64,000 nucleotides of DNA. It comes from Eledone cirrhosa. Lineage: Eukaryota. The position numbers and the translations under genes are program-made. Positions 1 through 64,000 of this stretch are shown here, one piece after another. The stretch spans positions 98,270,001-98,334,000 of the forward strand of contig OZ024742.1 of the NCBI GenBank assembly GCA_964016885.1. The letters run 5' to 3'. Position 1 is the first letter of the stretch. Each line of letters starts with the position of its first letter. The notes under the pieces are model-generated. The model saw only the letters and a list, made by a program, of their open reading frames with translations. It was not told the origin of the DNA and did no database searches.

Positions 1-311
1 TAAATGCAGAGCTATATTCAAATTTTAACTTTAGTGTAAATGTCTTCTTACATATTTTATAAGTCCTTTGATGCTCGTTTACTCGTAAATCCAGAATCTT
101 ATCAAAGTTTAGAGACGTTGATTAAATTATGCATTTCAAATGAGATATTTGAATAAAGTGGTATACTTATAAACACATATATACAAACACACATGCAATC
201 ACATGCACACACACATACACACATATACTCTGTCATATATATACACAATATATATATGTAGATATAATCGTATATATATATTCGTATTTATGTATGTATA
301 TATATTCGTAA

Positions 312-365
<54 letters not shown>

Positions 366-576
366 GGGATAACAGATTATTGTTATATGTAGTCCACTTA
401 GGTGTAGTCCAGTTAGGGTACTCCGAGTAGTGGATGGTAAGTTTGACTCAACAAGGCGTTTCCATAGTGATGTTGCGAGTACGCGGTGATTTCTATGTTG
501 TTTACACTTGGAGTAATGATAAATCAAGAAAGAAGAGAGACACGGTTTGCTATATGAAAAAGGTTTTTAATCACAT

Positions 577-683
577 TGCTGACAATTGTTTCTCTGAACT
601 GTTAGGTCTAGAGATCGCTACCCGCCTGTTTTCGCGTCAATCGATCACCAATCTATAGTTGTAACCAGTTAATTCATCAGAGC
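577..683 (-). ncRNA. Type I hammerhead ribozyme motif with long stem II
   Basis: Minus strand: gct-CTGATGA-[~80 nt hairpin: aactg..gatcg..cgatc..cagtt]-GAAAC-AATT-GTC-agc. Stem I is gct/agc and the stem III loop is palindromic, as in PLE hammerheads. Confidence 0.7.
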
Positions 684-1200
684 TAGCGAAAATGAAGGGA
701 ATACACAGGCATGGCTTCTATATATAGTAATGGCATTGAATCAGAACAATAACAACAATACTAACAATGCTAGCAATAAATTATTTGAAATAATCACAAC
801 ATCAATCTAAGTAAGACATACTTACGACCTTAGCATGTAAAACGAGCTGATATGAGGCAGATGTTTGAAATTAACATGTAAAAGCTGTCATGGGTGTATT
901 ATATATAGTGTAGAGATAAGATGGGCTTTAAACTATGTACCATTTCCTTTACCGTAGGTTTGGTGACCGTAAGAATTATTTATTTTCTGACAGATAAAAT
1001 ATTTATCATTGTAGTGAGGATAGTAATTTTTTGTGGTGTGAAGTGGATTCAATATTTATGTGGTCTATATTAGATGAAGGGATTGTTAGTTTGAATTATG
1101 GGGTTATTTAGCTTTCACATCATCAATAACATACATGTATAAGATAACATTAACAGAGTAGCAATATAATAGGTAAGTTAATACAGAGGTTAAGGAGGCA

Positions 1201-1233
<33 letters not shown>

Positions 1234-1257
1234 AAACATGCTGACTACAATTATAAC

Positions 1258-1435
1258 TGTTTCTACTTTAGGCACAAGGCCAGCAATTACCCAGTGCATT
1301 ACTGGTACTTTATTTTATCGACCCCGTAAGGATGAAAGGCAAAGTCAACCTCGGCGGGATTTGAACTCAGATCGTAAAGGGACGTAACTATGCTGGAAAG
1401 CATGGCGTCCGACCATCTACCGATACTGCCAATCC
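1258..1435 (-). mobile_element. tRNA-derived SINE with Nin-like central domain, inserted in the PLE
   Basis: A box TGGCAGTATCGG, B box GAGTTCAAATCC, core GCCTTTCATCCTTACGGGGTCGATAAAATAAAGTACCAG. 11-bp TSD acaattataac at 1247-1257 and 1436-1446. The homologous PLE near 38710 has the empty site. Confidence 0.85.
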
Positions 1436-2109
1436 ACAATTATAACAACAGGAGGAAGGTGATGTTTTACTCTGGTCGTATTCTGAAAATGTACTTGGAT
1501 TTAGGTTCATCTGTTGAGAATCAAGGTTGGGGAAGTTGTGTTGACAGCAGCTGAGAAGGGATATATTTATGGGTTGATAAGATATTTGCAGACATTACTG
1601 TGGTATAGAATTAAGAAGGCTAGAATCTGCTTAATGAGTATTATAGTTCTGTGGTGGTCTGTGTAATAGTGTGGATATAATATGTTGAATGCTAAGTTAT
1701 GTTGGTTCGATTCACGGTGGCTTAAATCTTGTGAATTTAGTGGCGATCCTGTGTGTGCAGAAAATTGATCTTTCTATCTTGTTGTTGAGTAACCGTTTTT
1801 CATTCCTAAGGTTATACAGTAATTCAAGATCACAGAGCCTACAATAGGACATACCGGTACTGTATGCCCTTGCAGCCGCCAACCTCGACCAGTTGATATT
1901 GTAGTTGGTGTTATTGTCCTTAAGTTCCCAGATTTGTTTGGCGAGGGTTGTAGAACCTATAGTGCAGGGTTCTTCATCGAGTGCGAAAACAGGCGGGTAG
2001 CGATCTCTAGACCTACCAGTTCAGAGAAACAATTGTCAGCAATGTGATTAAAAACCTTATTTGTATAGCAAACCGTTTCACTCTTCTTTCTTGATTTATA
2101 TATATATAT

Positions 2110-3310
2110 AAATAATAGGAAAAGTGAGGAAGTTTCATTTACATATGAAAAATATATATTGTTTATCGACTTGTTTCGTGCATTTCGCAGAGGATTGGCT
2201 AAAGGTGAGCCATAGGATTTATGGACATGACTCCAGTATCGAAATGCTCCTCAGACTTGTGATGTGACAAAAAGATATATTCTCGTTGTGGTATGTCGGA
2301 CGAGAAGGTATATATATATATATAGGCATCGGCTGTATTTTTTTTTAGTGTTGGCGTATGTGTGTATTTTGGGGCATTTGGGGGGGGGGGGGGTCAATGA
2401 GCGTGTATTCACCAATATTCAGGTGCGTGTTTACGTGAGTGTGCGCGCAATTGAGGATTTGTGTCTGTGTGTGTGTGCGCGTGTGTGCGCGTTTTGGAAG
2501 GTGTATTGGTCAGTCAAATACTCTCCATTGCTTCCGCAACACATAACAGGGCAATGTCGTCCTCCTAGGCTGAGCGGGGCGCGGGTGTCTGGCTGCTCTC
2601 TGGTGCGGATTTGTGGAAGGTTTGTTGCGTTGTTTCGTTGGTCGTTGTTGGTCCGATGGTTGGGACTGTCATATTTGCTTGCAACTTGGAGTTTGTGGTT
2701 CGGTGCAGATTCAGGGATACAGTGGGAGGTGAAATATCCGATCTTTTTCGGTTGATGGCATTATCAAGCTCTCAAAGCTAGGTGTTGTTGAGAAAGCGTA
2801 CTTGACCGTGTGCCTTTTGAAGATCTGATCGTATCTATGAGTCGGGGGGAAGTTCTGGTCAAGGGCCCTGAGGAATATTCATGGGATGTTCGTACGGACA
2901 TGCGTAAAGTAAGGATCATTGAACCAGCTCACATGCCTATTGCGGGATCTACTGTGTGCGGAGGATGGCCTTTCTGTGGCGTTGTAGTAGGCAGACTGTG
3001 CTGGCGTCGGACGTGCGTTGGGTGAAGTTGTCCTGCTGTCAGTCGTCGCAGTACGGAGTTGCCTGCGGTTATCCCCTTGGTGAATAGTAATTTCCGGGAT
3101 CAGGGACTGGTTAGTTCTCTGTTCAGTGGTGATGGCAGATCGAATGTGGTCGAAGGGTTTGGAACTCCTACTGCCGGTTCGTTCTTTGTCAGGAAGGCGA
3201 CCGACAGGTAGTTGTGGGTGGGAACCTAGGTTTGGTTGGTTCATCCGGTTTGAAGGCGGACATTGTTGTTATCAAGGCTGGTTGTGGTGTTGTTTCCAGC
3301 TGCGGGAGTA
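2110..3310 (-). mobile_element. Degenerate Penelope-like element (Hydra-like RT-EN linker region and pLTR)
   Basis: Minus strand reads RNRHVSWFNDPYFTHVRTNIP*IFLRALDQNF..HRYDQIFKRHTVKYAFSTTP, homologous to FFSLLDKNFPLGHKYHNLLNKNTIKISYSTTP in ORF 26188-27081. Hammerhead-like motif at 2168-2254. Confidence 0.65.
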
Positions 3311-3459
3311 GAAATGCTGTCGTCATATATGGTATATGGTCCATGTGTAGATCTGACCACGAGGCAATGCATGTATGTATATAGGTCTTAGTCCGCCTAT
3401 ATGCCTGTACATAGAGTGCTTGATTTGGCACCAACAGCAGTATTTCACTGTACTACCTA

Positions 3460-3523
<64 letters not shown>

Positions 3524-3645
3524 AAAAAAGGAAACGAATTTCATTTCTCACTCTTAGTACGGCTTATACCTAAATATACGTATATATACGTACATACATA
3601 TATGTGTACAGACGCATAGTAGTATATATATATATATACATACAT

Positions 3646-3679
<34 letters not shown>

Positions 3680-3944
3680 GTACGTATGGGTTTACCGAAC
3701 ATTTATTATAATGTTCGGTTTGTTTGTAAACAAATAGCCCGAATTACGCCGTACAGTGCTCGGCATCCATCCTCGCCCTTTTGTTCAACACTGACACAAG
3801 AACGGTGTACTAGTTGCAAGCTTATTAGCTATTGTCAGCATCGTATACCTTTCTGTCAGATGATTGAACGTCTGAAAGTATATACTATGCATATTAACGG
3901 CTGAGCAGGCTAATTTGCATATCGAGTGAGTTAGTCGGCCGGGC

Positions 3945-4928
3945 ATACGGAAAACGGACCAAAAGAGCATTGAGGAAATTCCAGAGGTGATAGACCTCAA
4001 TGACGGCAGCCACCTCACCGTAATCGTTGGGGGTAGAAGGCCTAGGTGTGTCGTTTGTGGTGAAGGAACCCACCTAAAGGCTTTCTGCCCTCAGGCTAAA
4101 AAGTTGAGGCCACCTCTCTTACACACCCCAGAGACTAAACCATCAGCACCACCAGCAGCAGAAATGGCAGCAACAACTGTAGCAGCAACAACAGAAGCAA
4201 CTGTAGCAGCAACAACCCCAGCAACAGTAGCAAAACCAACACCACCACCACCCACTGCGCCAGAACTAGCACCGGTGCCTCCACCATCCACCACGCCACA
4301 ACCAACGCCTGTGGAGGATATTCCACTCCCCGAGCTATCGCAACTGGAGACAGATTGTGACGACGATGAGTGGGAAGCTGTACCAGGTAAAAAGAAAAAA
4401 AGAAAAAAGAACCCCCAAAAGAAAAAAAAAACTCTTCCTTCCCCCTCCACAAACAAAATACAGGGGGGAAACAAATAAATTAACAAACAAAAAGGTTAGG
4501 ACAGATATGCCACCATCCACACCAGCATCACCAACCCCATCACCACAAACACCAACACCATCACCATCATTAACCCCAACACCACAAAAGTCCCCAAACA
4601 GCGAAACAGAAACAAACCCACAACAAACGCAAACAAAACAAAACAAAACAACCAAAAAGATACACACTACACAGCATTAAATTTGAACAACAACCAGTTA
4701 TTACACTACATCCAACACAACACCAGCATCACAGAAAAAGACAACACAACACCCCAAAAATTCACATCACCTCCACACATACAAATCACTCGTATCACAC
4801 AGAAAACGTACACGACACTAAAACAAAAAATTCTCAAGGGCATCGGAGACTTCCGACAAGCACTCTCCAGGAGGATTTATAAGGACATCCTTCCGGAGGA
4901 GGCCACAAGCAGTGAGAAGGATGGATAA
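3945..4928 (+). pseudogene. Tx1 ORF1 (gag-like) C-terminal part, frameshifted
   Basis: CVVCGEGTHLKAFC (CX2CX4HX4C), a Pro/Thr-rich tract, then acidic and basic patches (DDDEWEAVPGKKKKRKK). Confidence 0.8.
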
Positions 4929-4992
4929 ACCATCCTTCCTCAACGAGAAGTAAGGTAAGTGGTCTTACCCATCTTTTCCACTCATTTTCAAC

Positions 4993-7737
4993 ATGACTTC
5001 ACTCAGAATAGGCAGCATAAATGCGCGTGGCTTGGGGTCGTCATGGAAGGGCCACCTGCTCGACGACCTCAGGTCACTAAACATAGATGTGGTGGCCATC
5101 AGCGAGACCAGAATCTCCGAAGCACGGGCCTTCGCACCGATCTTCGGCGGCTCCCATGTGTACGCATCTCCCAGCCGTCCGGGATCGGGGGAGGTGTGGC
5201 TGTACTTTTTCGGAGAGGTTTGGATCTCGCGATCCGGGCCATCTTCCTGGACACAGAAGGTAAGTTGGTGGTGCTGGACGTAACCAGCTGAGACGGACAA
5301 GCTTTCAGGCTAGTGGACGGGTATGCCCCAACAGGAGCCGGGCGGCCTGATTTCTTCCGGCGTCTGGAGAACTTCCTTGGAACGTCCCGCTCTTTAGTGT
5401 TAGTGGGTGACTGGAACGGCATCTTAGATGCACCCTGGGACTGTACGGGATTAGCGGATAGGGGAGGAGGGTGCAAGAGCCTCACCAACCAGCTCAGGCG
5501 TTTTGAACTGTCTGACAGGTACCGATTGGATTTCCCGAATGTGCCAATGTGGAATTGGACAAACCGCATCGGGTTATCCAGATCATATCTAGATAGAGTA
5601 ATTTGAAGGGAAATAGATTGGTCTAGCATAGGCTGTCTACATTTCAAGATAGTCAGCTACACGGACCACAAATTCCTGATCTCCGTGGTTGACATAGATA
5701 GGTTTCATAGACAAGGACCCGGCTACTGGAAGCTGAACGCGTTATTACCAGCGCGGAGAGCCTACAGAGACCGGATTAGCGAAGTAGTTAAGCGGGCGTT
5801 GACGGGGGACATCGTCAACAACAAGTGGTGGTTTGCTCTGAAAAGAGCGATTAGAATAGAATCCATTAGGTTTAGTAAGGCTTTAGCAATAGAGAAAAAT
5901 AGAGCAGAGGGAGACCTTATTAGAAAATTAGACGAGGCGCTTAACAAAGGCATCGCGACTGACGTATTGACCAATTCTTCAATGCAAAGCACGGAGGCTG
6001 CGTTGTCAGCTGGGGTGTGTGCTCTCAGACACGAGGGGACGGAAGCCGTTCAATGGGCCCGAGTGGCTACTCGATTCCGGGCAAACATGTGAAGCTTTTC
6101 AGCGACACTTCGCTCAGATGTTCGGGGGCAGCGGCGGGCCGGATTGAAGTATGGACTTTAGTGTGTACCTCGACGGACTGCCGCCACTCTCGGCCACTGA
6201 GGCGGAGTGTGGAGAAAAGCCGATAACAGTAACTGAAGTACGGGAGGCAATGACTGGCTGCACAAGGGGTAAATCGCCTGGTTTGGATGGTCTGCCCTAT
6301 GAACTATACGTACAGTTGCCAAACTTGTTCGGAGACCTCGTGGCGGACGTCTACTGCAGCTGGCAACAGAATGGGAGAATTCCCAGCTCTGTGAGCCTAG
6401 GAGCTGTGGCGTTGCTGACAAAGGATCCGAACAAGGGGGATAACATAGATAATTTCAGGCCTATAACACTACTATAACTCTACTAAACACAGAGTTCAAG
6501 ATTTGGGCCAAGGTGCTAGCAAAGAGGTTGGCACTTGTCGTTGGTGGTCTGGTGGGCAGACATGCGCCATTCCAGACAGATCCAGATACGACAACCTCCA
6601 CCTCATGCGATACATCGTGGAGAGGGTAGCTAGGGAACCTGGAACGGGTGGGTCCTTGACCAATTTAGATTTTTCGAAAGCTTTTGATAGGGTCGACCAT
6701 CGTTATCTGGTGGCAGTCCTGAAGGCGGCAGGCTTTGGGCCCGTCTTCAGAGGCTGGATCGCTGCCATGCACAGCGACATCTGATCTGTGATGAGAGTGA
6801 ACGGTCACCTTTCGGAATCGTTCAACATCATGCGCTCGGTCCGCCAAGGATGTCCCCTCTCGTTGCTATTGTACGTATTGACTCTCGAGCCATTCCTGCA
6901 CAAACTGGAGACGTTGAGGGAGGTCCCGCGCAAAATAGGATGCGGAAGATCCGTGTGGGCATATGCGGACGATGTCACCGTAGTGGTGTCGAACGCCAAA
7001 CACATCGAGATGATCGGCACTACACTAAGAGAATACGAAGCGGTGACAGGAGCAATTATCAACCAGGAATAGTCGGTAGGCCTGCAGATTCGCACCTGGA
7101 GAGACAGGTCCATGCCGTCCAGCAGCGTGGTCGGGTGCTGGACGGACGGACCGGTTAAATTGCTAGGAGTCTGGTTCTGTCCGGACCTCCAGACTGACAA
7201 AACTGGCACGAGGTGACGAGCAGGGTGGCTTCTCTAACCCAGAAATGGAGTAGCGGAGGTGGCTAACGCGTACATCGCTCCGTCATCTACTACCGCCTGA
7301 CCGTCATGCCTTGTCCTAAGCCTTGCCTGACTGCGCTGGAGCGTTCGCTCTTTCGCTTTTTGTGGAAGGGACGCGCTCCGATGGTCAGGCGGTCAATCTG
7401 CTGTCAACACCCGCTACGTGGAGGGCTGGGCATGCCGTGGCTGATGAATCGCAGACACGCGCTCAGGCTACGACATCTCCACCTCTTCCTCGACGGTGAT
7501 CAGGTGTGGTCGCCGTTTGCTAGACACGTTTTTCCCCAGCTCGTCTCCTTGACGGAGCTGCAGTCCTGGGTCAATCGAAGACCGAGAGGGAGCGCTTGGA
7601 GACTGGAATGTCTTCAGGCGCTCACAGCCCTCGACCACTCGGACAATGTGATCGGTGGAAGCTCCACCTTGGCGTTCTATAGAGGATTAGTGAAGGGGAA
7701 GTGCGACGACGTACTTGGGGAAACTCTAGGCGTCGAC
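4993..7737 (+). pseudogene. Tx1 ORF2 (APE endonuclease + reverse transcriptase), disrupted
   Basis: GSINARGL, ISETR, YAP, VGDWN, SYLDRV, TDHK, GYWKLN; KSPGLDGLPYE, NFRPITLL, DFSKAFDRVDH, VRQGCPLS, YADDVT. Multiple stops and frameshifts. Confidence 0.92.
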
Positions 7738-7875
7738 TATTGGGGAATTTTTCATTGTTCTTTTATTACATACTCTGTTTTTTTTAACACGCAGAAATGC
7801 CCATCTGTACCGTCCTGTATTGTCCAGTACTGTCCTTAATGTCTACTTTGTGTAAACCCTTGTGGTTAATAAAGA

Positions 7876-7897
7876 AATAATAATAATTATTATTATT
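7876..7897. repeat. (AAT)n/(ATT)n junction between Tx1-A tail and R4/Dong-1 tail
   Basis: aataataataattattattatt. Confidence 0.9.
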
Positions 7898-10800
7898 TTT
7901 CAATTTATCTTGCTTTATGTTCATACGAGTTATCACCAAGTCACAACCAGTGACCTCAAGAGAAAACAAGGTCCGCCCTGTTCAAGAAAGAACATACATA
8001 CACACACATGCATTCCTTTAGGTGTTTAGACTTGTGATGTACTTATATTGACAGAACCTTCCTTAGTATATGGGAAGTTCCCATTAGTACTATCGTTTGT
8101 ATTTCTCCTATACGCGTGTTTCCTATCTTTTGTATTTCTCCTATACGCGTAATCATTAGACCCCTTAGTTATCAGTCCTAGAGCACCTACAACCACTGGT
8201 ATTGTTTTAGTTCTCAATTTCCACATATTTCCAATTTCTATCTCCATGTCCTTATACTTGCTCAATTTTTCAAATGTTTTTATAGATACATTCTTGTCTA
8301 TTGGAACGGCCATATCAATTAGCAGGCATACCCTCTTTTTAATGTCCTTCACTATTATATCAGGTCTATTTGCATCTAGTTTTCGGTCTGTTTGGATGCT
8401 AAAGTTCCACAAGATTGAGATGTGATATTTTTCAAGTATGGGAGGTGGTTGATGCTCCCACCAATTCTTTTGATGGGGCAGGTCAAAATGCTTACACATT
8501 ATCCAATGTATGTATTGTGCAGCTCTGTCATGCATGTTTAGGTATTCGGTTGGAGCTATAGGGCTGCACATTGAAATTATATGATCAATGGTCTCTGGGT
8601 GTTTTTTACATACACGGCATAATGGGTTGCATCCATTATTTATTATGTTGGCTTGGTAATTTTTTGTTGGCAGACTCCGATTTCAGTCTAGAGGATGCCA
8701 ACTACTGATGGGTTAAAGTTTTGTCAACATCAGGATTGTTAGCTCTTTCTGGGTATTTTCCAGACAGAGGCTTTTCTTGTTATTTTTTAGCCAGTCTCTG
8801 TAGCAGTCCTTTCTTTGCAGTTACTTTTTTTTAGCCAGTCTCTGTAGCAGTCCTTTCTTTGCAGTTACTTTTACCTGCTTTTCTTTTTCTGTGTATTCCA
8901 TTTCAGCAGTAAATGGGACTTCTGAAATGTGTAGTCCATTACTGTATCTTTGTGCATCTTTTGTAATGTAGTATGATCTTTTGATGCTTTCGTATTTCAA
9001 AACGAATTTGATCATCCAATAATGTGATTCCCTTAGATATGTAGATAATCCAATTGTTGCAGTTTTCAACGCAATAACTAACTGGATTAGTTGATGACAT
9101 TGTAACTGTAGGTTACTACTGGTATGGCAAGCGTGCTTATGGCATCGATCCTATTTCTTGCATTCTATTCCGTTCTTAAGATTGCTCTTACTCTGCGGTA
9201 ACATTCCTTCCTTATCCTTTCCCTCATTGTCGAGTGCTTGATTCCGTCTCCTTCACAAACACCTAGATATTTGTAAGTTTCTTTTTGATCAAGTTCTCTT
9301 ATCACATTCCCCCGATCAAGATTAATGTCTGAACTTTTCAGCAGCTTTCCTCTGGTGAACGTTGCTATGGCGCATTTATCTAGACCAAACTCCATTTTAT
9401 TGTCAACACTGAACTGCTCCACAGTGGATAATAGCCCTTGCAATTGTTCATCATTTTTTGCAAATAGTTTCAGGTCATCCATGTCTAACAAGTGATTAAT
9501 GGTTTTGTCATAGAGTTTATATCCATGTTTTATTTCATTGAGCATTTTACTTAATGGTATAAGTGCGATGCAGAATAAAAGCGGTGATAATGAGACACCC
9601 TGAAAAATTCCACAATTAATATTAACTTCTCCAGCTTCCAGTGATTTCTTTTTCACTATTCGAAAGGAGTGTCGTTTTCCATGTCTTCATACTGAATGAC
9701 AGGAACCTCCAATTGTGTGGCAAACTATCGAATGATTTTTTATAATCTATCCAAGCAATTGATAGATTTTTGTGTCTATTATGACAATCTTCCAGTATCA
9801 TTTTGTTAACCAAAATCTGATCCTTACAGCCATATGAGCCTCGTTTACACCCTTTCTGCTGATTGGGAAATAGATCATTTGTGATCATATGTATATTCAG
9901 TTAGGACTGTTGTTAACATTTTATACGTTGTGGTCAAGCAAGGTATCGGTCTGTAATTTTTGGGATTGTTTGTCTCATCATTCTTCGGAAGCAGGAATGT
10001 AATGCCGTTAACTAGTCATGATGGTATCTTTTCTGGCTCCTTAACTATTTCATTGTAAAGTTGGGCTAACAGCTCATGAGACTCTGTGAAAATTTGGTAT
10101 TTTGTCTTTTCCTGGGGATTTCCATTTGCTGGTTTTTCTAAGAGCCAAACGCAAGTGTTCAACTGTTATATTTTCCCATATTTCTTCCTCAAGGAGAGCT
10201 GTATCTTTCATTTGTCTGTCTATCCATGGGGAATGTATATTGTGAACTTTTTCTTCGGCCCAGATCTTTTCCCAGAATTCCTGCACTTCCTCCTTGGGTG
10301 GTATTGATTTAGCAGTTATTGTTGACTTGCCAATTTTTCTGTAGAAGTTTATTTGGTTGTTTTTGAACATATTTTGTCCGTATAGAATCTAGATCGTTTT
10401 TCAAAGCGCCTTATAAGAGTAGCTTTGGCCGACACCTTTTGCTTGATTATTTCTATCAGCATGTCTATGTCACTTGTTGATTTTATACTGTATTTTCTTT
10501 TCAATTTTCTAAGTTTAGTTTGTTTAACTACTTTGTAGTTTGTTAAAATTTATGTCAGATCGGAGAAGGTTTATTTGGCGATTGATGTTCTCTTGTCAAG
10601 TAGATTTCTTGTGGGAATTCCTTTGTTTTTTCATTTTCACTCCACATAATTGAGTGGTGACTTTAGCCGATGCATAATACAGATGATTTAAATCAGTAAT
10701 GTTTAGTTTGTTTGTGATGATAATATTTTTGAGAATTATGTTAGTCTTGTGTATTATCTTTTGGTTCTGTTTGGAGTTCTGGATCTTAGGGAGGGTGTCT

Positions 10801-11555
10801 CGTTCCCCCATGTCAGATTCTTTCATTTTCATCCATTCCATCATAATTTCATCCTTCAATTTACGATCTCATTGTTTTCATTTTGAGTTTCATCTTGAGC
10901 ATGCACTCCCTCCACTTTTTCGATCCTTTCTTTAATTTGTTGTTTTCAGTGATTCCGCCCCAACCCTGGGATTCGAAGTGTTACAATTTACCTCGTTTTC
11001 ACTGACACATGTTTCATTTTCCCTTCGCTGATTTTGTGCTAATAGCTTGATCTGATCAATTTCTATATCAGATAGTAAATTTTTTTTAACAATATTTCTT
11101 CGTATATTGGCTAGTTTGTTACTGTCAATATAGCCTCTGTTTACGGGATGTTTCTTTTTCCAGTAGATATATGTCTGTTCTGTATTCGAACTATTTGATG
11201 GGTAGTACATGGCAGTGAAGAAAGCCTCAAGAACTTCTTAATTGTCTTCCCTTGATCATTTTTCTCTCTTTTTCTTTGGATTTCTTGGTGGTGAGCATGG
11301 AGGGCCAACAGTAGAAGTATTCCGGTTATGGGAGGTCTCCAGCTCCGAAGTGATGGGAAGGTTTTAACCATTAGCTGATTTTTCGACCCCAGACTGGTTC
11401 CTCTCTGAGGGACGCGGCCCTTTTTGACCCGGGTGACGGCCGATCCGGTATGAGATTTTATCATTTGACATTTACTTTATTTTGTCGCGTTTTATCCTTA
11501 ACCACCAAGGGGTAATCATTTCGTGTTACCACTTCTAGGACAAGTGTCAACCAAG
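7898..11555 (-). mobile_element. R4/Dong-clade non-LTR retrotransposon, copy 1 (near full length, single ORF RT + CCHC + RLE, disrupted)
   Basis: N-terminal LANIRRNIVKKNLLSDIEIDQI; WKSPGKDKIPNF, QQKGC, AWIDYKKSFDSLPH, GIFQGVSLSPLLF, HLLDMDDLKLF, YKYLG; MHD..YIHW, NRPDIIV, LIDMAVP, EKLSKY, PVVVGALG (restriction-like endonuclease). No APE domain. Sense tail is (AAT)n. Confidence 0.88.
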
Positions 11556-11563
11556 TATTATTA

Positions 11564-11616
<53 letters not shown>
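11556..11616. repeat. (ATT)n junction between R4/Dong-1 head and Tx1-B head
   Basis: About 20 ATT units with one G interruption. Confidence 0.95.
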
Positions 11617-12075
11617 GAATGCCATGGTTGACGGAGGCTCGGCTCTGTAAGTTATTGTAATTTTTAACCGTTATAACAACTGTAAATTGTTTAAAACTAG
11701 AACAAAATTGCAGATAAAGATACCCTCCTCCTCGTGAGAGGGTCTTTCTGCCCGTTAATTGGCCCTTCGGGGTTAAATAACCAGTTATTGGGGTTTTGTG
11801 TCCAATATTCATAAATGTGGTGTCGCCTCTGTCGCCTCTTTCGCATGTGACGCCATTAAAGAAAAAGTAAAATGTAGTTTCTCGTAGTGTTCTTCATCAA
11901 GAGAACGCGCGTACCGTGGAACAACAACAACGAAAGATGTGTGCGGTAAATACGGAAAGCCATTTCATTCGTCTGACGTCATGAAGAATAGCAGCAGCAG
12001 CAGTAATAACAGCAGCAGCAGCAACAGTGGCGAGGAAAATACTAGTAGCAGCCGCAACAACATCAGCAGAGCATA

Positions 12076-12106
<31 letters not shown>

Positions 12107-15100
12107 ACAACAGCAGCAGCAACAACAGCAACCACACAACAAGAGCAACAGCGGCAGCCGCGGTCGTAGTATCAGCAGTAACAACAAAAGTCAAAGCAGC
12201 TCTGACGACAACAACAACAACAAGAAAGAAAAACCAATCTCGTTTGCAGGTATCGCAAATAACCTGGAAACCATCCTTATAACAAATGAGGAATTTCAGG
12301 AAGAAAGGAAGATGGTGACGAAAACCGGACACCGAGCAATCTGCAAGTCTGCCGAAGAATTTTTCGAAACCTAACAGCACTGTGCGGTCACGTACCATAC
12401 AGTAAGCACAAAATCACGTAAGGCTGAAAGAGCCACAGAGGCTCAAATGCAAAAAGTCTTTGGGTCTGTGTGGTAGCGGAAAACGCATATCACCCGAAGC
12501 AAGAAATATGCCACCGTGGACGCGCTTTTTGTGACACTCTAGGTGGCAAAGGCTCATTCCTTAGTAACCCTAAGGAGCGAGGAAATGGTGTTGGTGCTCT
12601 CCGACTGCGGGCAAAAAATTGTGAGGGTCAAACTGACCCTAGTCCCTCCCTCCCCCCGGGATGGCTCCTTCTTGGCTAACCGCGTCTGTCCTCGTCGGAA
12701 TCGAGGACAAAATAACCGTACTGCAAGTACAGAAAAAAGTACGAGAAGATTGGGTCGGCGCCTCCATTGAGATGTTAATTCAAACCAACCAGGAGTGCAT
12801 CGAAGCTATCCCGGATGTTATAGACTTCGATAACGGCACTCAACTTCCCATAAGTGTTGAGGGAAAACGCCCGAAATGCTTTCGCTGTTGGTCGAAGACT
12901 CAGCTCAGAGCCTTCTACAATAAGAAGACCTTGAGAAAGGAGAAAAGCCCCTCCTACCGAAACCGGCTCCACTGCTACCAGCAACAGGACAGGCGGCAAC
13001 CAGGAAGGATAGGTCCGTGGCACCCATACCCACGCCACGGAAATCAAGAACAGCAGCAGCAGTGGATGTATTAACAACAACAAGAGTAATACCAACTGCA
13101 GCTGCAACAGAGACTCCACTGCAACCATCACCAACAAGAACACGTGAAAGAGTGGAGCTGCTACCCTTCCCCGACCTCACAGAATCGGAAATGGAGTGTG
13201 AGGTGGGAGAGGGGTGGCAAAAGGTCGCAAGAAGGCACAAACGCAGAGCAGCGCATCATCGCCTTCGAAAAGGGAGGGAAGAAATGAAAAAAGGGTGAAG
13301 GCTACTGCAAAGAGACTTACAGCACCAACACCACCAACACCATCACCACCCATACTAGCACTACCATCACCACCAACTGCCAACAACAACAACTCCTTTA
13401 ACAACACCACCACAAGCACAAACATCGCAAATACAACAACAAAACACACACACCCAGCAACAACTACAAGAAAATAGCAGAACCATACTCCACCCCCAGA
13501 AAAAAAATGCACAGCAATAAATACACACAAGAAACTAATGACTTACATAATTGAACACAGACATTTCACAGCACGACTACATAATACCAGCACCAATCAA
13601 AACACCAACGAACATAAGACTGGTAAGAATATCACAGAAACAATACACAAACATTAAAATGAAATTTCCCAACACAGTTGGTGATTTCAGAGACCTAGGA
13701 GGGACACTGAACCGGAGAGTATACTCGGATATACTCACAGAAGAGCCGACGACCAGCCGAAGGGGCGATTCAACGGTCCCTTCACCGTTCCCCACTCAAC
13801 ATGGCTGTATTCAGGATCGGAAGTGTAAACGTGAGTGGCTTGAACTCGGTCTGGAAGCAGGGTCACTTGTTTAACGACCTCAGGTCACTAAACATAGATA
13901 TGGTGGCAATTAACGAGACGAGAATCTCCCAAACGCAAGCTTCCGCACCGATCTTCGACGGTTACGAGGTGTACGAATCTCCGAACCGTCCGGCAGCGGG
14001 GGTGGGTGGGGGGGGGGGGGGGGGCTGTGTTGTTTCGGAATGGCTTGGGTCTCGCCATACGGACCATCGTCCTGGTCCCAGAATGTAAGTCGGTGGTGCT
14101 GGACGTAAGTGGCACCGAAGGCAACGCTTTCAGGCTAGTAGCCGTCTATGCCCCGACAGGGATAAGACGGCCAGATTTCTTCAGACATCTAGAGACCTTT
14201 CTTGGAACGTCCCGCTCTTTAGTGTTAGTGGGCGACTGGAACGGATTCTTGGATTCACGCTGCGATTGTGTGGGGCTAGTAGATAGGGGAGGAGGGTGCA
14301 AGGGCCTCACAAACCTGCTCAGACGTTTTGAACTGTCTGACAGGTATCGATTGGATCACCCAATGTGCCAATGTAGACATGGACAAACCTCATTGGGTCA
14401 TCCAGATCGTATCTCGATAGGGTATTCTGCAGAGAACTAGATAAGGCTAGTATAAATTGTCCACAATTTAAAATAGTCGGACAAGCTTGCGGCGAGATTG
14501 GCACTCGACCAATTCCTCAACGCAAAACACGAAGGCTGCGTTGTCAGAGCTAGAGCGCGTGCTCTGAAACACGAGGGGACAAAGCCGTCCAATAGGCCCG
14601 GGTGGCATAGGCGCGCGTGCCAACAAAGCCACAATTCGGTCTTTAACTGACCATAACGGGCGCGTGTTGCTCGAACCCGGGAATATGTGTGAAGCTTTTC
14701 AGCAGCACTTTGCTGAACTGTTTGGGAGCAGCGGCGGGCCGGGTCGGCGTATGGGTTTCAGTGCACACCTCGACGGACTACCTCGGCTCTCGACGACCGC
14801 AGCACAGTGTTGCGAAAAACCAATTACAGCCGGTGAAATACGGGAAGCGATGGCTAACTGCACGAGGGGTAAATCGCCAGGTTTGGATGGTCTGCCTTAC
14901 GAGCTTTATGCATTTATGCCAGACTTGTTCGCTGACCTCTTGGCAGACGTCTACTGCAACTGGCAGCAGAACAGGAGCATTCCCAGTTTTGTGAGCTGGG
15001 GAGCGATCGCACTGCTGAGAAAATACCCGAACAAGGGGGGTGTTATCGATAACTTCAGGTCCATAACCCTGTTAAACGCAGAGTTCAAGATTTTTGAAAA

Positions 15101-17208
15101 GGTGTTAGCAACGAGGTTGGCCCTTGTCGTCAAGGGTCTGGTGGGAGAGCCGTAGACATGCGCCATTCCGGACAGATCCATAAACAACAACCTTCACCTC
15201 ATGCGATACATCATAGAGAGGGTGGTTAAGTAACCTGGCACGGGTGGGATCCTGATCAACTTGGATCAATCCAAAGCATTTGATAGGGTCGACCATTGGT
15301 ACCTGGCGGTGGTCCTCGAGGGTGCCGGTTTCGGGCTCGTTTTCAGGGGTTGGATCGCTGCGATATACAGCGACATCTGCTCACTTGTGATGGTGAACGG
15401 TCACCTGTCGCAGCCGTTCAGCATCATGCACTCGGTCCGCCAGGGTTGTCCCCTCTTGTCCCTCTTGTACGTATTGGCTCTCGAGCCGTTACTCCACAAA
15501 CTGGGGAGATGAGGGGCGTCCTATGCGAACTAGGATGCGGGAAATCCGAGTCTGCTTGCGCCGACGACGTTTCCGTAGTGGTGTCGAGCACCAGACACGT
15601 CCAGATGCTCAGCACTGCTTTCAAGGAATACGAAGCGGTGGCAGGAGCAAAGATAAACCAGGAAAATTCGTTGGGCTTGCAGCTCGGCACCTGAAGAGGC
15701 AAGTCCATGCCGTCCGAGAGTGTCGTGGGGCGTTGGACGACGGACCGGTTAAATTGCTCAGGGTCTGGTTCAGACCGGACCTCCAGATTGAGAAAAACTG
15801 GAGCGAGCTGACGAGCAGTGTGGGCTCCCTCACCCAGAAATGGTCCGAGATGAAGCTGTCCCAGAAAGGCCGGGCGGAGGTGGCGTATGCGTACATCACA
15901 TCCGTCATCTGCTACCGCCTCACCGTCGTCCCTTGCCCCGGCCCAACTCTCACCACAATGGAACTCCTCCTCTACCGCTTTTTGTGGAAGGGACGCGCTC
16001 CCATGGTCAGAAGATCCATCTGCTGTCAACACCCATTGTGTGGAGGACTCCGTATGCCATGGCTGATGATGCGCAAACATGCGCTGAGGCTACGACATCT
16101 CTAGTGCTTCCTTGACGGTGAACAGGTGTGGTCGCCGTTCGCCAGGCACGTTTTCCCACAGCTCGTCTCCTTGACGGAGCTGCAGTCCTGGGTCAGCAAA
16201 AGACCGATGGATAGCGCTTGGAAACTGGAGTGTCTCCAGGCGCTCACTGACCTCTGCCAGCTGGGCACCAGTATCGGTGGGACATCCACCTCGGCATTCC
16301 ATAGAGGACTAGTGGAGGGGAAGAGCGACGACGTTCTCGGAGAGATCCTGGGCGTCGAAGAAGATCAGCTGTCTGCTCTCTTCCGGAGAACTTTCAGCCC
16401 AGGGCCTATGGATAACTTCCAAAATCCCTGGCCTGGCAGTGCTACCGGGGAGCTTTGCCAGTTCGAGATAAGCTCTACAGGCACGGAAGTGCCGTCAGCC
16501 GAGCCTGTCCGAGATGCGCTCAGAGTGACGAAACCGTTGTGCACGCACTCGGTGAGTGCCCGAGCATTGCTGACTTGTAGAAATATGTCTAACAGTTGCT
16601 GTCACGTGTAGGACTGATCCGGTTATCGACTGTGTCCATTGTGCAGTTGGTCTCGCCGTCTTCCTTCGGGGAGGAAGGGCAGGCGGCTTTCATCTGCCTG
16701 GTGGTCATGGCGAACGAGATTGTGTGGTGGACAAGGTTGAAAGGGTTAAAGACAGGCACTTTCCTCTTCGGCGAATCCCTAATTAACTTTTTCAAGTTTC
16801 ACTTGAAGAGTAAAATCAGGCTGGAGAGGAAAGTGCTGCCTTCTAGCAAGTTTGTTGAAAGATGGGTGAATGTAGCGAGAATGGTGCGAGTGAACACGAC
16901 CGCTCTGAATATACGCCTGAGAAATGGAAAAATTGAGAGAGGGCGCTTGCCCTGGTGGTCAGAGTGGCCGTGGTCTTTTGTGTGGTTTTCGCAAACGAGT
17001 AACCCTCGGAGGCTACCTCCCTATTGGGGAATTTTTTCATTGTTTCAATTTTCATGTCTATTGTTTATATATATATATGTTTATATGTCTTTTTTTCTTT
17101 TCTTATATAAATAATAAAAATCTTTACACGCACAAAACCCACATCGTACCGTCCTGTGCTGTCTGTAATGTTTTTCTTGATGTCAGCCCTTGTGGCAATA
17201 AAGAAATC
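11617..17208 (+). mobile_element. Tx1/L1-clade retrotransposon, copy B (full-length extent, divergent subfamily, disrupted)
   Basis: 5' UTR; ORF1 with polyQ, PISFAGIA and CFRCWSKTQLRAF (decayed knuckle); ORF2 from ATG 13801; 3' end CCCTTGTGGCAATAAAGAAATC-(ATT)n. Confidence 0.92.
13801..16920 (+). pseudogene. Tx1-B ORF2 (APE-RT-zinc finger), disrupted
   Basis: MAVFRIGSVNVSGL, INETR, AVYAP, VGDWN, KSPGLDGLPYE, DQSKAFDRVDH, VRQGCP, CADDV, C-terminal CPRC..ETV.HAL..CP. Deletion near 14478. Confidence 0.9.
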
Positions 17209-17229
17209 ATTATTATTATTATTATTATT
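17209..17229. repeat. (ATT)7 junction between Tx1-B tail and R4/Dong-2 tail
   Basis: attattattattattattatt. Confidence 0.95.
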
Positions 17230-19027
17230 GTTCTTTGAGTCTCAGTCATTGATTTTAGTTAACTGGAAAGTTTGTTGAAATGAATATCAAGCAACTGCCT
17301 GCAGCCTCAGATATTCAGGACGTATCGGGGGGTTCTTGCTGTTCCCAGTAAGCATGCCTTTTGAAGTGTTCCAAAGAGCGGGGCGGGGCCAATTCTCTTT
17401 AACCATCCCTGGAAACTTTTTGAGATAGTACCTAGTGCGCCTATGACAATCGGGATCACTTTGAATTCATGGCAGTTCCAAATCCTTTTCACCTCCCACT
17501 TTAACATCTGGTATCGGTTAATTTTCTCCCTCTCCTTCTCTTGCACTCTCGCGTCGAATGGGCAGGCTACATCCACAATCAGGCACGATCTTTTTTCCTT
17601 GTCCAAAACCACCAGGTCAGGTCTATTGTGTTCCAGGTTCTTGTCCGTCTGTATCTTAAAATCCCACAGCACCTTCACCTGATCGTTTTCTATCACCGAC
17701 TCTGGCTTGTGCTCATACCACTTCTCAGAATGTGGTAAATTGTTTACATTGCATAGGTGCCATTGGATCACCCTGCCCATCACATCATGTCTCCAGCCTT
17801 TATAGTGAGTCTGGGCTAGGTGTTTACACTCGGATACAATGTGAGCCACAGTCTCCCCTCTCTCTCTCCAGATCCTGCACAGTGGGCTAGCCTCCTCCTT
17901 GTAAATATGGTGTTTCAGCCACTTCGTTGTGAGGGCCTGCTCTTGCGTAGCCATTAGCATTCCTTCTGTAGCCTTTTAAGGTCCCTTCTTTTCAACCAGT
18001 TCTATGTCTGTGGATCTCTAAATCAGTTTTCTCAAAGAAGGTACTGTGAAGGGATTTTTCCTGAAGGCTGCTCTTTCTCCTTGATGTTATTTCCTCCTTG
18101 GACATCCCCTGGCCTATTGTCCGCTCCGTCAGTACAGTTCTGAGCATTGGCTCCTTACTATCAGTCACGTATTTGTGTAGGTTGTTTTTCTCCATCTGAA
18201 CACAGTCCTCTATGCTGATAAGACCTCTTCCACCTTCAGATCTCCTTAAGTAGAGTCTATCGACATCACTCCTCTTCTGGAACATGTTGTAGATAGTCAA
18301 TAGCTTCCTAGTCTTCCTATCCATTTCTTTTTGTTCAGCAACATTCCATCTCAGAATTCACGCACTGTACCTAATAATAGACACAGCTTGGGAATTTACT
18401 GCACTTATGGCTGCACTACTGTTCAGATGTGACTTTAATACACTCCTTACTCTCCGAATCTATTCAGATCTTATCAATTCCTTCATTTTTTGGTTCTTGA
18501 AGTCATCAGCCTCCAGAACACCCAAATACTTGTATCCTTCTTCAGTGTCAATTTCCTTTATCATCTCACCTGTTGGTACCTGGATTCCGTTGCTTCTGCT
18601 CAATTTACCCCTCTTCATCACAAGGACTCCACACTTACTAATACCAAATTGCATACATATATCATTGCTGAAAATACGGACAGTGTCAACAAGCACATCC
18701 AACTCCTTCTCACTCTTCCCGAAGAGCTTAAGATCGTCCATGAAGAAGAGGTGATTGATGGTAAGCTCTCCCTTTCCCAACTTGTATCCTGGTCTCACTT
18801 TTCGCAGCATAATGGTCATCAGGGTAAGGACAAACAAGAGAAGGGACAGACTATCTCCCTGGAAGATACCTGACTTCATCTTCACGCCTCCCAATGATTC
18901 TCCAGCTGATGTTAACTCTGTTTTCCAGGACTTCATACTTTTGCTCAACAACTGTCTGATGTTATCTGCCACCTTGAAGATCTCTAGGCTTTTGGTGATC
19001 CAAGAATGAGGCACCATGTCAAATACC
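17230..19027 (-). mobile_element. R4/Dong-clade retrotransposon, copy 2 (5'-truncated inside RT; different subfamily from copy 1)
   Basis: FDMVPHSW, GIFQGDSLS, HLFFMDDLKLF, YKYLG, RLYL.RSEGGRGL, CRI..ETVAHIVSEC, RHD, NRPDLVV, VDVACP, EKINRY, PIVIGALG; stop at 17307. Confidence 0.9.

Positions 19028-19062
<35 letters not shown>
19028..19062. repeat. (ATT)n junction between R4/Dong-2 5' truncation and Tx1-C head
   Basis: Pure ATT run of about 35 bp. Confidence 0.95.
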
Positions 19063-22000
19063 GGCGACCTACGTAGAAATTGTATCATCGTGAGCTCCGC
19101 AAATGTTTGTTATTTTCGGTTGTTTAAAATTGCCATTTATGGAAACTTTTTCTTGTTAACTGTACATAATTGCACATACATTGATTTCTGAAAAGGACAC
19201 TCAAAATTTAAACTTTTTATAATTATCCAAAATTTAAACTTTTTATAATTATCAAACAAAATTTTCTTTGAAAAATCATGGCCGACTCAGAGTCACACCT
19301 TCCTCACAAACTAACACCTCACACCGACACCACCATTGTAAATATTACTACGTTTGCCAACACTAAAAATATTAGCAGTAGCAATATCTTAAATTTGTCT
19401 CAGGCAGACATTCATTTCCCGCCATTACCAATGACAGCCGGTGTTAAAGCCGCCACCCCCACCACCACCACAGCGACAACAGAAACAAAAGAAAAAAATA
19501 AATTAACTCGTGATATCGAAATGAATTCAACCAAAATTAACTCTTCCACACCGAACACCACTGACGCCACCACCACTACCACCACAACTGAAACTAAAAT
19601 TAATAATAACAAAAATAACGATAACAACAACAGCAACAATGAAATTAAGAAAACCACCCTGAGTTTTGCCAGAGTAGCAAAAACGTGCGAAGCGATCCAG
19701 GTAACTCAGGAGGAATTAGAAGAAGCCAAAAGAATGGTAAAGAAAGATGGGTACAGGGCCAGCCTCGCCCCCCAAATAAAATGGAGCATCGTCGCCTATG
19801 CATCGTGTCTTATCGGACAATTAACATAAAATCGCGCTGAGTGGAACGGGCATCCGAGTCCCAAATCCAAAAATGTTTGGGACATGTGTGGGCAAAAAAA
19901 AGCCACATCCGACGTGGGCAGAAATATGGAATGGTGGACGTGTTCTTTGAAACACCACAGGAGGCCAGAGAACACTCCATGGCCCCATTAAAAAGTGACA
20001 ACTTCACACTCGTCCCTGGCTATTGTGGCCAGAGACTCGTAAAGATCAGGGTGACCCACGTTCCACCGGCCATCGAAATTCCCTGGCTAATGGCTGCCGT
20101 CCTGGCCGGCATCGAGGCCAATACTAAAATAATAGAAATAGCAAAAGAAAAACAGGAGAACTGGTCCGGAAGCAACTGTAACTGCAACAACCACAGCAAC
20201 AGTAACAAAACCAACACCACCACCACCACCCAACGCGCCAGAACTATCACCAGCGCCTACACCATCAACCACGCCACAACCAAAATCAACGCGCTGTGGA
20301 GGATTTTCCACTCCCCGGCTTACCGCAACTGGAGACATTGTGACGATGAGGAGTGGGAAACGGTATCAGAAAAAAAGAAAAAAAAGAAACCAAAAATGAA
20401 AAAGATTCTCTTCATTCCCTCTCCAAAAACAAAATACAGAGGGAAACAAATAAACTATCAAACAAAAAAGTTAGGACAGATATGCCACCATCCACACCAG
20501 CATCACCAATCCCATCACCCCAAACACCAACACCATCACCATCATTAACCCCAATACCACCATCACCAACACCACAAAAGTCACCAAAAAACGAAACAGA
20601 AACAAACCCACAACGAACGCAAACAAAACAAAACAACCAAAGAGTTACACACTACACAGCATTAAATTTGAACAACAACCAATTATTACACTACATCCAA
20701 CACAACACCAGCATCACAGAAAAAGACTACACAACAACCCAAAAGTTCACACCACCTCCACACATACAAATCACTCGCATCACACAGATGACTAAACATA
20801 GATGTAGTGGCCATCAGCGAGACCAGAATCTCCGAAGCACGGGCCTTCGCACCGATCTTCGGCGTCTACGATGTGTACGCATCTCCCAGCCGTCCGGGTA
20901 CGGGGGGAGGAGTTGCTGTGCTTTTTCGGAGAGGTTTGGATCTCGCCATACGGGCCATCTTCCTGGAACCAGAAGGTAAGTTGGTGGTGCTAGACGTCAC
21001 CAGCGGAGACGGGCAAGCTTTCAGGCTAGTGGCCGTATATTCCCCGACAGGTGCAGGGCGGCCTGATTTCTTCCGGCGTCTGGAGACCTTTCTTGGAACG
21101 TCCCGCTCTTTAGTGTTAGTGGGCGACTGGAACGGGATCTTAGATGCACGCTGGGACTGTGTGGGATTAGCGGATAGGGGAGGAGGGTGCAAGGGCCTCA
21201 CCAACATGCTCAGGCATTTTGAACTGTCTGACAGGTACCGATTGGATTTCCCGAATGTGCCAATGTGGACTTGGAGAAACCGCATCGGGTCATCCAGATC
21301 ATATCTAGATAGAGTATTTTGTTGGGAAATAGATAGGTCTAGCATAGGCTGTCCACAATTCAAGATAGTCAGCTACACGGACCACAAATTTGTGATCTGT
21401 GTGCTTGACTTAGATAGGCTTCATAGACGAGTACCCGGCTACTAGAGGCTAAACGCGTCCTTACCAGCGCGCAAGGCCTACAGAGAACGGATTAGCGAAC
21501 TAGTTAAGCGGGCGTTGACGGGGGCCATCGTCAACAACAAGTGGTGGTTTGCTCTGAAAAGAGCAATTAGAATAGAGTCCATTAGTTTTAGTAAGTCTTT
21601 AGCAATAGAGAAAAATAGAGCAGAGGGAGACCTTATTAGAAAATTAGACGAGGTGCTTACCAAAGGCACCGTGACCGACGTACTTGTGGCGAAATTGGCC
21701 CTTGACCAATTTATCAATGCAAAGCACGAAGGCTGCGTTATCAGAGCTAGGGTGCGTGCTCTCAGACACGAGGTGACGAAAGCCTTTCAATGGCCCCGAG
21801 TGGCGGAGGCGCGTCGTGGCAACGAAGCCACGATCCGGTCTTTGGTGGACCACGACGGGCGCATGATACTCGATCCCGGGCAAATGTGTGAAGCTTTTCA
21901 GCGACACTTCACACAGCTGTTCGGGGGCAACGGTGGGCCGGATCCAGGGATGGACTTTAGTGTCTACCTCGACGGACTGCCGTGGCTCTCGGCCACTGAG

Positions 22001-24361
22001 GCGGAGTGTTGCGAAAAGCCGATAACAGCCGCTGAAGTACGGGAGGCAATGAATGGTTGAACAAGGGGTAAATCGCCTGCTTCGGATGGTCTGCCCTATG
22101 AACTTTACGTACAGATGCCAAACTTGTTCGGAGGCCTCTTGGCGGACGTCTACTGCAACTGGCAACAGAACAGGAGAATTCCCAGCTCTGTGAGCCGAGG
22201 AGCTGTGGCGCTGCTGAGAAAGGATCCGAACAAGGGGGATAACAGATAATTTTAAGCCCATAACTCTTTTAAACACAGAGTTCAAGATTTAGTACAAGGT
22301 GCTAGCAAAGAGGTTGGCGCTTGTCGTTGGTGGTCTGGTGGGAGAGGCGTAGACATGCGCCATTCCCGATAGATCCATCCACGACAACCTCCACCTCATT
22401 CGATACATCGTAGAGAGGGTAGCTAGGGAACCTGGCACGGGTGGGTCCTTGATAAATTTAGATCAGTCGAAAGCTTTCGATAGGGTCGACCATCTTTACC
22501 TAGAGGCATTCCTGAGGGCGGCTGGCCAGTCTTCAGAGGCTGGATCGCTGCCATGCCCAGCGACATCTGCCCTGTGGTGAGAGTGAACGGTCACCTTTCG
22601 GAACCGTTCAACATCATGCGCTCGGTCCACCAAGGATGTCCCCTCTCGTCCCTCTTGTACGTATTGACTCTCGAGGCATTACTGCACAAACTGGAGACGT
22701 TGAGGGGGTCCCGCGCGAACTAGGATGCGGAAGATACGTGTCAACATATGCGGACGATGTCACCGTAGTGGTGTCGAACGCCAAACACATGGGGGCGATC
22801 GGCACTACACTAAGAGAATACGAAGCGGTGACAGGTGCAATGATCAACCAAGAAAATCAGTGGGCCTGCAGCTCGGCACCTGGAGAGGCAGGTCCATGCG
22901 TCCAACAGCGTTGTCGGGCGCTGGACGGACGGACCAGTTAAATTGCTCGGTGTCTGGTCGGTCCGGACCTCCAGACGGACAAGAACTGGGACGAGGTGAC
23001 GAGCAGGGTGGCTTCTCTCACCCAGAAATGGGCGGCGAGGAAGCTATCACTGAAAGGTCGAGCGGAGGTGGCTAACGCGTACATCGCTCCGTCATCTACT
23101 ACCGCCTGACCGTCGTACCTTGTCCTAAGCCTCGCCTGACTGCGCTGGAGCGTTTGCTTTTTAGCTTTTTGTGGAAGGGACGCGCTCCGATGGTCAGGCG
23201 GTCCATCTGCTGTCAACACCCTCTACGTGGAGGGCTGGGAATGCTGTGGCTGATGATGCGCAGACATGCGCTCAGGCTACGACATCTCCACCTCTTCTTC
23301 GACGGTTAGCAGGTGCGGTCGCCGTTTGCTAGACACGTCTTTCTCCAGCTCGTCTCCTTGACGGAGCTGCAGTCCTGGGTCAAGCGAAGACCGAGAGGGA
23401 GCGCTTGGAGACTGGAATGTCTTTAGGCGCTCACAGCCCTCGACCAATCGGGCAATCTGATCGGTGGAAACTCCACCTTGGCGTTCTATAGAGTATTAGT
23501 GGAGGGGAAGAGCGACGACGTACTTGGGAAAAATCTAGGCCTCAACGAAAATCAACTAGCCAATCGCTTCGGAAGAACTTTCGGGCCAGGGCCTATGGAC
23601 AACTTCCAGAAATCTCTGGCCTGGCAGTGCTACCGAGGAGCTTTGACAGTTCGGGATAAACTCTACAGGCATGGAGGTGCCGTCAGCAGGGCATGTCGGA
23701 GATGCGCGCAGGGCAATGAAACCGTACTGCACGCCCTCGTCCAGTCTCCGAGCATTGCTGACTTGTGGGTTTATGTCGAACACCTGCTGTCGCGTGTAGG
23801 ACGGATCCAGCTATCAGCTGAGTCTATCGTGAGGATTGCCCCGCCGTCTTCCTTTAGCCGGGAAGGGCAGGCAGTTTTTATCTGTCTGGTGGTCATGGCG
23901 AAAGAGATAGTATGGTGGACACGTTTGAAAGGGATGAAGACGAGCACTTACCTCTTCGCTGCTGCCCTGATTATCTTTTTTAAATTTCATTTGAAAAGGA
24001 AAATCAGGGTAGAGAGTGAAGTGCTCTCTTCCCAGCATTTTGTTGAAAGATGGGTAAGAGAAGCAAGTATGGCCCGAGTGAATGGGCCTACTCTGAGTAT
24101 GTGTCTGTAAATTAAAGGTGGAAAACTGGGAGAGGGCACTTGCCCTGGTGGTCAGGGTCACTGTGGCTTTTTAATGCGCTTTCTCCACGAATGTCCGTCG
24201 GAAGTCTCCCCCCTATTGGGGAATTTTTTCATTGGTCTATTATTACATCCTCTGTTTCTTGTTTTTTTACACGCAGAAATGCCCTTTTGTATCGTCCTGT
24301 ATTGTTCTGTACTGTCCTTAATGTCTACATTATGTAAACCCTTGTGGTTAATAAAGTAAGC
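19063..24361 (+). mobile_element. Tx1/L1-clade retrotransposon, copy C (intact ends, internal deletions)
   Basis: ORF1 ATG at 19278 (TLSFARVA). ORF2 APE/RT motifs and CRRCAQGNETVLHALVQ zinc finger, stop 24110. 3' end CCCTTGTGGTTAATAAAGTAAGC-(ATT)n. Deletions near 20170 and 20787 relative to copy A. Confidence 0.93.
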
Positions 24362-24376
24362 ATTATTATTATTATT

Positions 24377-24416
24377 GTACTGGGTAATTGCTGGCCTTGT
24401 GCCTAAAGTAGAATCA
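24377..24416 (+). mobile_element. 5'-truncated SINE tail inside the ATT run behind Tx1-C
   Basis: gtactgggtaattgctggccttgtgcctaaagtagaatca matches the 3' end of the SINE at 1258-1435; attattattgt lies on both sides. Confidence 0.8.
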
Positions 24417-24675
24417 ATTATTATTGTTATTATTATTATTATTATTATTATAAAATATATATATATATATAGTATTAGTTATACTATTTATGGTTATGTA
24501 AATACAAAATCTTATGCAGTTATAAGTATTTTACACACACCCTAAATAGTGGTAGGCAGTAATGTATTACTACCTTATTACCAGTAAGTTAAGTAGCTCA
24601 ATGTAAAAACATCAGATGATTTACAGAGCAGTTATATGAAATATAAGAATCAAAGAACTGTTCAAAACATTATTG

Positions 24676-24722
24676 TGCTTACAGCTGTTTCCTCCAAACC
24701 GAGATTTGGATTCTTCGGAGCA
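24676..24722 (-). ncRNA. Hammerhead ribozyme motif (left pLTR arm)
   Basis: Reverse complement of 28086-28132 with one change in stem II that gives a U-G wobble. Confidence 0.65.
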
Positions 24723-26187
24723 ATTTATTAATGCATGGACAGTTATATGACCTCCTTTTCAGCCGAGAGACATACCGATACATATTCAAACATTGATACA
24801 TATTCAAACATTGTGGGTCAACATTCATTACATAATTTAGAGTGGCAGTACACACTTCGAGATTACATTTATATTAAGAGGTACAATCAAAAATCAAAAA
24901 TACAGGTTAAAGTACAACATGACGATAAGCGGTTATATAGTGCAAATGTTATATGTGTGGCACGCATGTGCGTCTTCTTTATATAGTGTGGCAGAGAGAT
25001 ATGTGTGGTAGAGGCACTTAGGTAGGTAAACAAGAGTGTTAGGTTGGTAGATCTGGTGGCAAATTCTTTATATGATTGATATAGTCTGTGTGTGGAGAAA
25101 TGTTATAAGCATTAAAAATAGTGCAAGCATTAAAAGTGTTAAAAGTATTGGAGATGCACAGCGAAGGGATGTCAAGTATTTCATGTACTTCGGCATTTTC
25201 ATGGTCAGGGGAGTGTATTTTTCGATTATATGCCCCTCACATAATCCACGACAATCCGATATTGAGCGTTTGACAATCCAGTTAGAGATCGTAGTCTGGT
25301 GTTCTTTAGTTCAATACAGGAGGCTGTTACGTTTCGAGAAACGCCATTGAATACCACCCGGAAGTGTGTGTGTGGCTAAGGGGAGTTAATGCATGCGGGG
25401 AGGTAACTCCAGGGTTTCTATACCTAGCTATTAAAATGTGTCACAATATAGACCCTAATTTCTATGGTGATGCGCATCCTCCAAGAAAATTTTTAAAGCA
25501 TAAAGTGTATTTACTATAGAGTAGTTTAATTAAGTTATGCTGAAGGTGATCATATTATTATGGTGGATTAACCCATCGTAAAGTGCCACAAATGGAAATT
25601 ATAGATGATGAGCGAGGATTCTAAATTAATGATCTCTGTGGTTGTAGTCTACTCATAGGACCAGGCGCGGTGATTGCAGGATTGCTTCAGGACCCAATGA
25701 TCTCTGGTAAGTTCTGGGTCATCGCTTGCTACATTGGATGTCGAAAGATAATCATCCCCAGGCCGGCCAGAGGTCAATCCGCAGTCCTCGCGACCCCTCT
25801 CTGACCGTCAGATCATCCATATATGTACAACCTGCACGGCAGTTGCAATGCATTCACTCACTGCGCTCAGCAGCCTGGTCCTACTGCTCAACAGCGTTAC
25901 TAGATTAAATCATTTTTCATCTGTCTAAGGAAGGTGTTTCCTCTGCACAACACTATCCAACCGATCAATTCATGCTCAAATTACCCTTAGAGGGGTGTAG
26001 TGCCGTTCAAGTGGGTGGATGTTGTCACACCTGACGTAGAGGTATAAATGGGTACTCTCCCTGCGAAGGGTTCCAGAGGGATGTCGTTGTTTGTGTTATA
26101 ATAGATCAGTTAGTGTTGGGTATGTAGTATAAGGTGTGTCTCTGGTGTTTGATGCTAGATGTGGTGTTAGGTTCCAGTCCGACATTG

Positions 26188-26975
26188 CTATATATTGGGC
26201 TTAAAGATTTGGAAGGAATGTCTGAAGCGGTGCTGGCAAGTTGCAAACACCTCAGATTTTTTGTTAAGTAGGTTACGGTTGGAGAAGATAATATTGTGTG
26301 TCTCTAGTATACAGAGGTTACAAAATTGATTAGGTGGTTTGTACGAGGTCGCGCTGCCTATCACTTCCCATTTGAGTGTGTATGGTTTATTTTTAGTTTT
26401 TAGATAGTGTATGTAGCTAGAAAGTGAGGTGGAGTTTGCTAGGCTGTGCTTTTTGAACGAGTGGATGTGCGAATTATATCTGATTTTGAAGCAGTTAGAA
26501 GTGGAGCCTACATAGGTTTCTGAAGAGTTGTTAGTCGTGACGGTGCATGAGTATATGATATCCTTGGTTAGGCATTTTTTATCTAAAGGGCAGGTTCTAT
26601 TAGCTCTACAGTTACAATTATCCTGTGCGTTAGTCCGCTGGTTATAATGCAGTGCGGAAGTCTGTGTGGTAGCTATAGGATTTTGGGCGTTCGGGTTGAC
26701 AACCCTGGTGTTATTACTTATACTAGTGTTATTTCTATTGTTACTGCCGTTGCTATGGTTGCTTGCTACAGTGGTATTTAGAGGGTTTGCATCCCGTTGT
26801 GATTTTGTTTGTTGGAAGTAAGAACTAATTTTACTATTATTGCTGCTAGCTATGTGGTATGCTAAGTTAGGCGTCGTAGAGTATGAGATTTTAATGGTGT
26901 TTTTGTTTAAGAGGTTGTGGTACTTGTGTCCTAGAGGGAAGTTTTTATCTAGTAGTGAGAAGAACATATATGGAT
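26188..26975 (-). pseudogene. PLE C-terminal GIY-YIG endonuclease (open frame but 5'-truncated, RT missing)
   Basis: CNCRANRTCPL (CxCX5C), DIIYSC...TYVGST, R..H, LKWEVI, CNLCILE, LLNKKSE, CQH. Confidence 0.88.
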
Positions 26976-28085
26976 ATTGTACATATATGGATGATCTGAC
27001 GGTCAGAGAGGGGTCGCGAGGACTGCGGATTGACCTCTGGCCGGCCTGGGGATGATTATCTTTCGACATCCAATGTAGCAAGCGATGACCCAGAACTTAC
27101 CAGAGATCATTGGGTCCTGAAGCAATCCTGCAATCACCGCGCCTGGTCCTATGAGTAGACTACAACCACAGAGATCATTAATTTAGAATCCTCGCTCATC
27201 ATCTATAATTTCCATTTGTGGCAACTTACGATGGGTTAATCCACCATAATAATATGATCACCTTCAGCATAACTTAATTAAACTACTCTATAGTAAATAC
27301 ACTTTATGCTTTAAAAATTTTCTTGGAGGATGCGCATCACCATAGAAATTAGGGTCTATATTGTGACACATTTTAATAGCTAGGTATAGAAACCCCGGAG
27401 TTACCTCCCCGCATGCATTAACTCCCCTTAGCCACACACACACTTCCGGGTGGTATTCAATTGAGTTTCTCGAAACGTAACAGCCTCCTGTATTGAACTA
27501 AAGAACACCAGACTACGATCTCTAACTGGATTGTCAAACGCTCAATATCGGATTGTCGTGGATTATGTGAGGGGGCATATAATCGAAAAATACACTCCCC
27601 TGACCATGAAAATGCCGAAGTACATGAAATACTTGACATCCCTTCGCTGTGCATCTCCAATACTTTTAACACTTTTAATGCTTGCACTATTTTTAATGCT
27701 TATAACATTTCTCCACACACAGACTATATCAATCATATAAAGAATTTGCCACCAGATCTACCAACCTAACACGCTTGTTTACCTACCTAAGTGCCTCTAC
27801 CACACATATCTCTCTGCCACACTATATAAACAAGACGCACATGCGTACCACACATATAACATTTGCACTATATAACCGTTTATCTTCATGTTGTACTTTA
27901 ACCTGTATTTTTGATTTTTGATTGTACCTCTTAATATAAATGTAATCTCGAAGTGTGTACTGCCACTCTAAATTATGTAATGAATGTTGACCCACAATGT
28001 TTGAATATGTATCAATGTTTGAATATGTATCGGTATGTCTCTCGGCTGAAAAGGAGGTCATATAACTGTCCATGCATTAATAAAT

Positions 28086-28132
28086 TGCTCCGAAGAATCC
28101 AAACCTCGGTTTGGAGGAAACAGCTGTAAGCA
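28086..28132 (+). ncRNA. Type I hammerhead ribozyme motif with CCGAAGA core variant (right pLTR arm)
   Basis: tgct-CCGAAGA-a-tccaaacc-tc-ggtttgga-g-GAAAC-AGCT-GTA-agca: stem I tgct/agca, hairpin stem II, palindromic stem III. Confidence 0.7.
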
Positions 28133-28192
28133 CAATAATGTTTTGAACAGTTCTTTGGTTCTTATATTTCATATATATATATATATATATAT

Positions 28193-28738
28193 AAGAAGCC
28201 TCCAAGAGAGCTGGTCAGCAGAAGGTATTCAGAGAAACCCCCCTCAAGCGAGATTGTCGGCCCTTAACTTCTTATACTCTAAGGAGGCCAGGCCGCATCC
28301 AGGTCATGAATCATGGGTGTCCTTCTGCTGAAATTTAGCCTTCTAAAATTGGACACTCGCTGTGTATTTAAACCGTATGGAGATTTTGTGGACAGAATAT
28401 ACATGGAATCCCTCTCCATTGACTCGGCATTCAAATTTATATTTAAACACTTTCTGGAATAGGGAGTCATGATAGATATCAGGTGTCAACAGAATCTCCG
28501 GCGCTGTCGCCAACACTACAAACCACGACTGACTCAGAGCTGCTTCCCTTAGTGTGCGTTAAAATACAAACACAATGTATCTAACTTGATATGGAGGTCG
28601 ATTTTGTTCCTCCTCGACCAGTTCCAGCTGGAACTCCTCTCCGCTGTCTCTGATATTGCATTTCGGTCTTTGAATCTCGTTTTTCCAGAGATTGAAAGTT
28701 GTTTCATGAGATTTAAATGAAGATTTGACCAGAAGGCT
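28193..28738 (-). mobile_element. Possible decayed PLE endonuclease fragment
   Basis: Minus-strand ...SMYILSTKSPYGLN resembles the L.T..P.GLN end of PLE GIY-YIG domains. Bounded by TA runs. Only a single motif supports this. Confidence 0.3.
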
Positions 28739-28758
28739 ATGTATGTATATATATATGT

Positions 28759-28925
<167 letters not shown>

Positions 28926-29884
28926 TACATGATATGAAATTAGTCAATTCTTTTCCGATATAATATCCATCACCATCACAAAATGAAAATACTAATAATA
29001 GTAACAATTTGGGTAAACATTCTACTTCAATCTATAAATATATGTTTTATATATTGAATGAGTTCGCTTTGTTTTATTTAATTTTACATTATTCTATAAT
29101 CTATTTGTTTGTTTTTCAATTTCATTATATTATCTATCAATGACGAACAGAGATAAACTACGTATAACGGGATGTGCTTAAAACGATACGAGAGAGAAAC
29201 TCTATTACTAACTGTTTGTAAGATTGCTAATATCGTGCAAGAAAGCTGACAATGGAATTAATGAAACAGTAGAGGGGTTTTGTATGTTTTGCTTGTTTTT
29301 CTTTGTTCATAAACTAAGGGCAGTTATTTGTGCAGTCTGTTGGAGGAGTTACGTTAAAGCATTGCATGTTCAGAAGAGATTTTTGTGTGAATGATTAAAG
29401 AGTTTGATGCAAGGATATTAATAAGAAAGAAAAACAATGAAAGAGGGGGGAGAAAAAGCTATCGAAATTTGGTAGCATGCTGAGGATTGTTCCGTATTCA
29501 AATCTATGCTTTTCTCGGAAAATTCAATTTAAAACGGAATTCAGTGAAGGCACCACGATATTACGTTCTCCTGTTAGTTAAATGAAGTGAGTGTGGGAAA
29601 TATAATGGAAAGTATGGAATGTCATCGACGCCTAAATGTTCTTGGCTCTGACTTTAGTTGAAATGTAATTGTGAGCCTATTTCCCAAGGAAACCTTTTTA
29701 TGTATGCGTGATATTATATGCATGCACGCGTGCACGCATGTGTGGCTGTCTCTGTGTGTGTGGAGTTTATCTTTTTATGTGACGAGGATGCGAAATTGGT
29801 AGAAACATATTTCTATGCGTGTATGTGTAATCGTATATGTGTGCATATATGTATGTAATTCCTTTTTCGTTGTTGTTTGTATTA

Positions 29885-30215
<331 letters not shown>

Positions 30216-30684
30216 ATACAGGTTTTACTGCATATGGTATCATACCAATTCCATCGACACACAATTCACTTTCCCATAGATCTTTTCTTATCTTTTATAC
30301 AGAAACATCATCAGCGTATAAACCACCAACACCACCCGCTAGTCATGCGCATCTATGAACGGTAATACAGGAAAGCATCTCGAAGGCTTCATTATACATC
30401 CTAATCTCATTGTAGAGAATCAAAACATTCAAGTCTCTACTACATTGTTCATTGAAAATATAAAGCAACTATAGTACATGCTCAATATTCCATTAGAATC
30501 CGCAGCTGAAATCGTCACAAACGTTACAAATCTTTACTCTTACAATGCCTAATTACATTTTACTGTGGACACCACATAATTTACAAGATCGCGTTGTAAG
30601 AGCTGAGTTTACATTTCAATCTCTAGCCCCACAATGAAATCAAAAGGCACAGAGATGCCTTCACTCGATAACATTTTGCCATAG

Positions 30685-30719
<35 letters not shown>

Positions 30720-30757
30720 GTAAGAATATTTTCGAAACAGCGAGTGGATTTGAAATT

Positions 30758-31200
<443 letters not shown>

Positions 31201-31254
31201 AATATATACATATATATATACATATACATGTATTAAACAATACAGTTTCTACAG

Positions 31255-31430
31255 TTGTAGAAGTACCATGACTGAAACCTGAAGAAGTTTGCTTTGTAAT
31301 CTTAAGGTCCCAGATTCGATCCAACTGCGTGTCATCTTGGGTAAGTATACTATTTTATAGCCGAAGAACGACCAAGGGCCTTTGAATGAACATGGAAGAA
31401 AGAAAATTGTTAACAACACCGCTCAAATGT
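31255..31430 (+). mobile_element. Degenerate tRNA/CORE-type SINE
   Basis: B-box-like GATTCGATCC followed by catcttgggtaagt...tatagccg..gaccaagggcctttgaatg. Confidence 0.4.
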
Positions 31431-31829
31431 TTGTATTTGTAAATCAATTGTTCAGCCACGTTACGCACTTTCAATCTGAATTTCTTTCAGAATTAGTTCA
31501 AGGATGCGCGTGTCTGTGGACGTTTCACACACGTGCCTGGTAATTTTACGAATTAAATATTATGTTAATCGAAACCGACAGTGTTCAATTTCAGAATAGT
31601 TATACGATATTCATACGATTCAAAATCAAACACGAAATCTATCAAAACACAAAAAAGCACAAAAGCAAATCACACCAGCTTTTATTCTATTTCAATACAC
31701 ATGCAAGAACAATAGAACGGTTCGCAATAAACCAGGCAGTCGAAAGGGGTGATACGCTCTTGGAAATAAAGCCAACACACGGAGAACACTGGTCTGTGAT
31801 CAGCTTGGAAATGCTTCTCCATATATAAC

Positions 31830-33600
31830 CGGAAAAATAGAAAACGATATAGGAATTTATTTGCTTTCCAGGATAGATGGACCTGCATGTTGACATTGAG
31901 AGCAAAACGCCATCTATGTGGTGGTACGACCACATGATAGAGTTTTGTCCTGGACGGAAAACAGAGAAGGGAGGAGTTCCATTGCTGCCAACAACAGGGA
32001 ACCAAGAACAACTACAACTGCATCATTAGCAAACAGAAACATCAGCGGTATCAACATCAGTAGCAGTAGATACATAAACAGCAGCACCAACATCAGCAAA
32101 CACAACAGCACTAGCAAATCTCAAAATATCATCAAAAACGACAAAACAAACACTTACACCACTAACAGCAACTGCAAGAAAATTAACAAACCCCCAGGAG
32201 AACTTCCAACTTAGCTCTTAAACAAACACGCTCATTCACATACTCACATCACAATACCCATCAATTTGCTCGGAACACCACAAGACCCAAAACATAAAAT
32301 TGAAGGAAAAAAACCAAGAACACCCTACATCATTTCAAGACACACACACTAAAAACAAAATACTCACCGGCAGCAGCACCGCAAATTATCGAAACTACGC
32401 ACAACCAGAACAACGAACACCACAACATCTACACCGAACTGCATTTGGGCCAGACCTGCTAGTGGATAAGATCTAGCGCGAGGTAATGAGCAGGTTTGCA
32501 GCTTTCACCCGGAAATGGCCCGGGAGGAAGCTATCTCTGAAATGTCGGGTAGAGGAGGTGGCAAACGTGTACATAGCGTCAATCAGCTATTCCCATCTGA
32601 CCCTCTTTCATTTCTCCCGTTCATGCATGACCAAATTGCAGCGCCTTCTCTTCAACTTCTAGTGGAGGGTACAGGCACCATTGGACAAGCTGCCAGGACC
32701 CTCTACGCAGAGAGTTGGCCATTGCGTGGCTGGTGTCCACAAACATGCGCTGAGGATGCGGCACCTCCAGATATTCCTAAACGGTGAACATTTGTAGTCG
32801 CCGTTTATCAGATAAGTATTTTCACTGCTCGTCTTTGATTTCGCTGCAACCGTAGTTCTAGCCTAGACCGACAACGGATGCTTGGTACCTGGAATATAAT
32901 CAAATGCTGACAGCTTTCTCTCAGTCGGGTAATGCAGTTAGCAAAAATTCAGCTGTAGAGTTCTAGTGGTTGGCAAGATTGACGATGATCTCGGCAAGGC
33001 TCTTGGTGTCAACAAAATCGGACTGAGCAGAACTTACGAGCCGGTGACTGTGGGCAAATTTCAGAGAACCCCGGCTTGTCAATGCTAGTGGCAGACACTG
33101 CAGGTCTCAGATAAACTCTAGAGGCACTAAACTACTTTGAGACTCAGCTGTCTGTAATGCATGTAGAGTGACGAAATTGTTCTGCATGCAATCGTTCAGT
33201 GTCCGTGTATTATTGACGTATGCAGTATTCTTGAACAGCTATTACCACGTGTTGGGCGGGGTCAGCTATCAATCGATTCCATCATGAAGATGGTCCCACC
33301 ACCTTCATTCCGCTGGAAGGAGCTGGCCGTTTACCTCTGCATGGGGGCTGTAGCGAAATAGGTTGTATGGTAGACGCGCCTGAAAGAACTCAAAACTGAC
33401 ACGTTCCTCTTCAGCCAAACACTCATCAACGTTTTCAAGTTTCACTTGGTAATGAAGTTGAGTGTGGAGAGCGAAGTGCTGCTCCAAATACATTTGTTAA
33501 AATGTGGAGGATGGCCCGTGGGAACGACTCTACTCCGAACATGCGACTATAGACTGGCTGGTCGCAAAGGGAGGATGTTGCCCTCCATAAAATAAAGTAC
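31830..33600 (+). mobile_element. Old, heavily deleted Tx1 copy (ORF1 remnant + ORF2 3' third)
   Basis: aaacatgcgctgaggatgcggcacctc, gataaactcta.aggca, gtgacgaaattgttctgcatgca, ttttcaagtttcacttg match copies B/C at 16075-16900 and 23260-24100. Confidence 0.75.
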
Positions 33601-34543
33601 AGGGCGTTATATAATCAATTTTCTTTCGAAAATTGTTAACATTGTGCCTGTAATTCGTTTTATCACACAGTATTTCTATTTCTCCTGTCGGTTTTAAATT
33701 ATTATGTATAAATACATCTCCCACAGCTTTAGCTATGAAGCACGTTTCTTCCAGTCCTTGATGTGTCAAACAAATATGCTTTTTATATAGTCAGGAAATT
33801 CAGTAGGGTATCCAACATCTTCGCCCAATCATTTAAATCACTTACCCTAGTCATTAATTTCTTACAACCTAAATGGCAATAACTAAAACTCAATCAAGAT
33901 TTCCCGAATTTTGTAATTTAGGTCTTTGAGGTTTTCTTTTTATTTTAGCTTTTGCCTCTTTCGTCTAAGACACTAGAAAAATCGATCCACCAGGTGATGA
34001 AGGTATTTATGTTCGTGTTCAGAAATACAATTCTATACAATTGTGAGTCATCTGATACAGACAAGGATAAATTGAAACCATAATTTTCGTGTAGGTAGGG
34101 AATGCTCTGTGATATATTAATATGAGGTGAATTTATTGATGAAGCAGTCATAGATAGATCAGCTAGGCTTTAAACATGGTGGATATTGATACATATGAGA
34201 AATAAGTAACGCTTGGTTTAGGATAAGGCAGGTCGATAAGATGTGAAAAATCGGATTAATCGTTAAGGATTTCCAATACTCTATACTATACAAAATTTGC
34301 ATTTCCTTTTCCTGAAGTCGATAAATAAACTACCAGTCGAATAATATACTCGATCCTTCGTGCATATTTGTTAATTTCTCTACGTATTGCCTTCCTCCGC
34401 CCCCTCTCTCCTTCTAGCTCTACAAATCGCTAGAATATTACAGCATCGTGGCATTCTATTCTCCTTTTGTGTCACTTCTCCTTTTTGACTTTTCTATTCT
34501 CTATCTCTCTCTCTCTAAATATATATATATATATATATATGGG

Positions 34544-34584
<41 letters not shown>

Positions 34585-34920
34585 CCCTCTTGTATATCTT
34601 TCAAATATATAGAGTGATTTCGTAGGATTGCTTTATAAATCATTGTAACAGACACAAAACCTTTTGACACAGAATCTCATTCAGAAAGTATTCAAATGAA
34701 ATTTGATGTAACCATACAGAAACAAACTGTATTGACAAAACCTTTCAGCGGACTCACCTTGCGCCTTTTCCTAGACGTTCACAACTGAAATATTGTTAAC
34801 GGCTTTATTAACTAAAGCACTGATTGGATTTCGTCATACAAACCTCCATTCTGAATCGTAACTACTGTCGTTAAAGCCAAACATAAAATGAAATTATAAA
34901 TAACTTAAATACTTCCAGCG

Positions 34921-34957
<37 letters not shown>

Positions 34958-36205
34958 ATGTATGTGTGTGTATTTGATTGTATGTATGTATTTATATATA
35001 TATATATATATATACACACGCATATATACATATGCAATATATACGTGTGTATGTGTATAAACTGATGCATACTGCATACTCAAACACACTTGCACACATT
35101 TACAAACGTTCATGACTGCACACATGTGCATTCATATATCTGACGGAGGAAACTGCAATTTAGAGACGAACGGCGTTCTAGTATTTCTGTAATTAGTATA
35201 GGGACAATAGACGACAATTTTACCTGCATATTGTGAAGTATATAATCCGCTGAATACAACTGCGATCTGCACTGTCAAAGGTAATCCAACAAAATGAAAT
35301 TATAATAAGATTCAAGTCAAATGAGTGTTGTGAAGGTGGTTTGGATGTTCGTCTCATAAGTTCAATTCTTTTTGGCACGTTGTGCCTTTGAGCATGGCAC
35401 ACTTCACTTTGCTCCCGTTCAAAATATAGTTGCAACTACAATTTAAAGAACCAGCGTTATCACAAACCTGGACACGTGCACCCATTACGAGTGCACATGT
35501 ATATGGAATGCTCAAATTTATACGCGAAAATGTGTAGAGGAGTTCCTGCTGTTGTTCGAACGTGGGAATATTCGGAGGTCCAGCATGAACATCAGTGAAT
35601 TAAGTGATGTGTAAAATTACATCCCATCACTGTTTTAATTATAGATTTTTTTTAAAGACGAAAGAAAGAAAAATTAAGAAAATATGCGTCCTTGCGATGT
35701 TTCCATAAGGCATGATGCGATGGATATTATTAGGAATCTCATTGTGTATATTGGAAATCGACATTTCGCTAAATGTTTTCGTATGTATATATAAAGTAGG
35801 AGAGGCAATACCACCGAACAAGTAGACGTCGTTAAGCCATGTGCCTGCATATATATATATGTGTGTGTGTGTGTGTGTACATAGATATAAATAAATTAGG
35901 TAGTAACATGTGTTTATGCCGTATTTGACTAAATTGAATTAGCAGCGTAGTTTGGATTTTAAAAAGAATATGAGTTTTGACGTACATGGGATACGAAACC
36001 ACAGATTTAGATTGTCAAGCGAATGTGTTAGCATTACACCAACATACAAACCATACTTACTCCCATTCAATTAAAATCTATACAACCAGAGCAGGTATAT
36101 AAATAGGGAGACACAAAGCAGGCATTGTTTACAAACGTAAAGCGAATTTGAAAATTAGGTAGTAAGATATGCTTATGCCGTATTTGCATTGTGTCTCCCT
36201 AAATT

Positions 36206-36300
<95 letters not shown>

Positions 36301-36324
36301 ATATATATATATATATATATATAT

Positions 36325-36369
<45 letters not shown>

Positions 36370-36376
<7 letters not shown>

Positions 36377-37332
36377 TAACAGATTAAAGTTTAAGCAAAG
36401 AATCGCTGATTCACCCTTAACGGGATCTTCTGATGCTAAAAAAGTCAAGCTGTGAACGCAGAAGTAAATATTTCAAAAGACGTTGCAACCGAAGGGAGAC
36501 AGGAAGACGATAGTTTGGTTTGTGGAAACGTTTCCTGGCAAAGAACGAAAAGAAACGAATATAATACGTCATTATTTGGAACGGTGAAAACAATTACACG
36601 CCAAGACAAAACCACGTTTATGGTATAAATGAAGTCGTAGACTAATATTTTATTATATATATTATTTTAATATATATTTTTATGTGTATTTGGTGTATAC
36701 GCTCGTATGTGTGCGGGTACTGGTGTTGCGTGGGTTCTGTATGTGCGTGCGTGTTTTTTTTGTGCACGTGCTTGTATTTGCATACCTATTGCGAGTGTTT
36801 TCACGTATGCTTGTGTATGTACCTTTATGGATGCGTGTATATATATATATTTAATTTCAATTACCTCTGTATTTTATTTACTTTATTCTTAACTCTTTAG
36901 CCGAGAGTCGTTCGGTTTCCTAAATAGAATTTTAGTCTACGACTTCTGTTCTACCAATTACATGGTTTTGTCTTTGCTTGTAATTGTTCTCACCGTTCCA
37001 CATAATGACGTATTATTTCCGTTCATTGCCAGAGAACGTCTCCATGAACCACCTAATATAATATTAGTCTACGACTTCATTTATACCATAAACGTGGCTT
37101 TGTCTTTGCGTGTAATTGTTTTTCACCGCTCAAAATAATGACGTATTATCTTCGTTTTTCCCTCTCTTTGCCAGGGAACGTTTCCACGATCCAAAGTAAC
37201 GTCTTCCTGTATTCCTTCGGTAACAACGTTTTTTGAAATATTTACTTCTGCGTTCACAGATTGGCTTTTTTAGATCCCGTTAAGGGTGAAAGCAGCGATT
37301 CTTTGCTTGAACTTTAATCTGTTATTTTAATA
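36370..37332. repeat. Foldback element: ~285-bp imperfect inverted arms with an internal partial third copy
   Basis: 36370-36655 is inverted at ~37050-37332; 36930-37050 is a diverged tandem partial copy. Starts directly at (TA)n. Confidence 0.85.
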
Positions 37333-37428
37333 AATATTTGCGCTACGGTTGTTATATATTTGATATATATTTATCCTTATCGAGCCCTCTTTGGATTTTA
37401 GTTTTTACAAATTTATTTATATTACTAT

Positions 37429-37486
<58 letters not shown>

Positions 37487-37627
37487 CCACAACTCCTTCG
37501 TTATATGTATATACCACATATATATTACCACAACTCCTTCCTTCGTTATATATATATATATATATAATATATATATATATAAAAACAAATAACTTAATTA
37601 TATATATATATATAAATATATATTAAC

Positions 37628-37696
<69 letters not shown>

Positions 37697-37746
37697 CAAA
37701 TAACTTAATTATATATATATATATAAATATATATTAACTTAATTAT

Positions 37747-37795
<49 letters not shown>

Positions 37796-37831
37796 TATAT
37801 ATAAATATGTATATATATATATATATATATA

Positions 37832-37900
<69 letters not shown>

Positions 37901-37904
<4 letters not shown>

Positions 37905-38063
37905 CGTAGGAGTTGTGGTAAGGAACCAGATGGACCATAACGAACCAGAGTACTAAATACTTAGGGTAGTAGCTTGGGTAATAGGAAAATGTATGACCCC
38001 GACGGCAGAGTTCAAGCCGTTGCGACGTGTATCATGAGATCTGCCGTCGGGGTCATACATTTT

Positions 38064-38068
<5 letters not shown>
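37901..38068. mobile_element. Small (TA)n-embedded repeat with terminal inversion
   Basis: 29-bp perfect inverted repeat at 37981-38009 / 38040-38068. Second copy at 40087-40233 in the opposite orientation; end fragments ccacaactccttcgttata at 37487-37550. Confidence 0.7.
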
Positions 38069-38099
<31 letters not shown>

Positions 38100-38274
38100 C
38101 GAAACATAAGTCAATCGCATGAACTCATAATCCTTTATTTACTGCTATATATATATATCGATGATAGCCATTGAATGGCTATGACCTCATCGGGCAGTTA
38201 GTCAGTTTTTAGATATGCCAGCTCTGTGTTTATAGTGTTGATGGTATCAGAGCCTTGGGACATATATATATATA

Positions 38275-38802
38275 TTTATGAAGGACAGCAACACTAACTA
38301 CAGTATTAACTGGTCGAAGTTGTCGGCTGCTAAAACCTATAGTACAGGTATGTCCCACTGCGGGCTATGTGATCTTGAGCTAATGTATATCCTCAAAAAT
38401 GTAAAAAGGCTACTTAACAATAAATTAGAAAGATCTATCTTCTGCAGATATATAATTGCCACTAAATTCATAAGATTCAAACCTCCGTGAATCGAACCAA
38501 CACAACATAGCTTTAAATTAGGATACCTACTACCCACAGAAATAGACTCATTAAGTATACTCTAGCCTTCACAAGTCTATACCACACAAATGTCTGTAAG
38601 TACCTCATCAACCCACAAACTTATTCCTTCTCAGTTCTGCCATCATTTGATCCTAAATCCTAGTTTTTCTCAAATCACTACTACAATGTAACTTTACCTT
38701 TCTTTTGCCATAATTACAATTAGCACGCTTATCTCTTTGCATGCATGTATATTTTTGTACGAGTGTATATTGATGTGTACGTATGTGTCTATGTACACAT
38801 GC

Positions 38803-38878
<76 letters not shown>

Positions 38879-39608
38879 GTGTGTGTGTGTGTGTGTGTGT
38901 GTGTATAAATTACTTCCTTAACCTCTGTATTAACTCAACAACTATTTAGTTTTGACAGTGTTGTCCCACTCATGTATGTTATTGAAGATGAAAAGAAAGA
39001 CTGTAAACACTGGCTTATCTTTATAATTTAAAATTGATACACACTTCGATACTCTGTACATGCCAAACTTTTAACTCTGCCTCATGACAGCTAGTTTTAC
39101 ACGCCGAAATCTTAGATACACTATACGTCCCACCTAAGTAATGCCAGGGTCTCCTCAAATAATTTATTAATAGCATTGTTGTAATTGTTGTTATTGTTCT
39201 AACTGAATGCCATTACTACTTCATGTAGTAGCCTGTATATTCTTTTCTTGCCTGTGTATTCTCTTCATTCTCGCATGCTCCGAAGAACTGACTGGTTATA
39301 ATTTTGTATTGGCGATCGAGTAACGTGAAAATAAGCGAATAACGATCTCTAGACCTACCAGTTCAGAGAAACAATTGTCAGCTATGAGATTAAAAACCTT
39401 TTTTGTATAGCAAACCATGTCAACCTTCTTTCCTGATTTATTATTACTCCAAGTGTTTACAACATAGGAATTACAGCATACCCGCAGCATCACTATGAAA
39501 ACGCCTTGTTGAGTCAAACCAAGCCAAGCGTTGATATCATCCACTACCTGGAATACCATAACTGGACTATACCTAAGTGGACTGCATTTAACTATTATTT
39601 GTTATCCC

Positions 39609-39610
<2 letters not shown>
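38275..39610 (+). mobile_element. PLE (Hydra-like) 3' remnant, same family as 365-1960
   Basis: KDSNTNYSINWSKLSAAKTYSTGMSHCGLCDLE..LLNNKLERSIFC, then a 3' region colinear with the reverse complement of 365-1715, ending ttgttatcccg-(TA)n. Confidence 0.85.
39277..39382 (+). ncRNA. Hammerhead ribozyme motif with long stem II (homologue of 577-683)
   Basis: gct-CCGAAGA-actgactggt...accagttcaga-GAAAC-AATT-GTC-agc. Confidence 0.6.
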
Positions 39611-39680
<70 letters not shown>

Positions 39681-39788
39681 ACATAAAAAAAACTTCAGAT
39701 TCTAATATATATATATATATATGCAAAAGTTTTATTTAAAATTGTTGGGTTACAAGTAAATATTTTATAACTATAACTAAATATTTTA

Positions 39789-39855
<67 letters not shown>

Positions 39856-40086
39856 GTGACTTTTTTTTATAAAATGAAAAAAAAAACAAGGTGTCCTACA
39901 TGAGTGAAAGTACAAGGAAAGTATATATATATTGCGATGTGGGTTCGTGTAGCATATACATCAATACTCATCCTTTTTTTTTCCATTCAGAGGGCTTTTT
40001 AAAATTCGAACTGACAGACTAATTCTATTTAGTCAAATACGTCATAAGCACATGTTACTACCACATTTTCAAATTATATATATATA

Positions 40087-40233
40087 TAACGACGGAGGTG
40101 TGGTAACGAACCAGAGATTGAACTCTGCCGTCGGGGTCTTGAACATTTTCCTATTACCCACTCTGCTACCCAACGTATCGAGTACTCTGGTGCGTTATGG
40201 TCCACCTGGTTCCTTACCACATTTCCTTCGTTA
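40087..40233. mobile_element. Second copy of the small (TA)n-embedded repeat, with inverted termini
   Basis: taacgacggaggtgtggtaacgaaccag ... ctggttccttaccacatttccttcgtta; TA runs on both sides. Confidence 0.7.
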
Positions 40234-42375
40234 TATATATATGAAAAAATGGGGAGACGAATACTGCAGGTTGCACATGTATAACATGTTATAAAATGAG
40301 TCCCTCATCAGTGATTTGCCAACGATCATAGATATTTCATTGCATTAAAAATCATATACCTCACGTTGGTGCAATAATAACTAAATTAAGTTATTAGGAC
40401 AATTAAAACGCGTAAAGCAAGTGAGACAAGTAACAACAAAGAGGAAAGCTAACCGTAGATAGGAAGAGGCACAAGCTACATAGTTATTCTATCAGCATAA
40501 GCTGGGTGAATATATGAGCGCGTAGAAAATAGACCTTTCGAGATGAATCCAAATGTAAGAAAGAAGGAAATGGTACAATCCACTTAAGGCCTTTTTCACA
40601 TCACCCAGCACAGTTTGACCCTATACGGGAACCTACCCATACTAACCAATGGGATAAGGTTTATAAAAATGCCAATTGTGTGCTAACTGATAGCACAACA
40701 TAATAGTTTATCGAAAGCCCAACATACTCCGCCTGGGCATCTTGGTTCCAGATAGTCTTAACCATAACGTGGTAGATAGATCAAACATAATATAGTGTAC
40801 AATGGGATCGGATCGAGTGGACTACGTCCCACATGATCTATCAAACCCCGGTAGGGTTTGAATCGAACAACGGGTTTGCCCCAAGCCTACCGGGGATATC
40901 TAATGAATCCACTCTATGACGCGAGCTGCCTCCCATACTTTTCATAAGCGCACAATGACTTCCTGCGTTCGTATTTTGACAACCGTTGGGAGTTACTAAT
41001 GAGAAGGTAAATATTGAAATTGTGGAATATGAATTGTGCGGCAAATATGATAAATTATAAAACCACATTAAAAGCAAATTGCGACAGTTGATATTGATTT
41101 CCAGCCGACCCAGGAGGGGTTATACCCGACTGTGAAAGGATTAAAACCTCCAGATTTAGTGATCTACACGAAAACCACGTGGTGGACATGTAAACAACAT
41201 TGTTGTAATCGGTGGTTCTAGCCATGAGTTTACTATATCTCCTGCAGTACTTGAACACACCAGAAATTTACACTTTTTCTAATAAGCTCGCCTATTAACC
41301 TAACCATAACTGCTTTTCCTTCACTCTGCCCTAGGTAATTCCATAGGCGGAGTCTTCTATATACGCTATCTGTCTACGAGACTAAATAGCCATTGCGAAT
41401 AGCATTTACTCTAGTATATTTACATATGATATGGCACTTTAGCTCGATGCAAAATGGGCCATACTGTGTATTTCACGTGGGACGTTGGGTTGCGTAACCG
41501 AACGTGAAGACTGTGAGAGATAGCAAATATTGCGCACCCATTTTATTTCCACTTCCTTCATTGGAGTGCCAGCAGTGCATGTACTCCGCTTTACCTCACT
41601 TCATTGTATTCTGTTTTGGATTTAAGGTGTTTGTTGCAGATTGCCTCTGTGAAAAAATCCTCTATGCGTGTATTAGGAAACCTAGTATTATGTCGCCTAA
41701 TACTTGGAACTGGAACCAATGGATAGAGGGTGGTGGCCGGATATGGAGAAATCAACCTGTTACAAGGCGATACTACTGAAGTGCACCATTTTTCCTATAA
41801 ACAATCCTGCCTGTAAAGCTACACCACAGCTAACCAACTTTTCTATTTACTGACTCCTGCTTACAAGCTTTCATACTCTGCCTGTAAATCATGTGCTTGC
41901 AATGCTTGTGAATTGATGTATCTATGCTTGGTTTGTATTTTGATCATGCTGAGTAACACCCTCATTCATTTCTTGCTCTCCTCTCTCAATCTCCTCATGA
42001 TCTATTGCACCAGTTATGTGATACACTTTTGATGTATTTTTTATGATGTAATTTTTTATAATGTAATTTTTTATGACATTATATGTATCATGTGCCCGCC
42101 CAAATTGTCCTTCTTCCTTGTTCTGGTGACTAGGCTCGATGGAGCCTGCAACCTTTGATATACTTTTGTTTATAAGCTCCGATGATTCCTGCCCTCGGGT
42201 ATGGATGAAACACTGTTAGTAAATAAATCAATGTATTTCTAAGCACTCTTTGGTTATTCCTAACCTTATTACGGCTCTGTAGTATACTAGTTATCCTAAA
42301 TTGAGCTAAAGCCACACTGTCATACTAAGGACAATATATCTGTGTGTATGTGCACATTAGTATAATTGTCAACCA

Positions 42376-42433
<58 letters not shown>

Positions 42434-43236
42434 GGAACTTAAAGATTTAATATGTTATTAACATTCCTAACATGTCTGCATCAGTAACTCGTCTAGACAT
42501 ACAATTAATGAGTACTGAACATATAGCTTGAGGAATTTTTGGCCATATTTGGTCTATATGATTCCGCAATTCTGGTCGTGTTACTGTTTATCTTTTGCGT
42601 TTGACATTGTCCGTAACGCATGTCTCATATTATCTTGCCGTCTATAGGGTTCATATTAGGGGACTAACTGTTTCGTGTCATATAGTTTTCTTTTTTATAG
42701 TGTGCCATTAAGCTCCATCTATGAACATGCAGCTGTCTGATTTTCTTCTTTTACTCCTCGAGAAAATTAGCATATGACTAGAAATATATATTTCCAAATG
42801 TGTTCCTTGTCTCCTCACCTAAATTTAATCTCGCACTAATTCTAAAAATGAGCCCAGCCATAAGAGATATATCTGTTGAAACCTGCTTATGTGAATTTAT
42901 TACTTGAGTAATTGTTAAAACTACACTCTTCTATTGTAGGATAAATGAGCAGGCAAATACATTATGTGGTGAGAAGACGTCAGATACGTTCTGCTCAACT
43001 CATTGCCCTAGTCATTATCCTCTATATCAGCTATATTTAAAGAAAGTTAACTTTTAGAGTTCATATCAACAATATCAAACCTAATGACAATTGGGAAGAA
43101 GAAAGAATTCAGTAACCACAGATTCAAATACAATATAATTGTTGAATTTCTTTATCGTTGTTTTAATCTCACTTCGAGAAAGCCTATGATCTAAGACATA
43201 CCTGCCCTGTTCATCCCTTATTTTTGGGGACATCAA

Positions 43237-43345
43237 ATCACATGGCCTAGTGGTTAGGATATCACACTCACTATCATAAGGTCCTGTGTTAGGTTCCAGG
43301 AATGTGATGAGGACGTCGTGTTCTTGAGCAAAATAAGTTCTGCCT
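43237..43345 (+). mobile_element. Degenerate tRNA-derived CORE-like SINE
   Basis: A box TGGCCTAGTGGTTAGG; CORE-like gtgttcttgagcaaaa. Confidence 0.5.
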
Positions 43346-43763
43346 GTAGTCGACACCAGCGAATGGAAACATTTTTCCTTTGTCTATTTTTCTTTAAGAG
43401 CTTAGAATATATTTGAAAGTAGACTTGCTATTAGTACCAGATAAAAAACTAATTAGATGTTCCCTCATTGATTCGTACAGCCTTCCAATTTTAAAAATTG
43501 AAGAGAAAATTAGATTTAACTGCTCTTGCTATCTGGTCGAAAAATAGCGCCGAGGCATTGATGTTGGCTATGATGTAAATAGCTGTTTTTCCACAGAAAC
43601 TGATAGTAAACAATTATCCTAACAATCTATCCTAGATAGTAAAGGTAAATATAGTTTTTTTGTCTATTCCGGAAGGAATAATGCAAGGAAAACTACCACA
43701 GGTTCTAATGATACAATTTGGCAGGATTTTGGCAGACAGCAATGTTGTTATAACTTGAAGAAT

Positions 43764-43805
<42 letters not shown>

Positions 43806-43816
43806 ACTTAATCCAT

Positions 43817-43885
43817 AGTACAAAGTAGAAAATAAGTATATAAACAGAAATCATGTACAATTCAAAGTGCGTATATATAAGTATT

Positions 43886-43963
<78 letters not shown>

Positions 43964-44021
43964 CACAAACGCACCCATACGCACGGATTTATTCACCCAC
44001 ATGGACTCACATACACACACT

Positions 44022-44071
<50 letters not shown>

Positions 44072-44156
44072 TATATATATATTTAAATACTTATATATAC
44101 GCACTTTGAATTGTACATGATTTCTGTTTATATACTTATTTTCTACTTTGTACTAC
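43817..44156. repeat. Perfect ~75-bp inverted repeat enclosing (TA)n/(CA)n
   Basis: tagtacaaagtagaaaataag...gtatttaaatata / tatatttaaatac...cttattttctactttgtacta. Confidence 0.9.
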
Positions 44157-44619
44157 AGATTAAGTTTTATTGCATTTTCTACTATTTTATAGTATTATAT
44201 ATTCTCCCATATGTTATTTCTTCGATTCAAAAATGTTCTGCTTTAGACTTTTATAGATGCTACCTTATTGATACTGTCAGCAGCAAGATATGCAAAAGTA
44301 AGATATTACCTCTTTTTTCTGCGTGGTGGGGGATATATGTTGGAGTACGATGGTTCAATGTGGGGAATTTTTTAATGTAACATCTACGACAGCCGAAGCA
44401 ATGTAAGTGCCTTGTGCAATGTCATTTATTGCCTCAGCAGGGGTTTCTCTTGAGATAGCAAAACTTTGAATAAGATTTTATTGCAGTTTTCTATCACTTT
44501 TACCATTTTAGGAAATACCCTAGGAAGAAACTTTCTTTAACCGCGATGCAATAATTTGCATTTATGTCATAATTATTGGTACGAACAAAATAAATAAATA
44601 TATATAAATAAATAAATAA

Positions 44620-44702
<83 letters not shown>

Positions 44703-45149
44703 TATATATATATATGTATGTATGCATACATAAAGCAAACGTTGATGGTTTACTCAATTGTTACTCAGAGTTTCACACATGTATATAGGCGAATAGAGAA
44801 ATAAGAACACACACACAGACACACACTTAGACACACACATACATATATGTGTATGTGAGAGAGAACATGTATATTGCATAATAGTCTCTACCCCTATACG
44901 ACTATATATATCTACGCAAATAGACATATCAATTATAAATGTATTTAAACGAACATACGTTAACAATGTTCATACATTTACGCGCACGCAGTTTTATATT
45001 GTGTGTGTGTATGTGTGTATATAATGTGAGTGCGTCGTATATGAGCAAATAGGTTCATTTTCCTACACACACACACAACACACATGCACGCGCGCACATA
45101 TATATAAATATATAAGCTTGCGTTCATGTTTGTGTAGATACACATTATA

Positions 45150-45580
<431 letters not shown>

Positions 45581-46274
45581 ATGAAGGGAGAGTGAGTGAA
45601 ATAGAGACAGGCCAAGGGGGAGACAAAGAGAGATAAATAGAATAGAAATGCATCTTTATATATGCGCATGCTTGTTACAACTGAAAATGCAATAAATATG
45701 GTGAGAAAAAATAATATTAGAAAACAAAATAAAAAGCAAAGAAATAACCCACACACATACACACACGATATAAATCTAAAACAATATAGTGCAGAAACTA
45801 GAAACGAACAAATAAAACAATAATAACAGCAACGGTAACAAAAGAACACAATAGCAGCTTGAGTTTTGGGTTATATAGCTGGAAGAGAAATTATTTTCCA
45901 TTCGATTTGGTTACACCTGGGGAACGCTGAAACAAAGTCAATATGTATATAGTGTTTCCTGCTGATTGGAGAGTTTCTGAAACATATTTGCAATGGTATA
46001 GAAAATGGTGCTTAACACGTTATTGTTTGTATTGTGATTTTATGGATCAGTTATTTAGAAAAACATGGATATTTATCTTCACAAATTAACAGACTGATTT
46101 ATATATTTATCTTGTTATGTACGTATATCTATCTATATATCTATATATATATATATATATATATCTAAGATATGCATATATGTTAAAGCAAAACAAGACA
46201 GGTTAATGATCTGTTGATCTAATAATAACTCATAATTCATGTTAATTGTACATATGTATGCATGTACGTAAGTG

Positions 46275-46380
<106 letters not shown>

Positions 46381-47559
46381 CATGTATATATATATGTGTG
46401 TGTGTGATTGTGTGTGTGTATATGTGTGTGTATGTGTGTGTGTATATTCACCTATGTGTGTGTCTGAGTATATGTGTGTATGTGTGTGTGCGTGTGCATG
46501 TTTGCCTGTATGAATGTTTTAAGAAATGTATGGACATATTGCTTAGTAAAAGAGAACTTTATAAACTTGTGATAATAATATTCCTTTCTAGAATTTGAAA
46601 ACTTTGCAGTTTTTTCTTGCAAATTTGCCTGCATAGTGGATCATTTGTGAAGTGCAGTCTATATTCGTATGAAATGGAGAAAGCTTAATTAGTATACATA
46701 AATTTAATGGTTGATCCACAGTTCAAGTGTAGTGATCATGATGGGTCTTTTATTCTATGAGAATGGTAAATGTGTACGTATGTTAGAGGATTGTCTGAGC
46801 GAGTAATTACCTAGTTTCTATATTTTATCTGATTTGATGTGGAGTATGGCGGTTGTTTTTGGTACTAGATGTTAGGATAAATATTGACATATGATCAAGG
46901 AAATGGTATAAAATCAGGATAATGGGACTTAGATGAAAGTTTTTCTTGAAGTAATTTTATTAGGGGGAGGGTGTCTCTGGGCCCCGCTATAATTGATTGT
47001 AAGTGGGTAGATCTGTGTACAAATATAGAGATCACTGAAAGGATCAAAATGAAAATAAAATATTGTTATTAATCCTAAGATTGTTTAATGAAGGTTGATC
47101 TTCATTGATGATGACGACAACAACAAAAACAACATCAACTTCGATATTGATGACAACAATGAAAACTAGTACTTCAACATTGACGAAGACATCAACGATG
47201 ACTACAACGATAACAACTACAACTATAACAACGATTCGAGTGCTCAATTACGTATAGACTAGCCCAAATTCAAACAGGTGTCTAATTTGCAAAATTCTTA
47301 CAATTTGCAATTCTTTAAATTTGGCAGACCTCAACAGGCGTGGAAATGTTTTCTAGAACAGTTAATACATGGATTTGATGGAGCCAACAGTAATTTCCAT
47401 TATGCCAAATCTGATCTAACAGAGGAATAACCTAGCTTTTCAAGTGTCGTGAGAGACTGTATGATATCAACGGACAAATTAGTGACGAGGAATTATACAA
47501 ATGTAATTCATAGAAATAAAACAAAATTACTAAAGAATGATGTCTGTCTTTGCTAGAAG

Positions 47560-47960
47560 AATCTTACACTCAAGTACAATTTAGATATACTTATACAGTA
47601 ATGTTTAGTGATCAGGAAACCAAGAGAGAAAACTTTCAGAAGCTGGTAGACGACTGCCGCGGGAACGGAGGAAGAACCAGCTGTATCCCAGTGGAATTTG
47701 GAACTCATGAATTCGAAAGTCCTATCCTAAATAAATCGAAAGGAATTCTAAACTTTGCGTTAGTGAACAGAAGAACCATGAAAAACAGCATGGAAGCAGC
47801 AGACAGAGCATCTAGATGATGAAGGCTGAAGAGAGGTGATCGATAGCGCTCTGTATGCTTCATCAATCTCCGTCGGTTCATTTGAATGAGGGTGCATGTT
47901 GTAAGAAACGAAACGCGAGGAGACTTCAGCATGAAACACTGATGATACCTTCAAGTATTG
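47560..47960 (+). mobile_element. HERO/NeSL-like RLE retrotransposon 3' relic
   Basis: ETKRENFQKLVDDCRGNGGRTSCIPVEFGTHEF...EAADRASR**RLKR resembles the RLE C-terminus K..KY..L...C...GW......EVG.RGF...AAE.AS.W.W.KR. Confidence 0.6.
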
Positions 47961-48339
47961 TCATCCGTTCATGTCATAAATACTAGAGACCTGGAAAAAT
48001 AAAAAAAAAACTTTTAATTAAACTTCATGATCAGCATCTTCAAATATATGGGAAAGTCTCAGTGTTATTGAAGTAATGTTTTTATTACGTTTATTGGTTT
48101 TCTGATTTCTACATTAGTCTGTAGCCTTGCTTGAGCATCGCCTTGATCTAGCATTTAATTTTCAAGTCTGGTATTATCGATGAGTTTTTTGTGAATCACC
48201 TCTTTACGGGATATGAAACGAGATACATCCACGCACACATACTCAAAGATACACACTCCCATACACTATCTTCATCTAAGTATAGTAACTCATGATGTAA
48301 CTCTTCAGTCATGGAATAAAGTAATTATCAATAATAATA

Positions 48340-48556
48340 TTGGTTTCTATTTAAGGCACAAAGACAACAATTTTGTAGGGAGGAAGGGGGAGGAAACTCG
48401 ATTAAATCCACCCCAGTACATTACTGGGACTTTATATTATCGACGCCTTAAGGATGAAAGGCAAACCTAACCTCGGCGGAATTTGAACTCAGAAGGGAAT
48501 GGGACGTAACTATATGCAACAAAGTGTGTTGTGGAACATTCTACTAATACTGCCAA
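48340..48556 (-). mobile_element. Nin-domain tRNA-SINE copy
   Basis: aggatgaaaggcaaacctaacctcggcggaatttgaactcag; AAT/ATT-rich flanks. Confidence 0.8.
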
Positions 48557-48675
48557 TAATGTTATTATTATTATTATCCTCATGATTATAAACATAAATA
48601 ATTTAATGACAGATATCTGGTGACATTGCATATATATATATATATACATACATACATATATATATATAAAAAGGA

Positions 48676-49410
48676 TTGTGTGACCTGAAAAAATTCCTTA
48701 AAAAACAAGAATACCCAATGAAACTCATCAACGCAGCCATCTCCAAGGCTAAGAACATCCCAATAACAACACTGAGAAAACCAAACCCACAACATAAAAA
48801 AGAAAACCCTGCTATCTCTTTTGTCATCACTCACAACTCAGGGAACATCAACATTGTGAAAACTGCTAAGCAGTATCTCCCGATTCTACAGCAATCTACC
48901 AAAATGAATGCACTCTTAAAAAACACACAGATAATTTATAGCAGACGCCAAGCACCCAACCTGAAAAAACTAATTACCAAGGCAAAATTTACGACCATCA
49001 TGGAATCAATGCAAGTGACGAAATGCGGGGACCCTAGATCTGGAACCTGTGAACTCATCGAAGAGGGCAAACAGTTGTCCTTCAAAAACCATGATAATTT
49101 CAAGGTCAATGCTAACATGAACTGCAAAACGAAAAACCTAATATATTGCGCAACATGTCCACAGTGTAAAGAGTATTACATTGGGGAAACCGGAACGGGA
49201 TTACATGATAGAGTCCGGGTACATAAACAACAAATTAAAGACCCCACAGTCAGAAATACCACATGTAGCGCACACTTTGCATCATACGGGAAGGGAAAAT
49301 TCACAATCTTCCCTTTCTTCAAGATATGGTCGGATAATGAACATTTCCGCAGATATAAAGAAGAATTCTTCATTGAAATATTTAAACCACTACTGAACAC
49401 GAAAAAATGA
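48676..49410 (+). pseudogene. Neptune-like PLE thumb/linker + GIY-YIG endonuclease, 5'-truncated
   Basis: KCGDPRSGTC linker, [25 protein letters not shown]...H, AHF, R..KE.FFI..FKP.LN. Begins immediately after a (TA)n. Confidence 0.85.
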
Positions 49411-49496
49411 ATTAACACTCGGAGGTAAAATTCCATTTCACTACCCCCCCCCCCTCTTCTTATGTATACACATGAATATCTGAGTAAACGGTGAGA

Positions 49497-49565
49497 CACA
49501 CACATATATGTGTGTAGGGATGTATGGATGTATGTACGTGTGGGTATATATGTATGTGGGTGTGC

Positions 49566-49601
<36 letters not shown>

Positions 49602-49634
49602 GTATGGATGTGTGTATGTTTGTATGTGTGTGTG

Positions 49635-49719
<85 letters not shown>

Positions 49720-49780
49720 GTGTATGTGTGTATATATGTGTATATGTACATGTATGTATGTGTATGTTTGTGTATATATA

Positions 49781-49811
<31 letters not shown>

Positions 49812-50364
49812 GTGTATATATATATATGGATAGATATGTATGTTTATGTGTGTGTGTATATATGTGTATGCACCTATATATATGTATGTGTGTGTATGTA
49901 TGTGCATATATGTATATATGTGTGTACATATGTGTATGTTTCTATTTGTGTACATGTATGTATGTATGTAGATGTATGTGTGTATATATATGTATATATA
50001 TGTATATATATGTGTATGTGTATATGTGTCTTTATGTGCTCGTGTGTACGCACATGTGTATATATGTATGTGTGTATGTGTGTATGTATGTGTGTGTATG
50101 TGTATATATATATGTATATATATGTATGTATATATGTATATATATATATGTGTGTATGTATGTACATGTATGTGTATGTATGTTTGTATGTATGTATGTA
50201 CTTGTATGTGTATGTATGTGTATAAATATATATATATATGTATATATGTGTGTATATGTGTGTGTATATATATGTATATGGATATATATGTATGTGTATA
50301 TGTATGTGTATATGTGTGTATGTGTCTGTATGTGTTTATGTGTACATATATGTATGTGTATGTG

Positions 50365-50433
<69 letters not shown>

Positions 50434-50770
50434 ATATATATATATGTATGTGTGTGTATGCTTCTCTCTTTATATGTGTATATATATATAGATGTATGTG
50501 TGTATGTGTGTGTGTGTATGCATGTATGTGTGAACGGAGGGGTATATATACGGACATATGTATATGTGTGTGTGTGTGTGTGTATACACGTGCGTGTGTG
50601 TGTGTGCGTGTGTATGTGTGCGTGTATGTGTATATATGTATATTTAGTTATGTATCTGTATGTGTGTATATGTATGTATATGTATGTATGTATATGAGTG
50701 TATATATGTATATATATATATATATATATTTGTGTATATATATTTGTATGTGTGTGTGTATGTGTATATG

Positions 50771-50827
<57 letters not shown>

Positions 50828-51045
50828 GTATGTGTGTATAGATATATATATATACCCATGTGGGGGTATGAGTACATATTCGTGTGTGTACGTATGTGTA
50901 TGTGTGTTTTTATATGTGTCTCTATATGTATTTGTGTATGTATGTGGATGTATTTGTACATGGGTGTGTGATTGATGGTGTGTGCCTATATATTCCTACA
51001 TATGCCCGTGTGTGTATGTACGTATATGCGCACATATGTGTGTGT
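49497..51045. repeat. 1.5-kb degenerate (TA/TG) purine-pyrimidine low-complexity tract
   Basis: Direct reading; it lies directly 3' of the Neptune-like ORF. Confidence 0.95.
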
Positions 51046-51606
51046 TGAACAAAGGACTAACTTTGGGATGGACATAGAAAAATTCTTCAGGAAAAAAAGA
51101 AAAAAATAATTATTCACAAACTTGACAGGTGCGATTTGCCTGTGACCATTCTCAACACAAAAGCAATACTAAAAGCTTTTTCCCCTGAATAAAGGAATTT
51201 TTCGAGAATGACCGGGGCAGGCCGCACTTGCTACATTTCTCCCCACCCAACCCTACTCACCGTCTCAACTCATTACTGCTATGAACACTTTTTCAACACA
51301 CCTACACCCATGCACTTATTAAAGGGGGAGAAAAGAAACCCCCACCACACCACAGACATGTTAAATCCCTATATATAGAACAACACACCACATACACATC
51401 AGTTTGACAAGCGCACCTCAGCGTGAAAGGTCTTTCTAAAAACGAAACAATACCTCCTACGTTAACCAAGAACTCCTAAGACCTAACCAACAACCAATAA
51501 CTTAATTTCTAAGATAATTTTTTTAAGAAAAATTCTTTTTGGATTTTGTGAAGAAAATAAATTTGTTGAAAGCACAAGTGAAGCCATTTTTTCTTCCCCC
51601 CCTGTC

Positions 51607-51664
<58 letters not shown>

Positions 51665-51724
51665 TATTTCGTTTCTGAATTTGTTTAGCAAGATTCTTTA
51701 TCTGAAAACGTGTGTTGAAACCGA

Positions 51725-52140
51725 TATTGTTATACTTTGGGAGGGTCATGTTGCCAATAAGAAACACACGCACCAGTTGCTTTCACTTCAGTTTATTATA
51801 ATACATTTATAAATTTAGGAATTTATAAATTTGCGGTTGGTTGGTTGGTTCCACAATCAGATGGTTGTTTATATATTGTCAAAGTTCTTTCGTCACACAT
51901 TCTATGACTTCTTCAGGAGAGGCACAGAAAACAAAGAAAAGAATCCCCAGTCACTGAAGGGGTCAAAGAATGTGTGACGAAAAAACTTTGACAATATATA
52001 AACAACCATCTGGTTGTGGTACCAACCAACCAACCGGAAATTTATAAATTCTTAAATTTATAAATTTATTATAATAAATTGAAGTGAAAGCATGTGGTGC
52101 GTGTGTTTCTTATTGGCAACATGACCCTCCCAAAGTATAA
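51725..52140. mobile_element. Foldback of two inverted ~187-bp PLE pLTR ends (Nematis-like family)
   Basis: Arms 51730-51916 and 51954-52140. The terminus attgttatactttgggagggtcatgttgcca matches 58565-58590. Confidence 0.8.
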
Positions 52141-52142
52141 AA

Positions 52143-52208
<66 letters not shown>

Positions 52209-52476
52209 ATATACATATATGGAAAAGTGATGAAACTGAAAGCAATAATGATGATAATTGCACATAATGATGTTTCTAAATTACATAGTAGTTAATTATA
52301 GCCTCTAATATTGTAGACCTTATATTAGAAAAGATACGGAGTCCTTTTCATTGGTAAATGTGTCATAAATTTACTCACTCAAGATATCGATGATAACTCA
52401 TTATATAGCAAAGAAATTAGGTACCTTTTATTCTGTGAATATTACGGTTAGATGTGTGCATGTTTAAATATTCGTT

Positions 52477-52554
<78 letters not shown>

Positions 52555-52558
<4 letters not shown>

Positions 52559-53702
52559 GAGTCCTTCATCAGTGACCCTCCAACCGTCCTAAGCATTTCA
52601 TCGCTTTAAGGGCCATATACCTCAGGTTGGTGCGAACAACGGCTAAAAAAAGTCGTTGGGACACGTAAATAAAGAGAACGTTAGGGTGAACAAACAAAAT
52701 GGTTTAAGCAACAGAAAGTGAGAAGAAAGAGACAAGTCCCAGATTTCTATGAATATAAACTCGATAAAATCGTGAACTAGAGAATAAAGCCCATCAGACC
52801 TGGTTGAAATGTGAGCAAGGAAGGAATTTCGCACAGGTCTAACGGGAGGAAGAAGAAGGAAGAAGAAGGGGTCTGGTCTGCGAATTCGGTAAACATAAGT
52901 TCTGTGAAGACGCAGATGAGAGAGAGAGAGAAAAAAAATTCATACCGGCTTGGCCAAGAGTGCGCGAGAAAAGAAATCGGACAGGTCAAGCGGGAAGAAA
53001 GAGGAGTGGAGGAGAGGTAGTGACAGGGTATGAGTGAGTGAAAGTTGAGGAAGAGGCTAACAGAGAGAGAGACTGCTAGAAAGGGTAAAGATACAAAGAA
53101 CGAAACAGACGGGTGGCAGCAGAGGAAAAAATATATGTGTAAATATGATAATAATGGAGCTGCGGCGTTGCAAATGGGTTACATATAAAAAAGTGAGTCC
53201 TTCATCAGTGACCCTCCAACCGTCCTAGGCATTTCATCGCTTTAAGGGCCATATACCTCAGGTTGGTGCGATTTTTTCTCTCTCTCTCTCGTCTGCGTCT
53301 TCACAGAACTTATGTTTACCGAATTCGCAGACCAGGCCCCTTCTTCTTCCTTCTTCTTCCTCCCGTTAGACCTGTGCGAAATTCCTTCCTTGCTCACATT
53401 TCAACCAGGTCTGATGGTCTTTATTCTCTAGTTCACGATTTTATCGAGTTTATATTCATAGAAATCTGGGACTTGTCTCTTTCTTCTAACTTTCTGTTGC
53501 TTAAACCATTTTGTTTGTTCACCCTAACGTTCTCTTTATTTACGTGTCCCAACGACTTTTTTTAGCCGTTGTTCGCACCAACCTGAGGTATATGGCCCTT
53601 AAAGCGATGAAATGCCTAGGACGGTTGGAGGGTCACTGATGAAGGACTCACTTTTTTATATGTAACCCATTTGCAACGCCGCAGCTCCATTATTATCATA
53701 TT

Positions 53703-53706
<4 letters not shown>
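52555..53706. mobile_element. Complex tandem/inverted repeat insertion in (TA)n, PLE-style
   Basis: 52555-52935 is inverted at ~53273-53654; 52555-52633 is repeated directly at 53191-53270; 53133-53270 is inverted at 53575-53708. Diverged relative at 40293-40420. Confidence 0.8.
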
Positions 53707-53797
<91 letters not shown>

Positions 53798-54349
53798 ATG
53801 TGTGCGTGTGTGTCTGTGTGTGAACGTGTGTGGGCGCGTGTGCGTGTATTGTATTTGTAAAAATATATATATATATATATATGCACATACACACACACAT
53901 ACAATTATATTCAGTGTCATGTCTCCCTTGCAGTCCTCCGCGGGAACGCCTTCTCCAACCTGTCCCCCGGGGCTGGGGATGGGGGTGTTGGCATCGCGTA
54001 ACATTCCATATTTAGGTATTATATGTAACATTTCATACGCTTATCAAAGGAGTGCTTAATTATTGGACTATATAAACTGCTACTCCTATTGCTACTCCTA
54101 TACATATAAATTATATGCATTATTTGAAGGGATTGGCTTGAAAGTTAATTCTTTACATTATATATATTTTTTTATAGAGAATGTAGACTGAAAAGAATTA
54201 TAGGATTTTAAGTTTGAGAATTCACAATTCTTTATCTGACATATTGATAGCGGATAAACCTGTTGGAATAGGAAGTGATTCGTACAGAATATCTCTTTGT
54301 GCTTTGCTTCTATAATTTTGCTCTTCTTTTTCCTGTCTCTTTACTTCTT

Positions 54350-55365
54350 ATTATCATTGCACTTGCCTAGTGTCCGAGTATCGCTGACTTGGGCGTTTAT
54401 GTCGAAAACAAAAATGTCTCATGGAGAACGGTTCCAACTGTCAACTGTGAAGTCTATTGTGAAGATTACCTCTCGCTCTTCGTTTAAAGAACATGCAGTT
54501 TTTACATGACTGGTGACCATGGCGAAAGAGGTCGTGTGGTGGCCGAATTGGAAAGGATTGAAGGCAAGCATTTTCATCTTCGGTGAAGCCTTGATTACCT
54601 TTTTGCGGTATTCAGTATACGTGCCATCCCTTACTTATTGCCATGAATCTTGAGTAATTACCGAAATAACACGATCGCATATGCAATCGGCCAAACTGGG
54701 GTTTTGCGAACGGTCTTTGGAGTAACATTATCGGAGATCAGAGAGTCACTTCATGTAGAGCCGCTACTTATTCGAATTGAGAGATCTCATCTCCGATACA
54801 ACGGGCATGTGGCTATAAAGTTTCAGGAAAGAAAGGCTGAACAGAATTTACGGGTAAAACCAATTGGCAGGAAACCAAGGTGTAGACACCGAGCAAGATG
54901 ATTGGATACCATCTATGAGCTTGGGGATCCAGCCGGATCAGACGGAGACAGTTACTTCTGACAGTACCCGATGGAAGGAGTGTTTGAGGTCTCTGCACCA
55001 CAATTCTCTGAGGAAAAGGTGGGCGAAGAATAAGTGTGACAATGGAGAACGTGATCCGAGTAAAAGCGTCCTGCTATGCGTAAACCGGCTATAAATTGCA
55101 GGGAAAATGGAAAAGGCTCTTGCTCTAGGCCTCAGCCTGACAGTGGCTTTTGCGATCATTCTCCACAAGTAGATCGCAGAGATCTCCCCGATACTTTGGG
55201 GGGGGGGGGGCAATTTGCTATGTTTGTCTTTTTAAATATTAATTTTATCTAGATTTTCTTATAAACATTTTTTTCAAAAAAAAATCCACATTGTATCATC
55301 CTGTACCGTCTTTATTGTTTGCTTCATATGAGCCCTTTGTGTTTAATAATAGAATAATTATAATT
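54350..55365 (+). mobile_element. Old Tx1 3' fragment interrupted by an RTE fragment
   Basis: 54360-54610 matches Tx1-C 23740-23990 (ctggtgaccatggcgaaagaggtcgtgtggtgg). 55050-55360 matches the 3' UTR, ending ccctttgtgtttaataatagaataatt. Confidence 0.7.
54615..55030 (+). mobile_element. RTE-clade LINE 3' fragment
   Basis: EIRESLHVEPLLIRIERSHLRYNGHV...GRKPRCRHRAR resembles the RTE C-terminal LRWFGHV.RM...GRRPRGRPR.RW motif. Confidence 0.7.
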
Positions 55366-55607
55366 GTTTATTTTTGTTGCAAATATCTGAGAGTTCATAT
55401 GTATATATTTGTTTATACATACTCACACACACACATATATATATAAAATACTATTTATAAATATATATTCCTATTTATTTACACTCACACACACACATAT
55501 ATATATAGATATATATATATATATATGTATGTATATGTACTTTATGACATATTTAATGTCTTTAAATGTATAAGCATGTATACGAGAGAAGTAAGAAAAG
55601 TATATAC

Positions 55608-55720
55608 AAAGAAGAAGAAGAAGAAGAAGAAGAAGAAGAAGAAGAAGAAGAAGAAGAAGAAGAAGAACAACAACAACAACAACAACAACCACAACAACAA
55701 CAACAGCAACAACAACGACA
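55608..55720. repeat. (GAA)n(CAA)n compound microsatellite
   Basis: Direct reading. Confidence 0.95.
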
Positions 55721-56118
55721 ACGTCGATATAACAATAAAAAAGCAACATTAAGCAAAACAATATAAATCTCGGCAACAAACAATAATAACTAAAATATCC
55801 AAAGAACGCGAGTTATGGAATGAAATATGAAGTAAGAGCTTTGCAGCATTTCCTTTCTATTTGTGTGAAGCTCAATCCTGATCACATATGTTGTTAATGT
55901 AAGAGAAGAGGGAAAAAACATCCGTAAGTAGTACACATATACATCGTTAAATAAAGACATTACAACGACCTACATAAATACTGATGTATGAATGTGTAAA
56001 TCTTGCATATTTATTTATAGAATGGTGTTGGTTTGGGTTATATGGCTAAATCTCTCGATATGTGGATCTATTTAACTGTCACTCTATGTATCTATATATT
56101 TATCTATCTATCTATCTA

Positions 56119-56197
<79 letters not shown>

Positions 56198-56336
56198 CTA
56201 TCTATTTATCTATTTATATATCTCTCTGTCTCTCTATCTACCTCTATTTCTAACTATATATTTACCTATTTATCTTTCTCTATTCCTTCTCTGTCTCTAT
56301 CTCTATCTTTCCCTTTGTGCCCCCTCTCTCTCTCCC

Positions 56337-56423
<87 letters not shown>

Positions 56424-56895
56424 CTGTGTGTGTGTATGTCTGTATGTGTGTGTGTGTGTGTGTGTGTGCGAGCGCGTGCCTGTGTACGTGTGTGTATTAC
56501 GCTCCATTACTACTATGAGTTTCCCGGATTACGAGAGTTATGTCAGTAATAGAATAAAACTATATTATTATATATTTGGGTACTGAGCCTCTTTGTCTCA
56601 GTGATGTAAACCTAAACACACACACTCAAATACTCACACACACGAACACACACATACACACACACACACACACATACACGTACACACATCAACCTATCTA
56701 TATATATAATTTTATGCTTTCATAAATGCACCCACATTTTGCAGACATTCCAAATCATAAGAGGCATAATGCTTTCCATTTTCCTTTTGCATTTACATTT
56801 TCTTCTACCCACATTTTATCCAATCTTTCACTCCATTTCATATGCTATATAATATTATTGTTATTCATGTTCTTGTTTCAATATTATTTTTAATC

Positions 56896-56942
<47 letters not shown>

Positions 56943-57199
56943 GTCATTACGCTGGACAATAAGAATTGATGGATTATCGACTCTAAATGTATTTTAAGGT
57001 TGTACAGCTGTCAAAAACAAATTCAGCCCCCCCCCCCCCCGGAATAATGCTTTACAAGTTATCATACTCTTACAAACCTATTCTTATTATGTAGTTGTAT
57101 ATAGGAGCATATATTTATTTTTTCACATTCACTGTCCCACACAGGCACACATACACAGACAGAAAACCAGACAGACACATACATACCTATATACAGGCA

Positions 57200-57227
57200 T
57201 ACATAAATATATATGTATATATATATG

Positions 57228-57324
<97 letters not shown>

Positions 57325-57334
57325 ATATATATAT

Positions 57335-57418
<84 letters not shown>

Positions 57419-57419
57419 G

Positions 57420-57492
<73 letters not shown>

Positions 57493-57510
57493 GCATACCA
57501 TATATATATT

Positions 57511-57541
<31 letters not shown>

Positions 57542-57546
57542 GCATA

Positions 57547-57598
<52 letters not shown>

Positions 57599-57600
57599 GC

Positions 57601-57655
<55 letters not shown>

Positions 57656-57900
57656 CATATATACATATATATACATATATACATATATATACATACATAT
57701 ATACATATATATATATATGCATATATATATATATATGCATACATATATATATATGCATACATATATATATATATATAAATATATATATACACATACTCAT
57801 TAACATATATATATACACATATATATATATATACATATATACACATATATACATACATACATACATAAATACATATATATATTTATATATATATATTATA
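57200..57900. repeat. 700-bp degenerate (TA)n tract
   Basis: Direct reading. Confidence 0.95.
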
Positions 57901-58526
57901 TGATATTTTCCCCTTCGTTATCGAGTATGGCCATTGCACGATATACCATTATTAATAATTATTAATTAATTCTATCATGCAATGCCTGGGCGTGAAGATA
58001 TTTTTTAAAGTGAGGAAAGCATGAGCACTGAGCCAATCCCACTCTCTGAGCGACATTAGCTATAACCCGAAAAGAAGAAAAGATCAACATCATCGGTAAC
58101 TACTGAGCCGCAGGTTTTATATCAGAGTAATCCCAGTTTCCTGAGTTGCCTTCACCTAGAGGAATGCCTTGACAAAGGCTAGGGGTCCTTCACTCCCAGT
58201 GGGTTAACCGCACGATCGGGTGTCCAGCCCGACTATTTCTATGTACCCGCCGTATACATACACATGCACCCATATATATGTACATTCATATGTACATTGG
58301 CATATAAATATTTAAACACTTTTGGATGGCCGTTGACTCTTATGAGTTCTTCCACCCTTTATTAGGTTTTGTTTTTTGTCCTGCAGGGTGTCCAAAATCG
58401 CCCTCTCACCAAGTAAAGTTGGTGGGGTTGCCGGTTTAGACGTCGACGACCCGACCATGCGACGGGTTGTACTGGGTTACATGTTACCAGTAGCACTCAA
58501 GTGTGACCCGACATGTATATATATAT

Positions 58527-58564
<38 letters not shown>

Positions 58565-58570
<6 letters not shown>

Positions 58571-59680
58571 ATACTTGGGGAGGGTCATATTGTTGTAATA
58601 ATTGTTTCTACTATTGGCACAAGGCCACCAATTATGCAGTACATTACTGGTACTTCATTTTATCGACCCCGTAAGGATGAAAGGCAAAGTTAACCTCGGC
58701 GGGATTTGAACTCAGAATGGCAACGGCCGTAACTCAATGCGTCAAAGTATGGCGTCCGACCCTCTACCGATACTGCCAAGTCACCGCGATTATTGTACTA
58801 ATATTGCCAGAAATAATAATAGAACAGACTCACTGTTTGGTTGGTTTTCGCTTCTGTATCTTTATATCTCCACAGTTAATTCATTCGGTCCTCAATGTTT
58901 ACCATTGACTGGTCAACGGTAAAAAATAGAGATATAATATAGATATAAACACTTATATATAGTCTAACAAAGTTCTTACGTAGCACATCTGCAACATCAT
59001 CAGTGGTACTATTATGTTCCTCCTGTTGTATTGTATATGTATGCCATTTTTATTTTGTCTATTTATTTATTTATATTTCTTTTAAGTCAGTATTGTTTGT
59101 TTGGGTGTTTTTGTTATTCCATTCGTTTTTTCTGTTTAGCTTTGGCCTTCTAAGCTCTATTTCGCTTGCCTCACTGAATTTGCTATCTGTTGGGTCATTT
59201 CTATGTTTAGATATTATTTTAATTTCTATGTTGTTTATGTTACCCTCATGTTGCTGTCTGGCGTGTTTTCGTCCTTTTAGTTCCCTCCAGTGTTGGTCTA
59301 TCTTTTCACCTATGCTACGAGCTGTCTCGCCTATATATGTTGTTGTCATGTTCCTGCATGTACATCTTATGCTATAGACTATGTTTCTAGTTTTACAGTT
59401 TATCTATATATAATACAATTCCTATTAGTACAGTGGGTTTTCTTAAAAGGGTATGTTTTGCTGATCGGGGATTTTATGGTAGTTTCTGGCTTTTCTACCA
59501 CTTTAATCTTTAAGTGGGTCTTTCTCAAGGCCTTTCTACACTGGTTAGCTAATTTCCCTCCAGGGGTAGCGTCTCCGAACATGACACTCTGTTATCCCTG
59601 GTTGTCGTACCATGAGGTGGCTTTCCCTATCTTATGTTTAGTCCTATCTAAGCTATTCCATTTCCCCACTTAAAATAAAA
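58565..59680 (-). mobile_element. Nematis-like PLE 3' remnant (linker + GIY-YIG + pLTR)
   Basis: TPGGKLA..IKVVEK..PF..HCTNRNC; YIGETARSIGE...H...H....E.SEI...P.LNRKNEW. The pLTR ends at (TA)n. Confidence 0.75.
58603..58788 (-). mobile_element. Nin-domain tRNA-SINE inserted in the PLE pLTR
   Basis: Same family as 1258-1435. 14-bp imperfect TSD attgttgtaataat (58589-58602) / attattgtactaat (58789-58802). Confidence 0.85.
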
Positions 59681-59805
59681 ACTTCAAAGCACAGGCATTG
59701 CTTGTTCAGGATATTTTACACGTCCGGGAGGCTGGCCGTAGCCTAAATGTCCACCATTTTCTGTAATCTGACAAGCACTTGCAATAATCTTAGCAGAGTT
59801 TGCCA

Positions 59806-59921
<116 letters not shown>

Positions 59922-60317
59922 GTGCGTATTCGTACATACATATACATAATGAACTACTAATACGAGCGCTCACCTCAGTTTGCCAGCTTGTGTTGACTCG
60001 AGCCGGGAAATATATTGTCTTACACCAGGGAACAACCCGCAATACCCACAATATGTTGCGGAACTAAACTCGTTTTCTTACGACAGTAATCTAGCACATA
60101 TGCTTTCAGAATTAATCACGATTATTTAATTTTAGTGTTTAAGCTAACCGGTTTCGTTCTGAAGATCTATCCAATGTTTCAGCTATGTACAACGTTTCTT
60201 CATTTTCCTTTTTACTCTCCCTGCATCTATCTTCAACTGAACATCTACTCTTCGAATCTTTAGGTCTCTTTTCTAACTTCTAGACGGTTATACTAATATA
60301 CCATTATTGTAATATCT

Positions 60318-60363
60318 GTAATGTACTGGGTAATTGCTGGTCTTGTGCCTAAAAATAGAAACA
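60318..60363 (+). mobile_element. 46-bp 5'-truncated SINE tail with 15-bp TSD
   Basis: TSD attattgtaatatct at 60303-60317 and 60364-60378. Confidence 0.85.
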
Positions 60364-60880
60364 ATTATTGTAATATCTTGTTCTCTGGTACTGTTTAATG
60401 ATTTTTGTGTTCTCTGTTGCTCCCTACTTTATCATTTCTTTCTTTTCTCTCATCAAATTTCTCTCAACTACTTTATTATTGTGGCGCCCTTAATTTTACA
60501 CTGGGTTTACTTTCTATTCCTACACTAGGAATATAAGTATTCATTCATCCCCATTTATCCTTTACTCTTTCCTCTTCATGTCTTAGTGTTTTTTATTGTT
60601 CAACACTATTCGTTTAGTATCTTTCTATCTCCCTCCATAACTAAGGGAAATAACATTGTCTTAGATTTTATATACATATCCCTTTCTAATAAACAAGATG
60701 TTACTTGTCAAGTGTTTAAGACCCCTCCCTCATAATGATATAATGTATTTTTAGTACCTCACATCGCACCTTCACAAATATATCTTTCTGATTCTACTTC
60801 TTTCTAATTACTGTCATTAATATAACTCCGAAGCTCATTTTCCTTTTACTTATCTACTTATCTCTCTCTCTCTCTCTTTC

Positions 60881-60915
<35 letters not shown>

Positions 60916-60948
60916 TCATAAGTGGATATAAATATATATATATATATT

Positions 60949-61011
<63 letters not shown>

Positions 61012-61510
61012 TTATAGTTCCGAGCTAAACCTTACTGTAGAAATTACGGCATATTGTGACAGTGAATGACACATTTTTTACCATCTTTTATTATCATCTT
61101 TCGTTTTTTGTTCCGTCCTTCATTTCATTAGCTGTTGGTTCTTCTCTATACTGTTATTATTCATTTTTCTTTTTAGAGCTCTCCTCCCTTCCTGTGTGTA
61201 TTTATTCCTTTTTCCCCTCTGTTCTCATCACTTTGCTTATTTCTTTGTGTCCCCACCTATATATACTTCCTACCTTTTGAACTCGATCGTTTATTTGCCT
61301 ATATCCCCCATTAAATGCATATGCTTTCATTCTAACCCAAGGTTAGTTCAATACTATTTGACTAACACCAACTCACTGACCACTGGCATTCTAAATGTAT
61401 AACTTCCTGATGATTTTCTCATATTCTTTCTTTCGCTACCTATCATCCCACTCAATGTAACCCACACCTACTCGTCTTCCCGGTATGTCAATATACTGGC
61501 TATAAATATG

Positions 61511-61675
61511 CTCAAGGCCAACAATTTTGGAGGAGAGGGAAGTCGATTAAATCGCACCAGTGCGTGACTGGTACTTTATTTTATCGACTCCGTAAGGATG
61601 AAAGCAAAGTTAACCTCGGTGGGATTTGAACTCAAAGCATGGCGTCCGACCATCTACCGATGCTGCCACCGCCGT
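61511..61675 (-). mobile_element. Nin-domain tRNA-SINE copy with 18-bp TSD
   Basis: actggtactttattttatcgactccgtaaggatgaaag...atttgaactca; tatactggctataaatat on both sides. Confidence 0.8.
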
Positions 61676-62063
61676 ATACTGGCTATAAATATAGAAAGTA
61701 AACATAGTCATTCGAACATGAACTTGACTATGGAGATAAAAGATCGAGTGTGTGTGCGTAAATGTGAATGTGTGTATATATGAATGCGTGTATAGATATT
61801 TTTTTCATAATATGTTCATTATAGATATGAATGTAGTAGACAGAACATTGTTTTTTTTCTTTTTTTCCAACCAAAAACATTTTCTACATACCAGTATCAC
61901 TTTGCTCTCCACGCCTATTCCTTCCTGATTTTGTTTCTGATCCTTTCCCGCGAGACATTACAGAAAATATTTGATCATTTGCATACACATTCGTTTGAAA
62001 ATATGACTGACATTCATAGCTTGCAGAACTCTAAGCTTTGTTAGTCCATATAACCATTGGCTG

Positions 62064-62380
62064 CAAATGAATTATAGTGTGCAGGAATCATAATAAATAT
62101 ATGTATATATACTAACATACACCAACCCCAACACTCAACACGCACAGACACACACGTGCGCGCGCGTACACACACACACACACACACACATACACACATA
62201 TATATATATATATATATGTATATGTATATGTATGTGTGTGTGTGTGTGTGTGCGTGTGCGTGTGTGCGGGTGTGTCTGTGCGCGCGTGTATGTGTGTGTG
62301 CGTGTTGAGTGTTGGGGGTTGGTGTATGTTAGTATATATACATATATTTATCATAATTCCTGCACACTATAATTCATTTG
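62064..62380. repeat. Foldback: ~100-bp inverted arms extended by (CA)n-(TA)n-(TG)n
   Basis: caaatgaattatagtgtgcaggaat...ccaaccccaacactcaacacgcac / gtgcgtgttgagtgttgggggttgg...attcctgcacactataattcatttg. Confidence 0.88.
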
Positions 62381-62607
62381 GAAACTCTGCTTCGTAGAAT
62401 CGAGACATATCCCAGGATCTTGCGATTTCAGAGTCAGGTTCAATCACTGCATCGATAGTGCCTCGGCTGGTCGCCAGAGAAACGATTGTAATATGTCTAA
62501 TAAATCATATTCGTCGCACCACTGATTCTCCGTTTCTTATGTGATATATATAAATATATATATATATATAATAAAAAGGACGATTTGTTACGTCTTCATT
62601 ACGTTCA

Positions 62608-62799
62608 TTGAGTAGTGACGCGCGTTTCGGTGTAGATCAGCTCAAATTTCGATCTGTATCGACATAGCCCGACTATGGAATCAAATGCTCGTCGGACCTC
62701 TGTACTGGTAATGACACAACTCCGACGAGCTTTTCATTCCAGACTAGATTGATATAGTACATTGAGCTGATTAATAGCGAAACGCGCGTCACTACTCAA
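62608..62799. repeat. 38-bp inverted repeat carrying hammerhead-like GAAAC-GCGC-GTC
   Basis: ttgagtagtgacgcgcgtttcggtgtagatcagctcaa / ttgagctgattaatagcgaaacgcgcgtcactactcaa. Confidence 0.7.
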
Positions 62800-62834
62800 A
62801 TTGTATTATTATTATGATTATTATTATTATCATT

Positions 62835-63136
62835 GGTCGCATATGTATGAAGACGTATAATTCTGCGGGGGAAATGGTTCGTAACTTTCAGCTGTTTTAT
62901 AGTATCCTTTTTTTGTATTTTCTTGTCGTTAACGAATCATAAGATACCCACCTTGGTTCCAAGGAAGGGAGATCTCTCAATATTCGGGCTTTACTCCCGA
63001 ATACACAGATTTACTTTTAAAAACTTCGAAAAATCGCTTCCTCACTAAAAAGAATATGGACATGTTCGACCTTGAAGCTGTAAACAACGTACAGGTCAAA
63101 AGTTCAAAAACAGCCACAATAGATCTTACCACAACA

Positions 63137-63180
<44 letters not shown>

Positions 63181-64000
63181 CACTACTACAGACATGCCTG
63201 TCGTCCATTTCACTGAATGTGAAGGCAAAACACAAAAGTTACCATCACAAACGCTCCCTTCTGTGATAGTAGCAGTACCATCTCAAAATGACATTACCAC
63301 CACCACCACCACCACCACAACAACAACAACTCAGAACAACAACGACAATAACACCGACAGCCTCAATGTAAACACTGATGGCGGTGGCAACAACAGCAAC
63401 AACAGCAACAACAAACAAAACAACAACAACACTAACAACAACAGCAATAACGACAACACCAACAACAAGAGCAACAGAGGCACCACCTTTGCAGCGGCAG
63501 CAGCGAAATCAAAGCGCTTATTGAATGTTTATATTAGCGATAAGGACCAACAGTTGGGACAGGCGTGGAGGGTAATTTAACGGGAGAAGTCCTGGGCAAA
63601 CCTGACCATGCCGGACGAGGCAATAGTGACCATGCAAAGGAGGACGGTGTACTTTCGATGCATTTCAGTGTAGACATGCAAAGTGGAACTTGCCAACTAA
63701 GAAGAGGTCGAGGCTGCTTTGAAGTGCATCGGAAGTGACACCGAGTATAAAGCAAGGGCCAAGCAGTTCGGTACAATCTCGGTACTGTTCAAAACCGAGG
63801 CCCTTGCTATTAAGCACTCGGTGACACCCTGCAGAACAGAACGCATTATCATGCACACGTCCTACGTGGGCAAAAGGACAGTAAAGGTCCGCATTCCCAG
63901 GATCCCACTTGGAATAAACATATGGTGGCTCATGGGATGCGTAATCGAGGAGGGCACAGACACTACCCTCCTGGATATCCAAAGAACAGAGACAGAAAAC
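62835..64000 (+). mobile_element. Tx1/L1-clade retrotransposon copy D, 5' end (5' UTR + disrupted ORF1; runs off the window)
   Basis: Starts at att|gg after (ATT)n 62804-62834. 5' UTR resembles Tx1-C. ORF1 has polyT/polyN then TTFAAAAAK; the downstream YVGKRTVKVRIPRIPLGINIWWLMGC matches YCGQRLVKIRVTHVPPAIEIPWLMAA of copy C. Confidence 0.8.

What the first reader, a model, noticed from the sequence alone, without database searches (positions are those of the whole stretch)
3945..24452. 20-kb alternating Tx1(+) / R4-Dong(-) array built on an (ATT)n landing pad
Seen: Tx1-A> (AAT/ATT)n <Dong-1 (ATT)n Tx1-B> (ATT)n <Dong-2 (ATT)n Tx1-C> (ATT)n SINE-tail> (ATT)n. No unique DNA lies between elements and none interrupts another's body. 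Orientation is perfectly clade-specific, and the copies belong to different subfamilies, so this is not a segmental duplication. Tx1-D at 62835 also starts at (ATT)n. Established: Dong-type R4 elements target TAA repeats, and some Tx1 families (Kibi, Koshi) target other microsatellites. Inference: an APE-type and an RLE-type retrotransposon converged on the same microsatellite but prime from opposite strands. Each insertion leaves ATT on both sides and renews the target, giving a self-extending safe-harbour array whose head-to-head promoters and tail-to-tail ends could generate antisense/piRNA precursors.
Basis: partly seen in the sequence, partly recalled or inferred. Interest (0 to 1): 0.85.

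Follow-up and report, generated by a model that had tools for sequence, protein, structure and literature searches.

The report
Two retrotransposons share one ATT microsatellite
This is a decayed pile-up of two unrelated jumping-gene families that sit in the same (ATT)n microsatellite in fixed opposite directions all over an octopus-like genome, likely because each cuts a different strand of it; the neat alternation here is chance, but the ATT-specific Tx1-type family, with many intact copies, appears undescribed.

Summary
The array is real: three Tx1-type LINEs (+) and two Dong-type LINEs (-) plus a SINE fragment, joined only by (ATT)n runs; all five LINEs are broken. Genome-wide, ATT is a true target and not just a tail. 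1641 of 1687 5' ends of one Tx1 subfamily follow ATTATTATT in exact register and none follows AAT. All 108 LINE neighbours across a run obeyed Tx1-sense/Dong-antisense. Alternation is not a rule. After a Tx1 end the next element is Tx1 in 402 of 1361 junctions, after a Dong head in 36 of 141 (odds ratio 1.22, p=0.33). Longer, non-alternating arrays exist. Corrections: Tx1-A lacks a 5' ATT run and abuts another repeat; A and C are one subfamily; Dong-1 is 5'-truncated; the SINE is not ATT-specific. The piRNA idea is untested. Known precedents: TAA-targeting Dong, microsatellite-targeting Tx1 (Kibi, Koshi), SART/TRAS opposite-strand telomeric arrays, SaTar modular arrays. What looks new is a strictly (ATT)n-specific, recently active APE-type LINE in octopods that shares its target with an RLE-type LINE.

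The parts
3681..3944 (.). Unrelated ~265-bp interspersed repeat abutting the broken 5' end of Tx1-A (not part of the ATT array)
   Evidence: blastn hits at 79-89% in many fetched stretches, incl. 6 of the 40 random ones
3945..7875 (+). Tx1-A: broken Tx1-type LINE, GGCGACC-headed subfamily, first ~1.1 kb missing, ~650-bp deletion at 7737, no 5' ATT run
   Evidence: 89% to natural copy L244 from its position 1109; stops and frameshifts
7876..7897 (.). Mixed (AAT)/(ATT) spacer
7898..11555 (-). Dong-1: broken RLE-type (Dong/R4-like) LINE, family 1, lacking ~1.05 kb of 5' UTR
   Evidence: 88-91% to natural copy L189 from its position 1076; RVT_1
11556..11616 (.). (ATT)n spacer, 61 bp
11617..17208 (+). 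Tx1-B: both ends present but broken; GAATGCC head, ORF2 ~80% to the young subfamily
17209..17229 (.). (ATT)7 spacer
17230..19027 (-). Dong-2: 5'-truncated RLE-type LINE, family 2 (protein 37% identical to family 1)
   Evidence: 92.5% to a natural full-length copy; RVT_1
19028..19062 (.). (ATT)n spacer, 35 bp
19063..24361 (+). Tx1-C: both ends present but broken; GGCGACC head, two ~265-bp deletions in ORF1
   Evidence: 90-93% to L244; Exo_endo_phos and zf-RVT
24362..24376 (.). (ATT)5 spacer
24377..24416 (+). 3' fragment of an abundant SINE (tRNA-like head judged by eye on the full copy at 1253-1432); a passenger, not ATT-specific
   Evidence: 92% to the copy at 1253-1432
24417..24451 (.). Terminal (ATT)n run
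62835..64000 (+). Tx1-D: 5' part of a more distant Tx1-type family, preceded by a degenerate ATT run; continues beyond the window
   Evidence: ORF2 region 73% to the young subfamily; flanks of its other copies not examined

Best explanation
Two unrelated non-LTR retrotransposon lineages, a Tx1-type LINE with an APE endonuclease and two Dong-type LINE families with a restriction-like endonuclease, both sit inside (ATT)n microsatellites in fixed opposite orientations, likely because each nicks and primes from a different strand, and this array is a decayed, randomly ordered pile-up of such insertions. Shown: the target, the orientation rule, the exact register of full-length Tx1 ends (ATT|G at the 5' end, C|ATT at the 3' end), ATT left on both sides, the longer 3' run, no poly(A) after Tx1, and no dependence of one neighbour on the other. 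Inferred: the Tx1 RNA ends in AUU repeats, because its AATAAA lies 6 nt before the element end, so cleavage would fall inside the downstream run. This RNA would anneal to a nicked (AAT)n strand. Dong RNA ends in UAA repeats and would prime from the (TTA)n strand. A target-site duplication of roughly 18 nt hidden in the run would explain why the 5' run is never shorter than 18 nt. Each event makes two fresh, pure runs, so later insertions of either family land beside earlier ones rather than inside them.
For: 1641 of 1687 GAATGCC-type 5' ends follow exact ATTATTATT and 0 follow AATAATAAT. 30 of 30 GGCGACC-type 5' ends follow ATT runs. Of 40 young copies picked by their ORF2 protein, 39 have a 5' run and 40 a 3' run. 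Dong 3' ends carry (TAA)n in 29 of 29 and 26 of 29; Dong 5' breaks abut AAT in 91 of 112 raw rows and ATT in 1. 48 of 48 Tx1 and 60 of 60 Dong neighbours follow the orientation rule; tail-to-tail Tx1 pairs occur at only 3 places. Neighbour choice is independent: 402/959 vs 36/105, p=0.33. Intact natural copies give ORF1 (699 aa, CCHC knuckle), ORF2 (1139 aa, APE-RT-CCHC) and a single 1216-aa RT-CCHC-RPD..D..K..KY protein. Run lengths: 5' median 26, minimum 18; 3' median 53; p=6e-6. Poly(A) in 0 of 40. Control: the SINE has an ATTAT tail yet lies in an ATT run in only 2 of 30 copies.
Against: Only 22 of 52 raw rows of 5'-broken Tx1 copies have ATT at the break (7 of the misses are a subfamily switch point, several more are alignment breaks), and Tx1-A itself has none. 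Targeting of truncated Tx1 insertions may therefore be looser, or later deletions are common. No nicking assay, no RNA ends and no empty orthologous site were seen. No target-site duplication could be read directly inside the runs. Young Tx1 copies have a LINE neighbour about twice as often as random runs do (25 of 38 vs 7 of 23 on the left, p=0.009), which simple random choice among runs does not explain. Some homotypic arrays look like tandem duplications.
Confidence: 0.85

Rival explanations
1. Ordered alternation: something in the mechanism (for example a Dong end favouring a Tx1 insertion next to it, or selection for convergent pairs) builds Tx1/Dong/Tx1 arrays.
For: This window alternates over five elements; one random 10-kb stretch held Dong-Tx1-Dong (L348); Tx1-tail-to-Dong-tail junctions are the commonest type counted (959).
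Against: Odds ratio 1.22 (0.82-1.82), if anything towards like-with-like; sampled flanks 32 of 60 vs 7 of 16, p=0.58; Tx1-Tx1 and Dong-Dong-Dong runs occur in other arrays. Five elements alternate by chance about 1 time in 16 at even odds (arithmetic).
Confidence: 0.05
2. No endonuclease specificity: the elements carry ATT at both RNA ends, or anneal to spontaneous nicks or slipped structures in the run, so RNA-DNA pairing alone picks the site and orientation.
For: The exact ATT|G register could reflect an RNA that begins with AUU; the 3' run is longer than the 5' run; a role for 3' microsatellite-like repeats in choosing primer sites is proposed for RTE elements (PMC6007223, abstract).
Against: 5'-truncated copies cannot carry a 5' AUU, yet 91 of 112 Dong breaks and 22 of 52 Tx1 breaks abut the run in the expected polarity. 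The SINE has an ATTAT tail but is not confined to runs. Both endonuclease domains show their catalytic motifs.
Confidence: 0.1
3. Assembly mis-join at the ATT runs.
For: None positive; runs are shared sequence at every joint.
Against: Runs are only 15-61 bp; every copy is 6-20% diverged from its relatives and has private deletions; the same junction types recur hundreds of times and in random stretches.
Confidence: 0.03
4. The arrays are a host-maintained dual-strand piRNA or antisense source.
For: At least 959 convergent Tx1-tail/Dong-tail junctions exist; the Tx1 poly(A) signal is only 6 nt from its end, so read-through into the neighbour is plausible (sequence, inference); piRNAs against transposons are reported in molluscs (bioRxiv 10.1101/250761, search listing only).
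Against: All five copies here are decayed and both Dong copies lack their 5' ends; read-through would be a by-product, and nothing here points to host maintenance.
Confidence: 0.12

Closest known systems
Kibi, Koshi and crocodilian Tx1 families (Tx1 clade; PMC4494074 sections 15-16 and passages; PMC3812793 passage)
   Same: APE-type two-ORF LINE inserted specifically in a microsatellite
   Different: Known targets named there are (TC)n, (TTC)n, (TTCC)n, (TTTC)n; here (ATT)n, in an octopod. In a quick RT tree the octopod group is not sister to (TC)n-flanked relatives. Fig. 3 labels of that paper, its supplements and Repbase were not visible.
Dong / DongAg / DongBg (R4 clade, TAA-targeting; PMC3812793 and PMC3774820 passages)
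   Same: Single ORF with RT, CCHC and restriction-like endonuclease; (TAA)n on both sides in the element's own sense. Dong-R4 is already annotated as abundant in octopus (PMC13282606, PMC8967140).
   Different: Two families only 37% alike in protein share the target here; the HDV-like 5' ribozyme shown for silkworm Dong was not found (weak test).
SART and TRAS in silkworm telomeric repeats (PMC10088271 passages)
   Same: Two LINE families insert in one tandem repeat in opposite orientation and form arrays
   Different: Both are R1-clade elements in telomeric repeats; here an APE-type and an RLE-type LINE share an interstitial microsatellite genome-wide.
SaTar arrays of guayule and rice (PMC5907723 abstract and passages)
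   Same: Modular, non-nested arrays of unrelated elements linked by microsatellite, with internal deletions that remove some linkers
   Different: SaTars are non-autonomous MULE DNA transposons, often in (TA)n; these are autonomous LINEs with a strand rule.

Membership tests
Tx1 clade | ORF2 with N-terminal APE endonuclease, RT and C-terminal CCHC | tested here: met
   PF03372, PF00078, PF13966 on P0001; aligns to L1 ORF2p over residues 5-854 with catalytic motifs in place
Tx1 clade | Separate ORF1 with a gag-type CCHC knuckle (criterion recalled, from no call) | tested here: met
   699-aa ORF1 with CX2CX4HX4C at 374
Tx1 clade | RT groups with labelled Tx1 references rather than with L1 proper | tested here: inconclusive
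   No labelled Tx1 reference was available; quick tree of 105 rows has open deep forks. The label rests on architecture and on L1-Tx1 being annotated in octopus (PMC13282606).
Tx1 clade | Target-sequence preference (over 20% of flanks of one type, criterion in PMC4494074) | tested here: met
   1641 of 1687
Kibi / Koshi | Target (TC)n or (TTC)n | tested here: not met
   Target is (ATT)n
Kibi / Koshi | RT sister to TC-targeting elements | tested here: inconclusive
   Octopod group (SH-aLRT 100) joins unnamed proteins (99), apart from four (TC)n-flanked contigs; quick tree, and those contigs are Kibi-like only by their flanks
Dong (R4 clade) | Single ORF, RT followed by CCHC and PD..D..K endonuclease, no APE | tested here: met
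   P0003, P0004
Dong (R4 clade) | (TAA)n on both sides | tested here: met
   3' ends 29 of 29 and 26 of 29; 5' breaks 91 of 112 raw rows; full-length heads follow TAA runs
Dong (R4 clade) | RT groups with silkworm Dong / nematode R4 | not testable with these tools
   No labelled R4 or Dong protein among the hits; only R2 among solved structures
Dong (R4 clade) | HDV-like self-cleaving ribozyme at the 5' end (shown for silkworm Dong, PMC3774820) | tested here: inconclusive
   No ribozyme family in Rfam; a hand-made descriptor found none but had no positive control
SART/TRAS-type opposite-orientation arrays | Two LINE families in one repeat, opposite strands | tested here: met
   108 of 108 neighbours
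SART/TRAS-type opposite-orientation arrays | Telomeric repeat target, both R1 clade | tested here: not met
   Target (ATT)n at 98 Mb of a 379-Mb contig; one partner lacks APE
SaTar arrays | Non-nested modules linked by microsatellite | tested here: met
SaTar arrays | Non-autonomous MULE DNA transposons | tested here: not met
   Elements are RT-encoding LINEs

The most novel reading that the evidence does not exclude
An undescribed, still-active octopod Tx1 lineage has evolved a strictly (ATT)n-specific APE endonuclease independently of Kibi/Koshi, has converged with RLE-type Dong on the same microsatellite from the opposite strand, prefers runs freshly made by earlier insertions, and so manufactures the genome's long ATT tracts and over a thousand multi-element arrays; its enzyme may also move the abundant SINE, whose last ~25 nt resemble the Tx1 3' end.
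Probability: 0.35. Interest if true: 0.65.

Novelty: new variant of a known kind. Interest (0 to 1): 0.48.

Why it matters
How APE-type endonucleases acquire strict sequence specificity is poorly understood (PMC3812793 says so for microsatellite targeting). This family offers many intact, 98-100% identical copies with a near-absolute, base-exact target. Nicking and priming can therefore be tested directly and compared with an RLE-type enzyme on the very same DNA. It also gives an insertion rule for two LINE groups that are abundant in octopus genomes and so far only counted in the papers I saw. The particular 20-kb array matters little: it is one fossil among many.

Tried and rejected
Alternation beyond chance: rejected. 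Segmental duplication of the array: rejected, since copies differ by 10-23% with unshared deletions and the two Dong copies belong to families 37% alike in protein. ATT as tail only: rejected. SINE as ATT-targeted: rejected, 2 of 30; it has ordinary duplications (19 of 30 of 9 nt or more, median 17) that mostly begin with ATTAT. Read support for the assembly: uninformative, as the listed contig pieces were 60-256 nt and repeats were skipped. Expression: no RNA holder listed. Ribozyme at Dong or Tx1 5' ends: nothing in Rfam or by descriptor, no positive control. Direct reading of a Tx1 target-site duplication inside the runs: not possible in 38 junction pairs. ATT-flanked Tx1 relatives outside octopods: none among 80 metagenome loci of 24-42% identity, whose contigs mostly lack element ends; four were (TC)n-flanked. 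Flanks of other Tx1-D copies: 40 matches listed, not examined. The careful tree did not finish; only the quick tree is cited. Earlier scan notes: two look-ups returned nothing. Literature searches without a paper on ATT-targeting Tx1 or on these arrays.
Full report
Setting. The window is G000:C3:98270001-98334000 of a 3.0-Gb genome. The closest named relative of the Tx1-type reverse transcriptase is a protein of the octopod Argonauta hians, 74% identical over 89% of the query region, so I treat the host as octopus-like.

The observation. All five LINEs carry stops or frameshifts and are 80-94% identical to natural reference copies. Three details differ. Tx1-A and Tx1-C are one subfamily (85-90% to each other) with different deletions. 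Tx1-A has no 5' ATT run: it lacks its first ~1.1 kb and abuts another common repeat, and the missing part is not in the 10 kb before the window. Dong-1 lacks ~1.05 kb of 5' UTR.

What the elements are. About 130 of the 150 listed hits to the Tx1 endonuclease region lie in open frames of 1139 aa or more (my count). Forty of them, fetched by position, are 98.2-100% identical to one 6030-bp copy. That copy encodes a 699-aa ORF1 with a CCHC knuckle and a 1139-aa ORF2 with APE, RT and zinc-knuckle domains, best matched by human L1 ORF2p. Five of 150 listed Dong-1 hits lie in a 1216-aa frame. This protein and its family-2 counterpart (37% identical) have RT, CCHC and an RPD..D..K..Y endonuclease motif, no APE, and match only R2 among solved structures. 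The labels Tx1 and Dong/R4 rest on architecture and target; no labelled reference was on hand for a clade test.

Target or tail. In the whole genome 1687 places carry the 21-nt head of the GAATGCC subfamily, 1641 of them directly after ATTATTATT; none follows AATAATAAT. All 30 best matches to the GGCGACC head follow an ATT run, as do 29 of 29 for the Tx1-B head. Of 40 copies chosen by protein alone, 39 have a 5' run and 40 a 3' run. Dong 3' ends are followed by (TAA)n in 29 of 29 and 26 of 29 copies, and 91 of 112 raw rows of Dong 5' breaks abut AAT, 1 abuts ATT (rows include some duplicates and alignment breaks). Against this, only 22 of 52 raw rows of Tx1 5' breaks abut ATT, none AAT; 7 of the misses are a subfamily switch point and several are alignment breaks. 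The SINE is a useful control: it ends in ATTAT but lies in an ATT run in 2 of 30 copies.

Orientation and order. In 221 flanks (223 less one duplicated locus) 108 had a LINE across the run: 48 Tx1, all in the ATT sense, and 60 Dong, all opposite; 34 had the SINE and 79 nothing recognised (a junction may have been met from both sides). Tail-to-tail Tx1 pairs were found at 3 places. Order, however, is free. After a Tx1 3' end the next element is a GAATGCC Tx1 head 402 times and a Dong-2 tail 959 times; after a full-length Dong head, 36 and 105 times (exact patterns, runs of about 12-45 nt only). The odds ratio is 1.22 (0.82-1.82), p=0.33. Four other regions that I annotated, chosen because search hits clustered there, show Tx1-Tx1, Dong-Dong-Dong and arrays of 27 kb or more.

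Renewal and clustering. In 37 young copies the 5' run has median 26 nt and minimum 18, the 3' run median 53 (p=6e-6), and 0 of 40 have poly(A). In 40 evenly spaced 10-kb stretches of the two largest contigs there were 41 runs of 12 nt or more; 13 touched one of these LINEs. Young Tx1 copies have a LINE on the left in 25 of 38 cases against 7 of 23 random runs of 18 nt or more (p=0.009), and on the right in 22 of 40 against 6 of 23 (p=0.036). This excess is modest, rests on a small control, and may come from run purity, region, or tandem duplication such as the five near-identical copies on C2.

Mechanism. By canonical target-primed reverse transcription (established knowledge) the primer is the strand complementary to the RNA's 3' end. 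Tx1 ends in AATAAA plus 6 nt and then ATT, so its RNA would end in AUU repeats and prime from a nick in the AAT strand; Dong ends in TAA and would use the other strand. That accounts for the orientation rule. A duplication of about 18 nt hidden in the run plus copied or slipped repeats would account for the run lengths. These steps are inferred. Silkworm Dong is released from a co-transcript by an HDV-like ribozyme (PMC3774820, passages), so Dong need not have a promoter of its own; I found no such ribozyme here, by weak tests. The piRNA proposal is untested.

Comparison with what is known. TAA-targeting Dong and (TC)n/(TTC)n-targeting Kibi and Koshi are listed in PMC3812793 (passages); PMC4494074 (abstract, sections 15-16, passages; figure labels and supplements not seen) adds (TTCC)n and (TTTC)n. 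SART and TRAS insert in one repeat in opposite orientation (PMC10088271, passages). Non-nested arrays linked by microsatellite are described for SaTar MULEs (PMC5907723, abstract and passages). Octopus repeat papers count L1-Tx1 and Dong-R4 without target sites in what I read (PMC13282606, main text parts 1-2 of 3; PMC8967140 and PMC9115989, passages). PMC4640811 and PMC4758252 (passages) and PMC6007223 (abstract) gave background only. Nine searches showed no ATT-targeting Tx1. The library lacks subscription papers, and Repbase and Dfam could not be consulted, so the family may be catalogued there. In a quick RT tree the octopod group stands apart from (TC)n-flanked relatives, which suggests, but does not prove, a separate origin of its target.

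Verdict. The array is real but ordinary within this genome, and its alternation is chance. The lasting result is the genome-wide rule: an intact, recently active APE-type LINE with base-exact (ATT)n specificity sharing its target, on the opposite strand, with RLE-type Dong. New variant of a known kind; interest 0.48.

Noticed in passing
G000:C2:188050350-188080719 (L182-L185): Five head-to-tail young Tx1 copies 99.75-100% identical, with the same interrupted spacer at all four inner joints; looks like tandem duplication (or an assembly effect) rather than five insertions.
   Followed up: partly
window 11617 and 19063 vs L202, L244: Tx1 subfamilies are mosaics: two unrelated heads/ORF1s (GAATGCC, GGCGACC) occur on closely related ORF2s, with a switch point near position 2265 of the young copy.
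   Followed up: partly
L189 vs L194: The two Dong families are 37% alike in protein yet 76-81% alike in the first ~600 nt of the 5' UTR, which suggests a shared or swapped 5' module.
   Followed up: no
window 1253-1432 and 24377-24416: The SINE's last ~25 nt (CCTTGTG...GAAAC then ATT) resemble the Tx1 3' end, and its duplications (median 17 nt) mostly start with ATTAT; it could be a Tx1 passenger with relaxed targeting, or RTE-driven.
   Followed up: partly
window 24633-28175: 1.2-kb inverted repeats (98.9% identical) around a 302-aa minus-strand ORF with a weak GIY-YIG hit (E 0.04); probably a Penelope-like element with inverted terminal repeats.
   Followed up: partly
window 3681-3944: Common ~265-bp repeat with a short hairpin near its left end; related sequence also abuts a broken Tx1 in L086.
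   Followed up: partly
window 32444-33502 and 54369-54611: Two older, distant Tx1-like ORF2 fragments (43-54% protein identity) outside the array.
   Followed up: no
L365, L369, L370, L371: Metagenome contigs with Tx1-like ORF2 flanked by (TC)n, Kibi-like by their flanks; they group with fish and turtle proteins in the quick tree.
   Followed up: partly
L189, L190, L047: Some intact Dong-1 copies carry a SINE fragment inside the 5' UTR at an internal AAT-rich spot.
   Followed up: no
G000:C1:366196266-366223691 and C3:183976001-184003737: Longer arrays (27 kb or more, 7-8 LINE pieces) in which some joints lack ATT, apparently lost to deletion.
   Followed up: partly
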